NCBI GenBank assembly: GCA_964645485.1
Contig: CAZXZO010000004.1
Location: forward strand, 14,740 to 78,739
Direction: 5' to 3'
Length of the DNA: 64,000 bases
Source: an uncultured Candidatus Poseidoniales archaeon
GTDB taxonomy: Archaea; Thermoplasmatota; Poseidoniia; Poseidoniales; Thalassarchaeaceae
In this document: positions 1 to 64,000 of the stretch, piece after piece
How the letters are laid out: every line of letters starts with the position of its first letter
Numbering within the stretch: the first letter of the stretch is position 1
The notes under the pieces: generated by a model
Told to the model about the DNA's origin: nothing
The model's database searches: none
What the model saw: only the letters and a program-made list of their open reading frames with translations
Position numbers and translations under genes: made by a program

Positions 1-40
1 ATGAAGTGGTAAGGCTTCATCCCGGTATTGAGGGCTTTGA

Positions 41-343
41 ATGAGTAGTGGTGGATGGGCTAATATTTACAATCTAACAGATGAACAAATCAACCTCCTT
101 GATGAGGCAGAAAAGAAGATGGAAATGCATGATTTAACCGGAGCCGAAGAACTACTTCTTGGGATGCTTGAAGAAGATGGTGATTGCATTCCTGTATTGA
201 GCAACCTCGGTAATTTGTATGGGAAGTATTTTTCGGAGTTTGAAAAGGCTGTAGAATATTATGATAAGGTCCTAACACTAGAGCCCGATAATGCTTGGGC
301 GAGAGATGAGAGAAGGCGGTATCAACGCTATTCTTCGTACTAA
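41..343 (+). CDS. small tetratricopeptide-repeat protein
   Basis: 100 aa; TPR consensus (VLSNLGNLYGKY..EFEKAVEYYDKVLTLEPDNAWA). Confidence 0.85.
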   Translation: MSSGGWANIYNLTDEQINLLDEAEKKMEMHDLTGAEELLLGMLEEDGDCIPVLSNLGNLYGKYFSEFEKAVEYYDKVLTLEPDNAWARDERRRYQRYSSY

Positions 344-410
344 TATCGTGCCTTGAACACAGGTAATTGTTAGGGAAACATCAATCGCTTGCCTGCACAA
401 CGGAGAGTTT

Positions 411-1313
411 GTGCATGATGGTAGTCTATTGATTGCAGGCGTTGGCGGCCTTGGTTCACAGTGGGCTAAAAGAGCCCACGCCCGATGTGCAGATGAATGT
501 GATTTGCTACTAGTAGATGCAGATGAATCTTCCTTTGAGGATTCACGACACGCACATTGTTTGCCACTTGGTGATTCTTCTGATGCTGGATGTGCAGCAC
601 TTCCAGAATTAGCGGCTTCACATTACATGAAAGCCTCTGCAATAATGGAAAAAATTCTAGAACCTGTGGAATTAATGATATTACTCACATCACTTGGAGG
701 TGGAGTTGGTTCTGGTGCTGCACCGGCATTGGCTGCCCAGGCATCTCGAAAAGGGGCACTTGTAATTACGATTGCAGCGATGCCATTTGAAGAACATATA
801 GCGAGATGTGAAATTGCTGTTCCTGCATTCAATCGGCTAGAGGATTCATCTGATGTTTGTGCTCAACTTTCCTTGGACCGTTTGGCATGGCAGGCTCGTA
901 GCCGAGGAGTGGATTGGAGAATCCGTCCATCATGGGTAGAAGAGTTAGTTCAGGGATTGGTCTTGACACTTGGGCAAGTCGGGATAATCAACCTTGATTT
1001 GATGGATCTACGTTCAGTAGTTCAAAGAAAAGGAGGGGCCACGATGATTGTTGCAGAAGGCGAGGCAAATGACCCTGAGGGACTTTTCCTCAAAGCCCTC
1101 GCGGCTCCTTTAGCAGGATTGGAGGTTATCGGCGCGAGTGGTTGCCTCTTACAACTTGAAGGTGGAAGGCAAATGTCGATTTATCAAATGGAACAAGTGG
1201 CTGATGCTTTCACGCGGGGATTAACTGAAGACGCACAAGTAATTCTAGGTGCAAGGCATTCCGATGATTTAGATGGGAAGATGAGAGTAGTTGCCGTAGT
1301 AAGTGGGCTCTGA
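411..1313 (+). CDS. ftsZ: divergent FtsZ/tubulin-family GTPase (core only, no tails)
   Basis: GVGGLG N-terminal loop, signature variant GGGVGSGAAP, MPF..R motif, T7 loop GIINLDLMD, C-terminal domain ending VVAVVSGL; GTG start. Confidence 0.75.
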   Translation: MHDGSLLIAGVGGLGSQWAKRAHARCADECDLLLVDADESSFEDSRHAHCLPLGDSSDAGCAALPELAASHYMKASAIMEKILEPVELMILLTSLGGGVGSGAAPALAAQASRKGALVITIAAMPFEEHIARCEIAVPAFNRLEDSSDVCAQLSLDRLAWQARSRGVDWRIRPSWVEELVQGLVLTLGQVGIINLDLMDLRSVVQRKGGATMIVAEGEANDPEGLFLKALAAPLAGLEVIGASGCLLQLEGGRQMSIYQMEQVADAFTRGLTEDAQVILGARHSDDLDGKMRVVAVVSGL

Positions 1314-2897
1314 CTAATCCATTAAATCGACAACATCATCTGGGATTTCGAGGTCATCTAAGTCTATGACCTCTTCTTGAGAGTGTGGCTCTTTAACCTC
1401 AAGTACATCATCAAGTGCTTCCAAATCACTGGCTCCTACCGGGTTTGCTTCTGGAATTGCATCTTCATCAGGCGCTTTCAAATCACTGACTTCAACGGCG
1501 TTTGCTTCTGTAATTGCATCTTCATCAGGCGCTTTCAAATCACTGACTTCAACGGCGTTTGCTTCTGTAATTGCATCTTCATCAGGCGCTTTCAAATCAC
1601 TGACTTCACCTGCGTTCGCTTCTCGATTTGCACCATCAACCGTTTGTAATTCAGTCGCTGGAATCTCGATGTCATCCCGTTCTTCTTGCATGGCTTGAGG
1701 AGGATTTTGAACCCGATTTTTATGATTTCTTAGGGTTTTAGGATGAATCATAATTAGTGTAATTGCAGTAACTAAATGTCCAATTGCCATCGTTGTTGCA
1801 AGGTTTCCTCCTCCAACAGAATTACTGAGATTGGTAATCATTGCGATACTTCCCGCATACCCAAATCCAAATGCTAATCCCCAGAATAGCGCATTCTGAG
1901 AAGTGAAAATTTTCCCACCTCGATTTACATCACGACTTGCCAATGACCAAATAGCCAAGAGTACCGTTAAGATCATCAAAATAAATTCTTCAATAATCAT
2001 TGTGAATGCTTGTGGCTCATCAATAAGTCTCCGCCACGCACTGGCAAGATGCCAAGTGACAAACACCTGCGAAATTACACCCCATCTTGTTGCAAATCTA
2101 GCACCACCTTTTGTTGTAGATACATCAATTATTGTATCCTTCATCCAGTAAATCATCCCTACTTGGATTGTAATAGCCAGAATGATGAAACCGATCCATT
2201 TCAACTGCTCACTTGTTTCACCTTGAAATCCAGAACTAAATCCGTATCCAATCAATATTGCAACAGCCGATACAGCCGAGATTTGCCATGCCGATGTACC
2301 TATTACGGTGCCTTCTCGTTGTGTATTTTGAAGAACTTTTTTTCCGCTAGACAGCCACGCTGAAGTACCAGATTTGAATGATATCCCTTGGCCTATAGAC
2401 CAAAGCAGGAAGAGCGAAGCGAGGGATAATGGGATCCATGTAGCCCAGTTAGAGTTCCCATTGACCAACTGTAATAATCCAAAGCAAATTAGGCCACTCA
2501 ATAGTAATGGCAGAGTCCACGCTCTTAATGACCTGAGAAGCAGAGATTTGAACCAGGAATCGGCGGCCAATCCTTCAACTCTAACCATTCTAGCAGCGAA
2601 ATCCCAGCGTGTCGACATTGCAGTTAAGGAATAACCAAATGAAAGTGAAATGAATCCTATCGCTGCATACAAATTTGCCGAATCTGGTCCTTGAGCAAGT
2701 GCATAAAGTACAGTTGAGAGAATTAGAAGAAGTAGGATGTGAGGAAGAGTCTTCAAATCCATTAATGTGGCAATTAATTGCATTAATCCAAATTTTGGTT
2801 CTTCAACAATGGTGTTTTCTACTGAGAAATTGGGCGAAATTGATTCATTATCTCCGGAGATATGGCTCGAAGCAACATCCTCAACCATATCGGCCAT
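1314..2897 (-). CDS. multi-pass membrane protein with acidic repeat-containing C-terminal tail
   Basis: 527 aa, about 10-11 hydrophobic segments, then a D/E-rich tail with 19-aa repeats. Confidence 0.8.
   Translation of the reverse strand: MADMVEDVASSHISGDNESISPNFSVENTIVEEPKFGLMQLIATLMDLKTLPHILLLLILSTVLYALAQGPDSANLYAAIGFISLSFGYSLTAMSTRWDFAARMVRVEGLAADSWFKSLLLRSLRAWTLPLLLSGLICFGLLQLVNGNSNWATWIPLSLASLFLLWSIGQGISFKSGTSAWLSSGKKVLQNTQREGTVIGTSAWQISAVSAVAILIGYGFSSGFQGETSEQLKWIGFIILAITIQVGMIYWMKDTIIDVSTTKGGARFATRWGVISQVFVTWHLASAWRRLIDEPQAFTMIIEEFILMILTVLLAIWSLASRDVNRGGKIFTSQNALFWGLAFGFGYAGSIAMITNLSNSVGGGNLATTMAIGHLVTAITLIMIHPKTLRNHKNRVQNPPQAMQEERDDIEIPATELQTVDGANREANAGEVSDLKAPDEDAITEANAVEVSDLKAPDEDAITEANAVEVSDLKAPDEDAIPEANPVGASDLEALDDVLEVKEPHSQEEVIDLDDLEIPDDVVDLMD
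1444..1614. repeat. 3 tandem copies of a 57-bp coding unit (plus degenerate flanking partial copies)
   Basis: unit tttgcttctgtaattgcatcttcatcaggcgctttcaaatcactgacttcaacggcg at 1501; near-identical copies at 1444 and 1558; encodes EANAVEVSDLKAPDEDAIT on the minus strand. Confidence 0.95.
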
Positions 2898-2949
2898 GAT
2901 ATCTCCAAGGGTCCACTCCTGTTAAGGGCGATGCACCTTAGCGTGTAGC

Positions 2950-3255
2950 ATGGCCAAGTTACGAAAGGCAGCCCGTCCCAAGCGCCGATGGATTGGCTTG
3001 GCAGTTGATGAGTCAATCGAAAGTAGGAGTGAATTAGAAGAAATTTTAAGTCAAATTGATGATTTGGGAGATAGATGCAAATTGTTTGACTTTATTGGTG
3101 GTCAAGCAATAATTAGAATTCCTCTAGAGTCATATAATTCGGCAAAATCAGTTCTTGAGGCCGGGTGTAAAGGATTGGTTTCAAAGACCAGTTCGGGAAA
3201 AATTCGCTTAGTACGTGAGCGTTTGGGAATCAAAGTTTCTCGCAACAAAAGATAA
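2950..3255 (+). CDS. Rpp14/Pop5-family (RNase P protein component 2-like) protein
   Basis: 101 aa; N-terminal RPKRRWIGLAV and C-terminal TSSGKIRLVRERL resemble Pop5 (REKKRYI...SGTIKK). Confidence 0.6.
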   Translation: MAKLRKAARPKRRWIGLAVDESIESRSELEEILSQIDDLGDRCKLFDFIGGQAIIRIPLESYNSAKSVLEAGCKGLVSKTSSGKIRLVRERLGIKVSRNKR

Positions 3256-3265
3256 ATTCTCATTC

Positions 3266-5842
3266 CTAATGTTTTCCAGCCCAACTATCCTCAACAGATA
3301 AGGCCTTATTCTTGAGAGGTATAATCTTTCGATAGACTTCAGAAGGAGAGCACATCTCTCCACCTACCGTTAATAATCGGGCAAGAGGGATGCCAAAATG
3401 TTCTTCGTTTTCAACTAATAACGGTTGGATAATGTCCCAATCCGCGTCAGTTAGTTCAACAAATTCGCCTCCATTCAATTGCGAGGAAGACAGCACATTG
3501 GTTGGGTCGCGAACATAAATCGCTCCGCCACTCGAGAGACTGAACAGATTTCCACCCGGATAAGGTGTATTTAGTTCAGAGATTTCCCCATTGCTTTCAA
3601 ACTTGAGTCCGTTGACTACAACGAATCCGCCTCCATCTAACGGGTCTCCAGCCATGAAGGATTCAGCAAGATAGTCCAAAGCTGTGCCATTAATGACTAG
3701 TTTTGGGCTGCCAACGGAGTTTATCATAGGTCTACCAGCAGCGTTTCCTTGAACAAATAATCTACCACCTTTTGCTCCGTATCCATAACATTGCCCAACA
3801 TCTCCATGAACAACTAAAGTTCCTGCCTTGTGAATTTGGGCTACTTGATCCTGTGCATTTCCATGCATGTGAATAGTCATTCCATCACTACCACTACCAA
3901 GGTAGTCGCCAACACTTCCGAAGACGTCGATTCTCACATCTGAGGTCTCCATACCAAATCCGTTGCCAATGAACCGGTGTCCATGACAATGTGTAACGAC
4001 AAAGTTACTCCATCCTGTATTGTACAACGCCACTAACTCTCGAGCAAGAGATTCCGTTCCTTCAATCGGATAAGGTCGTGCGTCTACAACAATTGCTTGG
4101 CCTTCGTTTTGAGGTTCAGGTAGGTGGCCAGGGGATTTTTGGCCAGAGAAATGTTCGCATGGAGTTGTCCCAGCATGATTCAAAATCCCCATTATTGCGT
4201 CTTCAACGCAATCTAACCATCGGCTTGTTCGTAGACTTCCTGTGTCATATTTTCTGTTCAATAGGAGGCATAGCAAGTCGATTGATTGTTTCCTTGAATG
4301 TTGGCTAGCATTGGAGCCTATTTCTGCAAGAAGGGCACGAGCAGCAGGCCAATCAAGGTCAGGGAAAGCAGTTACAATCTGCCCGAAGACTTCGATTGGT
4401 GTCCACTCAGTTGGCCAATCAAATCCTGAATCCATTGCTGCTGGTTCAATCTCAAAGTTGCCTTCTGGTTTTGTATCAACGATTGCACCAAATTTGTTGC
4501 TCATGATTAGTTCATGTCCGCCATTTTCATCAGGTTTTACATCAAATATGAATGAGCCTCCATCTGTGTAAGAGCCGCCTCTAGCATTCCAGTATTCGTC
4601 ACAACGGCGCCAGAATCGCTTATCTTCGGATGATAAGCTTTCTAATACTGCATCGATAACTTGCTTTTCGCTACCACAAAAAGCGATGCCGACCTCACCA
4701 CGCTGGTAAGAGAAAACTTGCGGCCTTAACATGCTGGTATCAGTTATTCCAATTAATTGATGAGTCAGGCCATCTGCTTTGGCGATTATGAAGAACCAAG
4801 GTCCATCTGGTGAGCCATGAATGTGGGTTTTTTGGATTGCTTCGTAAATCTCTTGTTTTTCGTCAGGCAGCATCACAAAATCAAGTTCGCCTGTGGGCGC
4901 TAAACTCTCTATCACATATTCCATCGGGTATCCGTATACTCGAGAATGGAGGTCAAAACCGAGTGCTGCTACTTCAGTATCTGTGAAGAAGAGCGGTTCC
5001 ATTCCTCTTTGGCCAAGATAGTCCTTGACTGAAACATAATTTGAGAAATCCCCGTTGTGTACAAGAGCAACGTCAACACCCTGTCCAAATGGGTGTGCAC
5101 CACCTGGGTGAGTTACCCTGCCTCTTGTTGGGTAGCGGTGGTGTCCAATCCAAACATGTGCTGTTACGTCATCTAGTCTATAGTACCGAATCACGTCTTC
5201 AGCATATCCGACAATCTTGAGAATAATCATATTTTGTCCATGACTTAGAACGAACGCATCTGCTCTTTGTTCCTTAGCATAAAATTCAACATTTAATTTG
5301 TGAGTATTCTGGAAGACCATTTCATCCCACATGGTTTTTTTGTTGGCGAAATCTGATTCTGTCAGATTTCCATCGGAGAGGAATTTTTCCACAGCGGCTG
5401 GTTTTGGCCTTATGAAATAACAAACAACATTTGGTGGTTGCACATCTAGATTTTCAAGTTCTTTCCAATTATCCAGAGTGGATACTTCATGAGTGTGGTC
5501 AACATCAAAATTTGAATTAATGAATTGTTCCTCAACATCTTTTCGCACTGAATCATCTAAGTAAGCAACTGCATACAAGTAATCATTTTTGAGAATCTCA
5601 GGGCTAACACCGAACTGTTCATGGTCAAGTCCAACCATTGCTACTCCGCCGCCTTTTCCGTTTCCACGGTTACGCATTTGTTCAAGTGAATTGAATAGAT
5701 GGCGTCCAGCAACTGGGATTTCACATGCCAAACCAACAACTCCACAACCTCCTTCGGCTGCATCGTCTTCATTCAACTCAAACTTTGGTAAACGGCTGTT
5801 CATTAATCGCCTTGAATCAAGAAGTGCTTCTGCATTCTTCAT
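3266..5842 (-). CDS. glutamate synthase subunit: class II glutamine amidotransferase domain fused to GXGXG (C-terminal) domain
   Basis: propeptide then CGVVG (Ntn Cys), HHRYPT, VHNGD, TDTE; C-terminal GSVGDYLG, GNAQDQ, GDVGQCYGYGAKGG, AESFMAG repeats. Confidence 0.9.
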   Translation of the reverse strand: MKNAEALLDSRRLMNSRLPKFELNEDDAAEGGCGVVGLACEIPVAGRHLFNSLEQMRNRGNGKGGGVAMVGLDHEQFGVSPEILKNDYLYAVAYLDDSVRKDVEEQFINSNFDVDHTHEVSTLDNWKELENLDVQPPNVVCYFIRPKPAAVEKFLSDGNLTESDFANKKTMWDEMVFQNTHKLNVEFYAKEQRADAFVLSHGQNMIILKIVGYAEDVIRYYRLDDVTAHVWIGHHRYPTRGRVTHPGGAHPFGQGVDVALVHNGDFSNYVSVKDYLGQRGMEPLFFTDTEVAALGFDLHSRVYGYPMEYVIESLAPTGELDFVMLPDEKQEIYEAIQKTHIHGSPDGPWFFIIAKADGLTHQLIGITDTSMLRPQVFSYQRGEVGIAFCGSEKQVIDAVLESLSSEDKRFWRRCDEYWNARGGSYTDGGSFIFDVKPDENGGHELIMSNKFGAIVDTKPEGNFEIEPAAMDSGFDWPTEWTPIEVFGQIVTAFPDLDWPAARALLAEIGSNASQHSRKQSIDLLCLLLNRKYDTGSLRTSRWLDCVEDAIMGILNHAGTTPCEHFSGQKSPGHLPEPQNEGQAIVVDARPYPIEGTESLARELVALYNTGWSNFVVTHCHGHRFIGNGFGMETSDVRIDVFGSVGDYLGSGSDGMTIHMHGNAQDQVAQIHKAGTLVVHGDVGQCYGYGAKGGRLFVQGNAAGRPMINSVGSPKLVINGTALDYLAESFMAGDPLDGGGFVVVNGLKFESNGEISELNTPYPGGNLFSLSSGGAIYVRDPTNVLSSSQLNGGEFVELTDADWDIIQPLLVENEEHFGIPLARLLTVGGEMCSPSEVYRKIIPLKNKALSVEDSWAGKH

Positions 5843-7167
5843 TCCAAATCACTCCTAGTGTAGACTAATAGGTCGGTACGACCAACCAAATCTTTGACAT
5901 CACTTAGTCCTAATTTTCGTAGGATATCTCGAAGACGCCATTGAAGAGCAGTGTAATAGTTATCTAATCTTTTTACTGCCCAATCTTGCTGTACCCATTC
6001 TTGCAATTCGATATCCGTGGTTGTCAATCCCCAAGGGCAACCTCTACCAGAAGGTCCGCCTTCACAATTTGAACAGCGAGTACAACCCATTGCAACTAAG
6101 TCACTTGTACCTAGAACAACCCCATCTGCTCCTAATGCGATGGCTTTGGCGATATCATCTGCAGTTCGGATGCCACCACTAGCAATCAAAGTTACATTCT
6201 CTCTAATTCCTTCTTTGATGAGGAATTTGTGAACTTTCGGTACTGCTAACTCAATCGGCATTGCAATATTTTTCTTGGCAATTTCTGGCGCTGCTCCAGT
6301 TCCGCCAAAGGCTCCGTCAAGGTGGATGATGTGGGCTCCAGCATAAAATGAACCAACAGCCACCATGTCAACATCGTGTGGTGTTGAAACTTTGACAGAT
6401 ATCAACGCATCAGGGTTGATTGTCTGCACCCAATCGATGTGTTTTGAGTGGTCTTCAACGGAGTAAGTTGAATGGAATGGGAATGGGCTGAAAAGGCTGA
6501 CAAATGGCACGCTGCCCCGCATCTTTGCAACCTCCTCGCCTGCTTTGGTAGCCAATAAGTGGCCGCCAAGTCCCGGTTTTGCCCCCTGGGCATATTTGAA
6601 TTCAACAATCGGGGCGGCTTGGATGGATTTTTCTTCAACACCAAATAAGCCAGTAGCAACTTGTGTAATCACGTGGTCTCTGCATTCGTACAATTCAGTG
6701 GGATAGCCACCTTCTCCAGTTGACATGTATGTATTCCAATTCTTGGCGTGGATTGCGCGCGACATCATCACATTAACCGAGACGGAACCATAAGACATCC
6801 CTCCTCCATAGATCGGGATTGCAGGGGTTAATTTCTTCCTGTGGTCACCGCGCCTATTCAGTGGAATGCTGGTTTTGATGTCTTCAGAGTGTTTGAGCCA
6901 TTTTTCTTCATCCAACATTTTGAAATCAAGTCGGTCAAATCCTCCGTTACTATCTCCGGTTTTGTAATTTAGATTTTCAGGCAGTGTTCCAGTGGCTGCC
7001 ATGTGCCAAGTGGAGAGAATCAATTCATCTGTCCAACGAGCATCTCCCAAAGCCGGTGGAATCTCAAATTCTCCAGAGGTCCGTGCTTCCATTCCATCGT
7101 GCATAAGGTGCGTAATCTTGTGTATCATCGTCTCGCTTGGGAATACTGGTAGGTTACTCTTGGCCAT
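5839..7167 (-). CDS. glutamate synthase FMN-binding subunit with 3Fe-4S motif
   Basis: MSYGSVS, STGEGG, EFKYAQGAKPGLGGHL, SVKVS, SGGIRTADDIAKAIALGAD, CTRCSNC...CPWG. Confidence 0.92.
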   Translation of the reverse strand: MAKSNLPVFPSETMIHKITHLMHDGMEARTSGEFEIPPALGDARWTDELILSTWHMAATGTLPENLNYKTGDSNGGFDRLDFKMLDEEKWLKHSEDIKTSIPLNRRGDHRKKLTPAIPIYGGGMSYGSVSVNVMMSRAIHAKNWNTYMSTGEGGYPTELYECRDHVITQVATGLFGVEEKSIQAAPIVEFKYAQGAKPGLGGHLLATKAGEEVAKMRGSVPFVSLFSPFPFHSTYSVEDHSKHIDWVQTINPDALISVKVSTPHDVDMVAVGSFYAGAHIIHLDGAFGGTGAAPEIAKKNIAMPIELAVPKVHKFLIKEGIRENVTLIASGGIRTADDIAKAIALGADGVVLGTSDLVAMGCTRCSNCEGGPSGRGCPWGLTTTDIELQEWVQQDWAVKRLDNYYTALQWRLRDILRKLGLSDVKDLVGRTDLLVYTRSDLE

Positions 7168-8678
7168 TAAATTCCACCTCCTGTGAATCCTTCAATTTCT
7201 GAAAAAGCCTCTTCCTCTAGATGGGAACACCACATTGCTCTACCCATTTCACCCCTCAATCTTCGGACTTCACGGATACCCATCGCGCCTAAGATTTCGA
7301 GCATCTGGTCTCTCCAAGACCCAGTTAAGTTGACAATTCGTTGACAAGCCCATTCATCATCGAATTTCTTGGGTAATTTTGCAGTGTATCCTTCTCTGCT
7401 TGATGTGTCTCCGCCTAATCTAGCTTGGATTGCGACGAGTAGTGGTAAGTCAAGACCAACTGCATCTAAGCCGCAGATGATTGCCTTTGGAAGATGGTCG
7501 GCAGCGATTACTCCACCGCTGTGGAGAAGTGTGACTTTATCACGTACTCCTGCTTTGATTAGCATCTCATGCGCTTCGATAATAATGTCCATGATAAATC
7601 TGCCACCATCATCTTCTCCGTGGTTATTTGCCACGAAGTGAATAACAGGAACATCAGCGGCAATCATTTCGCTGAGTTGGTCTTGCCAACCTTCTTCAAA
7701 TGCCATTCGCACTGAAATCATCAAATCCGGGTTTGAGGATACCATAGATTTGTATTCTGATGCACCCCAGTTCTCCAATTGTACCATCCTTGTGCCATTT
7801 TGGAAAGATCTCGCCGTTTCATAAGAATCAAGCGAGATGATAGGTACGACTGCAGGCGAGGCTAAATTGTTTGATGCAACCATATCTGCAGATATTAATG
7901 CCAAAGTATCAACTTGTTCGGCTGCCGTTTTCCATATTTTTGCCAAGCGAGGCGTCATGACACTTCCAGCAGGTGAATCAAATACAAATGGGACCTGAAT
8001 GCTCATCATTTTTGGTCCAGCGCTTACCAGCCCACCATCTGAATCAAATTGTAAACGCATTGGTTTTGAACCAATATCAACAACAGTGCTAATCAATTCT
8101 CTTCCATGTATCCCATCTCGGCTTGGCCGCACAATCTCAGACATGTCGGTGAACATTTCATCCCAACCAGGTCCTCCGAAACGGCCACGGTAACCTTGTC
8201 CTCTGACAGGAACTGTGCCTTTACGGGCTTCTTCATCAATTGTGGAGATTATTTTTGAATTCAAGTATGAGTCGCCCATCGATTCAAGGGCTGGATTTGG
8301 GGTGATAGTAACAAATCCGGGGTGCTCAATAGTACAACGTAAACACCCAACACATTTTTCAGGCCGAGGTGAGAATCCTCCTACAGGTCCAGAAAATACT
8401 CCGTAAGTACAGGGTCTTGCGAAAACCACATCCCACTTGCCCCAGTATTCAAAGACCTCACTAATGAGTAACTTTGCTAGTCCAAATTTTCCAACTTTGA
8501 CAAGGAATCTGTTGGGGAGAGATTGCCGGTCAGGTATTTCGATTGTATCAATGTGATAGCGATGATAACTATCCGCGCGGGTTCTAGATTGCGAAGCGAA
8601 TTCTGCCATCGTCAGTCTAGATTTTTCACTTGCTCCAATCATCGTTTGGTCTTCCTCCACTTTGTTCAGCAGTTGCAT
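7167..8678 (-). CDS. glutamate synthase-related protein: ferredoxin-like N-terminus plus degenerate FMN-type barrel
   Basis: CTYGV..CVGCLRC; GQGYRGRFGGPGWD; SGGVIAADHLPKAIICGLDAV; lacks MSYG, QGAKPG and CPxG; first gene of an operon with coupled stop/start junctions. Confidence 0.8.
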   Translation of the reverse strand: MQLLNKVEEDQTMIGASEKSRLTMAEFASQSRTRADSYHRYHIDTIEIPDRQSLPNRFLVKVGKFGLAKLLISEVFEYWGKWDVVFARPCTYGVFSGPVGGFSPRPEKCVGCLRCTIEHPGFVTITPNPALESMGDSYLNSKIISTIDEEARKGTVPVRGQGYRGRFGGPGWDEMFTDMSEIVRPSRDGIHGRELISTVVDIGSKPMRLQFDSDGGLVSAGPKMMSIQVPFVFDSPAGSVMTPRLAKIWKTAAEQVDTLALISADMVASNNLASPAVVPIISLDSYETARSFQNGTRMVQLENWGASEYKSMVSSNPDLMISVRMAFEEGWQDQLSEMIAADVPVIHFVANNHGEDDGGRFIMDIIIEAHEMLIKAGVRDKVTLLHSGGVIAADHLPKAIICGLDAVGLDLPLLVAIQARLGGDTSSREGYTAKLPKKFDDEWACQRIVNLTGSWRDQMLEILGAMGIREVRRLRGEMGRAMWCSHLEEEAFSEIEGFTGGGI

Positions 8679-8762
8679 TCACCGCCCCCCACAGGGGGCG
8701 TTGGCAGCGCGTGCCGCCTTTAATCATTGAGTTGGGCTAGTTCAGGAATTAGCCAGATAGCC

Positions 8763-8799
8763 ATGCACACGTTCATTAAACTAATGATAAAGTGTGCAT
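8763..8799. promoter_or_regulatory. nested inverted repeat upstream of the glutamate synthase operon (candidate operator)
   Basis: atgcacac (8763-70)/gtgtgcat (8792-99) enclosing tcatta/taatga; TATA-like ATTAAAG on the minus strand near 8718-8724. Confidence 0.4.
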
Positions 8800-9011
8800 A
8801 TGTTCAGTTTCCACGAAAGTAGTAATAACATTCACGCAATCAAGCGGTAACTAGATTTTGGCTATTACTTCGCATCTGATTGCAAATATTACAGCATCTT
8901 TTTGTGTCCCAGAGTTGATTCTTAATCAAGCAGGTTCTTCTAATAAACGGTCAATTATTCTTCAAACTATTCAAGGGCGATGTTCATGATGCATTGGCTG
9001 TTCGCCCATCC

Positions 9012-9545
9012 ATGGCAGGAGGGGGAGTGGGTGCAAAAGTAACCCCGCATGATATCTCAATTATAGTCGGAGCAATCGGCTTAGTCGGTGCTTTAGCAAT
9101 CTCTATGTTTGCTCTTCCAATGATGGTCGAATTTGGTGAGGTATCATCTACTCAAGAAGTGCGTTCAATTTCTGTTGGAGTTCTTGGTTCTAAAGATAAT
9201 ATTGTGGTCGAAGCATCCCCGATTTGTGAAAACAATAACACCTGTGCAATAAATAATATCAAGGTAATGAGCGAAGATGGCGCTGAATTAGCAAGGGTTT
9301 CAGATTTTGAATTCAACGAAGACGGTTCATTCTCAAGTTCAATAGATGTCGATTCAAGTGGGAAACTCACGGTAGAAATTAACGGCCAGGGGACTTGGGA
9401 GGTAGAAGTGAAAGCACAACGCCAAATCCCAATTCAATTTCTCCCCACGATATTGTCTCTTCTTCTTCTAGTCTGGGGTGTTTGGCGAAAATTTCAGGAA
9501 GGTCCAGCAGATTCAGACATTGATGAAGTCGTCGAAACAGCTTGA
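9012..9545 (+). CDS. hypothetical membrane protein (N- and C-terminal TM helices)
   Basis: hydrophobic IIVGAIGLVGALAISMFAL and ILSLLLLVWGVW; ATG 9012 preferred over TTG 8994. Confidence 0.7.
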   Translation: MAGGGVGAKVTPHDISIIVGAIGLVGALAISMFALPMMVEFGEVSSTQEVRSISVGVLGSKDNIVVEASPICENNNTCAINNIKVMSEDGAELARVSDFEFNEDGSFSSSIDVDSSGKLTVEINGQGTWEVEVKAQRQIPIQFLPTILSLLLLVWGVWRKFQEGPADSDIDEVVETA

Positions 9546-9548
9546 TTT

Positions 9549-11012
9549 TCAGACCCAATCAATATTGTAACTATCTGAAATTATGTGCTTTTGTGTTCCG
9601 TCAGAGCAAATTAATTCTCCTTTTTGATTGATGTTTGTGACTGCCATCTTGCCTGCACCCTGTCTAAGGGTTAATCCAGATTTTAGGTGATTGGACATTA
9701 ATGACCAAATCACATTTTTTTGTCTCCATTGTTTAGGGATCAATTCCCCTGTTTCAAATTGTGAAGCTACGGAGGTGTCTAGTAAGTTTGTGAAGTCGTC
9801 TAGGTTTATGTGACCAGTTAATTCTTTTAGGCTGCTTGAGAGGTATTCTTTGTTAGAAGTTGCACCAAGATTTACTCCGATACCCAGGATTACTTTCTGT
9901 TCTTTGCCTGTTTGACGTCCTTCCACTAAGCAACCCGCAAGTTTTCCTGAATTAGTCCAGATGTCATTTGGCCAACGAATTGATAGATTGTGTTTTGCAA
10001 AAGGTTTGCATTGCGTCCAATGTGTGGAAACTAAGGGGATTTCTTGGCAAGCACATATTGCATCGATGACTGCAACTCCCGCTGCAAGTTGAATCAGTCC
10101 GGGCCCTTCATCAATCAATTTCGGATCAAGTACCCAACTACCAGCAAAATCACCAGCAGCAGTATCCCATACTCTTTTTCGTTGACCTCTGCCAACCTGT
10201 TGTTGCTTGGCTGTGACGAGGCTTCCAACTGGGAATTCCTCATCTAGGAGGTATTGGTTTGTGGAATCGATAACATCGTGAGAAACCCTAGTTGCCTTTT
10301 CGTGTGGCTTCCATGCTGCAAAACAGGTCAATCTTTCGCCGTCAACTAATTGAAGTTCAGAAGAAATTCTCGTTGCCCATCCAGCCGCTCTCCAACGACT
10401 CTGTAATGAGTTTCCACGTTCATTATTAGTGTGTAAAAGATAAACTGCGCCCCCTTGGTTCAGGAGATTATTTTCTCTGGTTAGGGTTTGCAAAAGTGCC
10501 ACCCCCCAACCGCTATTTTTTGGAGTGTCAACTAGGCCTGCATCTTCGAAAGGACCTAACCTATCGTCGTCACCACTAATTGGTGAGAGGTATGGTAGGT
10601 TCCAGGTTATAATGTCAAACGGACCCTGAGATTCTACAATTTTCTGGTTGACGAAATTGGAATCTTCATCCAAGCCAGCCTCTACTGCTTTCAGGGTGAC
10701 ATTGTTGTGACTTGCGTTGCCAGTTGTTGTAGCGATTGCAAGTGGGTTTACATCACAGGATGTAACCTGCCAACCTAGTTTTGCCGCGGCAATTGAAATG
10801 GCTCCACTACCACAACCAATTTCAAGGAGTTTTCTTCCCTTTCCTGCACCTAATTTTGATAGGCTGGAGAACAAAAGCGCAGTGTCTTCACGGGGGGGAT
10901 AAACAGTCGCCGGCACGCGGAGGGAAAGCCCCTCCTTTTCATGGTAAATCCATTCGTGAAGTAGTGCACTCTCACTCTGCATTGCGAGCTCACGTTTGGT
11001 ATGGTCATTCAC
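9549..11012 (-). CDS. fusion of HemK2/PrmC-type SAM methyltransferase and biotin-protein ligase (BPL)
   Basis: VYPPREDT, LEIGCGSG, WNLPYL (NPPY variant); then IDSTN, QQVGRGQRKRVW, RWPND, KLAGCLVE, LGIGVNL and an SH3-like C-terminus. Confidence 0.88.
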   Translation of the reverse strand: MNDHTKRELAMQSESALLHEWIYHEKEGLSLRVPATVYPPREDTALLFSSLSKLGAGKGRKLLEIGCGSGAISIAAAKLGWQVTSCDVNPLAIATTTGNASHNNVTLKAVEAGLDEDSNFVNQKIVESQGPFDIITWNLPYLSPISGDDDRLGPFEDAGLVDTPKNSGWGVALLQTLTRENNLLNQGGAVYLLHTNNERGNSLQSRWRAAGWATRISSELQLVDGERLTCFAAWKPHEKATRVSHDVIDSTNQYLLDEEFPVGSLVTAKQQQVGRGQRKRVWDTAAGDFAGSWVLDPKLIDEGPGLIQLAAGVAVIDAICACQEIPLVSTHWTQCKPFAKHNLSIRWPNDIWTNSGKLAGCLVEGRQTGKEQKVILGIGVNLGATSNKEYLSSSLKELTGHINLDDFTNLLDTSVASQFETGELIPKQWRQKNVIWSLMSNHLKSGLTLRQGAGKMAVTNINQKGELICSDGTQKHIISDSYNIDWV

Positions 11013-11206
11013 AGAGGTCCGGTGTAAGTATCATATTTCAATGGTATTTTTGATAAATCCAAGGATACCTTTATGATGAACCACAGGAAACGAGGGTTTG
11101 GAGATTTGCTCTCCTCCACATGACCGAGCGGTCATCACTGTCAGCGTATGCCATGCGACAGGCTTTTGAAGGGTACCCAAGTCCGAGGTTAGTCACCAAT
11201 AGCCAT

Positions 11207-11280
11207 GGGCCTGTAGCTCAGTCAGGTGGAGCGACGGACTTTTAATCCGTTGGTCGCGGGTTCGAACCCCGTCAGGCCCG
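11207..11280 (+). tRNA. tRNA-Lys (anticodon TTT)
   Basis: acceptor GGGCCTG/CAGGCCC, anticodon arm ACGGA-CTTTTAA-TCCGT, T-loop GTTCGAA; CCA not directly encoded. Confidence 0.97.
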
Positions 11281-11335
11281 CTCCACTCGATTGGCTCCAG
11301 TACCTCGGTTTCTTGGCGAATGTGGGGGTATGTGA

Positions 11336-11926
11336 GTGGCAGTAAAATCATCAACTAAGAAGCGATTAATGGAGCTTGGTGTTAAGGAAGAATTAGCACA
11401 CAAGTTGGCAGACGACGCGAACATGGACACCATCAAGAAAATGAGTGCCCAAGATGTCGCTACCAAATTAAGTTTGAAGATGACTGATACTGAACTTGAA
11501 ACAATCATGGATATCATTCGTGAGCAAGCCGCTTCCAAACGCCGCCGTCCAACTCGCCGAGTGGAAATGAAAGCAGAACTCAAAGCACTAGAAACAAACA
11601 TTCCACTTGGTGAAATGAGATTCAATGTCCTAAATCACGAAATCGTGCCATTGCATGAATTGGTGCCTGAAGAGGAACAGATGGAAGAATTGGCCCCTTG
11701 GGACCTTGTTGGAACCGATATTGATGGCAGCCCACGCCTTCGAATTGAATTACTTCCTAAGATTCTGATTACTGATCCAGCGATTCAGGCAATGAAAGAG
11801 GCAATGGAACAGTCTGATGGTGAGTTACGTGCAGGTTGGTTGAACAACAGAGTAGTAAGAATCACTCGAAGAAGTCCTTCAGCAGGAATTCACGTGGCAT
11901 ACAGGCTAGTAGTAGAGGGTAACTGA
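11336..11926 (+). CDS. rpoH: RNA polymerase subunit Rpo5 (H) with ~95-aa N-terminal extension
   Basis: C-terminal FNVLNHEIVPLHE...LPKILITDP...RRSPSAG..AYRLVV; first gene of the RNAP operon. Confidence 0.95.
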   Translation: MAVKSSTKKRLMELGVKEELAHKLADDANMDTIKKMSAQDVATKLSLKMTDTELETIMDIIREQAASKRRRPTRRVEMKAELKALETNIPLGEMRFNVLNHEIVPLHELVPEEEQMEELAPWDLVGTDIDGSPRLRIELLPKILITDPAIQAMKEAMEQSDGELRAGWLNNRVVRITRRSPSAGIHVAYRLVVEGN

Positions 11927-11933
11927 GGAGGCG

Positions 11934-14900
11934 ATGAATATGAGAGACATTATCAAGACATATTTCAGAGAAAGAAGTTTGGTTAATCACCAGATTGCAT
12001 CATACGATGATTGTTTGCCAAAGGGCGATGGACGAGATTGCCGTTTTGAGCAGATTGTCCGCAACATTCGTATCGGTACTGATGAAATCATTGACGATGA
12101 CGAGGGCGGATTGGTGAAGCTTGACGTTCTAGACAATGAAATTTCTGTAAGAATGAAGAATTTGACACTCGGACCACCTACAATTCGCGAGGCAAATGGT
12201 GCAAACAATGAGGACGCAACTCCCCTTGAGTGCCGTCTTCGTAAGTTGACATATTCTTCTCCGATTTTTATGGACTTCACAATACACCGTGAAGACCACC
12301 CAACACCAATCAAAGAAGATAGAGTCCAAGTTGGAAGCCTACCTGTAATGGTTCGTTCAGAAAGATGTAATCTAAATCCAGGTCACATCGACCAAAATCG
12401 AAATCTCAGCCCAGAGATGAGTGAAGAAGACCGCACTCATTACATGTCTCTTCTAAAGAAGAAGGGAGAAGATCCTTTCGACCCAGGTGGTTACTTCATC
12501 ATCAATGGAACAGAAAGAGTTCTAATTTCGATGGAGGATTTGGCGCCAAACCGAGTTACTGTTGAGATGAGCAAGAGATACAGCAGGGCAACAGAAGTTG
12601 CAAAGATTTTCTCACAAAGAGATGGTGTTCGAAAGCCACTGACTGTTGAAAAGAGAAAAGATGGCATGCTGATGGTGAAAATCAGCAGTGCTGGTGCTCA
12701 AGTTATTCCAGCAGTTCTACTAATGCGTGCTCTTGGAATCAATTCAGATGAGGAAATATTCGCATCGATTGCAGGCCACAAAGACGCTTTCAAGTACGTT
12801 GTTGCAAACATCAATCACGTCCGGGACTTGGATACTAAGGATGCTTATGGTGTGGAAACCAACGAAGAAGCACTTGCATGGTTAGAGAAGAAATTCGCTG
12901 CTGGCCAGCAAAAAGAATATCGTGAACAGCGTGTCAACAATCTAATGGATAAGGAATTACTTCCTCACCTAGGTGACCAACCCGAGCACCGTTTGAAGAA
13001 AGCGGTCTTCCTTGGGCGGATTGTTCGTCAAGTTCTAGAAATGGCAATTACTCAAGGTAAGCCAAATGATAAGGATCACTACGCAAACAAGCGTGTCCGT
13101 CTTGCTGGAGATTTAATCGAAGATTTATTCAGAGTCAGCATGACTCAACTCGCTCGTGACCTCAAGTACCAACTTGAGCGCCACCACAACAGAAAACGTG
13201 AACTAAAAATCAATAGTTGTCTACGACCAGATGTTTTGACATCAAAAATCATGCACGCTCTTGCTACAGGGAACTGGGTTGGTGGTAGAACTGGTGTCAG
13301 CCAATTGCTTGACAGAACAACCTTCATCTCAGCGCTTTCACATATGCGCCGAGTCACAAGCCCACTTGTGAGAAGCCAACCACATTTCGAAGCTAGAGAT
13401 CTTCACCCAACTCAATGGGGTCGTTTATGTCCGAACGAAACCCCTGAGGGACAAAACTGTGGTTTGGTAAAGAATGCAGCACAAATGATTGATGTTTCAG
13501 AAGCAGTATCAGAAGAAGATGTAAAAGAATTGCTAAAAGAGGCTAATGTCATTGAGCCAGAAGATTGGTCAGAAGGTTCCCGAATTCACGTGAATGGAGA
13601 CATTTTCGGTCTACACAAGAATCCTCACCGATTGGTTACTCACTTCAAACGCCGAAGAAGGAATGGAAGAATACGCCCTGAAGTCAGTATTCGCCACGAC
13701 TCAGTGAACCGTGATATATTCATCAATACAGACAAAGGAAGAATTCTGCGTCCGTTATTAGTTCTTGAGAGCGGCAATCTTTCTCTAGCAAAGGAGCACT
13801 TAGTTGCTCTTGCAGACCGTGAGATGAACTTCAAAGACCTCGTAAACGAAGGAGTAGTTGAATGGGTAGATGCAGAAGAAGAAGAAGACCTTCTTGTCGC
13901 TCCACGGCCTTACGACCTACCAACACTTTCTCCAAAACACCAGCGCCCAATCGACCCAGCAAAGGTCACATGGACAAATCTCGGTGAGTTTGACATTTCA
14001 GAAGCAGAGTTAGAGGTGGAAGTCCAATTATCCAATGGTGCATGGGTGACAGAGAAATTCACTCGCCCTCTGAACTATTTCCAAGAAGATATTGAGAAGC
14101 TTCGCCGCAAAGAAAAGAAGAGTGGCAATGTATTAGTTTATACTCACGTTGAAATTGACCCGCAGTTGATTTTGGGTGTTTGTGCGAGTTTAGTCCCATT
14201 CCCCGAACACAACTCGACCCCTCGAGTTACTGGTGGAACTGCAATGGTCAAACAATCTCTTGGCCTACCAGCAAGTAATCACCGCGTAAGACCTGATACT
14301 CGAATGCACATTCTAGACTACCCGCAACGATCTATCGTGCAAACACAATCAATGGAATCAACAAACTTTGTCAATCGCCCTGGTGGACAAAATTATATCG
14401 TTGCAATTCTAAGTCATCACGGCTATAATATGCAGGACGCGGTCATTATGAACCGTGCTTCAGTTGAAAGAGCACTTGGTCGTTCAAGTTTCGTTAGAAC
14501 TTACAATGCTGAAAGGAAGAGATTCCCCGGTGGACAAGAAGAAGAAATCCAAATCCCTGGTGCGGGACAAGATGAAGTTAAAGGTCGTAAAGACAGCAAA
14601 GAGTATGCTCACTTGGAGTACGATGGGTTACCTCATCCAGAAACTATGCTTTCAGGAAAGAGAGATGAGGACCCCGCTGTGTTGGTTGGAAAGACAAGTC
14701 CCCCAAGATTCCTAGAGGAAGGTCATGGTGCTTTCATGATGGGACAATACCGCCAAGAATCCAGTATGCATGTGAGGCATGGAGAAAATGGTCATGTTGA
14801 CCATTTGTTCGTGACTGAGAGCCTCGATGCTGGGCGTTTAGTAAGAATCGTACTACGTCAACACAGAATCCCTGAATTGGGTGATAAATTTTCATCAAGA

Positions 14901-15617
14901 CACGGGCAAAAAGGAGTTGTTGGCCGCTTGGTTGACCAAGAAGATATGCCGTTCACTGTTGATGGAGTCGTGCCTGATTTGATTATCAACCCACACGCTA
15001 TTCCTAGCAGAATGACAGTCGCTCACATTCTAGAAATGATTGGCGGCAAGGTTGGTGCCATGGAAGGTAGATATGTTGATGCTTCAGCATTCTCTGGTGA
15101 AAAAGAGACTGCTCTTCGAGAAGGATTGCTGCGAAACGGATTCCAGCATACAGGAAGAGAACGCATGATCAATGGTGAAACTGGTGATGAGTACGAATCA
15201 AACGTTTTCGTTGGTTGTATCTATTATCAGAAACTGCACCACATGGTTAGCAGTAAAATCCACGCACGAAGTCGTGGAAGAGTGCAAATATTGACTCGTC
15301 AACCCACAGAAGGTCGAGCTCGACAAGGTGGACTACGGTTCGGAGAGATGGAGAGAGACTGTCTGATTGCTCATGGTGCTTCCATGGTTATCAAAGACAG
15401 ACTATTGGATGAATCAGACGGTGTTACCCTGCCAGTTTGTGCCGAAAGCGGTCACATTGCATACTGGGATAATCGCCGCCGCTGTTACGTCAGCCCGGTG
15501 TATGGTGAAAGTGCAGAAGTTCATCTTGTAGAAACCTCATATGCATTCAAGTTATTACTAGACGAAATGAAATCACTTGGAGTTGCCATGCGACTTCAAT
15601 TGGAGGACAGGAGGTGA
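11934..15617 (+). CDS. rpoB: RNA polymerase subunit Rpo2 (B), unsplit
   Basis: GYFIINGTERV, ETPEGQNCGLVKN, GDKFSSRHGQKG, GGLRFGEMERD. Confidence 0.99.
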   Translation: MNMRDIIKTYFRERSLVNHQIASYDDCLPKGDGRDCRFEQIVRNIRIGTDEIIDDDEGGLVKLDVLDNEISVRMKNLTLGPPTIREANGANNEDATPLECRLRKLTYSSPIFMDFTIHREDHPTPIKEDRVQVGSLPVMVRSERCNLNPGHIDQNRNLSPEMSEEDRTHYMSLLKKKGEDPFDPGGYFIINGTERVLISMEDLAPNRVTVEMSKRYSRATEVAKIFSQRDGVRKPLTVEKRKDGMLMVKISSAGAQVIPAVLLMRALGINSDEEIFASIAGHKDAFKYVVANINHVRDLDTKDAYGVETNEEALAWLEKKFAAGQQKEYREQRVNNLMDKELLPHLGDQPEHRLKKAVFLGRIVRQVLEMAITQGKPNDKDHYANKRVRLAGDLIEDLFRVSMTQLARDLKYQLERHHNRKRELKINSCLRPDVLTSKIMHALATGNWVGGRTGVSQLLDRTTFISALSHMRRVTSPLVRSQPHFEARDLHPTQWGRLCPNETPEGQNCGLVKNAAQMIDVSEAVSEEDVKELLKEANVIEPEDWSEGSRIHVNGDIFGLHKNPHRLVTHFKRRRRNGRIRPEVSIRHDSVNRDIFINTDKGRILRPLLVLESGNLSLAKEHLVALADREMNFKDLVNEGVVEWVDAEEEEDLLVAPRPYDLPTLSPKHQRPIDPAKVTWTNLGEFDISEAELEVEVQLSNGAWVTEKFTRPLNYFQEDIEKLRRKEKKSGNVLVYTHVEIDPQLILGVCASLVPFPEHNSTPRVTGGTAMVKQSLGLPASNHRVRPDTRMHILDYPQRSIVQTQSMESTNFVNRPGGQNYIVAILSHHGYNMQDAVIMNRASVERALGRSSFVRTYNAERKRFPGGQEEEIQIPGAGQDEVKGRKDSKEYAHLEYDGLPHPETMLSGKRDEDPAVLVGKTSPPRFLEEGHGAFMMGQYRQESSMHVRHGENGHVDHLFVTESLDAGRLVRIVLRQHRIPELGDKFSSRHGQKGVVGRLVDQEDMPFTVDGVVPDLIINPHAIPSRMTVAHILEMIGGKVGAMEGRYVDASAFSGEKETALREGLLRNGFQHTGRERMINGETGDEYESNVFVGCIYYQKLHHMVSSKIHARSRGRVQILTRQPTEGRARQGGLRFGEMERDCLIAHGASMVIKDRLLDESDGVTLPVCAESGHIAYWDNRRRCYVSPVYGESAEVHLVETSYAFKLLLDEMKSLGVAMRLQLEDRR

Positions 15618-15622
15618 TTTGA

Positions 15623-18600
15623 ATGGCTAAAAAACTAGATGCATCAAAGATTCCAAAGCGTATTGCTTCAATCAAATTTGGATTGATGGCACCAAACGAG
15701 ATCCGCCGACTGAGCGCAGTAGAAGTCAAAACTGCTGATACTTACAAGGACGATGGACACGCATTCCACCAAGGTCTAATGGACCCTCAGATGGGTGTAA
15801 TTGAACAAGGAATTCGTTGTGAAACTTGCGGAAATAAGCATGATGAGTGTCCAAGTCACTTCGGTCACATACAACTCGAATTACCTGTTATCCACTGTGG
15901 TTTCACACCACTCATCAAGACTGCACTGAAGACCACTTGCAACAAATGTTACCGTGTTCTTCTGCACGAAACCCCAGGTACGCACCCAGTTGATAGTGAA
16001 CTTTCAGAGCAAGATTTCTATCGTAACAGAGTATTGGATATCATTCAGAAGCACGGTCCAGGTTCACCTGAACTAAAGAAAATCATCAAGGATATTGAGA
16101 AAACTTGCAGTGGTAAAAAGCGAATGGTTTGCATGCACTGTGGAAGCGAACAAGGAAAAATCTTACTTGAGAAGCCGACAACTTTCAAAGAAAAGAAAGA
16201 GGACAAGAGCGAGCACAAATTGAACGCTAGAGATATTCGTGAATGGCTTGAAGGAATTCCTGCTGATGACCTAATTTACATAGGGATGGATAAGGAATCA
16301 AACCGTCCAGAATGGGTAGTCATGAGAGTGCTTCCAGTACCGCCGATTACCGTACGCCCTTCTATCACACTAGAAAGTGGTGACCGTTCAGAGGACGACC
16401 TAACCCACAAGCTTGTGGATGTATTGAGAATCAATCAACGATTACGAGAAAATCGTGACCAAGGTGCTCCACAACTGATTGTAGAAGACCTTTGGGAACT
16501 TCTCCAATATCACATAACTACTTACTTTGACAACCAAACAAGTGGTGTTCCACCGGCTCGTCACCGTAGTGGTAGGCCACTCAAGACGCTAACACAGCGA
16601 TTGAAAGGTAAGGAAGGAAGATTCCGTAGTAACTTGTCTGGAAAGCGTGTGAACTTCTGTGCGCGTTCAGTTATTTCACCAGATCCATTCTTAGGAATAA
16701 ACGAAGTTGGTGTACCCGAGCAATCTGCGAAAGATTTGACCGTGCCAATCCGTGTTACCAAGCGTAACCGTGAACAACTTCGTGAGATGATTTTGCGCGG
16801 ACCTGATAATCACCCCGGTGTGAATTATATTGTTCGCGGCGACACTCACCGTGTTCGAATTACTGACAGAACCAAGTTCATTTGGTCTGGTTTCCGCTGT
16901 ATGAATCCTGTTTGTGATGGGGGAGACCCTGAACGTGATGAGCCTTACGAGGGAATGGCTCCAGAACTTAACGAAGTTCTCAGAGCACCAAATTTCTTGC
17001 CTGGTTTAGTTATCAAGAAGGAAAATCGTCGTACTATTGAAGGTTTACAAGAGAACTGGGTTGCTGATTTAGAGGCTACAATTGCTAACTTACGTGGCGA
17101 AGATGAGAATGGAAATCAACTTCCTGATGATGACCCACGCACAATCATCCACAACCGCTGGAGATGGGAGCAAGAACAAGCTGAAGACGCTCCATACCCT
17201 GAACATCTGGATGTCATTTGCCCACACTGTGGTTCACCATGGGATGAGGAAGATGAAGAAAGAACACAGGTAGAGGACAGACTTGCAACTGTTGATTTGG
17301 ATGGAAGCCCCAAGCCAGGTATGGTAGTTGAGCGCCATTTGATTGACGGCGATGTTGTAATTTTCAACCGACAACCTTCACTTCACCGTATGTCAATGAT
17401 GGTTCACGAAGTAAGAGTGATGGAGGGTAAAACATTCCGTTTCAATCTGTCAGTTTGTACTCCTTACAACGCTGATTTCGATGGTGATGAGATGAATCTC
17501 CACATTATTCAGTCAGAGGAGGCTCGTGCTGAAGCGAAGGTTTTGATGCGTGTGCAAGAGAATATTCTGAGCCCACGTTACGGTGGCGCAGTTATTGGAG
17601 GTATTCACGACCACATTTCAGGTGCATATTTGCTGACCAATAGCGACCGTATTGTTGCCAAAGGACAAGCCTTAGAAATCCTAAGTAAAATCAATTGGAC
17701 TGGTACTTTGCCAAAGGAAGTCAAAGGCGAAAACGGCGAAATTGGTTACAATGGACGTGAACTTCTGAATTTGATTATACCTTCAGGCATTAATCTAAGT
17801 TACAAGAGTCGAAGTAACGACCAAGTTGAAGTCATTGATGGTGAAATTCTATCAGGTACTATCGACAAGACAGGTATTGGTGCAGAGGATGGAAAACTGC
17901 TTGATGCGGTACTCCAAGTTCATGGGAGCACAAGGGGAGCACAATTCCTCAACGAGTTAACTCAACTTACAATTGGAATATGTACTGCTCTAGGATTTAC
18001 TACTGGAATTGATGATGAAGACCTTCCACCAGCAGCACGCTCAGAAATCACTGAGATAAACTCAACAGCTATTGCAGATGTCGATGCAAAACTCGAACAA
18101 TATGGTAAGAGCGGGCGTGGTTACGAAGCAAGACCGGGGCGCACTCCATTAGAAACCCTTGAAGAAGATATCATGCAGATTCTGGACCAGTCGAGATCAA
18201 GAACTGGTGAAATTGCAAAGGAACATCTAGCGAGTGATAACGCTGCAGTAATGATGGCTGTATCGGGCGCTCGTGGTTCTATGGACAATCTTTCAATGAT
18301 GGCCGGTTCAATTGGACAGACTCGAGTTCGTGGTCAGCGTCTTGAGAGAGGTTACAAGGATAGAGTACTTTCACACTTTGAGAGAAATGCGAAGGGTGCA
18401 CAGGAGAAAGGATTTGTTCAATCTTCATTCAAGAGAGGACTAGAACCAACAGAGTTCTTTATGCTCTCAGTATCTGGAAGAGAATCTCTGGTCGATACTG
18501 CTGTTCGTACCAGCAAATCAGGATATATGCAGCGCCGTCTCATCAATGCGATGGACGATTTGAAGGTTCACGGAGATTCTCATCACTCAGTTAGAAACAC

Positions 18601-18721
18601 TGCGGACAGAATTATCCAATTCAGTTATGGTGAGGATGGAACTGACCCAACAAGAAGTATCAGAGGTTCTGCAATTAATATCAGAGATGTTCTTGATAAC
18701 GCACTAGGAGGTGAGAAGTAA
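15623..18721 (+). CDS. rpoA1: RNA polymerase subunit Rpo1N (A')
   Basis: CETC...[47 protein letters not shown]. Confidence 0.99.
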
Positions 18722-20256
18722 TGGTAGTTAAGTCAGCAACCAAGAAGAAACTCATGGATATGGGTATTCCCGAAGATTATGCACATAATCTCGCTGATGG
18801 CCGCAAATGGGATGATGTCAAGATATTATCACAAGGTGAAATTGCAAAGATTTGTGGACTTTCATCAGATGAAGCAGATAAATTATCTCAAGTAATTCAA
18901 AAGTTCGGAAAGCGAACTCGTTCTACTGCAGCATCAACAACTAGCACCACTGTCGTCCGTCGCCGTGCAGCAAAGAGGAGAGTCAAAGTTCAGCAAGAAC
19001 TTGAACAATTTGACCCCGAATTGAAAATGGAACAACTGAATAGAGGCCTAAACGCTACAGATATTTTTACCGCTTTGGTTAATGCTGCGGAAAAGGAAGG
19101 TTCAACACTTTCCAAACTTGTCTTGAGTAATTTAGCCGACCAAATTGAGAAGCGGGGGATGAACAAATTGACAGCCAAGCAAGCATCATCAGTTATACAA
19201 GAAGCAGACCAAGCTTCTGTGGCTACTGGAGTAGATCCGTTTGAAGCAGTTGGAATTGTTACTGCACAATCAATCGGAGAACCAGGAACCCAGATGACTA
19301 TGCGTACTTTCCACTATGCGGGTGTAGCAACTGTAAACGTCACTCAAGGTTTGCCAAGAATCATTGAGATTGTTGATGCTCGAAAGAAATCATCGACTCC
19401 AACAATGAGAATTCACTTGGATGATGAATTAAAGCATGATGAAAAGAAAGTCAGAAATCTTGCAGCTTCTCTTGAAATAACTGATGCTAAAGACATTGCA
19501 GTCATTGAGACTGATGTCACACAGCGCAGAATTACTTTGAAATTAATTCCATCAAACATGAAACAGAAAGGTGTTAAACCCGTTGAAGTCAAAGAGATAC
19601 TTTCTCGCAGACTTCGTCTTTTCATCGAAGCAGATAACGATGTTCGACCAAAGTTGTTGACCATCATTCCAGGTCGAAAGAAAGAAAGCGACGATGTCAC
19701 TCCGAATTACACTGAATTGTTGGCATTAGAAGAAAAAGTGAAGGAATTACGCTTGAAAGGTGTAACCGATATTCAGCGAGCAAACACGCAGAAAGATGCA
19801 GGAACTGGAGAATATTATATCGCTACCATTGGAAGTAATCTAGCAGCAGTAAGTGAATTTGAAGGAATTGACCGTGCTCGAACATACACTAACAACATCA
19901 CCGAGATCCACCAATATCTAGGGGTTGAGGCGGCACGACAAGCGATAATTAATGAATTAATTTTGACTCTTCAAGATGCACGTTTGGATGTTGATGTAAG
20001 ACATTTGATTACTGTAGCCGATGTTATGACAAGTGAAGGCGAAGTTCGTGCAATCGGACGCCACGGTGTTTCAGGAAACAAACACAGTATCTTGGCTCGT
20101 GCTGCTTTCGAAGTAACAGTGAACCATCTTCTAAGAGCTGGAATCATTGGCGAACAAGACGAATTAGCTGGAGTTGCTGAGAACATTATTGTTGGACAAC
20201 CTGTTGCCCTTGGCACTGGTAGTGTTGAACTGTTCTACATCCCAGATGAGGAATAA
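18721..20256 (+). CDS. rpoA2: RNA polymerase subunit Rpo1C (A'') with long N-terminal extension
   Basis: [45 protein letters not shown]; 511 aa. Confidence 0.99.
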
Positions 20257-20303
20257 TTAAAATCCCACCATGAGAAACAAATGTGGAGTATGGAGGAATA
20301 AAA

Positions 20304-20603
20304 ATGGATATAGTAAAACAATTAAAAACAGCGATTAAGAATGGTACCTTGCTATTTGGTCAAAACCAAACTGCAACGGCTTGTGCACATGGGGAAGCGA
20401 AATTAGTTATTTTAGCGGCAAATTGCCCCCAAGATTATGTGGAAGAATTACACAGTAGTCATCCAGATATACCCATTCACAGGGTATCGATGGTCAATAG
20501 AGAATTAGGCGCTGCTTGCGCAAAGCCATTCCATGTCAGTTCTATTTGTGTGGTTGATGCAGGTAGCAGCGATTTACTCTCATTGAGAAGTAACCTTGAA
20601 TGA
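20304..20603 (+). CDS. rpl30e: 50S ribosomal protein L30e
   Basis: GTLLFGQNQT, KLVILAANCP, ELGAACAKPF.VS; GGAGG Shine-Dalgarno before ATG 20304. Confidence 0.95.
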   Translation: MDIVKQLKTAIKNGTLLFGQNQTATACAHGEAKLVILAANCPQDYVEELHSSHPDIPIHRVSMVNRELGAACAKPFHVSSICVVDAGSSDLLSLRSNLE

Positions 20604-20692
20604 TTCCGCGAAATCAGTTTAACTCTGAATCTGGCCCTAAAGGGCCAACATCAAGGCGAGCATTGATGTGTCAATGAAGTAGCCGAGCATCA

Positions 20693-21649
20693 ATGACAGT
20701 TTCTTTACCGTCAGTTCTCAAAGAACTTGGAATTGAAGTAAAGTCTGTATCCATCATTTCTAGAACTCCGGGAATTAATTGTTTGGGGATTATTGAATCC
20801 ATAACAAATTCTGATGCTGGTTGCCCTGTGCAAACAGGAACCCACATCTGGCATGCTCAACCCGGTTGGGCACCGATTGACAGAATGGAATTGGAGCGCT
20901 GGATAGTGGATGCGCCTGATGGTTCACATTGGCTCGTTTCAGAACGGAGATTAATTGATTTAGACCGAACAACGGTTTCTGAACGAATTAACTTGGTACT
21001 TTGGGGATGCGAGGAACTTTCAAATTGGCTTGGTAAATCGATCCTCAATGGCAAATTAAACTTACAATTTGATGAAACACCGGCTTCTCCCACAATAGGT
21101 GGAATTACCAAGAGAGCAGTCAAATCGGCTCCTAAAATTCCTAAAGCACAGGCAATCAAACCAATTATCAAACTGACAGAATGGCTTTCACAACGTGGAT
21201 ATGAGCGATTGGAAGTACGGCCAGTGTTACTTGAAGGAAAAAGTTGGCAAATTGATGGCCATCTACTTGGCCCAGAAGGAACTAAGGAAAGGCAGCGCTG
21301 GTCGTTAATCGAAGACCCTTTTTCAGGCCAACTAACAAGAATGGGTGATTCCGAACCCCTACCGTTTGTACCCCAACTCGAGAAGATCTCTCCTAGGTCA
21401 TGGAAAACTATGGAGATGGTGCGCTCTGAACTGCCCTCAGTGTGTGAGGAACGGAGACATTGGAGAGTTAGTCAAACTTCGGATGGGGGGAATGTTCACG
21501 GGAGTATCCTGCATTGGTGGCGCATTGAGGAGAAGGTTGCCCAAATGACTTCTTCACCTATCTTGATACCCGGATGGCAAGTTGATTTCCCAAGTAATGG
21601 GTGGATGATTGTACACGGTTTAAGTGGTGAAATACTAAATCTTCCTTGA
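20693..21649 (+). CDS. hypothetical protein (Trp-rich, two domains)
   Basis: 318-aa ORF filling the gap after rpl30e; no motif recognised. Confidence 0.75.
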   Translation: MTVSLPSVLKELGIEVKSVSIISRTPGINCLGIIESITNSDAGCPVQTGTHIWHAQPGWAPIDRMELERWIVDAPDGSHWLVSERRLIDLDRTTVSERINLVLWGCEELSNWLGKSILNGKLNLQFDETPASPTIGGITKRAVKSAPKIPKAQAIKPIIKLTEWLSQRGYERLEVRPVLLEGKSWQIDGHLLGPEGTKERQRWSLIEDPFSGQLTRMGDSEPLPFVPQLEKISPRSWKTMEMVRSELPSVCEERRHWRVSQTSDGGNVHGSILHWWRIEEKVAQMTSSPILIPGWQVDFPSNGWMIVHGLSGEILNLP

Positions 21650-21676
21650 GCGCAAAATAACGAATAATTAGCATCG

Positions 21677-22369
21677 CTAATCAAACAGTGGGCCTAAGAT
21701 TGTCACTCCACCTGCACTAATGTCAATGGCTTGCTTTTCCATACTGTGTCGCAAATGCCTCATTTTTTCTATTTGCATTGTCCGGACAATTTTTCCATTT
21801 CTTCTATCTAATCCTAGGTTGATGATTCCATCTGCAATGAACCCTTCATTTCCTTGTAATTCAGCATGTTCGCCAGTTTGCCTCTCTGTGATAATGATGG
21901 TGTACAAGCCTTGAGTTCTGAGGAAGTCGAAGAATCCAAACATCTTCTTCCTCATCTCAGCGTCAACGCTAGTTAGGCTGTAAATTGCTCCAAGGCTATC
22001 AAGTACGAAAACAGAGAATTGGTCGCCTCTTTCTTGCTTAAAGTGTTGAATCATTCGCCGCGTAAACTTGAGGTAATCCATTGCTTCATTTTCCTTTCTC
22101 AATTCGGTTAAATCTGTGATTTGCAAGTTAGGTGGTAGTTCAAGACCCATTGAATTACATGTTTTAAGCAGGCTGTCAACGGTTTCTTCAACTGTGCAAT
22201 ATAATCCAAACCCACCTGTTCTTCGCAAATGATTAGAGATTATAGAGAGGGAAAAACTGGTTTTCATTGAGCCAGGAGGGCCAGTTAGTAGACTCAGATA
22301 TGGTGGTTCCGCGTCTCGACTTAGTACCCGCTCCATTCCTGCAATGCCGCCAATATACATAGTTCCCAT
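21677..22369 (-). CDS. KaiC/RAD55-like RecA-superfamily ATPase
   Basis: Walker A GPPGSMKT, CTVEE, Walker B VFVLDSL, IADGIINL, MQIEKMR; ATG 22369 preferred start. Confidence 0.9.
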   Translation of the reverse strand: MGTMYIGGIAGMERVLSRDAEPPYLSLLTGPPGSMKTSFSLSIISNHLRRTGGFGLYCTVEETVDSLLKTCNSMGLELPPNLQITDLTELRKENEAMDYLKFTRRMIQHFKQERGDQFSVFVLDSLGAIYSLTSVDAEMRKKMFGFFDFLRTQGLYTIIITERQTGEHAELQGNEGFIADGIINLGLDRRNGKIVRTMQIEKMRHLRHSMEKQAIDISAGGVTILGPLFD

Positions 22370-22546
22370 GAAGGCGATTTTATACTCAGTATTTATTGTT
22401 GTTGAAAGCACACACTGAATATCTGCTTGAATTGTCAATATACATCTAAAGCCATTAAAATCATAGTGGTTAAATGCCCCACCTCAGTCGAAGGCTTGTG
22501 AAGTACCGGCCCTATGGGCCGTGAGAATGAGATTGGGAGCTGGTGA

Positions 22547-23404
22547 TTGATGCAGGCGGTATTGAAAGATATCATTTCCAGCACAGAACATTTCATCACA
22601 AAACACCAAGAACAACGTGACGAGTGGAACGCAAAAGTTGTTGAGAATAAGTCTCGCCGAGAACAAGTAAATGGTCAGAAGCGAGAGATATATGATGAAA
22701 TCGAGCGCCAGCGTACAGTTCGTGATAAAGAAAATTCGAGTGTCAGAGAAGCCAAGGCTGAGCGAGAAAATGCAAATAAAGAATTTAATGCACTTCGAAC
22801 TCAAATCCATGGAGCTGATGCTGATTCTAGAGGTAAGCGTAAAGAGGGCGATAGTCCCGAATTTATCCGCAAAAAGATGAGGGCTCTTGAGGATAGATAC
22901 GAGCGAGGACAATTCACAGGGAAGAAGGCTGAGAAGCAATTCCAGAACGATATGAAACAATTTGCTCGTAAATTAAGAGAGGCTGAGGCAAAGAGGAAGC
23001 CAACTGGTGGGACTGATTCAAACAGTCAACTCGATGCTCTACGCGAGGCTTGTGATGCGGCCCACAACCGTGTAATTTCGGCAGCAGATGCTGCTCAGGC
23101 TGCTCATGATTTGATGGGTAAGTTGAATGATGAGACTCGGCGTTTGAATAATGAGCATGAGTTGGCACATAGGGCTTTTGTAACAGCAAAAGTGGAAGCA
23201 GACAGGGAACATGAACACTATATTGTAGCAATGCGTTGCATTTGGAGTTCAAGAAATCTGCTAAAGGCATCGCAAGACCGCGCTGAAGGAATACAACCGT
23301 CCAAGGCAGATGCACTGCCTGCAAATGTCGACTTGATGAGCGCTTTAATGTCTGGAAAAACTCTCTCTACAGAACAATTGATGACTATGAAGCGTGACGA
23401 TTGA
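22547..23404 (+). CDS. archaeal coiled-coil protein (COG1340-like), paralogue A
   Basis: RDExN heptads, central hinge, DxxH repeats, C-terminal LMSGKTLSTEQL. Confidence 0.8.
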   Translation: MMQAVLKDIISSTEHFITKHQEQRDEWNAKVVENKSRREQVNGQKREIYDEIERQRTVRDKENSSVREAKAERENANKEFNALRTQIHGADADSRGKRKEGDSPEFIRKKMRALEDRYERGQFTGKKAEKQFQNDMKQFARKLREAEAKRKPTGGTDSNSQLDALREACDAAHNRVISAADAAQAAHDLMGKLNDETRRLNNEHELAHRAFVTAKVEADREHEHYIVAMRCIWSSRNLLKASQDRAEGIQPSKADALPANVDLMSALMSGKTLSTEQLMTMKRDD

Positions 23405-23409
23405 AGTAG

Positions 23410-24576
23410 GTGCCAGGAATGATTGATTCAACTGATATCTCGGACATTCTCAACGATTATGATCGCATGAAGTTACGTATTGGCATGACAGCAAGCCACT
23501 CAGCACTGGATATCTGTGATGGTGCGATAGAAGAAGGATTTCCTACTGTCGCATACTGTCAAAAGGGAAGAGAGAAGACCTACTCCGAATATTTCAAAAC
23601 TGTACGCAACCATTCTGGAAGAGTAACAAGAGGAATGGTTGACAAGGCAATAGTTCTTGACCGGTTTGATAATGTTTTGAACCCATCATTTCAAGCAGCA
23701 ATGAGGGATAGGAATGTGGTATATATTCCCAATCGCTCCTTCACATCTTATTGTGGAATGCAACAAATTGAGGACGATTTCAGGGTGCCTATGTTTGGCA
23801 GCCGCAATATGTTGAGAATGGAAGAGAGAACCGAAGATCAAGATTATTATTGGATTCTTGATAAGGCTGGATTACCTTATCCTGAAGCAATTGAGAACCC
23901 ACAAGATATTGATTGTCTTGTGATTGTTAAATTACATCACGCTGAAAAGAAACTTGAGCGAGGTTTCTTCACTTGTGCCTCTTATTCTGAATATCAAGAA
24001 AAATCAGAGTCACTTCTCAAACAGGGTGTTATTGATGAGGCAAGTTTAGCAGGTGCTAGAATTGAACGGTATGTGGTTGGACCTGTTTTCAACCTCAATT
24101 TTTTCTATAGTCCGTTAGAAGAGGAGATGCCCAAACTCGAATTACTTGGTGTTGATTGGAGATTTGAATCAAGTTTAGATGGTCATGTGAGGCTTCCTGC
24201 ACCCCAACAAATGACTATGCCAATCCATCAGCAAATACCAGAGATGACTGTTGTAGGGCACAATACCGCTACCATTAGAGAAAGCCTACTTGAGGAGGCT
24301 TTTGAGTTGGGTGAAAAATTCATCACCGCAAGCAAAGAGCATTATGACCCGGGAATTATTGGGCCATTTTGTTTACAAACATGTATTGACAAAGACATGA
24401 ATTATTCAATTTACGATGTTGCTCCACGAGTCGGTGGAGGTACTAATGTGCACGTCAGTGTTGGTCACCCTTACGGAAATGCCACTTGGCGCAAACCAAT
24501 GAGTAGTGGGCGCAGAATAGCCATGGAATTACGAAATGCGGTCGAGCAAGATAGGCTTGACGAAGTACTCACTTGA
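23410..24576 (+). CDS. purP: 5-formaminoimidazole-4-carboxamide ribonucleotide synthetase PurP (ATP-grasp)
   Basis: ASHSALDICDGAIEEGF, IPNRSF, FGSRNMLRMEE, GFF, GPFCLQ, RVGGGTN, GRRIAME. Confidence 0.93.
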   Translation: MPGMIDSTDISDILNDYDRMKLRIGMTASHSALDICDGAIEEGFPTVAYCQKGREKTYSEYFKTVRNHSGRVTRGMVDKAIVLDRFDNVLNPSFQAAMRDRNVVYIPNRSFTSYCGMQQIEDDFRVPMFGSRNMLRMEERTEDQDYYWILDKAGLPYPEAIENPQDIDCLVIVKLHHAEKKLERGFFTCASYSEYQEKSESLLKQGVIDEASLAGARIERYVVGPVFNLNFFYSPLEEEMPKLELLGVDWRFESSLDGHVRLPAPQQMTMPIHQQIPEMTVVGHNTATIRESLLEEAFELGEKFITASKEHYDPGIIGPFCLQTCIDKDMNYSIYDVAPRVGGGTNVHVSVGHPYGNATWRKPMSSGRRIAMELRNAVEQDRLDEVLT

Positions 24577-24591
24577 GTATCACACTGTTAG

Positions 24592-24966
24592 TTACAGAAG
24601 TTGAAGTAATTGTGTAGATGCAATTTCCATTTGTTTTCGCACCATCCCAAGATTAACACCTTTCTCTGTTTTGCATACAATTGAGTAAGAATTGTTGATT
24701 TTCGAAACGGCTAAAATCCCCTCTTCACCATTCAAAGTTACAATTTTGGGTTCACCGAGTTGAATATTAGAAAGTAGTAAATTTGCAGTATTTACGATTG
24801 AAGGAATTAGCGAGCCAATTCCTTCAAGGAACAATGCTGGCGCACCTTCGACTTCATGGATGAATCCCTCCATCGAGCAGATTGCACACCAGGAAACGCC
24901 ATCAATCTTGGCGACCTCCTTGACAATGTTAGACTTCACTTTACTCACGTGTACAAGGGAGGTCAA
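24592..24966 (-). CDS. Roadblock/LC7 domain protein
   Basis: 124 aa; IDGVSWCAICSMEGF, LGEP..VTLNGEEG.L, VNLGMVRKQME pattern. Confidence 0.8.
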   Translation of the reverse strand: MTSLVHVSKVKSNIVKEVAKIDGVSWCAICSMEGFIHEVEGAPALFLEGIGSLIPSIVNTANLLLSNIQLGEPKIVTLNGEEGILAVSKINNSYSIVCKTEKGVNLGMVRKQMEIASTQLLQLL

Positions 24967-24990
24967 TAAAGAAGGTGCGTAATCATACGC

Positions 24991-26046
24991 TCATTCTTCT
25001 CGTCTTTGATGAGAGCGAGCAACGCCTCGCCGAGGTTGAGTTTTGCTTCTCCCACCTCTTCTAGAACCTTGTTTTTTCTTCTTTGAAGTCTTTTTGTTAG
25101 TGGATTCTTGTAATTGGGATAATCCTCCCGTCTCGAGTATTCTCGCCATATCTTCCATCGACAAAGTGCCGCCACTCATTGCATGTTCTCGGAGTGTGTT
25201 GATTCGCTTGCGAACTTTTCTGCCTCGCTTCTCATCTTCCTTGCGAATTCTACTAAAGGATTCAAGGCGGCCAATTTCCCTCTTTACTCGGCGTAATTCT
25301 GATCGTTGGCTACGAATAGAGTCGAGCATTTTTTCGATGCGGTTATTGAGGTCTTTCTCCTCCTTTCTGCTAATTTTTGTGCCTTCTAAGCGAGGATTTT
25401 CATCTGCTGCTTTCGCGGCAATTCCACTGGATTCTTCTTGCAAACCATCAAGTTTCTTGATGGTTTCTTTTTGCATTCTAATCATCTCTACAAAATTTTG
25501 GTGGGATGCATCAGACTGAAGCTTGAGTTTGTGCATTACTTTTAGTTCAAAGAAGAATGAGAATTTTTGGATTTCATTAGCCAGATTTGGTGCTCGACTA
25601 GGGTCATCGCGGATAGAAGTCAAATCTTTCCATGTTCGCTTGAGCAATCTCTCGATTAGATTCAATGGAGGTGATACTCTTAAGTTGATATCATCGCGAA
25701 TGGATTTCGCCTCATTGATTTGTTTATTTCGTTCCCGTAACTCATTCAATAAGTCTCGGCGTTCTTTTGAAACGCCGCCAGAATTATACAATGCTGTGCG
25801 GAGTACTTGTACCGTTGAAATCAAAGATTTCCGTTCACTTTCTAAAGATTCTAGTTGAGATTCCATCGCTCTTGAGGATGCTCTGTTGTCATTGAGCATA
25901 TCTTCAATTTCATGAGTTTCAAGTTCTCTTAAATCTTCAAAGAAATCTCGTCGAGTTGACTTCTTTCCTTTATTGCCTCTTTTTGAGTTCCGTTTTTTGG
26001 ACTCTTGTGACTTTTTCTTGGGCTTGGAATTAGATTGTTTACTCAT
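24991..26046 (-). CDS. coiled-coil protein (COG1340-like, divergent), paralogue B, with basic tails
   Basis: heptads, SDASHQNFV, C-terminal AMSGGTLSMEDM; K/R-rich termini; start overlaps the stop of the upstream gene. Confidence 0.75.
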   Translation of the reverse strand: MSKQSNSKPKKKSQESKKRNSKRGNKGKKSTRRDFFEDLRELETHEIEDMLNDNRASSRAMESQLESLESERKSLISTVQVLRTALYNSGGVSKERRDLLNELRERNKQINEAKSIRDDINLRVSPPLNLIERLLKRTWKDLTSIRDDPSRAPNLANEIQKFSFFFELKVMHKLKLQSDASHQNFVEMIRMQKETIKKLDGLQEESSGIAAKAADENPRLEGTKISRKEEKDLNNRIEKMLDSIRSQRSELRRVKREIGRLESFSRIRKEDEKRGRKVRKRINTLREHAMSGGTLSMEDMARILETGGLSQLQESTNKKTSKKKKQGSRRGGRSKTQPRRGVARSHQRREE

Positions 26047-26891
26047 TCTTCCTCACCCCCTTGATTTTTGACAACAGGCCTTTGGGGCATGCTTGATGGT
26101 TTTCCTTCTGCTACCATTCGGCTAGCAGCCATCAAGTCTCCAGTCCCATCTTTTAGGTCCCCAAATCCACTTTCAATTCGGTGATTCCAGTAACCAACGA
26201 TGTCATCAGATGATGATAAAAGTGATTTTGAACGGTTAAGTTGACTTTGTGCTTCACGTTGTACTTCTTTGTGTTCTGCGTACTTGGTGTGATGCTCACC
26301 ACTTACTTCTGCCAAACGTACTAGTTCTACATGAGCGGCATCAGCATCTTCGAGCAATTGCCTATGCATTTTCCATCCATCCCGATATTCTTTCAATTCG
26401 GGGTTAGAATCGAGTCTTTGTGTGACCCATTCTTCGTGGGAGCGAGTAAGTTCACGCATTTGGCGTAGTAATTTCCTTTCACTGTTCAAATCTAGTGCAG
26501 ATGTTTCAACTTTTTCGTCGATTTCAGCCAATTTTTGTGCTAGTTTTTCCTTTGCCCACCCTGGGTTCGGATTCTTGAGTTTATTCTCTTCAATTAAAGT
26601 CTCACGTAAGCCTGTAAGTTTCTTTCGCAATTCTTTTGCTTCTGATTGCATTGAATCTCTTTTTGCTTTCAAATGAGAAACCTCATCTGTTGCTTTGTCT
26701 CTTTCTTTAAGCGCTGATTCAACTAAGGGATTCAATTGATCTAACTCTTGCTTTCTATCGCGAACGATTTTTGGCAGAGTATCACTCAATTCGTGACGGC
26801 GGGCAATTATTGCTTGTGCCACTTCCTCTGGAGTCATGGCAAGTAGTGTGCTGACATCCATAGGCAAGCCGCCCACCTGACTATCTCTCAT
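26043..26891 (-). CDS. coiled-coil protein (COG1340-like), paralogue C
   Basis: KRDSMQ, LAEIDEKVETSALDLNSERKLLRQMREL hinge, ADAAH...EHH. Confidence 0.78.
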   Translation of the reverse strand: MRDSQVGGLPMDVSTLLAMTPEEVAQAIIARRHELSDTLPKIVRDRKQELDQLNPLVESALKERDKATDEVSHLKAKRDSMQSEAKELRKKLTGLRETLIEENKLKNPNPGWAKEKLAQKLAEIDEKVETSALDLNSERKLLRQMRELTRSHEEWVTQRLDSNPELKEYRDGWKMHRQLLEDADAAHVELVRLAEVSGEHHTKYAEHKEVQREAQSQLNRSKSLLSSSDDIVGYWNHRIESGFGDLKDGTGDLMAASRMVAEGKPSSMPQRPVVKNQGGEEE

Positions 26892-26958
26892 AAAGGTGAG
26901 GTTTTTCTATCCGAAGGATAGTAAAGGTCATTCATCCGTCTTGGCGCAGGCAATAACG

Positions 26959-29610
26959 ATGAGGGCCTCCTATGTCCGCCAGACTTTGGCAAGTCTTTGC
27001 GTTGTGTTCTTAGTAATCCCTCTACTTTCTGTGGTTTCTGCTAATGGTTCGGGATTGCTCCTAGACTCGTCATCACTTGTGGTGGTTGGAGATTTAGAAG
27101 AAGGGGAAGGTGATGTGAATATTTCAATTGATGTTCAATCACATGATGTTGTTTCCCTAGGTGCAATTAACATGACTCTTGTTGAGGGTGAGAGTACAAT
27201 TATTGCCAGTGAAAATGTTTCACTTAATCTTAGTTCAGATGAAATCATAACCGTTCAATTCAACATCTCTCAATTAGCAATCGGCCAATACACAATGAAT
27301 CTAGTACTCTTTGGTGATGTTGGCACTCCATTTGCCAACTATACAGACTCAATCAGTCAATTTGTCAAGAGATTAGCGCCAGCCACTGGTGAAGTCAGTG
27401 ACACTAATCAATGGCAGATCATTCCAGTTAACCCAAGCACTGGTGAAGCGAGTGGAAACTCATCATTTAGGGACGGAGATGTAGGTTGGGCGGAAGTCCC
27501 TGTAAGCAATTCAGGGGAAGTTGACTTCACCGGCAGTATCGGGTTTGCAGTTGACGACGGGCAGTTTGTTTTTCAAAACCTAACAATTTCACCTTTATCT
27601 TCAACTCCTGTGAATTTTTCAATACCACAACTCTTTGAGAATAATTTGACAACTTTCAGAGTAAATTTGTCTGGTCAAGTAAGTTCACTTGAAATTCAAG
27701 TCGGGCCTCCGCCTTTAGCAAGGCTAGATATCCTTGCAAGCGCTGACAATTCTGCACCTCAATTAGGACAGGAGGTTATGTGGACAGTAAATTTGTCTAA
27801 TTCTGGAGAAGTAGCATGGGTAGGGGACCTAAGATGTGCATTTTCTAATTCAGTGGTGTTTAGCGAATCTTTGTACGTAAACCATGGCGAAGGACAATCT
27901 CGTCAATTCTCATTTTTGGTTCGACCAGGGGATTTGAATTGCTCAGTTGTGAATAATGACAGACTTCATGATGACTCAATAACCAGTTTTTCACACACAT
28001 ACGATATGGATGCCGCACATTTCTCGACAGCAGGGAGTGCTGGCTTGGCAATTGTTGGAACTAATTTTCATGTTGGTGATGACTTACAAGCAACACTAAT
28101 CGCTCATAACGGGGGTGATTACCAAGGAAATGCAAGACTCTCAATTAGTGATTCAGGAGGGTTATCAGAAGGTTTGTCGCGGCAATTTTTTGTCGGGAAT
28201 AGTTTGCAATTAGATGTTAGTCACACGCTTCAAGGAAGTGCGGGAAGTCGAATTCTATACTGGGCAGTAGTGAGTGAAGATGGCTTAGTTGATGCAAACC
28301 TTTCTGGTCAAGTTGAAGTCCAGGTTTCACCTTCACAACATTTGGAGGGCGAAATCACTACTGTTGATTGGACTACTTCTGATGGTTTAGTTGCTGAAAT
28401 TGATTTACAATTGTCAGAAGGTCGCTCTCGTACTGTCAGAATTCAGGTTGGTCACATGAACGGTGATGATTCTGTGACAGTGATTGATACTGATGTAGAA
28501 TTGGCACCTGGGCAACGTACTCTTTCCTTCGATTTAGGTGTACCTTTGGTCGCTGAGGGAGTCTGGCTAACACTGGAAGTTGCAGATTGGCTACCTGCAC
28601 AATTATCACAAATGAATTCCACACGTTCAGTCAGTGAACCAGATGTTAAGCCGAGTGTAATCTTAGGTGTTTCCAATCCTGCAGTACCGGTTAGTGGTGA
28701 GTCTGCTACAATAGCCTACACTCTCTCAAATGATGGTACTGACAATATCGCCGGGGGAGTTTTGGTTCTCAAGGTGTCTTCAACCAATGAAATACTATGG
28801 CAAGAGTCAGCACCTTTAGTAGAAGCAGGAGATAGCCAATCGGGAGAAATTAGCCTGGATAATTGGCCTTCTGGGGTGGCTGTGGGCCTACACCTTGAAT
28901 GGCGAAGTGGTGGAACTGAAACAATAACCACGAAATCATATCCATCCAAAGCTCCCACTGTTGCTGATTCATTTGATATTCCTTGGGCTGCCATCATTTA
29001 TGGCGCCATAGCTGGCATTGTCATCTCAGCAGTGGCACGATTCGTATTTGTTTGGCAAGGAGAGGACCCTGATGAGAGGGCGCAACATCGCCAACAGAGG
29101 CGAGATGCTAGAGCGACTGCCAAGGAAGATGCCAAAAAGAACAGACAGGAGAAGATAAATCCTACAGGCAAACAAGAAGTCGGTTGCCCTTCATGCAGTA
29201 TGACACTGCGAGTTCCCAACGATTATGATGGGCAGGCCCGTTGTCCCGCATGTACTCATGTATTCCCAGTGACTCCTGTTCAAACATCTGATTCAGAGCC
29301 AGATGGAATAGTCGATGATGATGAAGATATTGAAGAGCCTGAGAAGTCAGAAATTTCACAATCGAAGAAGCGCGAATTGGGGACTAAAGTTGGCACGGTT
29401 TCAACTCAAAAAGCAACCAAACCAAAACCAGTAGAGAAAAAGCAGGCTAAGCCACAGAGCGCTGACTCTTCAATAGCATCTGCAGAATCTGCAGGAGATG
29501 AGATTCGTTGCCCTGCCTGCGCACAGAGATTGAAGGTTCCTTATGATAGGAGGCCAATTACAGCCAAGTGTCCAAGGTGTGAATCTAAGTTCATGGCAGA
29601 AAAAGAATGA
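26959..29610 (+). CDS. single-pass membrane protein: signal peptide, Ig/CARDB-like ectodomains, TM helix, two cytoplasmic Zn ribbons
   Basis: VNLSNSGE and YTLSNDGT CARDB-like motifs; TM AAIIYGAIAGIVISAVARFVFVW; CPSC..CPAC and CPAC..CPRC; ATG 26959 preferred over GTG 26896. Confidence 0.8.
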   Translation: MRASYVRQTLASLCVVFLVIPLLSVVSANGSGLLLDSSSLVVVGDLEEGEGDVNISIDVQSHDVVSLGAINMTLVEGESTIIASENVSLNLSSDEIITVQFNISQLAIGQYTMNLVLFGDVGTPFANYTDSISQFVKRLAPATGEVSDTNQWQIIPVNPSTGEASGNSSFRDGDVGWAEVPVSNSGEVDFTGSIGFAVDDGQFVFQNLTISPLSSTPVNFSIPQLFENNLTTFRVNLSGQVSSLEIQVGPPPLARLDILASADNSAPQLGQEVMWTVNLSNSGEVAWVGDLRCAFSNSVVFSESLYVNHGEGQSRQFSFLVRPGDLNCSVVNNDRLHDDSITSFSHTYDMDAAHFSTAGSAGLAIVGTNFHVGDDLQATLIAHNGGDYQGNARLSISDSGGLSEGLSRQFFVGNSLQLDVSHTLQGSAGSRILYWAVVSEDGLVDANLSGQVEVQVSPSQHLEGEITTVDWTTSDGLVAEIDLQLSEGRSRTVRIQVGHMNGDDSVTVIDTDVELAPGQRTLSFDLGVPLVAEGVWLTLEVADWLPAQLSQMNSTRSVSEPDVKPSVILGVSNPAVPVSGESATIAYTLSNDGTDNIAGGVLVLKVSSTNEILWQESAPLVEAGDSQSGEISLDNWPSGVAVGLHLEWRSGGTETITTKSYPSKAPTVADSFDIPWAAIIYGAIAGIVISAVARFVFVWQGEDPDERAQHRQQRRDARATAKEDAKKNRQEKINPTGKQEVGCPSCSMTLRVPNDYDGQARCPACTHVFPVTPVQTSDSEPDGIVDDDEDIEEPEKSEISQSKKRELGTKVGTVSTQKATKPKPVEKKQAKPQSADSSIASAESAGDEIRCPACAQRLKVPYDRRPITAKCPRCESKFMAEKE

Positions 29611-29619
29611 GGTGGAACC

Positions 29620-30270
29620 ATGTCAATTCCTATTCAAGAAGATCAAGAGATGTATCTCAAAAAACTGTTTCAAATACATTTGATAGATAATACCGAACCA
29701 ATTAGGACAAGTAGAATTGCCGAAGAGATGAATGTTTCAGCACCAAGTGCTAGTGAGATGCTAAAGCGGCTTGGACGCAAGGGATTTGTGAATTATGTTC
29801 CATACAAAGGAGTGACATTAACTCAACAAGGCATTGATGCGGCTAGCCGTGTTAAAAGAAGAGAAGCACTGATGGAGGTTTTTCTAGTTCAAATGTTGGA
29901 TTTCAGAGGCGATGTGAAAGATGTTGCATGCAGGTTGGAACACGCCCTAACAGATGAATTAGAATCTTCTATAGACCGGTTGCTTGGTTACCCAAGTCAC
30001 ACAATTGATGGTGATGAAATACCAGCGGCTAATAGAATGATTAGTAGTGATATTGAAGGTATATTATTACCACTTTCTGCTTTACCTGTGGGTTCTCCCG
30101 GTGTGGTAGAGTTGGTTGTTATCGATGGTATGGATGCTCGTACCCTTTCAGACATGGGATTAATGGTTGGGTCTAAGGTCCAAAATAATGGTGATGATTG
30201 GCAAGTCAATGGGGTGAGAATGAGCCTCTCAAACACACTCCAATCAAGAATATTGGTACGCACCGCTTAA
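29620..30270 (+). CDS. DtxR/MntR-family metal-dependent transcription regulator with FeoA-like C-terminus
   Basis: EMYLK, RTSRIAEEMNVSAPSASEMLKRL, YVPYKGVTLT, ACRLEHAL. Confidence 0.93.
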   Translation: MSIPIQEDQEMYLKKLFQIHLIDNTEPIRTSRIAEEMNVSAPSASEMLKRLGRKGFVNYVPYKGVTLTQQGIDAASRVKRREALMEVFLVQMLDFRGDVKDVACRLEHALTDELESSIDRLLGYPSHTIDGDEIPAANRMISSDIEGILLPLSALPVGSPGVVELVVIDGMDARTLSDMGLMVGSKVQNNGDDWQVNGVRMSLSNTLQSRILVRTA

Positions 30271-30313
30271 TTCGGAAGCAAAGACGCCTTGATATGGGAT
30301 TGATGAGTCGGCG

Positions 30314-31330
30314 ATGCCGATGGCACGAGAGGTGGAAGAGTCCGACCCCGAGCAAGACGGGGTTCGTGAACGACTTCAAGCGATGGAATCTAAGATGAGA
30401 AAACTCTCTGACCAGAGAAGGACTCACAACGAATCTGCTCGCACAAACGCCGATAAGAGAGATGCTGTTCAGAAGCAATATGGCTCTTTGCGTGAAGAAA
30501 TTAAAGAAATTTTGGACTCTCAAAAAGAGGTGAGAGTTAAAGCGAAAATTCACCAAGCAAGAAGAGATGCAATCCAAGAACAACTTAGAAATTTATTTTC
30601 AAAGTCAAAATCAGCAAAATCAAATAGGGACAAATCAGTTGTTTTGCAACTTTCAGAGAAGAGTGCAGAAGCAGAACAAATTGAATTCCGTTTAGAAAGG
30701 GACGGGACTCTGAAATTGGATGCTGAAAACCGTCTTCACAAGAAATTGAAATCTCTAAAAAATGAAATCAAAGAACTTGAACCTCAAGTTCAGGCTGAGA
30801 TGCGAATTAAAATAGATATTAACGACCTTGAGGGTTCCATCGAGCAACTAAAAGCAGAAGCAGATGAAGAACACAAACAGATGGTTGCGTTTAATGATGA
30901 AGCGGATAAAATCTGGGAAGAAGTAAAACCAAAATTCGATGAACGAGATTTCTTGAAGGCCGAAGGAGACAGACTTCACAATTCATTCGTTCAGTGTCGA
31001 AAGGATGCAGATGCAGTACACCAACAAATTGAGGAATTAATGGCTCAGGTTACGTCTGCTCGTAAAGAATTACAAGGAATTAGAGATGAGAGATCATCAT
31101 GGATTACTCTTCACAACAAATCAGTTGAAGAATCAACTAGCACACCTCAGAAGAATGAGGAATTAGCAGACAATCTTGTCTCAAACCTGATGGGTTCCGG
31201 AGCGCTATCCCTAGGTGGGACCGCTGGCCGGGTGGCAGAAGATAGTAGTCGCTCAAACCACCGGAGAAAGGGACGGAAAACCACATTGGCAAGGCGAGGT
31301 AATCGCGGAAGTAGCAAAAAATCTGAGTAA
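30314..31330 (+). CDS. coiled-coil protein (COG1340-like), paralogue D
   Basis: KRDAVQ, RRDAIQ, hinge GTLKLDAENRL, ADEEH, GDRLH, ADAVH; basic C-terminal tail. Confidence 0.8.
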   Translation: MPMAREVEESDPEQDGVRERLQAMESKMRKLSDQRRTHNESARTNADKRDAVQKQYGSLREEIKEILDSQKEVRVKAKIHQARRDAIQEQLRNLFSKSKSAKSNRDKSVVLQLSEKSAEAEQIEFRLERDGTLKLDAENRLHKKLKSLKNEIKELEPQVQAEMRIKIDINDLEGSIEQLKAEADEEHKQMVAFNDEADKIWEEVKPKFDERDFLKAEGDRLHNSFVQCRKDADAVHQQIEELMAQVTSARKELQGIRDERSSWITLHNKSVEESTSTPQKNEELADNLVSNLMGSGALSLGGTAGRVAEDSSRSNHRRKGRKTTLARRGNRGSSKKSE

Positions 31331-31441
31331 ATTAAATCACGCAGATGATGTGTTGATTAAAATTAATTTACTGTTACATTGATGCACCTTTGTTCAGTTC
31401 GGCATTAGTATAAAATATACGACTTTGACGGGGGCGCTCCG

Positions 31442-31684
31442 ATGAGAATAGGCGATGAAGCACCTCGACGTAGTTACGACCGTCAATGGGATGAAATTGA
31501 GGGCATGCTAGAGATTGCAGAAGAGCGTGGGGTTGAATGGCAAAGTTGGTTTGAGGAATGTCGTGATAATAGTGACAAAGAGGGTATGAAAGAAGCCGCT
31601 CGTAATTATAAGGCCCTTCAAGGGGTTATCAAATGCTTGAAATGGGTGCTTGGTGAAGAGGGTATAGACCACCCACTAGAGTGA
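31442..31684 (+). CDS. small hypothetical helical protein
   Basis: 80 aa, protein-like composition (ARNYKALQGVIKCLKWVLGE). Confidence 0.75.
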   Translation: MRIGDEAPRRSYDRQWDEIEGMLEIAEERGVEWQSWFEECRDNSDKEGMKEAARNYKALQGVIKCLKWVLGEEGIDHPLE

Positions 31685-32293
31685 ATATCCTACTCGCCAT
31701 TATCGCAGCCCTCTTTGAATACGATTGGTCCGAGCGGTTTACTTCTCGGACATTCGTTCAATGGAAGACTTTGTTAACAAAATCGATTTCTAATGTTCTA
31801 ACTTTGTTGATAATCTCAACAAGCGCCGCTAGGGTGTAAGCACTTCGGCATCTTCGAACATTCAGGGCGACCTCTTCTTGGCCGCATGGGCATTCACATC
31901 ACTGAAAACAAATTCAATGGAACAAGTAGGGAATCCGTTTGAAAAATATTATTTCCGTGGAATCTAGTGCCCTTTCCCGGAAAGGCCCTATACGGTGAAT
32001 TTTTTTACACTAATCTGTTGCGCATTCTTTAGTCTGAGCCCCCGTAGGAAATACCCATCCCGCTGCGAGTAATTTAAGTTGGTTTGCCGCTGAAAGAGTA
32101 AAACGCTCAAATTCGCAGAATTTCTTTTTTGATTAATAATAGAGTTGACGAGAGTCAGTTCAACGGAAGCAAATTATGGATTGGTGAGCGGCGAGAAAGC
32201 GACGTAGCAATGTTTTCTACAGATTGAGTAGAGAATAGCAATATTTTTGAGGGCTCAATTAAGTTTATAAATTGCATTGATTTAATTAATCCA

Positions 32294-34117
32294 ATGAGGC
32301 TCTGTATATTCTGCCTGACAATTTTAATCGGTTCTCTTGCTTTTCCACTGTTTGATTCTACATATATTTCAGAGAGTGAAAATAATCAACTCTCAATGAA
32401 TAAAATGCATGGCGTACAGATAAATTCATCTGGAACTGATTCATCTTTTTTCTCATCATTATATCAACCAATTTTGATTGATGGAGGAGGTTTTCCAAAA
32501 TTACTAGGTCAGTCTCATATTTTAGCTGCAGATATTCAACTCTCTAGCAATCAAATCTCAGTTATTTACAAAAACAATCAATATGACTTACTGCTATTTG
32601 AATCAAATCTGTTTAATTTTCCAGTAAACTCAAGTCATTTTTCTGGTTGGGTAATAAACGACCCATATTCAATTGTAACCTTAAGTTATGGTCAATATAC
32701 AGATGACTTCAATTTATACATATCAACTAGCGAAGGTAGGAACATATTCATTGAGGGTTGGAATCAAGAACTGCATGAACTGTTTGAGCTTACGGCTGAC
32801 CATGATGAATTAATTATTTATGATAATGAAGATATTATGGATGCTTCTAACATAGAATTTCAACCTTCTACGCCTAATTTTATTAATCAACGATATTTAA
32901 CTTATGCATCCAACGGAAATCAGGTGGTATTACCTGATACAAGTAAATTATTAAGGATTAAGATGATTCTAGATTCTTCATCATCTAGTAGTTGGTCAAA
33001 AATTAAAACTGCATTAACATTTGCTAACGGGATTTTTGAAGGTGCCGCTGTTACTAAACTTTTTGTTGAACAGAGAGAAGATTTTACCAATTCAGAGGTA
33101 CTTCAATTAGATAGTAATGCTGATTGTGATGGCAACACCTTTAGATTAATTGACGACCTTCCAAACAATCCAAAAGCGGACGATTCAAGTTGGAACGCTT
33201 GGGGTAAAGGTGAGAGATTTGATGTAATTATCTACTACACTGAAGATTCTCATTTTGTATTTAAATCACCCATAATGGGATGTGCAAAGAGACCTGATAA
33301 GGGTATTCCTGCAATAAATAAAGCATTGAATGCTTACATTGATTCAGATAGTTGTTTTTCAAATAAGTGTTGGGCAATTATCCTGAGCCACGAAATTGGA
33401 CATACTCTGACGCTAGAGCATAATGATGGGGATTGTAATTGGTATAGCAAAACGGTGATGTGCACACCATATTCTTTCATTTCATCAACCCTTACTTGGT
33501 CTGCTAATTCTATTATCTACCTCACAAATGTGGATTTGAACAACGCAGCTGGATTAGCTTGGTTACGTCACTCTAGAGAAATTACCCAAGGTAATTTGTT
33601 AGTCGATTCACAATCCATTTCACTTTCATATTTTAATATTGATGTTCTAAACCCTATGATTTTTTCTTGCGATGTTCTTTTTCGGGTAACTTATAACCTT
33701 CAACAACAGCCAAATTTAATGCCAAATAGTGTAGCGGAATTTTTTGTTGGTGTTCGTAGTTCTTATATCAGAGGTTTACCAGGTGAATGGGATATGTGGC
33801 AAGGTTATGATAGGCCTATAAATGGGCATTTCATACCCCCTGGAGGTTATCTTTGGGTGAGCGGCTGGATGAAAGCGAGGGACTTAGTGAATGTGGATCC
33901 GAGTATTTTAATTACCTATGGATGCCAAATTAGCAAGCATAAATCCGACCAACAATTACATATTTTTCAACCCAAAAATGTAAATGACCCCCAATACTCA
34001 CTTGTTCATTCTTGGAGCTTTTGGCCAGTTTACAATTTTGGTTCAACTTATCAACCACCCTATGCTCATTATTCAAATTTCATGGCCGCAGAAATTAATA
34101 TATTTGTCTTAAATTGA
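32294..34117 (+). CDS. secreted metzincin-like zinc metalloprotease
   Basis: N-terminal signal peptide; HEIGHTLTLEH (HExxHxxxxxH) followed by a VMC Met-turn candidate. Confidence 0.65.
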   Translation: MRLCIFCLTILIGSLAFPLFDSTYISESENNQLSMNKMHGVQINSSGTDSSFFSSLYQPILIDGGGFPKLLGQSHILAADIQLSSNQISVIYKNNQYDLLLFESNLFNFPVNSSHFSGWVINDPYSIVTLSYGQYTDDFNLYISTSEGRNIFIEGWNQELHELFELTADHDELIIYDNEDIMDASNIEFQPSTPNFINQRYLTYASNGNQVVLPDTSKLLRIKMILDSSSSSSWSKIKTALTFANGIFEGAAVTKLFVEQREDFTNSEVLQLDSNADCDGNTFRLIDDLPNNPKADDSSWNAWGKGERFDVIIYYTEDSHFVFKSPIMGCAKRPDKGIPAINKALNAYIDSDSCFSNKCWAIILSHEIGHTLTLEHNDGDCNWYSKTVMCTPYSFISSTLTWSANSIIYLTNVDLNNAAGLAWLRHSREITQGNLLVDSQSISLSYFNIDVLNPMIFSCDVLFRVTYNLQQQPNLMPNSVAEFFVGVRSSYIRGLPGEWDMWQGYDRPINGHFIPPGGYLWVSGWMKARDLVNVDPSILITYGCQISKHKSDQQLHIFQPKNVNDPQYSLVHSWSFWPVYNFGSTYQPPYAHYSNFMAAEINIFVLN

Positions 34118-34118
34118 A

Positions 34119-34670
34119 ATGGTGATTATTATCAATAATATATATGTATTCAGTATACTTGCACTGTTACTGTTGTTTTCACCGGGCTGTTTTAGTAATG
34201 ACGAGCAAGAAGATCCAGAAACATTTGTCACACTAGATATTAGTGTTGTGAATCCGATTGGTGAAACCATCTATCTTCTAGTACCGGAACCTAATTATGA
34301 GATTACTGAAAAATTCATCAATGATCATCAAAATATTACTTCGGTTGTTCATAAACAAAAGGATTATCTGAAAATTGAAATAAATGAAAATACCAGTTAT
34401 CGTTCATCTTTTAGTTCAGCCTTTAAAGGCAAATATTATTGGGGTGGTGAATTTCATTCAACTCAACACCCGAATACATTTTACACTATGGATAATGTAT
34501 CTAGTTATTCAGATTCTGACGAAGAAACATCGATCATTTTTCAGATGAGAATTGGAGGGACTGATGGTGACCCTTTGGCCGGTTGCAGGGATGCAATACT
34601 CTCTGCTGAATTGGTGGTTGGTGAATCTAAAATGGTGCCGTATATTATTCCTGAATGTATGTCGGCTTGA
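34119..34670 (+). CDS. putative lipoprotein
   Basis: hydrophobic leader ending FSPGC (archaeal lipobox-like); starts 1 bp after the protease stop. Confidence 0.6.
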   Translation: MVIIINNIYVFSILALLLLFSPGCFSNDEQEDPETFVTLDISVVNPIGETIYLLVPEPNYEITEKFINDHQNITSVVHKQKDYLKIEINENTSYRSSFSSAFKGKYYWGGEFHSTQHPNTFYTMDNVSSYSDSDEETSIIFQMRIGGTDGDPLAGCRDAILSAELVVGESKMVPYIIPECMSA

Positions 34671-35160
34671 AAAAAATATTAGTATTTTTCAATTTCATTT
34701 TTCAAACATTTATACGTAGAATCTCTTACTACGAGTTAACTCATTGATGTTCTGAATATTTAATTTCTCACTTTACCAAAACCATCTACCCGTAGGGCAA
34801 ATCATTAGAGAAAGGTTTTCCTGGCACAATCAAATTTACAACATGAATTAACAGAAGACGGAATACAGACTTAACCACCCAAATACGCCCGAAGGGTCAA
34901 CAATTGAGGTAAGAATTTTCTTGACTTTATCATAATGCGAATAATCTCAATCGATTCAGCAATGGGGCTTCTCACCCATTTCTGAATCTTGCACAGAATA
35001 AATGTCTGAGGCCTAGGGGCCGAAGACTGAGTTGGACTAAAATTCGAAGCGTTCGTTGTCATAAGATTACAATCGGCATGAGGTTTGCTCAGAAGGAGGC
35101 GGTAGCCCCCTTTAGAACCAACATTGATGAGTAGGACACCGGTCGCACGGTTTAGTTCAC

Positions 35161-36144
35161 ATGGCTATTGACATGACAGAGATGCGACACGGCACAGAAC
35201 TGCTGAAGCGAGGATTCGCAAAAATGCAGGAAGGCGGCGTCATAATGGATGTTGTAACACCCGAGCAAGCACAGATTGCAGAAGATGCCGGCGCAACTTC
35301 AGTGATGGCGCTAGAACGTGTGCCATCCGATATACGAGCTGACGGTGGTGTAGCCCGAATGAGTCACCCTGATCTTATCAGAGGAATCATTGAGACAACT
35401 TCTATTCCAGTAATGGCAAAGGCTAGAATCGGGCACAGTGAAGAGGCCAGAGTTTTGGAAGCACTTGGCGTTGATATGGTGGATGAATCAGAGGTGCTGA
35501 CTCCAGCAGACCCATTTTATCACATCCCAAAAAACGATTTCACCATTCCTTTTGTCTGTGGGTGCACCAACCTTGGTGAGGCTGTTAGGCGTATATTCGA
35601 GGGTGCTGCTATGATGCGTACGAAGGGCGAAGCAGGAACTGGAAATGTGGTTTGTGCGATGCAACACGCAAGATTGGTTGCTCAAGAAATTGATTGGCTC
35701 CAAAGATGTGACGAGGAAGATTATTCATTTGCTGTTGAGCAAATTGTTGAAGGTTTCCTCAAAATGGAATATGAAAGTGAGTTGGCGATTGAACTGGCTA
35801 GCACACCGTTTGGCACAGTTGACGAATGCATTGCAGGAGTTGAGGAGATTCTTGAGGATGTCAAGCGAATGGGGCGCCTACCAGTTGTCACTTTTTCTGC
35901 TGGAGGGATTGCAACACCAGCGGATGCGGCATTATTGATGCAGACTGGTATGGATGGGATTTTTGTTGGTTCTGGGATCTTCAAGTCAGAAGACCCAGTG
36001 ACAACTGCGCAAGCGATTGTGCATGCAACTCATCATTTCAATGACCCTGAAAAGATTGCTGAAGCATCTACGATGATGGTTAATCCAATGCCTGGTCTTG
36101 AGATTGAATCTCTAGATGTCAGGATGGATCAGCGCGGCAATTGA
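35161..36144 (+). CDS. pdxS: pyridoxal 5'-phosphate synthase lyase subunit PdxS
   Basis: [61 protein letters not shown]. Confidence 0.98.
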
Positions 36145-36179
36145 TTGTTTATATTCAAGGAATAGATGACAATATTCCT

Positions 36180-36797
36180 TTATTCTTCGTTTTCGAACTC
36201 ACCCAAATATTCAATTGCGGTTTCAAGGATTGATATGTCGTCTTTGAAACGCCCTAGCCCAGTGTTACAACTATCGCAAATCCATCCTCTCCCTTTCCCT
36301 GTTTGATGGTCATGGTCCATGCGAGGAGGTGCTCTCATATTTTCAACGATGTACAATTTTCTACAAATGGGGCATGTCCAAATTCCGTTTGGTTTAGTTT
36401 TCCTCATTCTCTTCTTTTCAGTTGCAGACATACTAACCCCATCTATTGTTGCTCTACAATCTATGCATGAAGGACGATATGTATGTCTTCCTTTGCTATC
36501 AGTTTGATTTCGGTCAAACTCTGTTCTTCTGTCTTTCAAAATGTAGCAGCGGTCACACACTTTTCTGTCATGACAAGTACAGATTCCATCGCAAGTTGTG
36601 CATGGATGAGTTTTTTTCTTGCCGGTTTCATGAATATCAAATTCTTCTACTTGTTGGGGTTCTACTTGCACAAGGCGAGATTCATTAATGAAGAAAATTT
36701 CTAAGTTTCCATTTGTTAATTTACCTCTGTATTGTCCTACAGAGTTTAGTCTTACATCCAGTACATCAACTGCTCTGAAATATCTCCACTGAGTCAC
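36180..36797 (-). CDS. Hpy99I-like (Endonuclease VII / beta-beta-alpha-Me) type II restriction endonuclease
   Basis: NQTDSKGRHTYRPSCIDCR, CPICRK, DHDHQTG, WICDSCNTGLGRFKD; closely matches my recall of Hpy99I; co-oriented with a methyltransferase. Confidence 0.85.
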   Translation of the reverse strand: MTQWRYFRAVDVLDVRLNSVGQYRGKLTNGNLEIFFINESRLVQVEPQQVEEFDIHETGKKKTHPCTTCDGICTCHDRKVCDRCYILKDRRTEFDRNQTDSKGRHTYRPSCIDCRATIDGVSMSATEKKRMRKTKPNGIWTCPICRKLYIVENMRAPPRMDHDHQTGKGRGWICDSCNTGLGRFKDDISILETAIEYLGEFENEE

Positions 36798-36838
36798 AAA
36801 ACGGTCAGAATTGGCGACCTATTTAACTGCCGGGTAAA

Positions 36839-37675
36839 TTATTCAAACTCGATACCTAATTTGGTTTGAGCCTTCAGCTCCTTTTCAAAATTACCGACAC
36901 GTTCAGTTGCAATCTCAATGTATTCTTCGGATATGTCAGTTCCAATGTAATTACGCCCATGTTTAACAGCCATCTTTGGAGTTGTACCTGAACCACACAT
37001 TGGGTCAAAAACCAAGTCACCTTCGTTAGTCCAAGATAAGATGTGATCTTCCGCTAATTTTTCGGGGAAAACTGCTGGGTGTTGGAAGGCGATTTTATCG
37101 CTTGTGGTGCCGTGCAATCCAACAGCGTAATCCCAAATATTTGTACGTGTTTTTGTGTTATTTAACTTGCCTAACGTCTTTTTGTTTACTCCGTCAGACC
37201 CCTTGTTAAAAGGCATCATTTCCATTCCTTGCCTAACCGTTTGGTCGGTAAGAGGATTGAAGGTATTTGGTTTCCCTTTAGTGAAGACATGCATGTACTC
37301 GTAACAATTTGTATAAGCATTTGAACGCATAAATGGTGTGTTCTTTTTGCGATAAATCATGATATCATGTGCATTAAAGCCCAATTCTTGGAAGTATAGT
37401 GCTTGTCGAAAACTGGTAAGTGAACGATTTCCTTTGTGAATTCTGTCTCCTACAACCCACACAACAACGCCGCCTTCCTTAGTGACTCGGTACAATCCCT
37501 GTGCTATGCCTTCAAAGTCAAATGAATATCCTTTGTAATCTCGAAGATTGTCATAGGGTGGAGAGGTGACTGTAAGGTCAACCGAGTTTTCATCCATCTT
37601 TTCCATGAATTCAACACAGTTGGTGGCAATGAGTCTATTCACTTGCATTCCCAACACCGCATCCTGTCTCATCAT
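36839..37675 (-). CDS. beta-class DNA amino-methyltransferase (probably N4-cytosine)
   Basis: TSPPY (motif IV) precedes HPAVFP and VFDPMCGSGTT (motif I). Confidence 0.93.
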   Translation of the reverse strand: MMRQDAVLGMQVNRLIATNCVEFMEKMDENSVDLTVTSPPYDNLRDYKGYSFDFEGIAQGLYRVTKEGGVVVWVVGDRIHKGNRSLTSFRQALYFQELGFNAHDIMIYRKKNTPFMRSNAYTNCYEYMHVFTKGKPNTFNPLTDQTVRQGMEMMPFNKGSDGVNKKTLGKLNNTKTRTNIWDYAVGLHGTTSDKIAFQHPAVFPEKLAEDHILSWTNEGDLVFDPMCGSGTTPKMAVKHGRNYIGTDISEEYIEIATERVGNFEKELKAQTKLGIEFE

Positions 37676-37738
37676 TTAGTTGAGGGTAGTTAAGCCTTGA
37701 GTGATTTCTTATCCTCTTGACCAACTGTTCACCTCAAA

Positions 37739-38239
37739 TCAAGGCCTTTCGTAAGTAGCGAATGCCATATCAAACGGGTTCTTGTCATCAGCCCTTCTTG
37801 TTTCCCGTGTGATTTCTTCCCAGTCGTCCCAGTTTATGTAAGGGAACCAAGTGTCTCCACCGCCAACTTTTGCCTTCACATGGGTTACTAATAATCTATC
37901 ACAGCGATTGAGCATGGTAGCATAAATTGCACCACCTCCAATAACCCAAGCCCAGCCATCTATTCCAGCATCAATTGCTGAAACTTCTAGAGCATCTGAG
38001 ATGTCGTGTACTATCTCAACACCCTCAACAAACCAGTCCATGTCACGAGTGAGTACCACGTTAAGCCGACCGGGTAACGGCCGCCCAATGGCCTCGTAGG
38101 TTTTTCTCCCCATTATTATCGGGCAACCCATAGTTGAGCGTTTGAAATGTGCTAAATCGGCTGGGAGATTCCAAGGCATAACACCGTCACGCCCGATAAC
38201 CCCATCTTCATCCATTGCCACAATCATTCCTAGCTTCAT
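37739..38239 (-). CDS. folA: dihydrofolate reductase
   Basis: IVAMDEDGVIG, MPWNLPADL, IMGRKTY, RPLPGRLN, IGGG, GDTWFP; GAGGTGA Shine-Dalgarno before ATG 38239. Confidence 0.97.
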   Translation of the reverse strand: MKLGMIVAMDEDGVIGRDGVMPWNLPADLAHFKRSTMGCPIIMGRKTYEAIGRPLPGRLNVVLTRDMDWFVEGVEIVHDISDALEVSAIDAGIDGWAWVIGGGAIYATMLNRCDRLLVTHVKAKVGGGDTWFPYINWDDWEEITRETRRADDKNPFDMAFATYERP

Positions 38240-38249
38240 CTTTTTCACC

Positions 38250-39044
38250 TCATACGCTAATCGGGGCCCTGATATGTGGATGGTGATTGTAATCCACAAT
38301 TTCGATATCATCATAAGAAAAATCATCGATTTCAGTACATTCTGGATTGAGTTTCAACTTAGGTAATTCTAATGGGACCCTTCCAACTTGCTCTCTTGCT
38401 TGCTCAAGATGATTCAAGTAAAGGTGAGCATCGCCAATAGTGTGAATGAAATCTCCTGGTTTCAAGCCACAAACTTGGGCCATCATACAAGTTAGCAAAC
38501 TGTATGACGAGATATTGAATGGCACTCCTAAAAATACGTCTGCACTACGCTGATAAAGTTGGCAGGATAATTCACCATTTGCAACGTAAAATTGGAAGAA
38601 TGCATGGCAGGGCATCAGTGCCATATCATCTAATTCACCTACATTCCAAGCAGACACAATGATTCTTCGTGACCCTGGGTTTTCTCGTAGTTGGGCAACG
38701 GCTTCCTTTATTTGGTCAACAACTCGGCCATCATTTCCTTCCCAAGCACGCCATTGTTTGCCATATACTGGGCCAAGGTCGCCATTCTCATCAGCCCACT
38801 CGTTCCATATTCTGACTTTGTTGTCAGTCAAATAGCGGGTGTTTGTATCACCTGACAAAAACCAGAGTAGTTCGTGAATGATTGACGGCCAGTGAACTCG
38901 CTTGGTGGTGATAGCGGGAAACCCTCTTCTCAAGTCGTATCTTGATTGGTGCCCGAACACAGAAATTGTGCCAGTTCCTGTTCTATCATCACGCTCTACA
39001 CCCTCTTGAAGGATGAGTTTGAGTAGATGCTGATACTGGTCCAT
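38250..39044 (-). CDS. thyA: thymidylate synthase ThyA (bacterial type)
   Basis: [52 protein letters not shown]. Confidence 0.99.
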
Positions 39045-39115
39045 ACTGACGCCGGCATCAAGGGGGGAATTGACGCACTAAGAACAAATCGCATAACTTT
39101 CCCGATACACCGGGT

Positions 39116-39895
39116 TCATGGCGCACCTAGTGCTTGGATAGTTGCAATGCTTTGATTAGTGAATTGCCGGTATAATTTTCTGAGTTCTTGGCGCTGTTTC
39201 TCTTCTGACATTGCTTCAATTTTTGCAATTTTTTCATCATCCAAATTTGCGCCATCGGGATGGCCAGCCCATTCATTCCAAGTTATTGGGCTGGCAAATT
39301 TTAATTCAGTTCGTTTCCAGGTACGTGGTAGAAATGGTTCACCCGGTGCTAGGATTTCTCTTGCACCGTTTATTCCGCAAAATACGATTGGAGTATTAGG
39401 AAAAGCCGCGGCGATTCTAGCGATCCCTGTTTTTCCTCGGCTGAGATATGGTGGAGATGTGTTTCTAGAGCGAGTTCCTTCGGGAAAAATTCCGAGTGGT
39501 AACCCTGCCGCTATCACATCTGCTGCCCGAGCGATTGCATCATCACCACCCTTCTGCCTATCTGTTTCAACTTGACCAGTTGCTAGCATCAATTGCTTCC
39601 AACCTAGTCTGTTAAAGTGTTCATTTTTGGCTAAAAAAAACAATTTTCTTCTCGAACTAAAAATTGTTAGAACCGGGTCAAGGTGTGAAAGGTGATTAGC
39701 AGCAAGTATCATTGGACCTTTTCTTGGTATATGTTCCATCCCTGAAATCTTTAATCTCGTAATCATATTAATGAATGGAATAGCGAAATTTAGCAAGCCA
39801 CTGTAAAGAGGTGTTGGTGGCAAAGGGCGATTGGCTGGTTCTACTTCAGTGAGTTTACCTAAGCGAGCGCGTCCCTCACTGGTTAAATCACCCAT
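39116..39895 (-). CDS. plsC: lysophospholipid / 1-acyl-sn-glycerol-3-phosphate acyltransferase family protein
   Basis: NHLSHLD (HX4D), FLAK, FPEGTRS, GKTG; ATG 39895 preferred start (39925 possible). Confidence 0.85.
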   Translation of the reverse strand: MGDLTSEGRARLGKLTEVEPANRPLPPTPLYSGLLNFAIPFINMITRLKISGMEHIPRKGPMILAANHLSHLDPVLTIFSSRRKLFFLAKNEHFNRLGWKQLMLATGQVETDRQKGGDDAIARAADVIAAGLPLGIFPEGTRSRNTSPPYLSRGKTGIARIAAAFPNTPIVFCGINGAREILAPGEPFLPRTWKRTELKFASPITWNEWAGHPDGANLDDEKIAKIEAMSEEKQRQELRKLYRQFTNQSIATIQALGAP

Positions 39896-39986
39896 ATTCA
39901 ACTCGGCTAGGTTAGAGGTTTTCATGGTTATCGGGACAACAGGCCTGACCGCGCTGTTCTTGAAAGGGTGGCTCGTGGGCCGGCAT

Positions 39987-41162
39987 ATGCTCACAGGGCG
40001 GGTAGTCGCACTCATTTTGTTTGGGTTACTCATGCTGCCTCTTTATGCCCCCGTTGGAGCAGAGTGGGAAGAAGATACTTGGCTTACTACAATAATTGGC
40101 CCAGAGAGACTAGCCTTAGGGGATGAATTTGGTTGCCATGGCATGGCTGGCAGTGAAACATCAGATTATGAACTTGAAATTTCACAATGTAGGGATTATC
40201 TGACTGGCCGAATAAATGCGTCAAAATGGGCGGCCAATCCTATTTCATTGGGTATAGATTCAGATAGATTGAGTGAAATCGATTCTGCGGCAATTACTGA
40301 TGCAGGATTTGCAGTTGTAGACCAGCAAATCCTGCCTTTGAATCCACAATTAAAAAATATATCATATAATGGCGGCTCACTGGAGAAAGATAGGCAGACT
40401 ATCGACCAGTTCGAAGGGTTGATTGAAGAAGGAGAACCATTGATTAATTTTTATTGGCATGCACGTGACCATGACGTAATAGTGCGGCCTAATTCTGAAT
40501 TAGTAGCATCTATAGAATCAACCACTGCGTGGTTTACTACGTGGGGTGAACACGCATCTTATCAAGTTACGAAAAGCGAATTCTCACTAAATAATTCCAT
40601 TCCTGAGTCATGGGTAGTGACATTTGAAAGCAATTCTCAATCAAGTGATGGAGTCTTTTGGGAGGTGCCAATAACAAATAAATTCACAAGCATAAATGCA
40701 GATGTTGTTTCAGTAAATGATGGCACTAATTCATTGGATGAATTGGAGATTGATTCACCTCATTTACAGACCGGATGGCATCAAGAAAATAATAGTTTAA
40801 TTTTGACATTGATGCCTGGACAACAAGTTACAATTAATTTCGATGCAGATGCAAATAATGATTCCACCCCCCAAATCTGTGAACGTTTCAACTGCCATGT
40901 AGTTGCTATCACGGTTACAGGAATCCACACAAGTGATTTGTTTGATTGGTCTCGTCGTTGGGATGATACACCAATGCGCTTCACTTGGTTAGTTGAGCCA
41001 CGGGAAGTTTCTGAATTTAGTTGGGTTCTACCTGCTATGGCAGTCATTGTAGCACTTAGTGCTCCGGTTGCAATAATCTGGTTAGTGAAAAATGATCGTC
41101 GGGCACAGCAAGCAATTTCAGTTTTGAATTCATTGGATAAACTGAAAATTGAAGAAGAATGA
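39987..41162 (+). CDS. hypothetical membrane-anchored exported protein
   Basis: signal peptide from ATG 39987; C-terminal TM WVLPAMAVIVALSAPVAIIWLV. Confidence 0.75.
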   Translation: MLTGRVVALILFGLLMLPLYAPVGAEWEEDTWLTTIIGPERLALGDEFGCHGMAGSETSDYELEISQCRDYLTGRINASKWAANPISLGIDSDRLSEIDSAAITDAGFAVVDQQILPLNPQLKNISYNGGSLEKDRQTIDQFEGLIEEGEPLINFYWHARDHDVIVRPNSELVASIESTTAWFTTWGEHASYQVTKSEFSLNNSIPESWVVTFESNSQSSDGVFWEVPITNKFTSINADVVSVNDGTNSLDELEIDSPHLQTGWHQENNSLILTLMPGQQVTINFDADANNDSTPQICERFNCHVVAITVTGIHTSDLFDWSRRWDDTPMRFTWLVEPREVSEFSWVLPAMAVIVALSAPVAIIWLVKNDRRAQQAISVLNSLDKLKIEEE

Positions 41163-41201
41163 TGCTATAATGAAGCGCCAGAATATCGGGTTAGCAGTTC
41201 T

Positions 41202-42281
41202 TCAATTCAACTCTGTTCTAGTTATTTCAGCTCCCGTACTGCGAAGCCGACTGACTATTTCATCTAAATCTGAGTAATAATTGTCAGGTGACTGGATACC
41301 TTGAATCCTGCCGCCAAGCAAAGCCTCACAGGCTACTAAAAATGGGATTCCAGTTGCTACCGCCATTGATGGCCAGTCCCTATTTTCCGATTCATCTATC
41401 CCCGGTATGTAGAACTCCCAACGTACTACTGGTCCATTGTTTTGTGTGATGGTAATATCCATGTAAGTAAACTCTGACCTGTCAGTTGTGTAAGCCCACT
41501 GTTGTACGAGTTCTTGTTCATTCAAGGCTCCGCTTTCCCTCAATTCAAGGAATTTTTCTATGTGCCCCGGCCAGCGAACAGTATATTCTGATAAAGAATC
41601 ACAAGTTATGTCAGGGTTGGTTAGGAGAGACCTCAACCCGTCGGTCAGAAAAGCCTCCATCTCACCGTGATTTCCGGCATTGAAAATGTGGCGGTCAGAA
41701 ATCGCTGGCACTTCTTTTTCTTGGCCATCAATTCTTATTCTTGCTGGCCTCGTATATTCTTCAATCACATCGGTAGGCGAGAACGGGGCGCAATAACTCC
41801 ATTCAGAATCTTGGGTGACAGGATTCCCACCTACGCGAATCTTCACTGATTGTATGGCGGGAAATCTCTTTTGTTCAGACATTACCACCATGTTTGACAC
41901 ACCAGGAGCAATTCCACAATCATGAATCATCGATGCCCCAGATTGTTCAGCAAGTTGACTAAATCTATCAGGTGAATTGTCTGAGAATGCTAAATCACAG
42001 ACTTTAACTCCATTTGTAATCAGGTGTTCACGTATAGAATCTCCAATTCTTCCGGGCAATAAGTTGAGAATCAAATCATATTGAGTTAGGTCACAATTTG
42101 CTAAATGAGAGATGGCATCCCCATCAATTAAAGAAAATGAGAGATTTTTTCTGACTTTATCCAACATGGGGACTTCATCATGGTTCACAGCGACAGCAGT
42201 GACATTATGGCCATTCTTGGCTAATTCATCACAAATGAAAGAACCAACAAGGCCAGCCCCAAAAGACAGAATCATAGCCAT
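41202..42281 (-). CDS. saccharopine dehydrogenase / lysine 6-dehydrogenase family protein
   Basis: GAGLVG, DCGIAPGVSN, IRVGGNP, FSPTDVIEEY, EAFLTDGLRS, TVRWPGH. Confidence 0.9.
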   Translation of the reverse strand: MAMILSFGAGLVGSFICDELAKNGHNVTAVAVNHDEVPMLDKVRKNLSFSLIDGDAISHLANCDLTQYDLILNLLPGRIGDSIREHLITNGVKVCDLAFSDNSPDRFSQLAEQSGASMIHDCGIAPGVSNMVVMSEQKRFPAIQSVKIRVGGNPVTQDSEWSYCAPFSPTDVIEEYTRPARIRIDGQEKEVPAISDRHIFNAGNHGEMEAFLTDGLRSLLTNPDITCDSLSEYTVRWPGHIEKFLELRESGALNEQELVQQWAYTTDRSEFTYMDITITQNNGPVVRWEFYIPGIDESENRDWPSMAVATGIPFLVACEALLGGRIQGIQSPDNYYSDLDEIVSRLRSTGAEITRTELN

Positions 42282-42392
42282 ATCTTTCGTGAGGGGCGGC
42301 TAGTATATTTGATTTCAACAATGGCTACCTTCGACGTGTTACAGCCGTAGCATTCATGCCATTGATGCTTACGAGACCGGTTCGGGGAGCAG

Positions 42393-43778
42393 ATGGCAGG
42401 AGACGTTTCAATTGACCCTTGGTCGTCAAGTCAGTCAACTGACTATTCTAGGATTATCCAACAATTTGGGCTAGAAAAGGTAGACCATTCAGTATTGCCA
42501 AACCCGCACATGTTACATCGTAGAGGGATAGTATTCGCTCACCGTGACTTAAATCTCATTTTAGATGCTCACTCTAGTGGTAATCCATTCGGAGTCTTGA
42601 CGGGGCTGATGCCTTCAGGAAGAATGCACCTTGGACACAAAATGGTCATTGACCAAGTAAAATGGTTTCAAGAACAAGGTGCAGATGTATCAATCGCAGT
42701 TGCTGATTTAGAAGCCCATGCTACACGAGGTCTTTCACTAGAAGAATGCCGGCGAGTAGCATTGGAAGAGTATGTAGCAAATTATGCTGCATTGGGATTA
42801 GACGTAGAAAACACATCTGTATACTTTCAATCAACAAGACCAGTTGTTCAAAGGTTAGGATTCACTCTTGGAAAAAGGACCAATTTGTCTGAATTTGAAG
42901 CAATTTATGGGTTCAAAGGTGAAACGAACCTTGCACATGTGCAGGCACCATTGGTTCAAGCGGGGGATATTTTGCATCCTCAGTTAGACAAATACGGTGG
43001 CCTAAGACCAATTGTAGTGCCCGTCGGTGTTGACCAAGACCCACACTTGCGACTCACTCGTGGTTTAGCGGGTAAGACTAACTGGTTCAATGTAAAGGCT
43101 AGAAAATCAGGCGGTTTAGTAATCGGACTTTCTGTTCAAGAAGAGAATTCCGAAGCCCTAGGTGTTGCAAAGGACGGGAGGATTGACAAGAGTTTGAGGC
43201 AATCTGTGTTTGGAAAATTATCAGCAATTTTGGAAAGGATTGGTTTCAGTGATATTCGTTCTAATCCCAAGCACGGTTCAATTGAGATTCCTGCAGCAAC
43301 AATGAGAGATAGAGATTTAATCCGGCCTGAACTTCTGAAATTAGAACGCTCCATGGGCGGATTGGGTTTGTTACAACCTTCAAGCACGTACCATCAATTC
43401 GCGATGGGTATGACTGGTGATAAGATGTCATCAAGCCGCGAGGAGACTACAATTTTCCTAAGTGAAGATGTAGCCGTAATGGAAAAGAAGGTGAAATCCT
43501 CTTTTTCAGGCGGTCAACCGACTCTAGAAGAACACCGCCGACTTGGAGGGAATCCCGATGTGGATGTTGCATTCCAATATCTAAGATACTTCTTCGAAGA
43601 TGATGATAATGCACTTGCGGAAATCGAGGCTGGTTATCGTTCGGGTGAACTTCTGACCGGCCAAATGAAACAAATTTGTATTGACAAAGCCAGCGAATAT
43701 CTCAGCCATCTTGGCGAGATGCGCCAGCAAACTGCACATATTGTTGATGATTTCTTGGCTGCTGATTCACGTTTTTAG
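42393..43778 (+). CDS. trpS: tryptophanyl-tRNA synthetase (archaeal type)
   Basis: IDPW, GLMPSGRMHLGH, PVGVDQDPH, KMSSS, GGNPDVDV. Confidence 0.97.
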   Translation: MAGDVSIDPWSSSQSTDYSRIIQQFGLEKVDHSVLPNPHMLHRRGIVFAHRDLNLILDAHSSGNPFGVLTGLMPSGRMHLGHKMVIDQVKWFQEQGADVSIAVADLEAHATRGLSLEECRRVALEEYVANYAALGLDVENTSVYFQSTRPVVQRLGFTLGKRTNLSEFEAIYGFKGETNLAHVQAPLVQAGDILHPQLDKYGGLRPIVVPVGVDQDPHLRLTRGLAGKTNWFNVKARKSGGLVIGLSVQEENSEALGVAKDGRIDKSLRQSVFGKLSAILERIGFSDIRSNPKHGSIEIPAATMRDRDLIRPELLKLERSMGGLGLLQPSSTYHQFAMGMTGDKMSSSREETTIFLSEDVAVMEKKVKSSFSGGQPTLEEHRRLGGNPDVDVAFQYLRYFFEDDDNALAEIEAGYRSGELLTGQMKQICIDKASEYLSHLGEMRQQTAHIVDDFLAADSRF

Positions 43779-43779
43779 T

Positions 43780-44400
43780 TCATTCAACATCTTCTGAACC
43801 CATGATGATAGGGGCTGGCCCGGGGTCAAGTTGGGCAACTTCTTCTGCGCTCAACTCTTTTTTTACCATATCATCATGGCCAATTATGCTGTGCCCTTTT
43901 GGGTCTAGAATTTGCAGAGAAAGTTCGCCAAGTAATTCACCCTTCGCAAGCGCTGTAAGAGCCATTTCAAGTTGAAACAATTTATCCAAATTTTCCTCAT
44001 TGCTATCTTCTCCATTATCAATCTCCGATGATATTTGCCTCATCATCATTCGAATGATGTCGATGAAGCGATTTAGGACTCCTTCAACATTTGAAACATA
44101 TCCTGAGGATTGAGTCCCAGGTGATACCTCTAGATCTAACTCAGGTATTCTAAGAGTGCCAGAAGAACCTCGAACGACTCTCGCTTGCAAGTGCTCTTCC
44201 TTTTCTATAGACAAGGTGCAAGAGATGGCTCCTCGTTCCTCTTCTGGGATGAAATCAGTTTGCTTCATGCCACACTTTTCACAACTAATTGTAATCTGAG
44301 TATGCTCACCGAAATAGGGGATTTCGGAAGACATTGATAGAAGTTTCAAATAACCTTCAGATTGACAAGTCGGGCATGGGAAATCAAGGTCACTTTCCAC
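43780..44400 (-). CDS. ZPR1 zinc-finger protein
   Basis: CPTC, IPYFG, CEKCG, IPEL, GYVSNVEGVL, ILDPKGHS. Confidence 0.93.
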   Translation of the reverse strand: MESDLDFPCPTCQSEGYLKLLSMSSEIPYFGEHTQITISCEKCGMKQTDFIPEEERGAISCTLSIEKEEHLQARVVRGSSGTLRIPELDLEVSPGTQSSGYVSNVEGVLNRFIDIIRMMMRQISSEIDNGEDSNEENLDKLFQLEMALTALAKGELLGELSLQILDPKGHSIIGHDDMVKKELSAEEVAQLDPGPAPIIMGSEDVE

Positions 44401-44409
44401 TTTACCACC

Positions 44410-44835
44410 TCACAAAGAGTGTTCGAATGATTCTTTTTCTAGACCCGCGACACCGCTTACTCCAGGAGGTAAGACTAACACGCGGTCTTCCCCAAGTTGA
44501 ACGAGAGTTCCACCTACATCCTTGACAATGAAGTTTGAGATTTGTTCGATTGTAGTTTCAAATTCAAAGCCTCTGTCGATAATTTTTCCTAACTCAACTA
44601 TCACAACTTCTCCTTCTGCAGCCCAATTAAAAATCTCGTCTAAACCGGTAACATCGTGTAAAACTGCTCTGCGGATGACTAATTCCCCATCAATTCGTGG
44701 CACAGGAGCATCAGGGTATAACGACCCCAAGTCATGGTATAGTTGGCCAGGTTCCGGGCGTGGCATTTCCCCTTCTGAGGTGCTGGGAATGTCAATCCAG
44801 CGCGGCCCATCGCCTTCTTCCTCAGTCATTTCCAC
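44410..44835 (-). CDS. sepF: archaeal SepF-like cell division protein
   Basis: SepF-like pattern (GEVVIVEL...VGGTLVQLGEDRVLVLPPGV); sepF-ZPR1 adjacency is typical of Euryarchaeota. Confidence 0.75.
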   Translation of the reverse strand: MEMTEEEGDGPRWIDIPSTSEGEMPRPEPGQLYHDLGSLYPDAPVPRIDGELVIRRAVLHDVTGLDEIFNWAAEGEVVIVELGKIIDRGFEFETTIEQISNFIVKDVGGTLVQLGEDRVLVLPPGVSGVAGLEKESFEHSL

Positions 44836-45004
44836 GGTTCACCCGTGCAGGGCTAGCCACATAACCAATTTCCTGTTTTGTAGTAGGATGAATGCAGTTC
44901 GGTTTAGTCGGGTTGATAAGGGGCCGATATTTCGCCCTTCATGCACAAGCAGGTGGCCGGGCTCAGTGCGAATGTTCAAGAACGGGCAATTAGGGGATAA
45001 TGAT

Positions 45005-45631
45005 ATGGACGCAGAGATGACGGCATTGAAGACAGGAACTAGCACCATCGGCATATGCTTTGATGGAGGCGTAGTAGTAGGTGCAGACCATCGAGCAACT
45101 ATGGGTCACTTTGTGGCTAACAAGAATGTTCAGAAGTTATTCTCAATTGCTGATAATATCGCTCTTACAACTGCTGGATTGGTTGGTCATGCTCAAGTCC
45201 TTTCGCGTGTTTTGGCTGCTGAAATAGCAATCTATGAAATGAAGCGTGGTGGAATCATGAAGGTTGAAGCCGCCGCAACTCTCACTGCAAATATTCTCGG
45301 TGGCAGGCCTTATTGGGTTCAATTATTAATTGCCGGCGTGGATGTTGATGGAAGTCATGTTTATTCCATTGATTCAGCAGGTGGTTCAATTTCAGACACT
45401 TATTGCGCAACAGGCTCAGGTTCACCCTACATGTACGGTGTTCTAGAAGACCAGTACAAAGATGATATGACTGAGAATGAAGCATTGAAAGTTGCCGCAA
45501 AAGCACTTTTGGCATCCGCTCAAAGAGATGCAGCGAGTGGTAACGGCATGGATTTGTGCGTAATCACATTGGACAAAGGATTCACCTTACTCACTGATGC
45601 ACAGAAGCAGAAACTCATCAATTCTATTTGA
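45005..45631 (+). CDS. psmB: proteasome beta subunit
   Basis: propeptide ...KTG then TSTIG (Thr1), GADHRAT, GSGS, QRDAASG; start at 45005 or 44972, not 44522. Confidence 0.97.
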   Translation: MDAEMTALKTGTSTIGICFDGGVVVGADHRATMGHFVANKNVQKLFSIADNIALTTAGLVGHAQVLSRVLAAEIAIYEMKRGGIMKVEAAATLTANILGGRPYWVQLLIAGVDVDGSHVYSIDSAGGSISDTYCATGSGSPYMYGVLEDQYKDDMTENEALKVAAKALLASAQRDAASGNGMDLCVITLDKGFTLLTDAQKQKLINSI

Positions 45632-45727
45632 GAATTGAAATCAAATTCCCGGCAGTTTAACTGCTATTCTCCTCGCTTGAGGAAGCCCCAAAACTGCGGG
45701 ATCCAGTTGACACGATGAGGTGTAGCA

Positions 45728-47629
45728 ATGAGATTGACCTTTAAGGAAATTAAAGAGAAGTTAATACAAATGATGCCTAGTAAGGCTGATTATGAAATTG
45801 ATTTAGAAGCAGCAAGCATCGCCATTATCACTAAAACTCCAGAAGAATTCAACAATTCTCTAATTGGTGAGATGGCTAAAACAATTAAACGACGAATTAT
45901 TGTTAGGCCACATGAATCTATTTTGATGAATCCAAGAGATGCCCAAGAATTAATTGGCAACATAATTCCAAAAGATTCACTCGTTCTCAATATTTGGTTT
46001 GACCCTGCAATTGGAGAGTGTACAATCGAATGTAAAGACCCAGCATTAGCTGTTGGGAAGAAGGGTGTACATCTCAAAGAAGTCAGGGATAAAATCGGAT
46101 GGCACACTAACATAATCAGGTCATCAAGGATGGATAGCAGGACATCTACTGATATTCGGAGATTCAGAATGGATAACTCCACAGACAGAAAAAAAGCACT
46201 GCGTAGATTTGGCAATAACATCTACCGCCCACAAAGGCCAGGGGAATCATGGGTTAGACTCACGGCGCTCGGGTCGTATGGTGAAGTCGGAAGGGCAATG
46301 CATCTTGTCACGACTAACGAAAGTAGGGTTGTTGTGGATTGTGGCGCGAAACCGGGACGTGAAGATTCCTCAATGCCGTATTTTTCAGCACCTGAATTGC
46401 TTCCACCTGACAAAATTGATGCAGTTGTAATTACACACGCCCATCTCGACCATATTGGGATGTTACCTGTATTATTCAAATATGGATATCGAGGTCCAGT
46501 ATATTGCACTCCACCAACACGAGATTTGATGGTATTACTGCAACTAGATTTCATCAAGGTGTCACAGTCAGAAGGACGACAACCAGCGTACACCTTAGAA
46601 GATGTACAAACAATGATGCTTCATGTGGTTGACGTAGATTGGAACCAAACTACAGATATTTCTCCAGACATCAAAATGACACTATACAACGCTGGACATA
46701 TTCTTGGTTCATCGTCTGTTCACATGCACATTGGAGAGGGATTGCATAATTTGGTATTCAGTGGTGATATAAAATACGAAAAATCTTGGCTTTATGATGC
46801 TGCTAATGTGCGCTTTCCACGGGTTGAAACTCTTGTACTTGAATCAACATATGGAGGTGCTAAATCATTCCAGCCTTCTAGGTTGGAAGCAACCCAAGAA
46901 TTGCAAGATATGATGAAACGAGTTCTCAGCAAAGGTGGCAAAATATTCTGTCCTGTATTCGCTGTGGGACGAAGTCAAGAATTGATGATAGCAATTGACC
47001 AATTATTCAAATCGGGAGAATGTGAACCTGTTCCAGTTTGGCTTGATGGTATGATTCAAGAAGCAACAGCAATCCATGCACTACATCCTGATTATCTAAA
47101 TCAAGAATTGCGGCAATCAGTCTTGAGAGATGATGAATCAAATCCTTTCTCATCCAAATGGTTCAAGAAAGTTGAGAGCAGAGACCAACGTGAATCAATC
47201 ATCAACAACCCACGTCCTTGTATCGTTCTAGCGACCAGTGGGATGATGTCAGGTGGGCCAATAGTTGAATACCTGAGAAATTGGTGTGAAGACCGATTAA
47301 ACACCCTTTGTTTTGTCGGTTATCAAGCCGAAGGAACTCTTGGACGGAGACTCAAAGATGGCTTCAAGGATGTACCAATTAGTGATGGAGGAAGAGGCAC
47401 AGAGATGATCAGAGTTGAGTGTGACTTAGTCATTATTGATGGGATGAGCGGCCATTCAGACCGCCGACAATTGATGGAATACGTAAATCAAATGAATCCA
47501 AAACCACGTTTCATTATTTTGCACCATGGTGATGCAAAAATCGCTAACCAGTTCAGACAGGGGTTAAGAGAAACCTACCGCATTAGAACGGTTGCACCAT
47601 CAAACCTTGAGACACTTCGGCTGGTCTGA
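45728..47629 (+). CDS. beta-CASP ribonuclease aCPSF1 (FttA, transcription termination factor)
   Basis: N-terminal KH domains, THAHLDH, NAGHILGSS, VLESTYGG, SGHSD; follows psmB as usual. Confidence 0.96.
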   Translation: MRLTFKEIKEKLIQMMPSKADYEIDLEAASIAIITKTPEEFNNSLIGEMAKTIKRRIIVRPHESILMNPRDAQELIGNIIPKDSLVLNIWFDPAIGECTIECKDPALAVGKKGVHLKEVRDKIGWHTNIIRSSRMDSRTSTDIRRFRMDNSTDRKKALRRFGNNIYRPQRPGESWVRLTALGSYGEVGRAMHLVTTNESRVVVDCGAKPGREDSSMPYFSAPELLPPDKIDAVVITHAHLDHIGMLPVLFKYGYRGPVYCTPPTRDLMVLLQLDFIKVSQSEGRQPAYTLEDVQTMMLHVVDVDWNQTTDISPDIKMTLYNAGHILGSSSVHMHIGEGLHNLVFSGDIKYEKSWLYDAANVRFPRVETLVLESTYGGAKSFQPSRLEATQELQDMMKRVLSKGGKIFCPVFAVGRSQELMIAIDQLFKSGECEPVPVWLDGMIQEATAIHALHPDYLNQELRQSVLRDDESNPFSSKWFKKVESRDQRESIINNPRPCIVLATSGMMSGGPIVEYLRNWCEDRLNTLCFVGYQAEGTLGRRLKDGFKDVPISDGGRGTEMIRVECDLVIIDGMSGHSDRRQLMEYVNQMNPKPRFIILHHGDAKIANQFRQGLRETYRIRTVAPSNLETLRLV

Positions 47630-48475
47630 TTAAGAATATTCCAGCTGGACTTTGTCAATTTGTTTGCCTAGGATGTAAAGAACTAGGCCTGAAACCAAAG
47701 ATAGTACACCAATGAAAGTCACGGCAAATGCTGCTAAAGCAACCCCGATGCTCACCGTATCGTGTGGACCTCCAATATCAATCAATGCAGTGGCCATTTG
47801 GTATCCAACTGTGAAGAAAATAATACCTGGGATTCCAAGTACAATAAGTGGGTGTTTTGATTCGAGCATCCAGTAGAATAGTTGGGCAAACCGAGAGGCA
47901 CTTGTCAAAGATTCCAATTCTTTGCCAACAGGTGTGGCATCGAGTTCAATTATTCTGACCTTGAGGTCATGAGATAGGTCTGCGGGCTTGTCATTGTCGT
48001 CTGCTTGTGCTAAGGCACGTAAGCCCTGTTTGGAGAAAGCGCAAACAGAAATTGCAGCATCTGCGTATGAATAAGAGGCGATTGTAATCGCTTCGCTTGA
48101 ATCAGGAATGTCATCAGTTCGTTGGTTGACACTTCTATGCTTGAAGGCGATGTAGATATCATTGCGACTACGTGAAAGGGCGATATGGCGTGGCAAATTC
48201 TTGAGTTTCCAGTCTTTGTCCAAACCGATTGCAACAGTATTTTCTGTTTCAGGTAACTCCATCGCCAGTAAAGTACGGGCTAAACTTGGGGCGTGAGCAG
48301 GGCCATCATGAACCACATAAGTCCCACCCGCTTTCTCAACCATCTCACGTTGTTTTTCATCTTCTCCTAGAGAAATTACAACAACATCGTCAACAAAATC
48401 AGTACCGCGGCTTACAGCCGACCCTAATCGAAGGGCTTGTTCTCGAGCAACAAACACTAATCGCATGCTTCCCAA
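47630..48475 (-). CDS. degenerate GT2 (Dol-P-glycosyltransferase-like) protein with two C-terminal TM helices
   Basis: GT2 layout retained but VISLGED replaces VDDGSTD and AIGLDKD replaces the DAD motif. Confidence 0.6.
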   Translation of the reverse strand: MGSMRLVFVAREQALRLGSAVSRGTDFVDDVVVISLGEDEKQREMVEKAGGTYVVHDGPAHAPSLARTLLAMELPETENTVAIGLDKDWKLKNLPRHIALSRSRNDIYIAFKHRSVNQRTDDIPDSSEAITIASYSYADAAISVCAFSKQGLRALAQADDNDKPADLSHDLKVRIIELDATPVGKELESLTSASRFAQLFYWMLESKHPLIVLGIPGIIFFTVGYQMATALIDIGGPHDTVSIGVALAAFAVTFIGVLSLVSGLVLYILGKQIDKVQLEYS

Positions 48476-48550
48476 CCCTCCGTCGGGTCGGTCTAAGGGT
48501 TAATCATTCGCCCTAAGATGTAGCAAAAATGTGGAACTCATTGAAAGACC

Positions 48551-49507
48551 GTGTCTGCCGCCGCCGAATTGATGCGCAACGGATGGCGAGTGGCGGTAGT
48601 GATGCCAGCCTTCAATGAGCAAGTGCAAATTGAGGCGGCGATCAACTCTATACCATCCTGGATAGATTCGTTGGTAGTTGTGGATGATGGCTCAACTGAT
48701 TTGACTTACCAAAAAGCCGAATCGGTGCTTCCAGCCTTTGGTAAAATCGTCACGACTAATGGACTTGGAGTGGGTGGTGCAATCGCAACTGGATACGCGG
48801 AGGTAATCTCTGACCTACAGAGTGAAAATGTAGGCACACATGACTGGGCTGTTGTTGTAATGGCCGGTGATGGGCAAATGGACCCAGAGGATATTGACAA
48901 TCTTCTCACTCCTCTCTCAAGAGTTCCGTTTGTGAAAGGTGACCGATTCTCTCACCATTCCGGATTAGGGGGAATGCCAAAAAATAGACGGGTTGGCTCA
49001 TGGGTGTTAGGAAAACTAACCTCCCTTGCAAGTGGCCGCCATGTGAATGACCCTCAGTGCGGCTATACTGCGGTTACCGTAGATGCATTACTACAATGGG
49101 ATTGGGTGAGTAAGTGGCAAGGATATGGTTATCCAAATTGGTGGTTACTGAACATTGGTTCACAATCAATTCCGTTTGAATCTGTGCCGGTGAAATCGGT
49201 TTATCGTGACGAAAAATCTGGAATAAAAGTGCTCAAATTTTTGCCTCGGATTTCACTATTATTGTTGACAGGGTTATGGCGTAGGGGCTGGAATTGGTAT
49301 GTTAGAGGTGAGGGGAAAACCCCGATTACTGCACGACTTGCAGTAACTTCAACATGGTTTTCTTCGTTATTGTTGCTGGCCACATTACCGATGTTGGTTT
49401 TGCTTGAACCGCCATCGTTAGCGCTGATTCCAGCAGTGTTTGGCTTGTTGGCTGTGACTTGGAAATTGGACCAAAATGAAGTTCACCGACGGCTCAACCG
49501 AATCTGA
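48551..49507 (+). CDS. glycosyltransferase family 2
   Basis: VVMPAFNE, VVDDGSTD, GVGGAI, MAGDGQMDP, DPQCGYTA, YGYP; C-terminal TM helices. Confidence 0.92.
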   Translation: MSAAAELMRNGWRVAVVMPAFNEQVQIEAAINSIPSWIDSLVVVDDGSTDLTYQKAESVLPAFGKIVTTNGLGVGGAIATGYAEVISDLQSENVGTHDWAVVVMAGDGQMDPEDIDNLLTPLSRVPFVKGDRFSHHSGLGGMPKNRRVGSWVLGKLTSLASGRHVNDPQCGYTAVTVDALLQWDWVSKWQGYGYPNWWLLNIGSQSIPFESVPVKSVYRDEKSGIKVLKFLPRISLLLLTGLWRRGWNWYVRGEGKTPITARLAVTSTWFSSLLLLATLPMLVLLEPPSLALIPAVFGLLAVTWKLDQNEVHRRLNRI

Positions 49508-49608
49508 ATACAAACATAAAATGAGGGTAAACTCCATGCCGGCTGTTCTGCGGGCTAGATTACGTTGAGTTGAAATCCATCGCCAAGGATTGAACATGAA
49601 ATCCTTGC

Positions 49609-49844
49609 GATGTAATCTAATGATGGGCCCGTCCAGATTTAATTCCATCTGACTCATTTTTGATTTAATTCAACGCAAGGTGTCCCTCACTTCCCTCAGC
49701 CCAACCTTGCGCTCCAGCGTCAAACACGCCCCCTCAATCAATTTTCAGAGGCCCGGGCTTGTTTAACGCGGAGTTCAAATCTAGCAGGCTGTATTGAATA
49801 TGATTTCATATTGATGTAATCGAATGATGGGCCCGTCCAGATTT
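49609..49844. repeat. 32-bp direct repeat of the tRNA-Pro 3' end (att-like), copies 49609-49640 and 49813-49844
   Basis: gatgtaatc(t/g)aatgatgggcccgtccagattt, 31/32 identical; the second copy overlaps the tRNA. Confidence 0.9.
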
Positions 49845-49902
49845 GAACTGGAGTCTAAGCGTCCCAAACGCCCAAGCATAGGCCAGGCTAACCCACGGGC
49901 CC
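49828..49902 (-). tRNA. tRNA-Pro (anticodon TGG)
   Basis: reverse complement: GGGCCCG acceptor, GGGCG-TTTGGGA-CGCTT anticodon arm, TCCAG-TTCAAAT-CTGGA T arm, CGGGCCC-A. Confidence 0.95.
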
Positions 49903-49940
49903 CAACAGGGTTGCCACCGACCTACCTTTCATGAACCTAT

Positions 49941-50390
49941 TTATTCCAACCACTCCCATTCGGTTGGGGTATCACGCATCAGTAATCCTTGAGATTCTGC
50001 CATATCAATCAATTCTTGAGCATCAGGTAGCACAATCCCTCTTTTATTCAACTCATTTTGAACAGCGATAATATTGAGTTTTCCATTTTCATCAACTAGG
50101 TTACTTAGAAGTTTTAGTAGTGCAGGAGCGGAGGCACTATCTTGTTGGTAATCCTGATAATCTTCGGTCTTGGTTTTGCGTCTCATTTCATCTCGAAGTT
50201 CCGGCGGAACATTGGCAAGGGATACCCTTTCTTTGAGTTCTCCACTATCCTTTGCTCTCCTAACTATAGGGTGTTCTCCACTTTTACCACAACCTGGGCA
50301 AGTGAATGTTTTGTCATTTCTTAAACTACCAAAATGTCTCTCACAATCAATACAACGAATTACTAAAAAAACTCGTTCATTTGATGTCAT
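49941..50390 (-). CDS. Zn-ribbon protein with putative winged-helix C-terminus
   Basis: IRCIDCERHFG...CPGCG; helical C-terminus ending GLLMRDTPTEWEW; ATG 50390 preferred start. Confidence 0.7.
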   Translation of the reverse strand: MTSNERVFLVIRCIDCERHFGSLRNDKTFTCPGCGKSGEHPIVRRAKDSGELKERVSLANVPPELRDEMRRKTKTEDYQDYQQDSASAPALLKLLSNLVDENGKLNIIAVQNELNKRGIVLPDAQELIDMAESQGLLMRDTPTEWEWLE

Positions 50391-50406
50391 CAATTGCGCC
50401 TCAAAA

Positions 50407-51048
50407 TTAGAAAGAGAAGTCACCACTATTGGTGTCCTTTGCAGGCCGGCTAGCGCCGGCACCTGTCGAGAAACCTTCTCCTGCACTCTTTGTTAATCCG
50501 CCTCGGACCCTACCAACTGGTCCTGATTGCATATTCATTGTATCAGGTAAGATTAGTGCTGCCAAGGCACAGCCGTGGTGGTCAGATGCAGCATTTACTT
50601 CATCAACTGCAATTTCATGTTTCACAACTTCGAGGTCGCGTGATGCCAACTTACGCTTCAAATTCATTTTCAGCATTAATTCAGTTTCTTCGTAAGAAAG
50701 GTTGGTTGTTAGGGTTGCAACGATTGAACACTCATCTCCTTCTGGAGTGACACATTGTGCCCATGCAACTCCGGCGGATGCTATGCCGCCATTGAATGAG
50801 TACGATTCAGCAATATGGCATTCAACAAGTGAACCCATTGCTAAATCTTCTGGGGGGGAGGGCTCAAAACCCATTGGTAACATTGCTCCCTCCATGCGGA
50901 TTAATCTAGAATCCCCAAGACCTAATTCAACTAAGCATTGGTCAAACGCGTCTTCTTTAGTATCACCCCACGGTGCTACTGATGTCATCAACCAACCGGT
51001 GCAGGAGCCCTCTGCTCGTCTGCGACCTGTATCAACATTGAAGTCCAT
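50407..51048 (-). CDS. pyruvoyl-dependent arginine decarboxylase (PdaD/PvlArgDC) homologue lacking the Ser-Ser cleavage site
   Basis: AFDQCLVELGLGDSRLIRMEGAMLP aligns with family AFDxALxxAGIGNxNLIRxSSIxP; LAMGSLV; GCALAAL. Confidence 0.75.
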   Translation of the reverse strand: MDFNVDTGRRRAEGSCTGWLMTSVAPWGDTKEDAFDQCLVELGLGDSRLIRMEGAMLPMGFEPSPPEDLAMGSLVECHIAESYSFNGGIASAGVAWAQCVTPEGDECSIVATLTTNLSYEETELMLKMNLKRKLASRDLEVVKHEIAVDEVNAASDHHGCALAALILPDTMNMQSGPVGRVRGGLTKSAGEGFSTGAGASRPAKDTNSGDFSF

Positions 51049-51099
51049 GGGAGGCGGAGATGGGTTGGGTTCATCAAGTGGCCGGCGAATCGGTCGGAT

Positions 51100-51390
51100 A
51101 TGCAGTGGCGCCGTCTCGCCCCAGCCTTGCTTGTTGTCGGCTTGATGTTGTTAGTTGTCGCATTAAAAACTCAAGATGCTGGCGGGATATCTCAGGAGGC
51201 TTTTGCGGTTTTGCTCATTTTGTTTATTGGAATGTTCAGTTTTATTGTATTATCGGCACCAGAATCCAATGAAATACAGGATTCATCCAAGTCTTTCAAA
51301 ACAGAAGATTCTCTCTCAAGTGATACTGAAATATCCCAGCCTCCCCTCCCAGACCCATTGGACGAAGGATTTGACTCTCCTCTAATGTGA
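51100..51390 (+). CDS. small two-TM membrane protein with acidic tail
   Basis: 96 aa, two hydrophobic helices then a D/S/P-rich tail. Confidence 0.65.
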   Translation: MQWRRLAPALLVVGLMLLVVALKTQDAGGISQEAFAVLLILFIGMFSFIVLSAPESNEIQDSSKSFKTEDSLSSDTEISQPPLPDPLDEGFDSPLM

Positions 51391-51423
51391 AGAGACGAAG
51401 CGAGTTGTTTGAGATTGATGGTC

Positions 51424-52761
51424 TCAAGGTGTAACTCTTCGTGAGTCACGTGGGAATGGAATCACTTCTCGGATATGGTCAGCGCCTGCTAGCCAAGAGC
51501 ACACTCTGTCCACACCAAGGCCAAATCCACCGTGAGGGACACCGCCAAATCGCCGAACATCAATGTAAAACTCGTATGCATCGCGTGGGGTTCCTTCCTC
51601 ATCAATACGCTCGAGAATTTCTTTTTCACTCCAGGTACGCTCGCCTCCACCAATAATTTCTCCATAACCTTCCGGTGCTAGGAGGTCATGGCAAAGGACA
51701 TACTTAGGGTCATCAGGGTCTGGCCTATGGTAGAATGGTTTTGCAATTCTTGGATAATGTGTTAAGAAGTGTGGTACATCGAAATCTTGGGTCAGAATTT
51801 TCTCCTTTGAGTAATCTAAATCTTGTCCCCATTCTATGTCAACACCCATTCCCTGCAGTGTTTCTATTGCTTCATCATATCGAATTCTAGGATAAGGATT
51901 GTCTGCATAGCGTGCGACCAGGTCTAAATCTCTACCAAGACTTTGCAATTCATCTGATCTTTCGTCAAGCAGGGTTGAAGCGATGTTTCGTACTAATGAC
52001 TCACCATGTTCCATGACATCTGCGTTACCACCCCAAGCAATTTCCATTTCAGCATGCCAAAATTCAGTCAAATGGCGTCTAGTACGACTTTTTTCAGCTC
52101 GGAATGAAGGTGCAATCGTGTATAGTCGTTCAAGCGCAGGCATTGCCGCTTCGGCGTAGAGTTGCCAAGATTGAGTAAGATACGCCTTCCTACCAAAATA
52201 TGGGACTTCGAATAGGGTTGAACCACCTTCAACAGCACCTGCGACGAAATTTGGTGCGTGATATTCAATGAAATCAAGTTCCCTAAAGTAAGAATGGATG
52301 GCACCAAAAACCGATGAACGAATTTTCAACATCGTCGTCATCCGATTAGTTCGCAGATAGAGATGGCGATTATCTAGGAGGAATTCAGTTTCTCCCCCTT
52401 CAGCACCTTCCATCGCAGATTCCGTAATTGGAAATGGGTTCTCTGCATTGACTGCACCTATAACTTCGCCACCAGTAACCATCATTTCATGGCCACCTGG
52501 TGCTCTTTCATCGACATTAATTATGCCAGTAATTGTAACACTCGCTTCAATTAAGGCATTTTTTAAATTTTCAAAACAATCATCACCGACTTCATTTCGC
52601 TTGATTACACACTGTAAAATCCCAGTCGAATCACGTAACACAAGGAACCAAATTTTGTTTGAGCCTCGGGCTCGATGGACCCACCCTTTTAACTCAACTT
52701 CTTGGTCATCATACATGCCATTATGCACATCACTGACCCACGTGTCTTTGGCCATAATCAA
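51424..52761 (-). CDS. asnS: asparaginyl-tRNA synthetase
   Basis: OB-fold GWVHRAR, LTQSWQLY, FRAEKSRTRRHLTEFWHAEME, PHGGFGLGVDR. Confidence 0.93.
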   Translation of the reverse strand: MIMAKDTWVSDVHNGMYDDQEVELKGWVHRARGSNKIWFLVLRDSTGILQCVIKRNEVGDDCFENLKNALIEASVTITGIINVDERAPGGHEMMVTGGEVIGAVNAENPFPITESAMEGAEGGETEFLLDNRHLYLRTNRMTTMLKIRSSVFGAIHSYFRELDFIEYHAPNFVAGAVEGGSTLFEVPYFGRKAYLTQSWQLYAEAAMPALERLYTIAPSFRAEKSRTRRHLTEFWHAEMEIAWGGNADVMEHGESLVRNIASTLLDERSDELQSLGRDLDLVARYADNPYPRIRYDEAIETLQGMGVDIEWGQDLDYSKEKILTQDFDVPHFLTHYPRIAKPFYHRPDPDDPKYVLCHDLLAPEGYGEIIGGGERTWSEKEILERIDEEGTPRDAYEFYIDVRRFGGVPHGGFGLGVDRVCSWLAGADHIREVIPFPRDSRRVTP

Positions 52762-52841
52762 CGTCCCTTGGCTTTGCGAATCGCTACTTCCATTTTAACC
52801 GAGCCCTTACAACGGCGGAATAAATCTATTCGTGAGGAGCA

Positions 52842-53846
52842 TTGCCAACGTTCTCCATGACTGATGTGCCTATGAGGTCCTCACCTCGCTTAGCGGTTTA
52901 TGCGGTTGGTGGAAACGCTCTTTCAAATCCTGCCCTAAAAGGTGCTGAGGCTCGAGAAGCGGCTGAGGAAATAATGAGAGACGTCCTTGAGGATGTAGTT
53001 GACCTGTTAGAAGCTGGTATTCGTGTTGTTTTAACACATGGTAACGGTCCACAGGTTGGTGAATTATTGTTAATGGAAGAATCCCTGATTGAGAGTCGGA
53101 GAGTTTCGTCATCTAAGTTCTCTGATGAGCCACTTGGGCTAGATAATTGGGTTGCAGCCACTCAAGGAACTCTCGGGCATGAGATCGCTACAAATCTAGA
53201 TAACATTTTACGAGCGAGAGGCAGACATGAACAGGTCGTTAGTTTACTTACACGGGTTGAAGTTGATGCAAATGATTCCGCCTTTTCCCATCCAACAAAG
53301 CCGATTGGCCCAATTATTGATGATTTAGATTCAGTCCCAAGTAATTGGAAAATTGGAGTAACCAGCGCCGATGCTGGACCTCGCAGAGTAGTTGCCTCCC
53401 CCAAGCCAATTTCAATCATTGATTCTGATGCAATAGAGGCACTTATTTCAGCAGGCGCGGTAGTCCTTTGTGCAGGCGGTGGTGGGATTCCTGTGATATC
53501 TAACAAAGGAGGAATTGAAGGTGTTGAAGCAGTGATAGATAAGGACAGAGTAAGCGCTCTGTTGGCTGTGTCATTAAATGCTGACTTTCTTTTTATATCA
53601 ACTGCAGTCGACTCGGTGAAATTAGATTTTGGCAGCGATAATGAGCGCAGTATCCAGTCAATGTCAATCGATGAAGCGAGCCGATTTTTAGAAGATGGCC
53701 AATTTCCACAAGGAAGTATGGGGCCGAAGATTGAGGCAATGCTATTTGCTAAACAAAATGGCTCAAAAATTGTCGTTTCACTTTGCCAACCCGGAGATGT
53801 CATTGAAACTATGAGAGGAGAAGCAGGTACAACTATCATTGACTAA
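52842..53846 (+). CDS. arcC: carbamate kinase
   Basis: AVGGNAL, THGNGPQVG, ATQG.LG, PTKPIGP, RRVVASP, GGGGIPV, AVIDKD, GSMGPK. Confidence 0.95.
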   Translation: MPTFSMTDVPMRSSPRLAVYAVGGNALSNPALKGAEAREAAEEIMRDVLEDVVDLLEAGIRVVLTHGNGPQVGELLLMEESLIESRRVSSSKFSDEPLGLDNWVAATQGTLGHEIATNLDNILRARGRHEQVVSLLTRVEVDANDSAFSHPTKPIGPIIDDLDSVPSNWKIGVTSADAGPRRVVASPKPISIIDSDAIEALISAGAVVLCAGGGGIPVISNKGGIEGVEAVIDKDRVSALLAVSLNADFLFISTAVDSVKLDFGSDNERSIQSMSIDEASRFLEDGQFPQGSMGPKIEAMLFAKQNGSKIVVSLCQPGDVIETMRGEAGTTIID

Positions 53847-53884
53847 TATCAAATGCTCAACAAAAGAATCCAGAATCATAAGTT

Positions 53885-53961
53885 TGGCGGGCCACACGGG
53901 GTTCGAACCCGCGACCGACGGATTAAGAGTCCGTCGCTCTACCTGACTAAGCTAGTGGCCC
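53885..53961 (-). tRNA. tRNA-Lys (anticodon CTT), CCA encoded
   Basis: reverse complement GGGCCAC...ACGGA-CTCTTAA-TCCGT...GTTCGAA...GTGGCCC-G-CCA. Confidence 0.97.
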
Positions 53962-54009
53962 GCCTCGCCGGGCGTGCCACCCCTATTTGACGCAAACGGA
54001 TGATGGAAA

Positions 54010-54711
54010 TCAAGACAGTCTGCCATCGGGTTTAATTCTCACTTCTGTTCCTGCATCTGAACCGATTACAACAGCATCTGCCATGTTGGTGAATAGGCCG
54101 ACTTCGACAACCCCCGCAATGTTGCGAATTTCTGATTCAAGTGCTATTGGGTCAGTAATTGTAGGGCCAAATGAACAATCTATGATAAAATTCCCGTTAT
54201 CGGTGATTAATGGTTCACTCCCCCCTCGCCTTATCGCAGGTCCTGGGCAAATTTCTTGCAGGTGTCGTGAAGTAACCTCCCAACCAAAGTGAATAACCTC
54301 AACGGGTAGAGGAAAGTCTCCTAAAGTTGGTACATCTTTTCGGGGATCGGTCACCACAACCATTGAGTCTGATACTTGTGCAACTATTTTTTCTCGGGTA
54401 AGTGCACCGCCTCCTCCTTTAATTAAATGGAAATTAGAATCAAACTCATCAGCACCATCTATTGTGACTGCTAATCGTCCAACTTGGTCCCATTCGAGAA
54501 TCGGAATCCCTAGGCTTCTAGCCAATTTTTCTGTTTCAATGCTTGTTGGGACTCCACGAATCTCTAAGCCTTCTTCTGCCATTCTTCTGCCAAGTTCAAT
54601 TACTGTGTGTTTTACCGTTGAGCCTGTGCCAAGTCCAACATCCATTCCGCTGGTGACAAAATCACAAGCTGCAATACCCGCTGATTGTTTAGCCGCCTCA
54701 ACCTCATCCAT
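54010..54711 (-). CDS. rpiA: ribose-5-phosphate isomerase A
   Basis: GLGTGST, IDGADE, IKGGGGALTREK, TDNGN, GVVEVGLF; ATG 54711 preferred start. Confidence 0.97.
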   Translation of the reverse strand: MDEVEAAKQSAGIAACDFVTSGMDVGLGTGSTVKHTVIELGRRMAEEGLEIRGVPTSIETEKLARSLGIPILEWDQVGRLAVTIDGADEFDSNFHLIKGGGGALTREKIVAQVSDSMVVVTDPRKDVPTLGDFPLPVEVIHFGWEVTSRHLQEICPGPAIRRGGSEPLITDNGNFIIDCSFGPTITDPIALESEIRNIAGVVEVGLFTNMADAVVIGSDAGTEVRIKPDGRLS

Positions 54712-54824
54712 TGCTCTCAAACCGGCGGGAGGGTTGGCACAGCATATCATTTGGGTATAAATTTCATCAAAACTAGTTGTGAAGTTCAGCCGAATCATTT
54801 TCAAGCCGCCCATGTTCTGAGAAC

Positions 54825-57800
54825 ATGATGCAGCGTAGCCTCCGACCCGTCTTCGCCGCCGCAGTCCTATTCTCAATTTTCGTCATTTCTTCACTCTCTC
54901 CATTATTGGTTGAAACATCGTATCTTTCAGATTTAGCCAAAAACAATGAGACGGCTATGAATGTTCCAACTACTATTTCGATTGCAAGCCATCCAGATGG
55001 GACTTCAAATGTGATGCAATTAGAAGTGCCTGTTGACCATGCGGTCACTGACCTAGGCATTTCTCTAGAACCTCACATTTTACCACGTACGGAGTCTATT
55101 TCTTGGAATTCAATCTCTGATTGGAATATGAGTGGAGTTGTTAATGATGGTGTAGATTTCAATTCTTCATCCGGATTAACTGTGCTTCCAACAGGCTACA
55201 GTTGGGATTTTGAGTCGGGTGCCTTCGGAAATGCGTGGTCTCATTCAGGTAACTCGCACTGGACTGTTCAGAGTAGCACGAGGTTGAGTGGAACATACAC
55301 CCCTCAATCCGGTTATATTTCACATAATCAGTGGACTGCGATGAGTGTGACAATATCCAATATGGTCGGCACGGGCTCATTCAAGTATCGGACATCAACA
55401 GAAAGCAATTATGATTATCTTTTGTTCTGTATTGATAATACAGGATGTTACCGTTATGGTGGATACACCTACCGTTGGTCTGGATACAATAGTGGTACTC
55501 AAACTTTCAATATTGCAGCAGGAACTCATACATACACTTGGAAGTATTACAAAGATGGCAGTGTGAACTCGGGTTCAGACAGAGTATGGGTTGATGATAT
55601 TGAATTCAATCCTAGCAGCGGAGGAACGGGTTCTGGTAATTGGACATCTTCGCCGTTCGGACCAAGTGCTACCGGAACCCAGAAATCACTAGAAGGTCAG
55701 TACGGGTTAGTCAGTGTTGATGCCACTGTACCAAGCAATTCAGCACTCACTTGGTCGGTGTTAGATGGGATTTCTAAACAACCTATCCCTGGCTATGAAA
55801 ATATTAACAAATATGTTTACGATATTGGTGGAATTGACTCTGAAAAACACCCAACTCTTCGTATAAAGTTGCACTTGGACCAACCATCTGGTTCTCCTCC
55901 TGTAGTTCATGGGGTGTACGTACAGGGCCGATATGTTTCGTCGTTCAATGCAGATCCTGGATGGACTGGAAATCTAAATTGGGATGGTAATTCGTTCCCT
56001 GGAAGTGGAATAATTGATTCTCCGGTTTTTGAGTTAAGACGCCCAATATCTCGGATTAAGACAGATATCTCCTCATCGGGTGGCGGTACTTGGCAGATGA
56101 AAATTAATGATGACGTGTGGGCTAATGCTCCCCAAGCATCTTGGCAAACATTGTCCACATATGCTCACAAAGTACAATTTCGCTGGATTGGAAGTTCATC
56201 ATCTTCTGACCTTAGGTCTGTAGACATTCAAATTGATTCAGGTGGGATGCCTGAATTCGCAAGAATGGATGTGGGAGAAGACGGAATTATTGAGTGGGGC
56301 ATTGATAGTGCTAGCATTGGTAAATGGGGTTGGCAAGACAGGCTTTCCGATGGAACTTATTCTAAAGATTTCACATGGACAACTTCCGGTACAAAGCAGA
56401 TAGGGGTTTGGTTACCTAAAGATGGGCTTGAAGCGATGAGTTACACACTCACTCCTTCTTCTTCGGGTGTTCAAAATCTTTCAACGAGTTTGTCTATTTC
56501 TGGTACAGAAGTGATGAGTAGACAGATTGGTACCGTGGGTGATGTTTCACTAGTAATTTTGACTCCTGCAGAAATTATGGACAGCAATTCCTTACTGCTG
56601 AATGCAACATCAATATGGCCAAATCCAGGAGTTCAAACTGGAATCGAATATGTTCAGGCAGTGTTTTCCGTGACAAGTGATTATGGCGGCGTACAATTAG
56701 GTGGTGTCGCCGCAGTCCATCATCCAACTGCAAATTTGTTGTATGATTCTCAAGATGAAATGGTTTGGGCAGTCAATGATTTGATTCCATATAGTACAAT
56801 TTTATCTGGCTCTAAATACGTTCCTTTGACTGTTCAAATGAATAATCCCGGTTCCCTCATCGGAACAATTACTTCACTCAATTATAGTAATGAAATGACC
56901 ACAGATTCTCTGACGATTTTGAATGGTACAACGACCCTGACCCCCTCGAGGCAATGGCTTGAAGTGAATACAACACACAGTGCTCCAGCAGGCACGGTAG
57001 CAGCAGTCCAGATGGATTTGATTGGAACAAACCATCAAGTTAGGATGCTTTGTCAAAATGATGGCAGTTTGGCAGTAGTGCCCGGTTCTAGTGATGCTGA
57101 GATGGTTCACTGGAAGCAAGGTGATGGTTGTGAATTGGATGTTAATGGCTCTGATGTCAATAGCGTGATGCGATTCCGTTTGAATGCATCATGGGATGAT
57201 GATCCAAGTATGACTATGAAGGTCAGACTAGTTTTGATTGATGGCAGAAGGAGTGTACCGAAGTTACAGGAATTTGGGGCAGGAGAAAACTTGGCGATTG
57301 AAAATGATGTTGAGATTGTATCATGGGAAATGTACAATCAACATGGCGTCCCAATCCCGACAAATAGGCAATATCTACAATCAAATTCACCTATCACAAT
57401 TAGTGTTGACTTAGGATTCCCTGGTATTGACAGGTGGCTTGCTCCAAGATCAGGTGATGTAGCAGTTAGAGTCTTCGAAAATGGCATCGTAATTGCCAAT
57501 AGTACATCACTCACCAATGGCTCTATAGATTTCAATCTAAACACTCCATTGAGTTCTCAACCGGTTGAATACAGGTTAGATATTTTACCTCTGCATCAAC
57601 AAGAAAATGCTTCATCAATCACGGTGAATAGGACATATGAGATTGATTCATTAGCCCCTATGGTAATTGAACAGAACATCCGGAAATATGACCATCTAGA
57701 ACAATCTTTGAATCAATTAATCAAGATTGAAATTTATGATAGGCCAATACTTCCAGACGACCTTTCTTTGATGCTATGGCGAGATTGGGCAGATGATTTC

Positions 57801-60002
57801 AACGCTGATGGCAAACCAAATGCAACTGAATTCATTGAATATTCAATGCAGGCACCATCTAACACAAGTCAAGCACAAGGAAATTACACATTTTCATTTG
57901 ATGATACTGATGGCCCAAACGGAGGAATCGTTGCCGGCTACATTAGTGGTTCAGATGCCGCTGGAAATGAAGTCACCCGTGCAGGCGGACCGGCAATTGG
58001 TGAGCAATTATTCACTTACCAACTAGCACAGGATGGTGACCCTCTAATTGTTGGCCAAGGTGGATTTGTAGATGGAGACCATAGTTGGTTACATCCTGCA
58101 ACACTCTACGAAATCGTAATTCCATTCAACGAGCCAAATGGTCTATCGGACTTAGATTACGTTCAATTTCAATTAGCGAGCAATTCAATCGTTGATTCCT
58201 TAGAAGTTATTTGGAATGCGACAACTAATCGTTGTAACAGCACTGGTCAATACCTAATCGTTAATTCATGTCATATCCATGCACGAACAGGTGAAATCAC
58301 TCCATTCAGCGGTGAATTAGAATTACGCCTGGAATTTACCCTTGATTGGGGTATACCGCTTGAAAATGACCTAAGGAGGGCTCCAGCAATTACTGTAAAA
58401 GATAGAGCGGGAGCAGAATCTTGGTTGGAATTACCTCAATTGCGATGGCGTTACTCCCCGAACTTAGCAATATCCTCAGATAGCATTCTTTTGGAGTCTG
58501 AAGGTGGCGCAATAATTGACCAAAGTGTTTGGGTACAACCGAATACTGGGTTAAACATTTCAGGCCAAGTAACCTTTGTGGAGACAGGATTGGCACCTAC
58601 TTTACCATTTGATGTTTCAATTCTCTTAGATGGTCAGAGGTTAGTGACTTCGACAGTGAATGGCTACTTTTTGGCTCAACTGTCAGCACCTAGCGAATCG
58701 AAGAGTCATGCACTATCCTTTGAATTGACAGGTCTTCCTCCCGAAGCAGTAGATGCAACAGACCCAGCAGAAACCTTGTTTTGGGTAGAGGTGGACAGTA
58801 ATGCACCTTTGCCTGTTTCTATTGATGCACCACGTGAAGGAACCAATATTCCATTAGCAGATTTATCTGATATTAGAATTGAGTTGCGACTTTCTGAACA
58901 AGAAAAACTCAATGTCAATTCCCTAAAATTATTCTTCAAAGTTTCTTATGCGAGTCAAGTAAATGGGGCTGCGTTGATTGAAGGTTCATCTCCACTCAAC
59001 ATTTCTGGCTCACCTGTTGGACAATCAATTTCAGCATACTCAATTATTGATGTTGAGAGTCGCCTACCAGAGGATTCTTTCAGTGACCAATTAGTTTTGT
59101 CAATCTGGGTTAAAGGAAGTGATCTTGCAGGTAACGGGATGCAATCTTCATCCCTATTCAACAGTGGTTCAACTCCTTTCGCATCTTGGAATATTGAGCA
59201 CCTCGCAGCAGATATTCAATTAACTCAAGTCACATATTCACGAAGTGGTGAATTAGAAGTTGATCAGACAACAATGGTTACAATTGAGTTCAGGAATACG
59301 GGTTTTACCGCGGGTTCAATGAAATTCTTTGCCTATGAAGTTGGTCGAGATGGAGAAAATCGTTCTCTAACTCCCGTGCCGATATCTGTTGTTGTGCCAG
59401 TTGATGAGAGATTAACCTATGATATTGACTGGATTCCTGAGGACAAAGGTGAGAGATGGGTGGTAATTGTTCTAGAAGATGGTACTTCGCTTGAGGGCAA
59501 ACACATCAATGTCAGAACTACAGGTGACGACCAAGCACTCTCTGGTGTTTTAGAAGGGGTACCGATGTCCTGGCTCGTGATTATTGCCGTGCTCCTGTTA
59601 ATACTCACCCTTACAGTTTCGCTCGCATTACGTTCAGGTGGTTCCTCCGAATCTTCACTCGATGGAACTGATGATTGGGAAGATGATTGGGAAGATGAAG
59701 AGGAAGATGAAACCGAATCAACTTACGCTAGTCCATCCAAAGCCATGGCTGAAATCCAATCACCAGAGTCCGGATATGAAAATCAACAAACTTGGGGACA
59801 AGAACAAGTTGGATACCATCAACAACAAGTTCCTCAGGTAAATAATCAACAATATACACCGCCCCAACAGGTCCCTCAACAACCGGTGCCTCAACCCACA
59901 GAACAACAATCTCAGCAGTGGACAGAGGCTCAATGGCAAGCCTATCAACAACAATATGCCGAATATTATCAATCAGGTGGGCAACCCCCTCCTTCGAATT
60001 AG
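54825..60002 (+). CDS. 1725-aa cell-surface protein: signal peptide, beta-rich ectodomains, TM helix, acidic and Q/Y/P-rich cytoplasmic tail
   Basis: hydrophobic leader; jelly-roll-like module (STESNYD...WKYYKDGSVNSGSDRVWVDDI); TM WLVIIAVLLLILTLTVSLAL; low-complexity tail. Confidence 0.85.
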   Translation: MMQRSLRPVFAAAVLFSIFVISSLSPLLVETSYLSDLAKNNETAMNVPTTISIASHPDGTSNVMQLEVPVDHAVTDLGISLEPHILPRTESISWNSISDWNMSGVVNDGVDFNSSSGLTVLPTGYSWDFESGAFGNAWSHSGNSHWTVQSSTRLSGTYTPQSGYISHNQWTAMSVTISNMVGTGSFKYRTSTESNYDYLLFCIDNTGCYRYGGYTYRWSGYNSGTQTFNIAAGTHTYTWKYYKDGSVNSGSDRVWVDDIEFNPSSGGTGSGNWTSSPFGPSATGTQKSLEGQYGLVSVDATVPSNSALTWSVLDGISKQPIPGYENINKYVYDIGGIDSEKHPTLRIKLHLDQPSGSPPVVHGVYVQGRYVSSFNADPGWTGNLNWDGNSFPGSGIIDSPVFELRRPISRIKTDISSSGGGTWQMKINDDVWANAPQASWQTLSTYAHKVQFRWIGSSSSSDLRSVDIQIDSGGMPEFARMDVGEDGIIEWGIDSASIGKWGWQDRLSDGTYSKDFTWTTSGTKQIGVWLPKDGLEAMSYTLTPSSSGVQNLSTSLSISGTEVMSRQIGTVGDVSLVILTPAEIMDSNSLLLNATSIWPNPGVQTGIEYVQAVFSVTSDYGGVQLGGVAAVHHPTANLLYDSQDEMVWAVNDLIPYSTILSGSKYVPLTVQMNNPGSLIGTITSLNYSNEMTTDSLTILNGTTTLTPSRQWLEVNTTHSAPAGTVAAVQMDLIGTNHQVRMLCQNDGSLAVVPGSSDAEMVHWKQGDGCELDVNGSDVNSVMRFRLNASWDDDPSMTMKVRLVLIDGRRSVPKLQEFGAGENLAIENDVEIVSWEMYNQHGVPIPTNRQYLQSNSPITISVDLGFPGIDRWLAPRSGDVAVRVFENGIVIANSTSLTNGSIDFNLNTPLSSQPVEYRLDILPLHQQENASSITVNRTYEIDSLAPMVIEQNIRKYDHLEQSLNQLIKIEIYDRPILPDDLSLMLWRDWADDFNADGKPNATEFIEYSMQAPSNTSQAQGNYTFSFDDTDGPNGGIVAGYISGSDAAGNEVTRAGGPAIGEQLFTYQLAQDGDPLIVGQGGFVDGDHSWLHPATLYEIVIPFNEPNGLSDLDYVQFQLASNSIVDSLEVIWNATTNRCNSTGQYLIVNSCHIHARTGEITPFSGELELRLEFTLDWGIPLENDLRRAPAITVKDRAGAESWLELPQLRWRYSPNLAISSDSILLESEGGAIIDQSVWVQPNTGLNISGQVTFVETGLAPTLPFDVSILLDGQRLVTSTVNGYFLAQLSAPSESKSHALSFELTGLPPEAVDATDPAETLFWVEVDSNAPLPVSIDAPREGTNIPLADLSDIRIELRLSEQEKLNVNSLKLFFKVSYASQVNGAALIEGSSPLNISGSPVGQSISAYSIIDVESRLPEDSFSDQLVLSIWVKGSDLAGNGMQSSSLFNSGSTPFASWNIEHLAADIQLTQVTYSRSGELEVDQTTMVTIEFRNTGFTAGSMKFFAYEVGRDGENRSLTPVPISVVVPVDERLTYDIDWIPEDKGERWVVIVLEDGTSLEGKHINVRTTGDDQALSGVLEGVPMSWLVIIAVLLLILTLTVSLALRSGGSSESSLDGTDDWEDDWEDEEEDETESTYASPSKAMAEIQSPESGYENQQTWGQEQVGYHQQQVPQVNNQQYTPPQQVPQQPVPQPTEQQSQQWTEAQWQAYQQQYAEYYQSGGQPPPSN

Positions 60003-60102
60003 TTTGATTTATTCACCTAAATATTTTGACAAATTTTTTGCTCAAATTTTGCAATACTACCAATCCGTTCCCTTGATAGCAGAGTGGCTGGGTCGGGAGG
60101 CT

Positions 60103-60410
60103 TGCGAGGGAGTAGGAGGGCTGCTGACAGTGTACGACACTGAGGAAAGTCCCCTCTCCACCATGCAGGTGCCCCGATTCACTTCGGGAGGCCGGGAGGC
60201 CTGGCTCTGCTTAAGCAACGAACCGGTGCAGTCGAGTACTGTGAATCCGAAAGGAGGAGATTGTCTGTTACTGGCTGAGACGAGCAACCGCGCTGGTGCA
60301 AGTCCAAACAGTTCTGTTGACGCGTATGGAAGAGGAACGGGTAGGACGCTAAGTTGAATGCAGCTAACCGAAAGGCGAACAAAAAGGGGCTTACTCCCTA
60401 CTCCCTCGCA
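60103..60410 (+). ncRNA. rnpB: RNase P RNA (archaeal, probably type A)
   Basis: P1 gcgagggagtagg/ccctactccctcgc; conserved GAGGAAAGTCC; P4 AAGTCCCC/GGGGCTT; P8- and P9-like hairpins; 3' AACAAAA.GGGGCTTA. Confidence 0.93.
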
Positions 60411-60497
60411 CCCATTAATTTTGAACTTGTGAGAATAAAGAATTGCTGTCTATTTTTGGCAACCTAACCAATGTTTTGGGTAATTTATGGGCGATTC

Positions 60498-63155
60498 CTA
60501 CTTTGATTCATCTTTTCTTTCAGAATCAAAATCAATTGTTGAAATTTCAGGTATTCTTCTCAATTCCATTTCAACTTCTCTAGTGGATTTAGTCGCAGGG
60601 TCTTGCCACAAAGGTTGCTGTTTCATACCGTTTTCACTCACCTTTGAATTTCTTAAAATAGATCCAATTGTCAACGTGATTCCAATGATGAAGAGAATTC
60701 CTAAAAGATAATCCACGGTTGTAGAGGTTTGCCAAGATTCGGGTTCAATCGCATTTTCGTTACTGTCATCAACAGGTGTGGTTGTGGTTTCATCTGCAGT
60801 TGTGTTTTCCTGCTCCTCGATTTCAATAGGCTTTAGTGGCCATTGTAAGTTAACTTGTTTTTCAGCCCAGGAAGATAGATGTTCGATTCTGATAACAGCA
60901 TCAAATTCCCCAATTTGTGGATCAACTGTCAAATCAAATTCTCCTGAACTTTGGTTTTCCAATTTTTCAGAAAGGATAATTGTTGTGAATAAACAATCGG
61001 ATTCGCAACTGAGATTAACCCTCATAATTGCAGAGTCGTCATGACTTTGTGGCCAATGTATCACGTTAATTTCAACCGACATGCTTGGGCAACCTCTGAT
61101 TGAACCAGAAGAAAATGGGCATTCGTCAAGTGCATCGTTTCTCCCATCAAAATCACTGTCTAGTTGGCTAGGAGAACATCCTTCTAGATTTGCACTTTCA
61201 TCAATAGGAGTCAAGTCACATATGTCTAGCAAATCATTGACACCATCAAAATCTGTATCTAATTGAGAAAGAGCGCAGCCAACAGAATCAACAGTAGTAT
61301 TTCTCGGGGTATTAGGGCACTGGTCAAGTAATTCACTCACTCCATCTTTATCGCTGTCAATTTGAGATAGTGAGCAACCCGTTTGGTTTACTTCAACACC
61401 TAGTTCTGTATATGGGCAGGTATCGATATGGTTTTTCACTCCATCCCAATCGCTGTCTATTTGATTCTCTGCACATCCTACCGTATTCACACTCCAATTA
61501 GAATCCGTGTTGGGACAAGAGTCGCCATCGTCCGTGATACCATCTTCGTCAGTATCTTTTTGATAATCAGCGCATCCAAAATCATCTACCTCAATTCCAA
61601 CTGGGAATGTGTTTGGGCAGATATCTTCAGCATCATTGACACCATCATCGTCACTATCTTTTTGATAGTCTGAACAACCATTTTCATCTACAGTAGTATT
61701 GAGGGTTGTACCAGGGCACTGGTCAATCAAATCATTGACATTGTCAAAGTCACTATCAAGGTCTACTAATCTACATCCAAAGTGGTTTACAAGATCACCA
61801 ATTGGCGTAAAATCACAGTTGTCAGCACTATCTTCAATCCCGTCTCCATCAGTGTCGGGCGTGCCAATTTGTTCATGGACATACTGTCCCATCAGGAGAT
61901 GAGCAGTCCCCGTGGGGTGTATATTGTCAAAGAAAAAGAATTCTTCAACATTTGGCTCGATATAATCATTTGAGTCACATGAGATTCCATCATGATGACA
62001 TGCCGAATGAGTTACGTTTGTTATTCCATAGAATGAACCATTCCAATAGATTGTTTCAAACATTGGAAATACATCAATTACTTGAATACTAATATTCAGG
62101 GCGCTTTCTCTTGCACTCATTGCAACGTCAAGTTTGGCATTGAAATCAATTATTCTGTTATACATCGATTGTTTATCGCTGGCTGATTCCTCGGAATAAG
62201 TAGGGGTTTTATCAAGCGGTGGCAAATTTAACACAATAAGGTCAGATGCACCATTTGAGGCTAGTACATTCACATGGTCGATGATGTAATTCACAACTTT
62301 CTGAGTATCTGATTCACCACTGTTCAAAAAATTATTTCCTCCACCCCATAATGCTACTTTTTCATTAGGCCCAATCCAATTGTTGTTAGTATAATCTTCA
62401 ATCTGTTTTCCAAGGTTAGGGATTACAAAGTAGTTCATTCCCTCACCAACTTCCGCTCCACCAAATGCTCGGTTGGACCCAGGGTTACTCCCTCTTCCCG
62501 GTGTGATTGTTAGACCCATTTTGGCAGCGACGTGTTCATTCCACATGAGACCTGTAGAGAACCTTCCATTGTAGTAGGGTGGAGACTCTGGTGTGCCGAA
62601 GGCTGCTTTTGAATTGCCCATATCGCTCAATGAGTCACCGAATATTAGAAAATCTGAGTGTGAGGGTGTAATTACTGTTTGAAAAATGACAAATTGGACT
62701 TCTGTTGAATCTAGGATTTGGGTGTGATTTTGGTCCCATAATGATACATTCAAAGTATATTCGTAGGAACCATTCCAAATTTCAAAAGCCGGTTTGAAAA
62801 ATGCAATTGAGCCATTTTCTGTTTGGAATCCAGTTCCATTGGCTGAGAATATTAGAGTTCCGTTATTGCTATATCCCTCATAAAATGTGTAATCATATTG
62901 ATACAGATTACTCGAAGAATTGTCAACTCCTGACCATGTGATATTCCAACTGACATATTCACCTGTCTCAAATGCGTGAACATTTGGGAGTGAACCAAAA
63001 CTTGCCATTTCGATTGAAATGTTTTCATTTCCTGTGATCGATTTTCCCGGTCCCGCTGAGGTCGTGAAGCCAGTCAAAGGCAAGATTAGCACTATGGTGA
63101 GGAACATTGCCCAAAATCTCAGATGAGAACTACCTGACTCTGCCACGCTCACCAT
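60498..63155 (-). CDS. membrane-anchored SGNH/GDSL esterase-lipase with thrombospondin type-3-like Ca-binding repeats
   Basis: FGDSLSD (block I), GRFSTG, AFGGA, GGGNNF, FDNIHPT (block V); about 9 DxDxDGxxDxxDxCP repeats; C-terminal TM. Confidence 0.9.
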   Translation of the reverse strand: MVSVAESGSSHLRFWAMFLTIVLILPLTGFTTSAGPGKSITGNENISIEMASFGSLPNVHAFETGEYVSWNITWSGVDNSSSNLYQYDYTFYEGYSNNGTLIFSANGTGFQTENGSIAFFKPAFEIWNGSYEYTLNVSLWDQNHTQILDSTEVQFVIFQTVITPSHSDFLIFGDSLSDMGNSKAAFGTPESPPYYNGRFSTGLMWNEHVAAKMGLTITPGRGSNPGSNRAFGGAEVGEGMNYFVIPNLGKQIEDYTNNNWIGPNEKVALWGGGNNFLNSGESDTQKVVNYIIDHVNVLASNGASDLIVLNLPPLDKTPTYSEESASDKQSMYNRIIDFNAKLDVAMSARESALNISIQVIDVFPMFETIYWNGSFYGITNVTHSACHHDGISCDSNDYIEPNVEEFFFFDNIHPTGTAHLLMGQYVHEQIGTPDTDGDGIEDSADNCDFTPIGDLVNHFGCRLVDLDSDFDNVNDLIDQCPGTTLNTTVDENGCSDYQKDSDDDGVNDAEDICPNTFPVGIEVDDFGCADYQKDTDEDGITDDGDSCPNTDSNWSVNTVGCAENQIDSDWDGVKNHIDTCPYTELGVEVNQTGCSLSQIDSDKDGVSELLDQCPNTPRNTTVDSVGCALSQLDTDFDGVNDLLDICDLTPIDESANLEGCSPSQLDSDFDGRNDALDECPFSSGSIRGCPSMSVEINVIHWPQSHDDSAIMRVNLSCESDCLFTTIILSEKLENQSSGEFDLTVDPQIGEFDAVIRIEHLSSWAEKQVNLQWPLKPIEIEEQENTTADETTTTPVDDSNENAIEPESWQTSTTVDYLLGILFIIGITLTIGSILRNSKVSENGMKQQPLWQDPATKSTREVEMELRRIPEISTIDFDSERKDESK

Positions 63156-63191
63156 AGGTGAGCGGATGAAGTTTAAATTGTCGCTTTACTG

Positions 63192-64000
63192 TCAGCCTGT
63201 TAATTCAGCATCCATAGTCGCATCCGAAAGTGTTGCAACATTGTCATAATCCTGCCAATCTCCTTCACCCTTGATGAAAGAAGTAATTTGACGATAAGCA
63301 ACTATCAAGGCTGGTAAAAGGATTGAACTAGTTATCAAAGCAAGGAATATCAGAATCATCATCAGGGTGAAGAAGTTGCGTAAACCAGGTATTGCTAATG
63401 TCAAGCCAGCAGCCAATCCTGCAGAAGTCGTCATAGTTGTCTCAAAGATGGTTTGGCCAGTCCGAGCTACCGCTTTTACGATTCCACCAGGGGTTTCACC
63501 CTCTTCCCTGATGCGGTCCATCACATGGATAGAATCATCAACTCCGACTCCAAATACAATTGTGCTAATCATTGCCGTGAAGACATTGACATTCACATCG
63601 CCACCGCGCATCAAAAGTGGTTGCCAAAGAACGACGACGCCAACAGCAGTCATGGTAAAGAATGCAAGACGGGGACTCCTAAACAGAATTGTCATTGTGA
63701 ATAATAAAACAATCATCGTAGCAATTGTTGCATCCATTTGAGCGTTATGTACTCCTTTATTTATGTCGAGTGAGACAGGCAAGCCACCAGTCAAGAGTGA
63801 GTTTTTCACACCCTCAACACCTAGTGCATTACAAGATAAAGCATCATCACACCCACCCTCCGAAAGATAAGAATCTAGTTGGTCTCTTAATTCTCCAGCA
63901 ATTCCGAGTGAAATGTATGGCTGATTTACATATACTAATGTTTTAGTTTCACCCAAATTAGCCACTGGTTCGTTCATTAGCATTGAACGGATTTCGTAGG
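63192..64000 (-). CDS. MMPL/RND-family transporter, C-terminal part (5' end outside the window)
   Basis: TGG.P, FGVGVDDSIH, TGQTIFETTMTT, multiple TM helices; frame open to the window edge. Confidence 0.88.
   Translation of the reverse strand, partial: YEIRSMLMNEPVANLGETKTLVYVNQPYISLGIAGELRDQLDSYLSEGGCDDALSCNALGVEGVKNSLLTGGLPVSLDINKGVHNAQMDATIATMIVLLFTMTILFRSPRLAFFTMTAVGVVVLWQPLLMRGGDVNVNVFTAMISTIVFGVGVDDSIHVMDRIREEGETPGGIVKAVARTGQTIFETTMTTSAGLAAGLTLAIPGLRNFFTLMMILIFLALITSSILLPALIVAYRQITSFIKGEGDWQDYDNVATLSDATMDAELTG

What the first reader, a model, noticed from the sequence alone, without database searches (positions are those of the whole stretch)
3266..8678. Three-piece, re-shuffled glutamate synthase in which a ferredoxin-fused dead barrel may replace the central domain
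Seen: three translationally coupled genes. (1) Fe-S domain plus an FMN-type barrel lacking MSYG, QGAKPG and CPxG. (2) A complete FMN/3Fe-4S barrel. (3) A GATase domain fused directly to the GXGXG domain. No gltD is adjacent. Established: bacterial GltB has the order GATase, central domain, FMN domain, GXGXG domain, and its central domain is a cofactor-free barrel related to the FMN domain. Inference: gene 1 supplies the central-domain equivalent plus an electron-entry Fe-S module, giving a split, permuted GOGAT that does not need GltD. A related amidotransferase, such as an N-methylglutamate-synthase-like enzyme, is an alternative.
Basis: partly seen in the sequence, partly recalled or inferred. 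Interest (0 to 1): 0.55.

Follow-up and report, generated by a model that had tools for sequence, protein, structure and literature searches.

The report
Three-gene glutamate synthase with dead barrel
This operon of an abundant ocean archaeon (Marine Group II) encodes an unstudied three-protein form of glutamate synthase, in which a catalytically dead, iron-sulfur-bearing copy of the flavin subunit partners the live one; oddly, it occurs only in genomes that lack glutamine synthetase.

Summary
Three translationally coupled minus-strand genes encode:
- g1 (503 aa): one four-Cys cluster plus a full TIM barrel stripped of the catalytic motifs.
- g2 (442 aa): a complete FMN barrel with a four-Cys cluster.
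- g3 (858 aa): an Ntn amidotransferase fused to the GXGXG beta-helix.

- g1 is an ancient, degenerate paralogue of the ferredoxin-fused FMN subunit. It is not a recognisable central domain.
- g1 is fused to g2 in other lineages, and the g1+g2 complex model supports binding (0.87 against 0.02 for the best control).
- The g3 model overlays the GATase and beta-helix domains of solved GltS together (Z 27, 572 residues).
- No GltD-type domain was found in 31 family genomes.

The cassette is not unique to this archaeon. It occurs across Thermoplasmatota, Asgard archaea, Chloroflexota, Acidobacteriota and Acetothermia, sometimes joined to FAD-oxidase/Fe-S or ETF modules. This scan has flagged it before on other DNA. 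I found no paper describing it.

Among 61 Poseidoniales genomes, 20 carry the cassette, 40 carry a type II glutamine synthetase, and none carries both. That pattern is unexplained.

Most likely this is a ferredoxin-driven glutamate synthase: a new variant of a known kind, of moderate interest.

The parts
7167..8678 (-). g1: 503-aa non-catalytic paralogue of the FMN subunit (half-ferredoxin remnant, pre-barrel segment, TIM barrel)
   Evidence: The AlphaFold model has pLDDT 78. hhalign to g2 gives probability 100%, E 3e-39 over 331 columns.
8334..8411 (-). g1 four-Cys site (C90, C109, C112, C115), probably one [4Fe-4S] cluster
   Evidence: These Cys are present in 61-62 of 63 family members. They align with Cys 4 of motif 1 and Cys 1-3 of motif 2 of the 2x[4Fe-4S] ferredoxin domain kept by the G184 relative. 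They lie in the predicted interface with g2. Coordinates checked.
8094..8213 (-). g1 invariant segment VPVRGQGYRGRFGGPGWDEMFTDMSEIVRPSRDGIHGREL (residues 156-195)
   Evidence: This is the most conserved stretch of the family. It is disordered in the monomer model (pLDDT about 40). Residues 156-181 touch g2 loops 192-200 and 286-311 in the complex model.
5839..7167 (-). g2: 442-aa catalytic FMN barrel of glutamate synthase type
   Evidence: PF01645 at 1.2e-87. MSYGS, GEGG, QGAKPG, GGTGAAP and SGGxRT are invariant in 12 relatives. hhalign to the bacterial-type FMN domain gives E 2e-48.
6037..6084 (-). g2 cluster motif C362-x2-C365-x2-C368-x8-C377(P)
   Evidence: All four Cys are invariant. They align with the Fe-S cysteines of bacterial-type GltB. 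They lie in the predicted interface with g1.
3266..5842 (-). g3: 858-aa fusion of Ntn glutamine amidotransferase, helical linker and GXGXG beta-helix
   Evidence: The model (pLDDT 80, pTM 0.84) aligns to Synechocystis Fd-GltS 1OFD with Z 27.1, rmsd 3.4 A and 572 residues, model 33-844 onto chain 1-1498.
5747..5842 (-). g3 32-residue leader ahead of catalytic Cys33 (probable propeptide)
   Evidence: E30-G31-G32-C33-G34-V35 are invariant in 24 homologues. Cys33 aligns to residue 1 of processed GltS, PurF and GlmS chains. Cleavage itself is inferred.
4178..4399 (-). g3 helical linker (residues 482-555) in the place where canonical GltB carries the central and FMN domains
   Evidence: Four helices, with pLDDT mostly 83-94 (block means). 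No Pfam hit.

Best explanation
The three genes most likely encode a GltD-independent glutamate synthase made of three proteins, probably driven by ferredoxin.

- g3: after removal of a 32-residue leader, g3 hydrolyses glutamine at Cys33. Its fused beta-helix holds the amidotransferase in the same arrangement as in canonical GltS.
- g2: binds FMN and a four-Cys cluster, and reductively aminates 2-oxoglutarate with the channelled ammonia.
- g1: a catalytically dead, ancient paralogue of the ferredoxin-fused FMN subunit. It docks on g2 and places its one surviving [4Fe-4S] site at the interface, where g2's cluster loop also lies, so it can pass electrons from an external low-potential donor. Its invariant loop packs against g2's active-site loops.

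g1 therefore combines a scaffold role (like the central domain) with an electron-wire role (like the Fe-S domain of GltD).

Shown here: the domain content, the motif losses and retentions, the fusions, and the fold matches. Inferred: enzyme activity, the electron donor, cofactor content, propeptide cleavage and the geometry of the assembly.
For: Domains and motifs:
- Domain and motif content.
- GATase catalytic residues C33, R236, N263-G264 and D288 are invariant in 24 homologues from archaea and bacteria.
- In g2, the lysine of QGAKPG and the arginine 20 residues after it are invariant.

Structure models:
- The g3 model superposes on whole GltS alpha chains over 566-582 residues. This is far more than on any single-domain match, which reach at most 241 residues.
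- g1+g2 complex model: score 0.87, best of 3 controls 0.02. This mark was reached by 58 of 80 solved complexes and 2 of 110 mismatched pairs. These counts hold only roughly, because my own alignments were used. The runs agree in at least 90% of contacts, and the partner's pLDDT is at least 84.
- The predicted interface contains g1 89-92 and 108-127 (the Cys site) and g2 363-379 (its Cys site).

Gene fusions:
- g1-g2 fusions of about 840 aa in Thermoplasmatota and Promethearchaeota.
- Fusions of about 990 aa with a ferredoxin ahead of each barrel.
- A 2508-aa chain carrying FAD-oxidase, Fe-S, g1, g2 and GATase.

Distribution and genome content:
- The same gene order occurs in Thermoanaerobaculia and Acetothermia.
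- g1 and g3 co-occur in all 8 family genomes with g1, and both are missing from the 6 without it.
- These are the only PF01645 genes in the genome.
- No GltD-type domain was found in 31 family genomes.
- Two 2-oxoacid:ferredoxin oxidoreductase genes are present as possible sources of reduced ferredoxin.
- Cassette-bearing Thermoplasmatota outside the class do have glutamine synthetase.
Against: - No activity, cofactor or expression data exist for any member, and I found no paper on this architecture.
- In Poseidoniales the cassette never co-occurs with glutamine synthetase: 0 of 61 genomes have both. A normal GS-GOGAT cycle is therefore impossible there, and the source of glutamine is unknown.
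- g2 departs from canonical GltS near the active site: GLGGHLL replaces GEGGQLP. Substrate identity is therefore not certain.
- One Thermoplasmatota genome (G184) carries this cassette as well as a classical split GOGAT. This hints that the two are not simply redundant.
- g1 keeps the beta7 SGG(V/I) phosphate-binding motif, so it may still bind a ligand.
- The complex model is a prediction. It could in part echo barrel-barrel contacts of solved GltS structures.
Confidence: 0.6

Rival explanations
1. g1 is not a dead scaffold. It is a working electron-input flavoprotein: its barrel still binds FMN or another phosphorylated cofactor and, with the Fe-S site, plays the role that GltD's flavin plays in NADPH-GltS.
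For: The beta7 and beta8 strands and the SGG(V/I) phosphate-binding motif are kept, with G388, G389, K398 and D405 invariant or nearly so. The fold is a complete FMN/IMPDH-type barrel with Z about 21. More basal family members hold three Cys clusters in g1.
Against: The beta1 MSYG, beta2 GEGG and beta3 motifs are gone. The whole beta4/loop-4 segment is also gone. In place of GGTGAAP g1 has a divergent 'HG...' segment. No NAD(P)H-binding domain is present. The most conserved part of g1 is the pre-barrel loop, not the barrel pocket.
Confidence: 0.17
2. The enzyme is a glutamate-synthase relative that acts on another amide donor or another 2-oxo acid or amine acceptor. An N-methylglutamate-synthase-like reaction is one such possibility. 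It would then not be a true glutamine:2-oxoglutarate amidotransferase.
For: g2 has GLGGHLL where GltS has GEGGQLP. g3 matches only GATase_6, and weakly, rather than the GltS-type GATase_2. The cassette occurs without glutamine synthetase in MGII/III and beside a classical GOGAT in G184.
Against: The glutamine-binding R236 and D288 and the N263-G264 oxyanion pair are invariant. So are the g2 lysine and arginine that align with the QGAKPG lysine and the arginine 20 residues after it in the bacterial-type GltB FMN domain; from memory these are K972 and R992 of GltS. NMGS needs no Fe-S electron path, and by recollection its genes sit with gmaS and mgd genes. No GS/GmaS-family gene exists in these genomes.
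Confidence: 0.13
3. In the GS-less Poseidoniales the enzyme stands in for glutamine synthetase. It would run oxidatively, converting 2 glutamate to glutamine plus 2-oxoglutarate, and so make glutamine without ATP.
For: Strict either/or distribution with GlnII in 61 genomes, including switches inside two genera. All relatives keep GDH to make glutamate.
Against: Outside the class the cassette co-occurs with ordinary GS. From my own knowledge: reversal of an Ntn amidotransferase requires forming a thioester from free glutamate, and net glutamine synthesis has not, to my recollection, been reported for any GltS. Import of glutamine is a simpler explanation.
Confidence: 0.05

Closest known systems
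Bacterial and plant glutamate synthase alpha subunit (GltB/GlsF; PDB 1EA0, 1OFD, 6S6S, 7MFM), with or without GltD
   Same: It has the same four catalytic and structural modules: Ntn GATase, FMN barrel with an Fe-S site, and GXGXG beta-helix. The g3 model overlays the GATase and beta-helix of 1OFD together (Z 27.1, 572 residues). g2 aligns to the bacterial-type FMN domain at E 2e-48.
   Different: It is three chains in the order pseudo-barrel, FMN barrel, GATase-GXGXG, instead of one chain in the order GATase-central-FMN-GXGXG. There is no recognisable central domain; a complete but degenerate barrel with its own Fe-S site is present instead. g2 has a four-Cys motif instead of the three-Cys 3Fe-4S motif. 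There is no GltD. In MGII there is no GS partner.
Classical archaeal split glutamate synthase (separate GATase, ferredoxin-FMN and GXGXG genes). The Methanocaldococcus-type example is from memory; an instance was seen here in genome G184 (L049).
   Same: It is split into separate genes and has a ferredoxin-type Fe-S entry on a barrel subunit. No GltD was seen in that operon.
   Different: The classical set has three proteins in the order GATase, Fd-FMN, GXGXG, with no second barrel. Here GATase and GXGXG are fused. In the MGII form the catalytic barrel has lost its ferredoxin domain, and the Fe-S entry sits on an extra dead paralogue. G184 carries both systems.
Central domain of GltS (Pfam PF04898), described by SCOP's authors as a duplicated FMN barrel that lost three beta/alpha units (PMC5011417)
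   Same: Both are cofactor-motif-free duplicates of the FMN barrel placed immediately before the catalytic barrel. This holds for gene order here and for the fusion order in other lineages. In a tree, both fall outside the clade of catalytic barrels.
   Different: g1 is a complete barrel of about 300 residues with a ferredoxin remnant. It gives no PF04898 hit. By hhalign the central domain is barely closer to g1 (1.2e-7) than to diverse g2 (5e-6). Common descent is unresolved.
N-methylglutamate synthase MgsABC
   Same: It also uses GATase-like, GXGXG and FMN-barrel modules as separate proteins (from memory).
   Different: Here Fe-S sites are present on both barrel subunits, the catalytic Cys and glutamine-binding residues are intact, and no gmaS-type GS homologue exists anywhere in the genome.

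Membership tests
Glutamate synthase (GltS/GOGAT) superfamily | Class II (Ntn) amidotransferase with N-terminal catalytic Cys and glutamine-binding Arg, Asn-Gly and Asp | tested here: met
   C33, R236, N263-G264 and D288 are invariant in 24 homologues. Cys33 aligns to residue 1 of GltS, PurF and GlmS chains. A 32-residue leader must be removed; that step is inferred.
Glutamate synthase (GltS/GOGAT) superfamily | FMN-binding barrel with the Glu_synthase motifs | tested here: met
   g2 matches PF01645 at 1.2e-87. MSYGS, GEGG, QGAKPG, GGTGAAP and SGGxRT are invariant.
Glutamate synthase (GltS/GOGAT) superfamily | Fe-S cluster ligands after beta8 of the FMN barrel | tested here: met
   C362, C365, C368 and C377 are invariant and align with the GltB cluster cysteines. 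There are four Cys rather than three.
Glutamate synthase (GltS/GOGAT) superfamily | C-terminal GXGXG beta-helix packed on the amidotransferase | tested here: met
   PF01493 at 7.8e-11. The model overlays both domains of 1OFD at once.
Glutamate synthase (GltS/GOGAT) superfamily | Glutamine- and 2-oxoglutarate-dependent glutamate formation | not testable with these tools
   No biochemical data exist. No paper was found.
Canonical bacterial GltB architecture | Single chain ordered GATase-central-FMN-GXGXG with a PF04898 central domain | tested here: not met
   There are three chains in a different order. No PF04898 match was found in g1, or anywhere in the genome at E 1e-10.
NADPH-GltS (GltBD) | GltD small subunit (Fer4_20 plus pyridine-nucleotide reductase) | tested here: not met
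   PF14691 was not found in the genome (82% complete) or in 31 family genomes.
Classical archaeal split GltS | Separate GATase, Fd-FMN and GXGXG proteins, with one barrel only | tested here: not met
   GATase and GXGXG are fused, g2 lacks a ferredoxin domain, and an extra barrel subunit is present.
N-methylglutamate synthase | Association with gmaS (a GS homologue) and NMG dehydrogenase genes; no redox input needed | tested here: not met
   There is no PF00120 gene in the genome or in cassette-bearing relatives. Fe-S sites are present on g1 and g2. NMG dehydrogenase genes were not searched for. The definition of this family is from memory.
GS-GOGAT cycle | Co-occurrence with glutamine synthetase in the same genome | tested here: not met
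   0 of 20 cassette-bearing Poseidoniales genomes have a PF00120 match, while 40 of 41 genomes without the cassette do. The feature is met in G184, G121 and G146 outside the class.

The most novel reading that the evidence does not exclude
In Marine Group II/III archaea this enzyme and glutamine synthetase are strict alternatives. The cassette may therefore take over GS's job, making glutamine from glutamate by running the synthase oxidatively (2 Glu -> Gln + 2-oxoglutarate + 2 e-), with channelled ammonia and no ATP. A milder novel reading, which I put at about 0.3, is that g1 is the undecayed, still separate counterpart of the bacterial central domain, so the operon preserves a pre-fusion stage of GltB evolution.
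Probability: 0.05. Interest if true: 0.9.

Novelty: new variant of a known kind. Interest (0 to 1): 0.55.

Why it matters
Glutamate synthase is a central enzyme of nitrogen assimilation, and its known forms are NAD(P)H-dependent GltBD, ferredoxin-dependent GltS and the archaeal split type.

This cassette is a fourth, widespread and apparently unstudied architecture. A pseudo-enzyme paralogue supplies the Fe-S entry and probably part of the scaffold. In other lineages the same core is joined to FAD-oxidase/Fe-S or ETF modules, so the core appears able to take electrons from several different donors.

Marine Group II archaea are among the most abundant archaea of the surface ocean. In them the cassette is the only glutamate synthase, and it occurs only where glutamine synthetase is missing. 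This bears directly on how these uncultured heterotrophs handle nitrogen, and it separates lineages, even within a genus, into two nitrogen strategies.

The cassette also offers a natural comparison for how the GltB central domain arose.

Tried and rejected
- **Literature.** Seven full-text searches found no description of this architecture. They gave only the SCOP remark on the central domain and a note that some MGII carry a type II GS.
- **Is g1 specifically akin to the central domain?** The first hhalign looked favourable: 1e-7 for g1, against 1.8e-5 for g2 and 8e-4 for the bacterial FMN domain. The gap shrank once alignment diversity was matched: 1.2e-7 against 5e-6, and MGII-only g1 gave only 4.7e-3. 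I do not claim a special affinity.
- **Is g1 a recent copy of g2?** Rejected. The tree puts g1 outside all catalytic barrels. Its pre-barrel segment also resembles the classical archaeal subunit more than it resembles g2.
- **Sequence search of g1 against solved structures.** It gave only weak FMN-oxidase and GltS FMN-domain matches.
- **Synteny.** Neither the cassette locus of a family relative nor a GS locus shares other genes with the first 20 kb of this window. There is therefore no conserved neighbouring donor gene and no shared insertion site.
- **Donor modules in this genome.** FAD_binding_4, the donor module fused or adjacent in other lineages, was not found in this genome, which is 82% complete.
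- **GDH.** It was not found in this MAG, but it is present in all 60 relatives, so I attribute the miss to incompleteness.


Full report
**What is there.** The window comes from a Poseidoniales (Marine Group II) genome bin. Homologues of g1 are named Thalassarchaeaceae, and archaeal RpoH and an unsplit RpoB lie nearby. Three minus-strand ORFs fill 3266-8678: g1 at 7167-8678 (503 aa), g2 at 5839-7167 (442 aa) and g3 at 3266-5842 (858 aa). The junctions read TAATG and ATGA, each preceded by a GGAGG-like run.

**The three proteins.**
- g2 is an ordinary catalytic FMN barrel of glutamate synthase (PF01645, 1.2e-87). MSYGS, GEGG, QGAKPG, GGTGAAP and SGGxRT are invariant in 12 relatives.
- g2's cluster motif has four invariant cysteines (C362-x2-C365-x2-C368-x8-C377-P). 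They align with the Fe-S cysteines of bacterial-type GltB.
- g3 carries a weak GATase_6 match and a GXGXG match. In 24 homologues from archaea and bacteria, C33, R236, N263-G264 and D288 are invariant, as is E30-G31-G32 just before the cysteine.
- The AlphaFold model of g3 (pLDDT 80, pTM 0.84) aligns to whole GltS alpha chains: 1OFD with Z 27.1, rmsd 3.4 A and 572 residues, model 33-844 onto chain 1-1498. Single-domain matches (PurF, GlmS, FwdC) reach only 200-240 residues. The two domains of g3 therefore sit together as they do in GltS.
- Cys33 falls on residue 1 of the processed enzymes, which implies that a 32-residue leader is removed. A four-helix linker (482-555) stands where GltB has its central and FMN domains.

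**g1 is a degenerate barrel.**
- Its only Pfam hit is the C-terminal third of Glu_synthase.
- A profile-profile alignment to g2 covers 331 columns at E 3e-39, or 4e-46 against a more diverse g2 set.
- That alignment shows g1 has lost MSYG, GEGG and the beta3 motif. It has also lost the whole segment from QGAKPG to SPxPxH, GGTGAAP, and the barrel cysteines.
- g1 keeps beta7/beta8 (SGGV...KAIICGLDAVGLD) and the C-terminal helices.
- The model (pLDDT 78) is a complete FMN/IMPDH-type barrel. Its longest alignment is to the FMN domain of GltS (781-1193 of 1EA0, 304 residues, Z 21), not to the central domain.

**g1's Fe-S site.** The N-terminal cysteines are C90, C109, C112 and C115. Compared with a relative that keeps a full 2x[4Fe-4S] ferredoxin domain, these are exactly Cys 4 of motif 1 and Cys 1-3 of motif 2. 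They are the ligands of one of the two clusters. They are present in 61-62 of 63 family members. More basal members have eight N-terminal Cys plus four barrel Cys. The MGII form has therefore shed two of three clusters.

**g1's invariant segment.** The most conserved part of g1 is residues 156-195 (VPVRGQGYRGRFGGPGWDEMFTDMSEIVRPSRDGIHGREL). In the monomer model this segment is disordered, with pLDDT about 40.

**Do the three act together?** Several lines of evidence say yes.
- g1 and g2 are one polypeptide in Thermoplasmatota genomes G077 and G146 and in Promethearchaeota (about 840-850 aa). They are also fused in proteins of about 990 aa that carry a ferredoxin ahead of each barrel.
- A partial 2508-aa bacterial protein runs FAD-oxidase, Fe-S, g1, g2, GATase.
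- The same three-gene order occurs in Thermoanaerobaculia and Acetothermia.
- In the family, g1 and g3 are both present or both absent.
- The g1+g2 complex model supports binding but does not show it. The score was 0.87, with 0.02 for the best of 3 controls. That mark was reached by 58 of 80 solved complexes and 2 of 110 mismatched pairs. These counts hold only roughly here, since my own alignments were used. The runs agree in at least 90% of contacts, and the partner's pLDDT is at least 84.
- In that model, g1's Cys site (89-92, 108-127), its invariant loop (156-181) and its C-terminal tail all lie in the interface.
- On the g2 side the interface holds the N-terminus, the QGAKPG loop (192-200), the GGTGAAP loop (286-311) and g2's own Cys site (363-379).

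**Electron supply.**
- No GltD-type Fer4_20 domain was found in the genome or in 31 family genomes.
- No FAD_binding_4 gene was found in this genome.
- Two 2-oxoacid:ferredoxin oxidoreductase genes are present. Ferredoxin is therefore the likely donor; this is inference.
- Elsewhere the same core sits with a GlcD-like FAD oxidase plus Fe-S module. That module is adjacent in G184 and G121 and fused in Chloroflexota. In G146 the core sits with ETF alpha/beta genes instead.

**Relation to the central domain.**
- SCOP's authors describe the central domain as a duplicated FMN barrel that lost three beta/alpha units (PMC5011417).
- g1 is likewise a motif-free duplicate placed just before the catalytic barrel, but it is complete and carries Fe-S.
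- An hhalign comparison at first favoured g1 as the central domain's nearest profile. With alignment diversity matched, the margin is small: 1.2e-7 against 5e-6 for g2.
- A FastTree of 69 barrels (357 columns) groups all catalytic barrels (g2, classical archaeal, bacterial) with support 0.989. Both g1 and the central domains fall outside that group. This fits a single old duplication, but it is also the artefact expected for two fast-evolving, motif-less groups.
- I therefore call g1 a functional analogue of the central domain and leave common descent open.

**Distribution.**
- The g1 family has 167 clusters (at 50% identity) below E 1e-30.
- g3-type fusions number in the thousands and are named only 'glutamate synthase' or 'domain-containing protein 1/3'.
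- Within Thermoplasmatota the cassette is patchy.
- G184 holds both this cassette and a classical split GOGAT ordered GATase, Fd-FMN, GXGXG.
- This scan has flagged the same cassette on other genomes several times, and fused relatives too. Those notes are leads, not evidence.

**The unexpected pattern.**
- This genome has no PF00120 gene.
- In one sample of 61 Poseidoniales genomes, 20 carry the cassette and 40 carry a 335-aa type II glutamine synthetase (NF041605, 3.8e-108). None has both, and one (83% complete) has neither.
- The alternation recurs inside two genera.
- All 60 relatives have GDH.
- Two class relatives outside the order (family f3) also have the cassette without GS. More distant carriers (G184, G121, G146) do have GS.
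- Related genomes are not independent, so I give no statistic. The pattern still means the enzyme cannot be half of a GS-GOGAT cycle in these archaea.
- The simplest reading is that cassette-bearing lineages take glutamine from outside and use the enzyme to spread its amide nitrogen. Why the two genes exclude each other is unexplained.

**Verdict.** The locus is most likely a ferredoxin-type, GltD-independent glutamate synthase with a pseudo-enzyme Fe-S subunit. It is a new variant of a known kind, widespread, and apparently uncharacterised.

Noticed in passing
whole genome and 60 Poseidoniales relatives; GS example at L047:9458-10465 (-): The cassette and a type II glutamine synthetase (GlnII, 335 aa) are mutually exclusive in 61 genomes: 20 with the cassette, 40 with GS, none with both. 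Switches occur inside two genera. The GS gene sits with D-amino-acid-oxidase-like, NUDIX and MFS genes. Three of these genes (GS, oxidase, NUDIX) match an inserted block reported for one MGII cluster in PMC6741140.
   Followed up: partly
L049 (G184:C4:77000-91000) versus L015 (G184:C11:104000-120000): One Thermoplasmatota genome carries both a classical split GOGAT (GATase 408 aa, Fd-FMN 509 aa, GXGXG) and the g1-g2-g3 cassette preceded by a GlcD-like FAD oxidase/Fe-S gene. This suggests that the two enzymes differ in donor or role.
   Followed up: partly
L016:3123-5113 (-); L015:5001-6959 (+); P0273; P0254: In other lineages different electron-input modules are attached to the same core. These are ETF beta plus ferredoxin-ETF alpha genes, a FAD_binding_4/FAD-oxidase_C/4Fe-4S protein, or that oxidase fused to g1 (about 1200 aa). 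There is also a mega-fusion of at least 2508 aa.
   Followed up: partly
window 1314-2897 (-) and 2950-3255 (+), 8994-9545 (+): The ORFs flanking the operon (527, 101 and 183 aa) have no Pfam match. They are not conserved beside the cassette in a family relative.
   Followed up: no
g3 homologues P0358-P0361 versus L015, L016, L018: MGII g3 is 56-58% identical to some bacterial (Thermoanaerobaculia) or unassigned proteins but only 47-50% identical to other Thermoplasmatota copies. Together with the patchy distribution, this hints at horizontal transfer of the whole cassette.
   Followed up: no
window 411-1313 (+) and 9549-11012 (-): A short FtsZ-family gene and a methyltransferase-biotin ligase fusion flank the region. 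Both were already noted by other readers of this window.
   Followed up: no

Follow-up and report, generated by a model that had tools for sequence, protein, structure and literature searches.

The window analyzed here, a 64,000-nucleotide stretch of contig CAZXZO010000004.1 from an uncultured Candidatus Poseidoniales archaeon, encompasses an RNA polymerase operon with the gene order rpoH (11336-11926), rpo2 (11934-15617), rpo1N (15623-18721) and rpo1C (18721-20256), followed by a short open reading frame (ORF; 20283-20603) that, judging by its expected position, we take to be rpl30e. The rpo1N product contains Pfam Rpb1 domains 1 to 5 in order (E-values from 8e-97 to 8e-20) as well as the catalytic [10 protein letters not shown] loop, the features by which Rpo1N is recognized. 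It departs from the usual Rpo1N in the dock, where the loop running from HPG to VERH, typically ~34 amino acids (aa), extends over 172 aa, and the match to Pfam Rpb1 domain 2 is split into two stretches. This long dock loop is the finding described here, and the orthology of the protein is unaffected by it. The relevant features are as follows.

15623-18721, + strand: gene for Rpo1N (RpoA'), host of the insertion; 1032 aa, Pfam Rpb1 domains 1-5
16811-16876, + strand: N-terminal arm of the dock hairpin in its ancestral form, HPGVNYIVR...RVRITDRTK, aa 397-418, which aligns with other Thermoplasmatota
16874-17311, + strand: order-specific dock insertion, aa 418-563, 146 aa (net gain ~138), lacking in MGIII and other Thermoplasmatota
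16898-16915, + strand: first Cys pair, C426-x4-C431 (CMNPVC, aa 426-431), within a G-F/Y-R-C-x-N-P-x-C motif
16985-17005, + strand: APNFLPG motif, aa 455-461, where an alignment of 54 sequences (A2) shows no change at A, P, N, P and G and almost none at F and L
17087-17104, + strand: NLRGED motif, aa 489-494, with N, L and G invariant and E and D at least 90% conserved in A2
17219-17239, + strand: second Cys pair in a classic zinc knuckle, CPHCGSP, aa 533-539
17270-17320, + strand: return segment VEDRL..D..G.PKPG, aa 550-566, by which the chain rejoins the dock strand VVERH; E, D, R, L, D, P and G do not vary in A2
17468-17497, + strand: catalytic loop; the active site, which lies downstream of the insertion, is intact

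In the window Rpo1N, 160 aa separate the blocks HPGVNYIVR (aa 397-405) and [12 protein letters not shown] (aa 566-577). In an alignment with 20 Thermoplasmatota from other families, the distance from HPG to VERH is 172 aa in the window protein versus 34-38 aa in the others (34 residues in most of them and 37-38 in three), and in the Rpo1N of P. furiosus (8cro), 9 residues separate the flanking blocks, between which 147 residues lie in the window protein, so that the net gain amounts to ~138 aa. A similarly short dock loop is found in every solved chain of the alignment, be it from an archaeal polymerase, Pol II or Pol III. The N-terminal arm of the dock aligns with P. furiosus Rpo1N up to residue 399, the alignment of human Pol I and of a few outgroups reaches part of the way into the return segment, and the insertion itself occupies the distal loop of the dock hairpin. 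These observations bear out the initial annotation, which had recorded an abnormally long stretch at this point in the dock, with an insertion of ~135 aa at 16873-17310 that is bracketed by CxxxxC and CxxC and has an acidic core; the boundaries found here (nt 16874-17311) agree with those given there, the second pair is C533-x2-C536 (CPHC, aa 533-536, nt 17219-17230), and the insertion contains 35 Asp and Glu residues versus 14 Lys and Arg. The GC content of the insertion is 46%, compared with 44% for the whole rpo1N gene, and base composition thus gives no sign of recent foreign DNA as its source.

Using a 269-aa query that runs through the insertion, we surveyed genomes of Poseidoniales (Marine Group II, MGII) and found an unbroken full-length match, with 64-100% identity, in all three Poseidoniales families (f1, f2 and f3) and in every genome with an intact gene: 40 of the 41 genomes in one search and all 75 in another (25/25 in f1, 50/50 in f3). 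In the sister group MGIII (families f4 and f5 of the same class, with small genomes of ~1 Mb), only the two flanks matched, with ~8 residues between them, and ~160 further Thermoplasmatota genomes likewise gave a split match with ~8 aa between the flanks. A pattern scan across one genome per GTDB species yielded 414 loci encoding the insertion, and the 80 of these that carry titles were all labeled as Poseidoniales, MGII or generic archaeal, with the single exception of a “Pedosphaera sp.” metagenome-assembled genome (MAG; locus L120, NYYT01000042.1). The Rpo1N encoded in this exceptional record, insertion included, is typical of Poseidoniales, and the record is probably mislabeled or derived from a contaminated bin. 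Among the orthologues examined, no intermediate or shortened form of the insertion was seen, the greatest length change being an 8-aa deletion combined with a 4-aa insertion in one family. The insertion was absent from every other archaeon, eukaryote and solved polymerase examined, the comparison beyond the phylum covering solved structures, and it is a synapomorphy of Poseidoniales. A separate observation concerns family f16 of Thermoplasmatota, in which additional Rpo1N sequence is located outside the dock: in locus L066 of genome G152, the Rpo1N frame is ~1150 aa long although the dock loop is normal (38 aa).

The four cysteines (C426, C431, C533 and C536) are retained in all 111 distinct orthologues, which represent 140 loci, with 96-105 aa between the two pairs and with CPHC unchanged throughout. 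The initial annotation had singled out the lack of conservation of these cysteines in orthologues as the outcome that would count against it, and given that both pairs are invariant, this objection falls. Conservation extends well beyond the cysteines: alignment A2 contains 36 invariant columns, including those of G-F-R-C-x-N-x-x-C, A-P-N-x-x-P-G, T-x-x-N-L-x-G, W513, C-P-H-C-x-S and E-D-R-L. In within-genus pairs with unsaturated dS, the median dN/dS is 0.05 for the insertion versus 0.017 for the flanks, and the respective dN values are 0.043 and 0.012, which corresponds to a roughly threefold higher rate of change in the insertion. The insertion is under strong purifying selection, which is to be expected for any segment inside an essential enzyme and does not prove a specific function. 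Its net charge is negative in all 54 aligned orthologues, ranging from -9 to -21 with a median of -17, compared with a net charge of 0 for the other 886 residues of the window Rpo1N.

AlphaFold2 modeling of aa 339-645 with an alignment of 73 sequences (hereafter, the context model) assigned pLDDT values of 78-93 to the insertion, with a mean of ~87. In this model, the insertion is predicted to start with a short helix followed by a strand and the first Cys pair, to continue with another helix, a long beta-hairpin and a pair of helices, and to end with the second Cys pair, after which short strands lead back to the dock strand; the NLRGED motif falls inside a predicted helix located after the predicted hairpin. 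When the insertion was modeled by itself (aa 408-574, 54 sequences), the mean pLDDT was 56.6, with the first 51 residues, including the first Cys pair, below 50, and with block means of 48-61 around and after the second Cys pair. Hence, a folded alpha/beta module is predicted, with confidence only when the polymerase core is included. Because a confident prediction needs the core, the domain probably packs rigidly on it rather than being tethered to it, and the comparison of the two models, which differ in their alignments, hints that the base of the domain packs on the dock and the core; in view of the poor insertion-only model, the confidence of the context model may stem, in part, from its deeper alignment.

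The two Cys pairs at the ends of the insertion most likely bind one zinc ion and thus tie these ends together, as suggested by the sequence pattern, in which four conserved cysteines form two pairs, one of them a CPxCG knuckle, throughout the 111 orthologues. Zinc-ribbon Pfam profiles gave no match above the cut-offs: the best were Zn_ribbon_PaaD (E = 4e-4) and Zn_ribbon_3 (E = 0.008), the matches in the window protein scored 7-13 bits versus cut-offs of 25-27, and the sub-threshold matches at E ≤ 10 among the 54 members, to many zinc-ribbon families, were all confined to the CPHCG knuckle. The profile of the TFB/TFIIB B-ribbon itself (PF08271) matched the insertion in 6 of the 54 members, with a best E-value of 0.022, and fell short of the 29-bit threshold.

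We searched for relatives of the insertion outside Rpo1N. In a phmmer search of 1.84 billion representative proteins, the insertion on its own had 21 matches, of which 20 were to Rpo1N, to proteins of Rpo1N length or to short proteins (the six short ones inspected are error-laden Rpo1N fragments of the Poseidoniales lineage); the remaining match, to a 2357-aa protein, was weak (E = 1.5e-4). The ESM Atlas yielded Rpb1 fragments only, all below 0.9. In fold searches with the low-confidence insertion-only model, the best VIA-wide Z-score was 2.0, there was no Foldseek match at E ≤ 0.001, and neither search matched a BEAN or sandwich-barrel hybrid fold. The context model, in turn, matched polymerase cores only, with human and S. 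pombe Pol I at the top (Z of 10.8 and 9.6, 152 residues aligned, versus 141-145 for the archaeal, Pol II and Pol III chains). Overall, no detectable sequence or fold relative of the insertion was found, and a search of the accessible literature library turned up no published description of this insertion. Duplication of the zinc module in the clamp head of Rpo1N was rejected as the origin because the hhalign match covers only 8 columns, those of the CPHCG knuckle, with no extended similarity, and so was a substitute for a lost zinc-ribbon subunit, given that Rpo12 is present in the window genome (27.9 bits).

The length of the insertion, ~140 aa, falls within the size range of mini-inteins, and a mini-intein, some other excised element or an assembly artefact would each account for its presence in the gene. 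This explanation is largely refuted and we consider it extremely improbable. The initial annotation had already noted the lack of intein motifs, and in agreement with this, no Hint or intein Pfam family matched any of the 54 members at E ≤ 10. The junctions (...DRTK/FIW... and ...[11 protein letters not shown]) offer no N-terminal nucleophile, and at the C-terminal junction, there is no His-Asn followed by Cys, Ser or Thr; furthermore, the predicted fold is mixed alpha/beta with four helices, not all-beta. Finally, the reading frame is continuous in 140 independent loci, drawn from separate MAGs and from one record that seems not to be a MAG, which excludes an assembly artefact.

The closest known parallel by position is in Pol I, where two additions to the dock loop, helix alpha12a (specific to Pol I) and residues 580-587 inserted in S. 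pombe, form a dimer interface (PMC7859239); in the alignment, the latter lie 6-13 residues before the residue that corresponds to the V of VERH. Given that these additions form a protein-protein interface, the dock loop evidently tolerates additions and is used for contacts. The Poseidoniales insertion resembles the additions in A190/RPA1 in being lineage-specific and located in the distal loop of the dock, immediately ahead of the VERH strand, whereas the Pol I elements comprise only 8-20 aa, have neither a Cys4 site nor the character of an acidic module, and are unrelated to it in sequence. Lineage-specific insertion domains are also known in the bacterial beta and beta' subunits (BEAN and HABAS/SBHM), and the published account of these describes no insertions in the dock (PMC11515920). 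Like the bacterial domains, the insertion described here is a putative folded domain confined to one lineage and perched on the universal polymerase domain into one of whose surface loops it is inserted; unlike them, it resides in an archaeal enzyme and in a different subunit region, and is predicted to be an alpha/beta module with a Cys4 clasp rather than a beta-sandwich. The two Cys pairs with a CPxCG-type knuckle are reminiscent of the C4 ribbons of the TFB B-ribbon, Rpo12 and the Rpo1N clamp head, but in these compact ribbons, the pairs are ~15-25 residues apart, whereas in the insertion they are ~100 residues apart and enclose the whole module.

Few outer regions of the enzyme are as conserved as the dock (PMC2680338), and it is established that the TFB zinc ribbon binds there, as the initial annotation had stated, and that this contact recruits the polymerase (PMC7289017, PMC10881513). 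That annotation had also called for a search for compensating changes in the TFB paralogues, and here no obvious change was found. The window genome encodes two TFB paralogues (G000:C8:36468-37337 and G000:C27:22104-22970), both with a C4 ribbon (37-64 bits) and two cyclin repeats; in general, two TFBs, each with a canonical C4 ribbon, are encoded per MGII genome, versus three in MGIII, and the ribbons of the two groups differ at a few positions, for example, R-D-E-T in MGII versus R-D-Y in MGIII. Loss of the TFB ribbon and TFB expansion thus find no support as explanations of the insertion. A further Zn_Ribbon_TF match was observed on contig 12 of the window genome, in a 354-aa frame. Canonical TFE-alpha (PF02002, TIGR00373) was undetected in the 17 MGII genomes and the one MGIII genome sampled with TIGR00373, and strong matches (E-values from 1e-23 to 1e-40) were found in only 10 of the 81 Thermoplasmatota genomes, so TFE in much of this phylum is either very divergent or absent. 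Because TFE-alpha is equally undetected in MGIII, which lack the insertion, and in most Thermoplasmatota, its absence is not correlated with the insertion, and compensation for a missing TFE was rejected as an explanation.

Besides the dock domain, this polymerase has other order-specific additions. In RpoH, which is 196 aa long, there is an N-terminal module of ~95 aa, and the N-terminus of the 511-aa Rpo1C is a diverged copy of this module (39% identity over aa 1-73, E = 1.5e-7); both the module and its copy are present in all 24 MGII genomes sampled, whereas the RpoH frames of MGIII, at 81-121 aa, lack the module and match the C-terminal half only. In Rpo2, the Pfam domain Rpb2_5, which has 66 profile positions, spans 111 residues (approximately aa 633-743), implying a putative insertion of ~45-65 aa in this region. 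Further downstream, behind the presumed rpl30e, there is a 318-aa ORF (20693-21649) without a Pfam match. In archaeal RNA polymerase operons, nusA often occupies the corresponding place, and the product of this ORF could be a lineage-specific transcription-linked protein.

We propose that the insertion arose once, at the stem of Poseidoniales, in the distal loop of the dock hairpin, and would now be a permanent folded surface domain of the RNA polymerase of this order. A zinc-clasped base next to the dock would tie together the N- and C-terminal ends of the insertion, and from this base, an acidic alpha/beta module would project, exposing the invariant surface motifs APNFLPG and NLRGED and the invariant W513. 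Direct binding of DNA or RNA is unlikely because the domain is strongly acidic; with the dock being the site of TFB-ribbon binding near the RNA exit, and given the acidity of the domain, a platform for protein-protein interactions seems most likely. Taken jointly, a zinc-clasped surface domain on the dock and a protein-interaction platform at the face of the enzyme where the TFB ribbon binds and the RNA exits make up a reading that we consider reasonably probable. The platform might act at initiation, by modifying or extending the docking surface of the TFB ribbon or by recruiting a lineage-specific partner, but such a specific initiation role is a tentative suggestion, which we put forward with distinctly less confidence. 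Of the initial interpretation, the structural side is supported, and its proposals for function, namely altered TFB recruitment, altered RNA exit or coupling to aCPSF1 or ribosomes, stay at the level of suggestions.

The dock also borders the RNA exit channel, and the domain might instead act after initiation, guiding or shielding the nascent transcript electrostatically or binding a factor of elongation, termination or coupling, for which the Spt5 KOW domain, aCPSF1/FttA and a component of the ribosome are candidates. The conserved strong negative charge could repel RNA or bind a basic factor, and the other order-specific modules on the same polymerase suggest a wider rewiring of factor contacts; however, the evidence does not separate such a function from a role in initiation and points to no partner, and we regard this alternative, along with the candidates named for it, as unlikely, if worth keeping in mind. 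A more skeptical interpretation is that the insertion has no dedicated function and persists because its misfolding would harm an essential enzyme, in a case of constructive neutral evolution. The failure of phmmer and the ESM Atlas to reveal a homologue or donor, the lack of a correlated change in TFB number and ribbon type, and the roughly threefold faster evolution of the insertion compared with the flanks would all fit this scenario. It is harder to reconcile with the invariance of motifs that are distant from the Cys pairs (APNFLPG, NLRGED and W513), with the negative charge maintained throughout an old and diverse order, and with the fact that no member has lost the insertion or shortened it by more than ~8 aa, and we accordingly deem it improbable. 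The Pol I precedent, in which additions to the same loop form a dimer interface, together with the position of the Pol I chains at the top of the context-model matches, brings to mind self-association of the polymerase or an inactive storage state, and the acidity of the domain would suit either this or mimicry of a nucleic acid. The Pol I elements are, however, far smaller and not homologous, and the alignment with Pol I gains only ~10 residues over that with archaeal chains, so we consider these possibilities highly unlikely. We return to the preferred reading, a zinc-clasped surface domain serving as a protein-interaction platform.

Although insertion domains in bacterial beta and beta' and small ones in the Pol I dock are known, a large, probably Cys4-clasped acidic domain in an archaeal dock appears to be new. 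A conserved 138-aa domain on the dock is unusual, and this one is fixed in an order of very abundant, uncultured ocean archaea, a finding that would surprise specialists in archaeal transcription. In practical terms, the insertion is a clean sequence marker that splits Poseidoniales from MGIII, and a natural experiment on how far the interface between TFB and the dock can be remodeled. Even with the host organisms uncultured, the domain is tractable for recombinant work: it can be expressed separately, tested for zinc, and grafted into or removed from archaeal polymerases. Together with the other modules, it suggests that the transcription machinery of Poseidoniales differs from that of the model archaea from which the mechanism is inferred. 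A bolder proposal, which we consider quite improbable, is that the domain forms an integral module for initiation or regulation, either changing the way in which TFB brings in the polymerase or keeping the enzyme auto-inhibited. If this were the case, an order in which canonical TFE-alpha was not detected would possess, with the RpoH, Rpo1C and Rpo2 modules, a structurally distinct archaeal RNA polymerase, and this in one of the most abundant groups of archaea in the surface ocean.

What the first reader, a model, noticed from the sequence alone, without database searches (positions are those of the whole stretch)
22547..31330. Cluster of four COG1340-like coiled-coil paralogues with heptad-phased His: candidate filament or metal-binding scaffold system
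Seen: four ORFs (22547+, 26043-, 24991-, 30314+) share an N-terminal R-D-x-x-N coil, a central hinge (e.g. ETSALDLNSERKLL, DGTLKLDAENRL), a second coil with D/A-x-x-H motifs, and in three cases an SG-x-LS C-terminal cap. The His residues are in exact heptad register: positions 0, 14, 35, 49 in A; 0, 35, 49 (Trp at 14) in D; 0, 14 in C. Two paralogues have basic tails. They are interleaved with Roadblock, a KaiC-like ATPase, a Zn-ribbon membrane protein and a DtxR regulator. Established: COG1340 is an uncharacterised archaeal family. Inference: an expanded heteromeric antiparallel coiled-coil assembly (cytoskeletal, nucleoid or ribosome tether, or metal-storage), with in-register His forming intramolecular or intermolecular metal sites.
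Basis: partly seen in the sequence, partly recalled or inferred. Interest (0 to 1): 0.7.

Follow-up and report, generated by a model that had tools for sequence, protein, structure and literature searches.

The report
Four-paralogue archaeal coiled-coil hairpin cluster
A marine group II archaeon carries one standard and three diverged copies of an uncharacterised archaeal rod-shaped protein (DUF7121/COG1340) whose phased histidines belong to conserved Arg/Asp/Asn–His "rungs" across a helical hairpin, in a gene cluster kept across the order and probably acting as a nucleic-acid-linked scaffold, not a metal store.

Summary
ORFs 22547+ (A), 26043- (B), 24991- (C) and 30314+ (D) are homologous. 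Pairwise BLAST is weak, but profile comparisons give 96-99% probability and far exceed reversed and heptad-shuffled controls. A is a bona fide Pfam DUF7121 (COG1340) member. B, C and D are diverged paralogues below Pfam's threshold.

The phased His residues are real, about 100% conserved, and a hallmark of the whole family. They sit at heptad position e of the C-terminal arm. Each faces an invariant Arg (position a) with Asp and Asn on the N-terminal arm, with mirrored 14/21/14 spacing. AlphaFold2 and covariation both support an intramolecular antiparallel hairpin. A keeps four rungs, D three plus a Trp, B two, C one.

The order D…DtxR–membrane protein | B–C…A–PurP holds across Poseidoniales. 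A palindrome lies between the divergent operons.

Function is inferred. C and D carry disordered Lys/Arg tails. C is fused to a Cid1/TUTase-like nucleotidyltransferase in MGIIa. Other members are fused to KH, SAP or HAD domains, and many relatives sit beside SRP54 and a Ras-like GTPase. I favour a rod-like scaffold linked to nucleic acid or RNP. Metal binding, filaments and heteromers remain untested.

The parts
22547..23404 (+). A: the canonical DUF7121/COG1340 coiled-coil hairpin (285 aa; database copies start at the ATG at 22550). It keeps all four rungs: R24/D25/N28-D219/H222, R38/N42-E205/H208, R59/D60/N63-Q184/H187 and R73/N77-H173.
   Evidence: PF23435 at 9.4e-12, 45.4 bits against a cutoff of 29. 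AF2 pLDDT 84, with helices 2-88 and 156-246. Conservation and covariation.
26043..26891 (-). B: a diverged paralogue (282 aa; the likely real start is the conserved M11 at 26861). It keeps the two tip-proximal rungs (R64/D65-H201 and R78-H187). It has no C-terminal G-x-x-L-S cap and ends in a conserved EEE.
   Evidence: hhalign A-B 96-97%. Reciprocal HMM hit to A. Conservation.
24991..26046 (-). C: the most diverged paralogue (351 aa). Both ends carry disordered Lys/Arg-rich tails (residues 1-33 and 314-351). Only the tip-proximal rung is kept (R117/D118/N121-H182). Its start overlaps B's stop by 4 nt. In MGIIa its orthologue is fused to a Cid1/TUTase-like NTase.
   Evidence: hhalign C-D 98-99%. 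AF2 model. Tails. Fusion.
30314..31330 (+). D: a diverged paralogue (338 aa) with a basic C-terminal tail. Rungs 1, 2 and 4 are kept (R35-H236, R49-H222, R84/D85-D184/H187). In rung 3 the His is replaced by an invariant Trp201 and the facing Arg is only partly kept (R74, 59%).
   Evidence: PF23435 at 5e-5, below the cutoff. hhalign A-D 97-98%. Conservation.
24592..24966 (-). A Roadblock/LC7-fold protein, last gene of the B-C-Roadblock operon. The N-terminus is probably over-called.
   Evidence: Pfam 0.015. A profile of orthologues against PDB gives 9jue_D at 4e-11, 7f8f at 8e-9 and MglC at 4e-5. Orthologues in L002 and L003 have a stop at codon 4.
21677..22438 (-). A single-domain KaiC/RecA-like ATPase, divergent from A. 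It is present in MGIIb and some MGIIa loci and absent from many others.
   Evidence: PF06745 at 2.4e-31. Synteny table.
26896..29610 (+). A large membrane protein. It has a signal/TM segment at residues 26-56, an outside region of about 640 aa with weak DUF11/CARDB-like matches, a TM segment at 692-722, and a cytoplasmic tail with two CxxC...CxxC zinc ribbons. The likely real start is M22 at 26959. It is divergent from B and is the first gene of the Mem-DtxR-D operon.
   Evidence: Conserved next to B in all loci.
29620..30270 (+). A DtxR/MntR-family metal-dependent regulator with a FeoA-like C-terminal domain, lying between the membrane protein and D.
   Evidence: PF02742 at 6.6e-18, PF01325 at 8.6e-17 and NCBIfam MntR at 2.9e-31, the last below the equivalog cutoff.
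26903..26925 (.). The inverted repeat TTTTCTATCC-gaa-GGATAGTAAA, between the divergent B and membrane-protein starts and flanked by conserved TAAAGG boxes. It is a candidate operator. The sequence differs by clade but palindromy and position are kept.
   Evidence: There is no second copy in the window at fewer than 2 mismatches. The MGIIa version CCACCC-N2-4-GGGTGG occurs exactly once per locus in 25 loci, always at this position.
23410..24576 (+). PurP (formate-dependent FAICAR synthetase). It always lies directly downstream of A. It is probably a bystander and served here as the synteny anchor.
   Evidence: NCBIfam 2.6e-94..

Best explanation
Shown. The locus encodes one canonical copy (A) and three progressively diverged paralogues (D, B, C) of the archaeal DUF7121/COG1340 family.

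Each is predicted to be a monomeric antiparallel two-helix hairpin. For A the arms are about 85-90 residues, which I estimate at roughly 13 nm. Each has a small helical tip, and A, C and D also have a small C-terminal helical cap (G-x-x-L-S-x-E).

The heptad-phased His residues are half of up to four conserved interhelical 'rungs':
- On the N-arm: an Arg at core position a, followed by Asp (b) and Asn (e).
- On the C-arm, directly opposite: Asp/Glu (b)-x-x-His (e), next to an Ala at d.
- Both arms carry the rungs at 14/21/14-residue spacing, in mirror order.

The rungs are a family-wide hallmark and lie on the one conserved flank of the rod (positions a, e and b). A keeps 4 rungs, D keeps 3 plus a Trp, B keeps 2 and C keeps 1. 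The rung nearest the tip is universal.

Inferred.
- The rungs lock the hairpin register and form a conserved interaction face for a partner helix or an anionic ligand. They are not cation-storage sites.
- The rod is a scaffold or adaptor that carries nucleic-acid-binding or enzymatic modules. In this genome those modules are the disordered Lys/Arg tails of C and D. In MGIIa, C carries a Cid1/TUTase-like nucleotidyltransferase. Elsewhere members carry KH, SAP, H1-like tails or a HAD phosphatase.
- B-C-Roadblock and membrane protein-DtxR-D are two divergent operons. They are probably co-regulated by the DtxR/MntR regulator through the palindrome between them.
- The paralogues probably work together near the membrane, possibly through the zinc-ribbon tail of the membrane protein.
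For: - Homology.
- Family membership of A: Pfam above threshold; source names.
- Hairpin: the AF2 models. In the MI-APC analysis about half of the top 60 inter-arm pairs have residue-number sums of 240-250, among them R73-H173, R24-H222 and N42-H208.
- Rung geometry: R(i)+H(j)=246 for all four rungs, from the conserved residue positions and the rung covariation.
- Family-wide conservation of the rungs in 93 representatives: R59 98%, N63 97%, H187 97%, H222 90%.
- Heptad assignment and the conserved a/e/b stripe.
- Rung retention series, including the replacement in D's third rung.
- Synteny across both Poseidoniales families.
- Palindrome. Its type tracks the regulator's HTH variant.
- Disordered basic tails.
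- The NTase fusion is in frame in 41 of 70 species loci.
- KH, HAD and SAP fusions and H1-like tails.
- In non-MGII relatives, SRP54 lies downstream on the same strand in 40 of 52 loci, and a membrane-anchored Ras-like GTPase lies upstream in 33 of 56.
Against: - No experiment or multimer model was available, so the function is inferred only from architecture, fusions and context.
- The fusion partners are heterogeneous (an RNA enzyme, KH, SAP, a HAD phosphatase). They may show only that the rod is a generic oligomerisation or spacer module.
- Neighbourhoods of distant homologues vary. The SRP54 and GTPase signal comes from 3-4 sequence clusters of unknown taxonomy.
- No SRP54 or Ras gene lies near the Poseidoniales cluster.
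- I had no model coordinates. Rung contacts are inferred from numbering, heptad phase and covariation.
- The D/E-x-x-H plus D-x-x-N arrangement on facing helices could also chelate a metal, and a metal regulator sits in the cluster.
- The palindrome could be an RNA or DNA hairpin and not an operator. No transcript data were found.
Confidence: 0.5

Rival explanations
1. Metal-site reading. Each rung is a mononuclear Mn/Fe/Zn site formed by D/E-x-x-H on one helix and D-x-x-N on the facing helix. The proteins would buffer, sense or deliver metal, and the DtxR/MntR regulator would switch the operons on or off with metal supply.
For: - Ligand-type residues (His, two carboxylates, Asn) lie at i/i+3 on two facing helices.
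- A DtxR/MntR regulator is embedded in the cluster across the whole order, with a palindrome at the divergent promoters.
Against: - An invariant Arg sits in the core of every rung beside the His, which disfavours a cation.
- The rungs are conserved family-wide, including in genomes where no DtxR is nearby.
- The DtxR-linked paralogues B, C and D have lost rungs, while A, outside those operons, keeps all four.
- Only 1-4 conserved His per protein.
- No match to any metal-binding family.
Confidence: 0.17
2. Cytoskeletal reading. The paralogues co-polymerise into filaments or a lattice, like crescentin or other coiled-coil-rich proteins. The lattice would sit under the membrane, anchored by the zinc-ribbon membrane protein and remodelled by the KaiC-like ATPase and Roadblock.
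For: - Multiple co-operonic paralogues with translational coupling of B and C.
- A conserved flank on the rod that could be an inter-rod interface.
- A membrane protein with a cytoplasmic tail is always adjacent.
Against: - AF2 and covariation indicate closed intramolecular hairpins of fixed length, not open parallel rods.
- Most archaea appear to carry a single copy in the neighbourhoods examined.
- KaiC is absent from many MGIIa loci.
- Nothing here tests polymerisation.
Confidence: 0.13
3. GTPase-module reading. The rod is a regulator or effector platform for small GTPases. It would act like the coiled-coil GEF SH3BP5 or an MglB-type partner, working with Roadblock here and with the membrane-anchored Ras-like GTPase and SRP54 in other lineages.
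For: - Roadblock is co-operonic with B and C.
- A Ras-like GTPase lies upstream and SRP54 downstream in many relatives.
- SH3BP5 chains recur among the Foldseek hits.
Against: - The Foldseek hits are generic coiled coils (E >= 0.004, TM 0.2-0.5).
- No small GTPase gene lies in the Poseidoniales loci or in the window.
- The context signal comes from only a few lineages.
Confidence: 0.12
4. Not a system. The four genes only resemble each other through coiled-coil composition, and the clustering is accidental.
For: Pairwise BLAST is weak. B and C have no Pfam hit.
Against: - Collinear full-length profile alignments far exceed the reversed and heptad-shuffled controls.
- Position-specific rung, tip and cap residues are shared.
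- Gene order is conserved across an archaeal order.
Confidence: 0.03

Closest known systems
Pfam DUF7121 (PF23435) / COG1340, 'uncharacterized archaeal coiled-coil protein, DUF342 family', often mis-named 'phosphoserine phosphatase'
   Same: A scores above the Pfam threshold. A also has the full family architecture: about 290 aa, two arms, the tip motif and the G-x-x-L-S-T-E cap. D, B and C align to the family by profile. The exhaustive search found 1634 representatives at E<=1e-3.
   Different: B, C and D fall below Pfam's cutoff and have lost 1-3 rungs. C and D add basic tails. A four-copy cluster with DtxR and a zinc-ribbon membrane protein was seen only in Poseidoniales. The 'phosphoserine phosphatase' name comes from members fused to a HAD domain and does not apply here.
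SMC/Rad50/MukB coiled-coil arms (top Foldseek hit 5xg2, Pyrococcus Smc arm)
   Same: A long intramolecular antiparallel two-helix coiled coil. Weak HMM matches to SMC, Rad50 and ASRP arms.
   Different: No ATPase head, hinge or zinc hook. The proteins are 282-351 aa, and the scores are 13-26 bits against cutoffs of 300-1087.
Seryl-tRNA synthetase N-terminal arm and similar RNA-binding helical hairpins
   Same: A solvent-exposed antiparallel helical hairpin used as a reach or scaffold element on an RNA-handling protein. One family member gave a sub-threshold Seryl_tRNA_N match.
   Different: The hairpin here is much longer and free-standing, with conserved polar rungs. RNA binding is only inferred.
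E/D-x-x-H metal sites of ferritin-like di-iron four-helix bundles and designed helical metalloproteins
   Same: Carboxylate-x-x-His motifs on helices, repeated in heptad register.
   Different: Two-helix hairpin, not a four-helix bundle. All His lie on one helix. Each His faces an invariant Arg and Asn. No family match.
Cid1/TUTase/MTPAP-type non-canonical nucleotidyltransferases (for the MGIIa orthologue of C)
   Same: The N-terminal 370 aa of the MGIIa protein match PF22600 (2.9e-31) and PAP_assoc (1.8e-10). The GS...DxD...D catalytic residues are present.
   Different: This domain is absent from the window and from MGIIb, where a Lys/Arg tail takes its place. I found no description of fusion to a DUF7121-type rod.

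Membership tests
Pfam DUF7121 (PF23435) / COG1340 | Whole-protein score at or above Pfam's gathering cutoff (29 bits) | tested here: met
   A scores 45.4 bits, E 9.4e-12. All 49 homologues of A carry a precomputed PF23435 hit.
Pfam DUF7121 (PF23435) / COG1340 | The same cutoff applied to the three other ORFs (B, C, D) | tested here: not met
   D scores 23.3 bits. B and C have no hit. They are linked only by profile-profile alignment and by JGI's COG-based name for some C homologues. I file them as diverged paralogues, not as annotated members.
Pfam DUF7121 (PF23435) / COG1340 | Architecture: two long antiparallel helices, a helical tip with the conserved T...E motif, and a C-terminal G-x-x-L-S-x-E cap | tested here: met
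   AF2 models of A and C. Covariation register. Motif mapping. B lacks the cap.
Pfam DUF7121 (PF23435) / COG1340 | Four R-D-x-x-N / D/E-x-x-H rungs at 14/21/14 spacing (a hallmark defined here) | tested here: inconclusive
   A keeps 4 of 4. D keeps 3 plus a Trp, B keeps 2 and C keeps 1.
SMC / Rad50 / archaeal SMC-related proteins | ABC-type ATPase head split by the coiled coil, plus a hinge or zinc hook | tested here: not met
   Only the arm regions match, at 13-26 bits against cutoffs of 300-1087. The proteins are 282-351 aa with no Walker motifs or head domains.
Ferritin-like / di-iron carboxylate proteins | Four-helix bundle with two E-x-x-H motifs plus two Glu on separate helices | tested here: not met
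   No Pfam, NCBIfam or PDB sequence match. The predicted fold is a two-helix hairpin, and all His lie on one helix.
Coiled-coil-rich cytoskeletal proteins (crescentin / IF-like) | Parallel dimeric rod that polymerises into filaments | not testable with these tools
   Single-chain AF2 and covariation favour a closed hairpin. Oligomerisation could not be modelled.
DtxR/MntR metalloregulators (ORF 29620-30270) | N-terminal winged-helix DNA-binding domain plus metal-binding/dimerisation domain | tested here: met
   PF01325 at 61.5 bits and PF02742 at 64.9 bits, both above cutoff, plus a FeoA-like C-terminus. NCBIfam MntR scores 108.9 bits, below the equivalog cutoff of 350. Metal specificity is therefore unknown.
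Roadblock/LC7 (ORF 24592-24966) | Roadblock/LC7 fold | tested here: met
   Pfam scores 15.4 bits, below the cutoff of 23. A 10-sequence profile hits solved Roadblock/LC7 chains at 4e-11 to 4e-5 over the full length.
Anti-phage defence systems (PADLOC) | Match to any defence-system protein model | tested here: not met
   Only weak matches to JetC/PbeC coiled-coil arms, E 2e-5 to 2e-3.

The most novel reading that the evidence does not exclude
The rungs are four regularly spaced ligand sites on one face of a rigid rod of roughly 13 nm. On this reading the Arg/His/Asn/Asp clusters bind phosphate groups of RNA or of another polyanion, or bind a partner helix. In Poseidoniales the four paralogues would then assemble, with graded numbers of sites, into a membrane-tethered, metal-regulated ribonucleoprotein scaffold. 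That scaffold would position an RNA 3'-tailing enzyme (fused in MGIIa) and act alongside SRP and small-GTPase machinery. It would give a first function to a widespread archaeal protein family of unknown role.
Probability: 0.15. Interest if true: 0.85.

Novelty: new variant of a known kind. Interest (0 to 1): 0.6.

Why it matters
[quoted passage not shown] Searches for COG1340, DUF7121 and related names in the paper library found nothing newer on its function.

This locus provides three things:
- A concrete structural hallmark that can be mutated and assayed: four mirrored Arg/Asp/Asn-His rungs on one conserved flank of a hairpin.
- A natural series of paralogues with 4, 3, 2 and 1 rungs.
- Testable functional leads: fusion to a Cid1-like nucleotidyltransferase; KH, SAP and HAD fusions; SRP54 and Ras-like GTPase neighbours; and a DtxR-type regulator with a candidate operator.

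Poseidoniales are described as globally abundant marine archaea, and the cluster is conserved across both of their families. It may therefore be part of their core cell biology. If the rod proves to be an RNP or membrane scaffold, that would fill a gap in archaeal cell organisation.

Tried and rejected
- Pairwise BLASTP alone could not establish homology, so I moved to profiles.
- PDB sequence search with the family profile gave nothing significant.
- Foldseek against PDB, for the A and C models, returned only generic antiparallel coiled coils.
- NCBIfam returned only SMC/Rad50-arm noise.
- PADLOC showed no defence system.
- Literature searches for COG1340, DUF7121, 'archaeal coiled-coil protein' and archaeal Cid1/PAP_assoc gave nothing on function beyond one 2005 survey sentence.
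- A profile search for named homologues in model archaea returned only Thermoplasmatota MAGs. Cluster look-up gave only 'coiled-coil protein' or 'phosphoserine phosphatase'.
- No RNA-seq run holds the locus, so transcript starts and co-expression could not be checked.
A narrower alignment worked.
- The gap between DUF7121 and SRP54 genes holds no Rfam RNA such as SRP RNA.
- The recurring 186-aa upstream neighbour in one lineage is not Roadblock (hhalign probability 0.2%). By eye its sequence looks like a winged-helix regulator.
- The window palindrome has no second good copy in the 64 kb, so no regulon could be inferred.

Full report
**Origin and gene map**

The window comes from a marine group II archaeon (Poseidoniales). 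The PurP gene at 23410-24576 is 97% identical to MAGs labelled Thalassarchaeaceae. The region reads as follows:

- rpoA'' and L30e
- an unknown 318-aa ORF (20693-21649)
- a KaiC-like ATPase (21677-22438, minus strand)
- A (22547-23404, plus)
- PurP
- Roadblock (24592-24966, minus)
- C (24991-26046, minus)
- B (26043-26891, minus)
- a 904-aa membrane protein (26896-29610, plus)
- a DtxR/MntR regulator (29620-30270, plus)
- D (30314-31330, plus)

**Are the four ORFs homologous?**

Pairwise BLASTP is weak: A-D 3e-5, C-D 0.017, A-B 0.069. I collected orthologues of each ORF from 80 species-level genome loci and compared the profiles.

| Pair | Local probability | Local E-value | Global probability |
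|---|---|---|---|
| A-D | 97.3% | 2.6e-11 | 98.3% |
| C-D | 97.6% | 3e-12 | 98.9% |
| A-B | 96.0% | 4e-9 | 97.0% |
| B-D | 85% | 6e-6 | not run |

All these alignments are collinear and close to full length.

Two controls keep composition and heptad periodicity. Reversed alignments gave P>=0.003. In 25 heptad-block shuffles per pair the best scores were 24-36, against real scores of 83, 92, 68 and 48. Plain HMMs cross-hit only among A, B and D out of 140 window ORFs. A-C and B-C are linked only through D and A.

The four are therefore paralogues. A passes Pfam's cutoff for DUF7121 (45.4 bits against 29). D (23.3 bits) falls below it, and B and C have no hit. Public sources call A's and some of C's relatives 'uncharacterized coiled-coil DUF342 family protein', which is the COG1340 label, or 'phosphoserine phosphatase'.

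**The histidines**

- In A, H173, H187, H208 and H222 (offsets 0, 14, 35, 49) are 96-100% conserved among 78 orthologues that are down to about 31% identical.
- In D, H187, W201, H222 and H236 are invariant.
- In B (ORF 26043-), H187 and H201 are invariant.
- In C (ORF 24991-) the conserved His are H172 and H182, ten residues apart.

An exhaustive profile search found 1634 family representatives at E<=1e-3. In 93 full-length ones the same His are kept: H173 82%, H187 97%, H222 90%. H208 is either His or Gln. The phased His are thus a hallmark of the whole family, not of this locus.

**What the His residues do structurally**

The N-terminal arm of A carries four R-D-x-x-N motifs, with the Arg at R24, R38, R59 and R73. 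Their spacing is 14/21/14, the mirror image of the His spacing, and R(i)+H(j)=246 for all four pairs.

AlphaFold2 predicts A as two long helices, residues 2-88 and 156-246, with pLDDT 94-97. They are joined by a small helical tip (104-119 and 126-149) and followed by two short C-terminal helices.

Covariation supports this independently. Among inter-arm pairs in the wide family, about half of the top 60 MI-APC pairs have residue-number sums of 240-250. They include R73-H173, R24-H222 and N42-H208. The arms therefore pair antiparallel within one chain.

Heptad analysis gives the following positions:

- N-arm: Arg at a, alternating with Val/Ile; Asp at b; Asn at e.
- C-arm: His at e, next to an Ala-rich d position; the preceding Asp/Glu at b.

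In the wide family, positions a, e and b are far more conserved than d, g, c and f on both arms: 0.46-0.67 against 0.24-0.36. The rungs therefore line one conserved flank of the rod.

My reading, which is inference, is that each rung is an Arg(a)/Ala(d') core layer flanked by an Asn(e)-His(e') pair with two carboxylates. This would act as a register lock that also forms a conserved interaction face.

**A graded series among the paralogues**

Mapping the rungs through the profile alignments gives:

- A keeps all four.
- D keeps rungs 1, 2 and 4. In its third rung His is replaced by an invariant Trp201, and the facing Arg is only partly kept (R74, 59%).
- B keeps the two rungs nearest the tip (R64/D65-H201 and R78-H187).
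- C keeps only the tip-proximal rung (R117/D118/N121-H182).

The 'SG-x-LS cap' is the family's C-terminal G-x-x-L-S-T-E motif. It is present in A, C and D and absent from B.

**Conservation of the cluster**

The order D ... DtxR - membrane protein | B - C ... A - PurP is found throughout both Poseidoniales families. In many lineages the block is inverted relative to A-PurP. B's stop overlaps C's start by 4 nt, both here and in MGIIa. Roadblock follows C. KaiC is present in MGIIb and some MGIIa loci but is missing from many others.

The real starts are probably B M11 (26861, a conserved Met) and membrane-protein M22 (26959). That leaves an intergenic region of about 97 bp.

In the middle of that region, flanked by conserved TAAAGG boxes, lies the inverted repeat TTTTCTATCC-gaa-GGATAGTAAA at 26903-26925. 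Other clades have a different palindrome at the same position. Examples are TACTGTT-tc-AACAGTA and, in MGIIa, ACCCACCC-tata-GGGTGGGT. The MGIIa version occurs exactly once per roughly 20-kb locus in 25 loci, always here.

Palindrome type tracks variants of the regulator's helix-turn-helix, although both also track phylogeny. The window has no second good copy. I read this as a candidate DtxR operator shared by the two divergent operons. An RNA or DNA hairpin is not excluded, because no transcript data exist for the locus.

**Functional leads**

1. C has Lys/Arg(/Gly)-rich tails of variable length at both ends (net +13 and +11), and D has one (+9). AF2 leaves C's tails disordered.
2. In 41 of 70 species loci, essentially MGIIa, the C orthologue is fused in frame to an N-terminal Cid1/TUTase/MTPAP-like nucleotidyltransferase (PF22600 2.9e-31, PAP_assoc 1.8e-10), and the catalytic GS...DFD...D residues are present. 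MGIIb and this window have no such domain.
3. Elsewhere in the family, members are fused to KH_2 (P0123, P0202), SAP (P0112, 8.5e-12), histone-H1-like Lys/Ala/Pro tails (P0069, P0077) or a HAD/SerB-like hydrolase (P0100, P0140, P0195). The HAD fusions explain the propagated 'phosphoserine phosphatase' name.
4. In 80 metagenomic loci of non-MGII relatives, SRP54 lies downstream on the same strand, 134-1760 nt away, in 40 of 52 loci with enough flank. Those loci belong to 4 of the 11 sequence clusters at 70% identity or more that have enough downstream flank. A membrane-anchored Ras-like GTPase lies upstream in 33 of 56 loci. SRP54 was also near the gene in two other lineages.

None of these neighbours occurs in the Poseidoniales loci. 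Other distant contexts vary and show a single copy.

Taken together, these leads point to a rod-like adaptor that carries nucleic-acid-binding or enzymatic modules and works near the membrane and GTPase machinery. They do not prove it.

**The metal hypothesis**

The residues D/E-x-x-H and D-x-x-N on facing helices could chelate a cation, and a metal regulator is embedded in the cluster. Four points argue against it:

- Every rung has an invariant Arg beside the His.
- The rungs are conserved in genomes with no DtxR nearby.
- The DtxR-linked paralogues are the ones that have lost rungs.
- There are at most four conserved His per protein.

I rate metal binding possible but less likely, and metal storage unlikely.

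**Comparison with known families**

No solved structure matches by sequence. Foldseek finds only generic antiparallel coiled coils, with the top hit a Pyrococcus Smc arm (5xg2) at E 4e-3. The proteins lack SMC/Rad50 heads. They match no ferritin-like or defence family.

**Verdict**

The family is known but uncharacterised. The rung architecture, the graded paralogue series, the order-wide cluster with its candidate operator and the nucleotidyltransferase fusion appear to be new.

Noticed in passing
L031:6081-8156 (MGIIa orthologue of window ORF 24991-26046): In 41 of 70 Poseidoniales species loci, the C-type coiled coil is fused in frame to an N-terminal Cid1/TUTase/MTPAP-like nucleotidyltransferase with intact catalytic residues. 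The domain type carries the name of the eukaryotic Cid1 poly(A) polymerase family. It is absent from the window and from MGIIb.
   Followed up: partly
window 26889-26927: A 23-bp inverted repeat lies between two conserved TAAAGG boxes in the divergent B / membrane-protein intergenic region. Its sequence changes between clades while palindromy and position are kept. It is a candidate operator of the adjacent DtxR/MntR regulator.
   Followed up: partly
proteins P0100, P0140, P0195 (HAD); P0123, P0202 (KH_2); P0112 (SAP); P0069, P0077 (Lys/Ala/Pro-rich tails): Members of the wider DUF7121 family carry diverse N- or C-terminal additions. The HAD/SerB-like fusions explain why the family is widely mis-annotated as 'phosphoserine phosphatase'.
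   Followed up: partly
L087-L166, for example L132:4001-6811, L108:2824-4879: In non-MGII relatives the DUF7121 gene is often followed on the same strand by SRP54 and then a PhoU_div/DUF47 gene. It is often preceded by a membrane-anchored Ras-family small GTPase with a Pro/Ala-rich linker. Rfam found no RNA gene in the gap before SRP54.
   Followed up: partly
window 20693-21649: A 318-aa ORF with no Pfam or NCBIfam match lies directly after rpoA'' and L30e. From memory, archaeal RNA-polymerase operons usually continue there with NusA. The ORF is conserved next to the KaiC-like gene in Poseidoniales, at 22-83% identity.
   Followed up: no
window 24592-24966; L002, L003: Orthologues of the Roadblock ORF in L002 and L003 have a stop at codon 4, so the listed start is probably a few codons too early. 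Likewise, B probably starts at M11 (26861) and the membrane protein at M22 (26959).
   Followed up: partly
L013 (CAXRJJ010000105.1) and L023 (JAOMAZ010000008.1): Two contigs carrying this archaeal cluster (PurP 86-88% identical) are deposited under bacterial names, 'Yoonia sp.' and 'Deltaproteobacteria bacterium'. They are probably mis-binned or contaminant contigs.
   Followed up: no
window 32001-34000 and 32294-34117: GC content drops to 0.35 here, against about 0.43 elsewhere. The dip covers a 607-aa secreted protein with a weak Peptidase_M43-like zinc-protease match. It may be recently acquired DNA.
   Followed up: no
window 45728-47629; 3266-8678; 54825-60002: Other contents of the window include FttA/aCPSF1 (KH + beta-CASP), a three-gene archaeal-type glutamate-synthase-like set, and a 1725-aa ORF with no Pfam match.
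   Followed up: no
C-termini of A (…KRDD), B (…GGEEE), C (…RREE), D (…KKSE): All four paralogues end in acidic residues. In B the terminal EEE is more than 95% conserved. This could be a short docking motif. I have no explanation for it.
   Followed up: no

Follow-up and report, generated by a model that had tools for sequence, protein, structure and literature searches.

For the gene described here the closest known family is that of the pyruvoyl-dependent arginine decarboxylases (PdaD or PvlArgDC), whose reference proteins we take to be M. jannaschii MJ0316 (PDB 1MT1, 1N2M, and 2QQD) and Chlamydia AaxB, 1N2M presumably being the non-processing S53A proenzyme. In M. jannaschii (Mj) PvlArgDC, the residues Leu31, Asn47, and Glu109 presumably belong to the pocket, Asn47 is assumed to be required for processing, and Asp35 is taken to contact the guanidinium group of the substrate. 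Self-cleavage in this family takes place at Ser53 and is facilitated by the carboxylate of Glu109, which also serves catalysis (PMC2720952). A pyruvoyl-enzyme homologue that has lost processing and catalysis and is kept under selection is known from Trypanosoma brucei, where the AdoMetDC prozyme acts by forming a heterodimer with its active paralogue (PMC5201418). SpeD homologues from a Ca. Poseidoniales MAG and an uncultured MGII/III archaeon, clustered with speB and speY, have been expressed and shown to decarboxylate L-arginine (Km 2–3 mM) with no AdoMetDC activity, and were named SpeDA; a PdaD relic goes unmentioned in that paper (Li et al., J Biol Chem 2023, PMC10407285). Our literature searches found no description of an MGII PdaD relic.

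The window is the whole stretch of 64,000 nucleotides that was analysed, from an uncultured Candidatus Poseidoniales archaeon; its host genome (G000; Thalassarchaeaceae, MGIIb) is 1.94 Mb in size and 82% complete. The features of the locus are collected in Table 1. We consider it likely, with a probability of about 0.7, that the gene is a Poseidoniales descendant of PdaD that has lost its cofactor, that agmatine is made by SpeDA in its stead, and that the old fold has been given a new role other than decarboxylation.

Table 1 Features of the PdaD-relic locus, with positions in the window and the basis or description of each feature.
Feature	Position	Strand	Basis or description
PvlArgDC-fold protein P0001, putatively catalytically dead PdaD derivative of Poseidoniales	50407..51048	-	Pfam, Foldseek, 255 MGII homologues
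Degenerate self-cleavage segment L49-I-R-M-E-G-A-M-L57	50878..50904	-	Opposite L-I-R-I-S-S-I-M-P in alignments
D46-S47-R48, aligned to Mj N45-V46-N47	50905..50913	-	Sequence alignment
Thr112, at the catalytic/processing Glu109 position	50713..50715	-	Sequence alignment
Asp36 (Mj Asp35), kept from the canonical enzyme	50941..50943	-	D in 113/113 MGII, 34/39 canonical
E76-C77-H78	50815..50823	-	Glu and His invariant, MGII-specific (canonical F/H/P/Y and V)
Clade-specific C-terminal tail, residues 171–213	50410..50538	-	pLDDT, sequence comparison
Zn-ribbon/winged-helix gene, 149 aa, P0221	49941..50390	-	4-Cys Zn ribbon N-terminal, winged helix C-terminal
Small membrane protein, 96 aa, divergent	51100..51390	+	Conserved acidic G-F-D-x-P C-terminus; syntenic across the order
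tRNA-Pro (UGG)	49828..49902	-	Immediately downstream of the Zn-ribbon gene

The open reading frame is intact (213 aa plus TAA), as an earlier note on this DNA had claimed. Its product, P0001, matches PF01862 (PvlArgDC) with 33.3 bits over profile positions 14–160 of 161 (gathering cut-off 22.7 bits); the score against the NCBIfam equivalog TIGR00286, 33.8 bits, is under the cut-off of 106.95. Among PDB sequences, phmmer matched P0001 solely to M. jannaschii PvlArgDC chains (1n2m, 2qqd; E 1.5e-4). The AF2 model, built from 22 orthologues, is confident for residues 15–170 (core pLDDT mostly 79–97), and its 12 best Foldseek matches in PDB are all PvlArgDC chains (1n2m/2qqd; E 1e-13), with TM to target of 0.82–0.88, rmsd of 2.1–3.7 Å, and 24–27% identity. 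The PvlArgDC fold assignment is solid and P0001 belongs to the homologous family: the alpha-beta-beta-alpha fold is shared end to end at ~26% identity, and Asp35 and Arg137 are conserved, as are several framework residues (Gly/Ala/Pro). The end-to-end similarity that the earlier note had reported is borne out by profile and structure alike, the structure search returning a related fold. All 255 homologues of P0001 are of Poseidoniales source. Judged by its residues, P0001 is outside the enzyme class EC 4.1.1.19, because three defining features were tested (Ser52-Ser53, Asn47, and Glu109) and none was found.

For the comparison of residues, 113 full-length MGII orthologues were aligned with 39 canonical PvlArgDCs (HMMER and MAFFT alignments). 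The segment LIRMEGAML reported earlier is real, its position being 50878–50904 and not the claimed 50881–50910. Glu53 of P0001 aligns opposite Ser52 of Mj PvlArgDC; opposite the pyruvoyl-forming Ser53 stands Gly54 or Ala55, depending on the placement of a one-residue gap. The Ser53 column (position 55 of the window protein) holds Ala in 112 and Thr in 1 of the 113 MGII proteins, against Ser in 38/39 canonical ones; the inserted position 54 is Gly in 113/113 and a gap in all 39 canonical proteins; the Ser52 column (position 53) is variable in MGII (Q/E/K/H), against Ser in 35 and Thr in 3 of 39. The orthologues therefore do not retain Ser-Ser, and of the MEG motif the Gly proved invariant while the Glu position is variable. 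The upstream DSR, noticed earlier in place of the Asn positions, is likewise real, and in the Asn47 column (position 48) Arg is found in 113/113 MGII proteins and Asn in 38/39 canonical ones. A further replacement, absent from the earlier note, adds to the lost residues: the Glu109 column (position 112) reads T74/K26/S13 in the 113 MGII proteins and Glu in 38/39 canonical ones. The residues presumed to line the Mj pocket, Leu31, Asn47, and Glu109, are Glu, Arg, and Thr in P0001; Arg137 is conserved alongside Asp36 in the MGII proteins. Unlike PdaD/PvlArgDC, the relic is thus without Ser52, Ser53, Asn47, and Glu109, has one residue inserted at the cleavage site, and carries an extra basic tail of ~45–50 aa.

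From these replacements we infer that the MGII PvlArgDC homologue can neither self-cleave nor decarboxylate; P0001 would in effect be a natural, stabilised counterpart of the proenzyme that we take 1N2M to represent. The claim of a homologue unable to form the pyruvoyl cofactor and yet kept intact is supported, the loss being common to 113 orthologues and extending to Asn47 and Glu109. Among the 113 MGII proteins, no other strictly conserved, suitably placed Ser, Thr, or Cys was found that might serve as a new cleavage nucleophile.

Candidates for an alternative cleavage site were considered one by one. Gly72-Ser73 was rejected (position 73 is S108/T2/A2/I1); cysteinolysis at Glu76-Cys77 was judged unlikely (the pair lies mid-strand in a predicted beta-strand, and the canonical column reads C/V/T); Thr101 was rejected as being without precedent.

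Agmatine has to be supplied in G000, because the genome encodes TiaS. The only PF01862 match in G000 is the relic, so that no canonical pdaD was found, and neither a SpeA-type decarboxylase nor a spermidine synthase (SpeE) was found there. An alternative decarboxylase is present: G000 has one AdoMet_dc-family gene (SpeD homologue) on contig 18 whose D-E-S-H processing site is intact, a DHS/SpeY homologue directly downstream of it, and an agmatinase-family gene. That this SpeD homologue is orthologous to the proteins assayed in PMC10407285 is our inference from taxon and gene order only; the assayed proteins, DAC51064 and AIF02979, were not among the cluster members looked up. Across the order, a SpeD homologue was found in 118 of 121 Poseidoniales genomes, and the agmatinase family in 118 of 121 also. 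Arginine decarboxylation in Poseidoniales is carried by SpeDA, a pyruvoyl enzyme of another family. Like SpeDA, the ancestor of the relic had the function of an arginine decarboxylase, and both are found in the same genomes; unlike the relic, SpeDA belongs to an unrelated family (AdoMet_dc, PF02675), has an intact Glu-Ser processing site, and is encoded elsewhere, in G000 on contig 18 next to speY. The relic is not the cell's arginine decarboxylase. That it should still decarboxylate arginine, its carbonyl cofactor being obtained in another way, is scarcely credible: the conserved fold, Asp36, and Arg137 would suit such an enzyme, but the cleavage loop and its surroundings offer no Ser, Thr, or Cys, both Asn47 and Glu109 have been lost, and SpeDA is encoded nearly throughout the order.

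Several arrangements of the SpeDA genes were observed. On contig 18 of G000, the frames of the SpeD homologue (L003:1450-1878) and SpeY/DHS (L003:1835-2845) overlap by 44 nt from their first possible starts, as would be expected if the two were tightly coupled in translation or if SpeY began at another start codon. In G100 (Poseidoniaceae; L036:971-2266), SpeDA and SpeY are fused in one 431-aa ORF with an L-L-D-E-S-H site; in G015 (L037:95-1708), agmatinase (SpeB) and the SpeD homologue share one open frame; in several further genomes, the SpeD matches lie within frames of 430–570 aa.

No canonical PdaD was found in the 121 Poseidoniales genomes (no PF01862 match above 37 bits). Among the non-Poseidoniales Thermoplasmatota, 143 of ~165 genomes have a PF01862 match, nearly all of 96–219 bits; both same-class non-Poseidoniales genomes have one (182–190 bits), the one sequence that was read containing V-S-V-S-S-I-L-P-P, and no AdoMet_dc gene was detected in these two genomes. 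The absence of canonical PdaD from Poseidoniales and its retention in other Thermoplasmatota bear the signature of PdaD having been displaced by SpeDA on the order's stem. The relic resembles the AdoMetDC prozyme of T. brucei, conceptually its closest precedent, in being a pyruvoyl-enzyme homologue that is kept under selection with processing and catalysis lost; unlike the prozyme (PMC5201418), it has no active PvlArgDC paralogue in any of the 121 genomes.

PF01862 under-detects the relic within the order (9/121), and the search was repeated with a clade profile, by which it was found in 76/121 genomes: 58/59 of f3 (Poseidoniaceae by source names), 2/2 of f2, and 15/59 of the window's own family (Thalassarchaeaceae). 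With the same profile the relic was not found in 44 of the 59 sampled Thalassarchaeaceae genomes, which are spread over seven genera with genomes of 1.2–1.6 Mb; in one complete genome (G027), the two genes that flank the relic elsewhere abut, with no remnant between them. The role of the relic is accessory and dispensable, and the gene was lost by streamlined Thalassarchaeaceae genera. An apparent split or internal deletion of the relic gene in G003 was traced to N-masked bases and rejected as an artefact.

Where it is present, the relic is under strong purifying selection and is not decaying. Against the same-genus orthologue, dN/dS (Nei-Gojobori) is 0.049 (core 0.031, tail 0.095); against more distant Thalassarchaeaceae orthologues it is ~0.07, the full range being 0.03–0.08. 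An IQ-TREE phylogeny unites the MGII proteins in a single clade (98/93) with a stem of 1.37 substitutions per site and short internal branches, as expected for a change of function in which rapid change is followed by freezing; no sister of the MGII clade is supported in this tree, and the clade is not sister to the same-class PdaDs. A functionless relic drifting to loss is very improbable on these values: its absence from so many Thalassarchaeaceae genomes, over seven genera, and the takeover of its original job by SpeDA would fit such drift, but the dN/dS values, the frames intact in 76 genomes of three families, and the invariant motifs and tail terminus speak against it.

About 40 positions, many of them polar, are invariant in the MGII clade where the canonical enzymes differ or vary; examples are E32, D33, Q37, D46, R48, G54, F61, E76, and H78, and further T101-P-E, D138, E140, D149, E150, and H157. 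Cys77, between the invariant Glu76 and His78, is common in canonical proteins as well. The C-terminal extension claimed earlier was confirmed: canonical PvlArgDCs end near residue 168, and the tail is found in all MGII orthologues. It is predicted to be disordered (pLDDT below 50 for residues 173–213); in the MGII proteins its median length is 50 aa and its pI 11.5, against 4.25 for the core. A motif G-R/P-x-R-x-G-L-T is found in the tail of 76/113 proteins, and 109/113 have [D/S/N]-F-x-[L/F/I] as their last residues or close to the end (D-F-S-F in P0001). Newly fixed residues and a tail under purifying selection point to a new role and not to a decaying relic. The course of events would have been that SpeDA displaced PdaD on the stem of the order, that the PdaD gene then changed rapidly and was afterwards frozen by strong purifying selection, and that in the process ~40 positions became newly invariant and a tail of ~50 aa, basic, disordered, and ending in F-x-hydrophobic, was added.

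As to what the new role is, our preferred mechanism is a tentative one, to which we would give slightly less than even odds: the relic may be a non-catalytic adaptor or binding protein. Its acidic core would stay uncleaved and proenzyme-like, and would probably be trimeric like its ancestor; the basic tails would be presented, with the C-terminal motif docking on a partner or on nucleic acid; and a small ligand may still be bound in the remodelled pocket, where Asp36 is kept and Glu32, Arg48, Glu76, and His78 are new. Against an adaptor, the new invariant polar residues (E32, D33, Q37, D46, R48, E76, H78, T101, D138, E140, D149, E150, and H157) would fit a catalytic or metal site too. A PdaD fold remade after SpeDA had taken over agmatine synthesis, acting either through this pocket as a small-molecule-dependent switch or new enzyme, or in the manner of a prozyme as an activator of MGII SpeDA, whose kinetics are poor (Km 2–3 mM), with the basic tail and its F-x-hydrophobic terminus coupling it to a partner, is conceivable but rather unlikely.

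Taken more narrowly, a new enzyme would use an acid-base or metal site made of Glu76 and His78 (on the same face of a strand), His157, Asp149/Glu150, and Arg48, its substrate possibly being a guanidino or amine compound recognised via Asp36. The number of clade-invariant positions, many of them polar, the very low dN/dS of the core (0.03), and the retention of Asp36 and Arg137 argue for such an enzyme; we nevertheless hold it to be unlikely, since there is no recognisable catalytic motif and no family match beyond PvlArgDC, Cys77 goes back to a position in the hydrophobic core, the His157 column is often aromatic or charged in canonical proteins (K/H/E/L), many genera do without the relic and show no obvious loss of a pathway along with it, and the new charged residues could merely stabilise the uncleaved loop. 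The "new chemistry" that the earlier note had allowed for keeps this low standing.

The neighbourhood bears on a role that the earlier note had proposed, that of an arginine/agmatine sensor acting with the adjoining Zn-ribbon/winged-helix gene. The start of that gene (P0221) lies 16 nt past the stop codon of the relic. For P0221, Pfam and NCBIfam gave only sub-threshold Zn-ribbon matches, and Foldseek gave local similarities only, to winged-helix and Zn-ribbon structures (MTH1184/DUF1922, S27e ribbons). In nearly all genomes having both genes, the Zn-ribbon gene lies directly downstream of the relic on the same strand, with gaps of 10–130 nt; one exception is G015, in which the genes are convergent and ~700 nt apart. 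The Zn-ribbon gene was found in 115 of the 121 Poseidoniales genomes, including every genus without the relic, and was not detected in the two same-class non-Poseidoniales genomes. Since it is a core gene of the order, its pairing with the relic is weak evidence for a shared function. Prediction of a complex of the two proteins gave an ipSAE of 0.00, a value that we count neither for nor against an interaction.

A relic that regulates, or serves as the ligand-binding subunit of, a co-transcribed Zn-ribbon/winged-helix protein by sensing arginine or agmatine is on this evidence improbable. The same-strand adjacency, the retained Asp36, and the winged helix of the partner speak for it; against it, the Zn-ribbon gene, where the relic is missing, stands directly beside the same small membrane-protein gene, the two genes are convergent in G015, speDA and speB persist whether the relic is there or not, and the pocket is heavily remodelled at the three positions named above. 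The sensor proposed earlier was left unsupported, the Zn-ribbon gene being a core gene and no co-variation with polyamine genes being seen.

Some smaller observations were made on the same neighbourhood. The P0221 proteins, which match no assigned family, share an invariant V-x-[LF]-A-N-x-P-x-E-L-R motif in the linker. The small membrane protein on the other side of the relic (in the window, and at L019:2935-3303) ends in D-P-[LI]-[DE]-[DE]-G-F-D-x-P-hydrophobic, a terminus that loosely recalls the acidic-F-x-hydrophobic end of the relic itself. A scan for sigma-70 promoters and terminators, which is ill-suited to archaea, gave nothing above chance.

MGII is among the most abundant archaeal groups of the ocean. 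Databases carry its relics under the label "pyruvoyl-dependent arginine decarboxylase", so that agmatine synthesis may be credited to the wrong gene in metabolic reconstructions of MGII. PdaD and SpeDA offer a clean, order-wide case of non-orthologous displacement, after which the displaced enzyme was retained and remodelled; among dead homologues of pyruvoyl enzymes, the relic would form a second type next to the AdoMetDC prozyme of trypanosomes.

A second, apparently independent dead PvlArgDC homologue was observed in a different family of Thermoplasmatota (L029, G213:C51:4700-5800; 154 aa). In its genome (G213, 87% complete) no AdoMet_dc gene was seen, and a PF01862 match was obtained in only 1/9 genomes of its family. 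With the canonical profile the protein reaches 94.6 bits, with the MGII profile 44; it reads V-T-G-V-L-P, against V-S-S-I-L-P, at the cleavage site, a residue other than Glu stands at the Glu109 position, Asn47 is retained, and the protein ends without the C-terminal tail.
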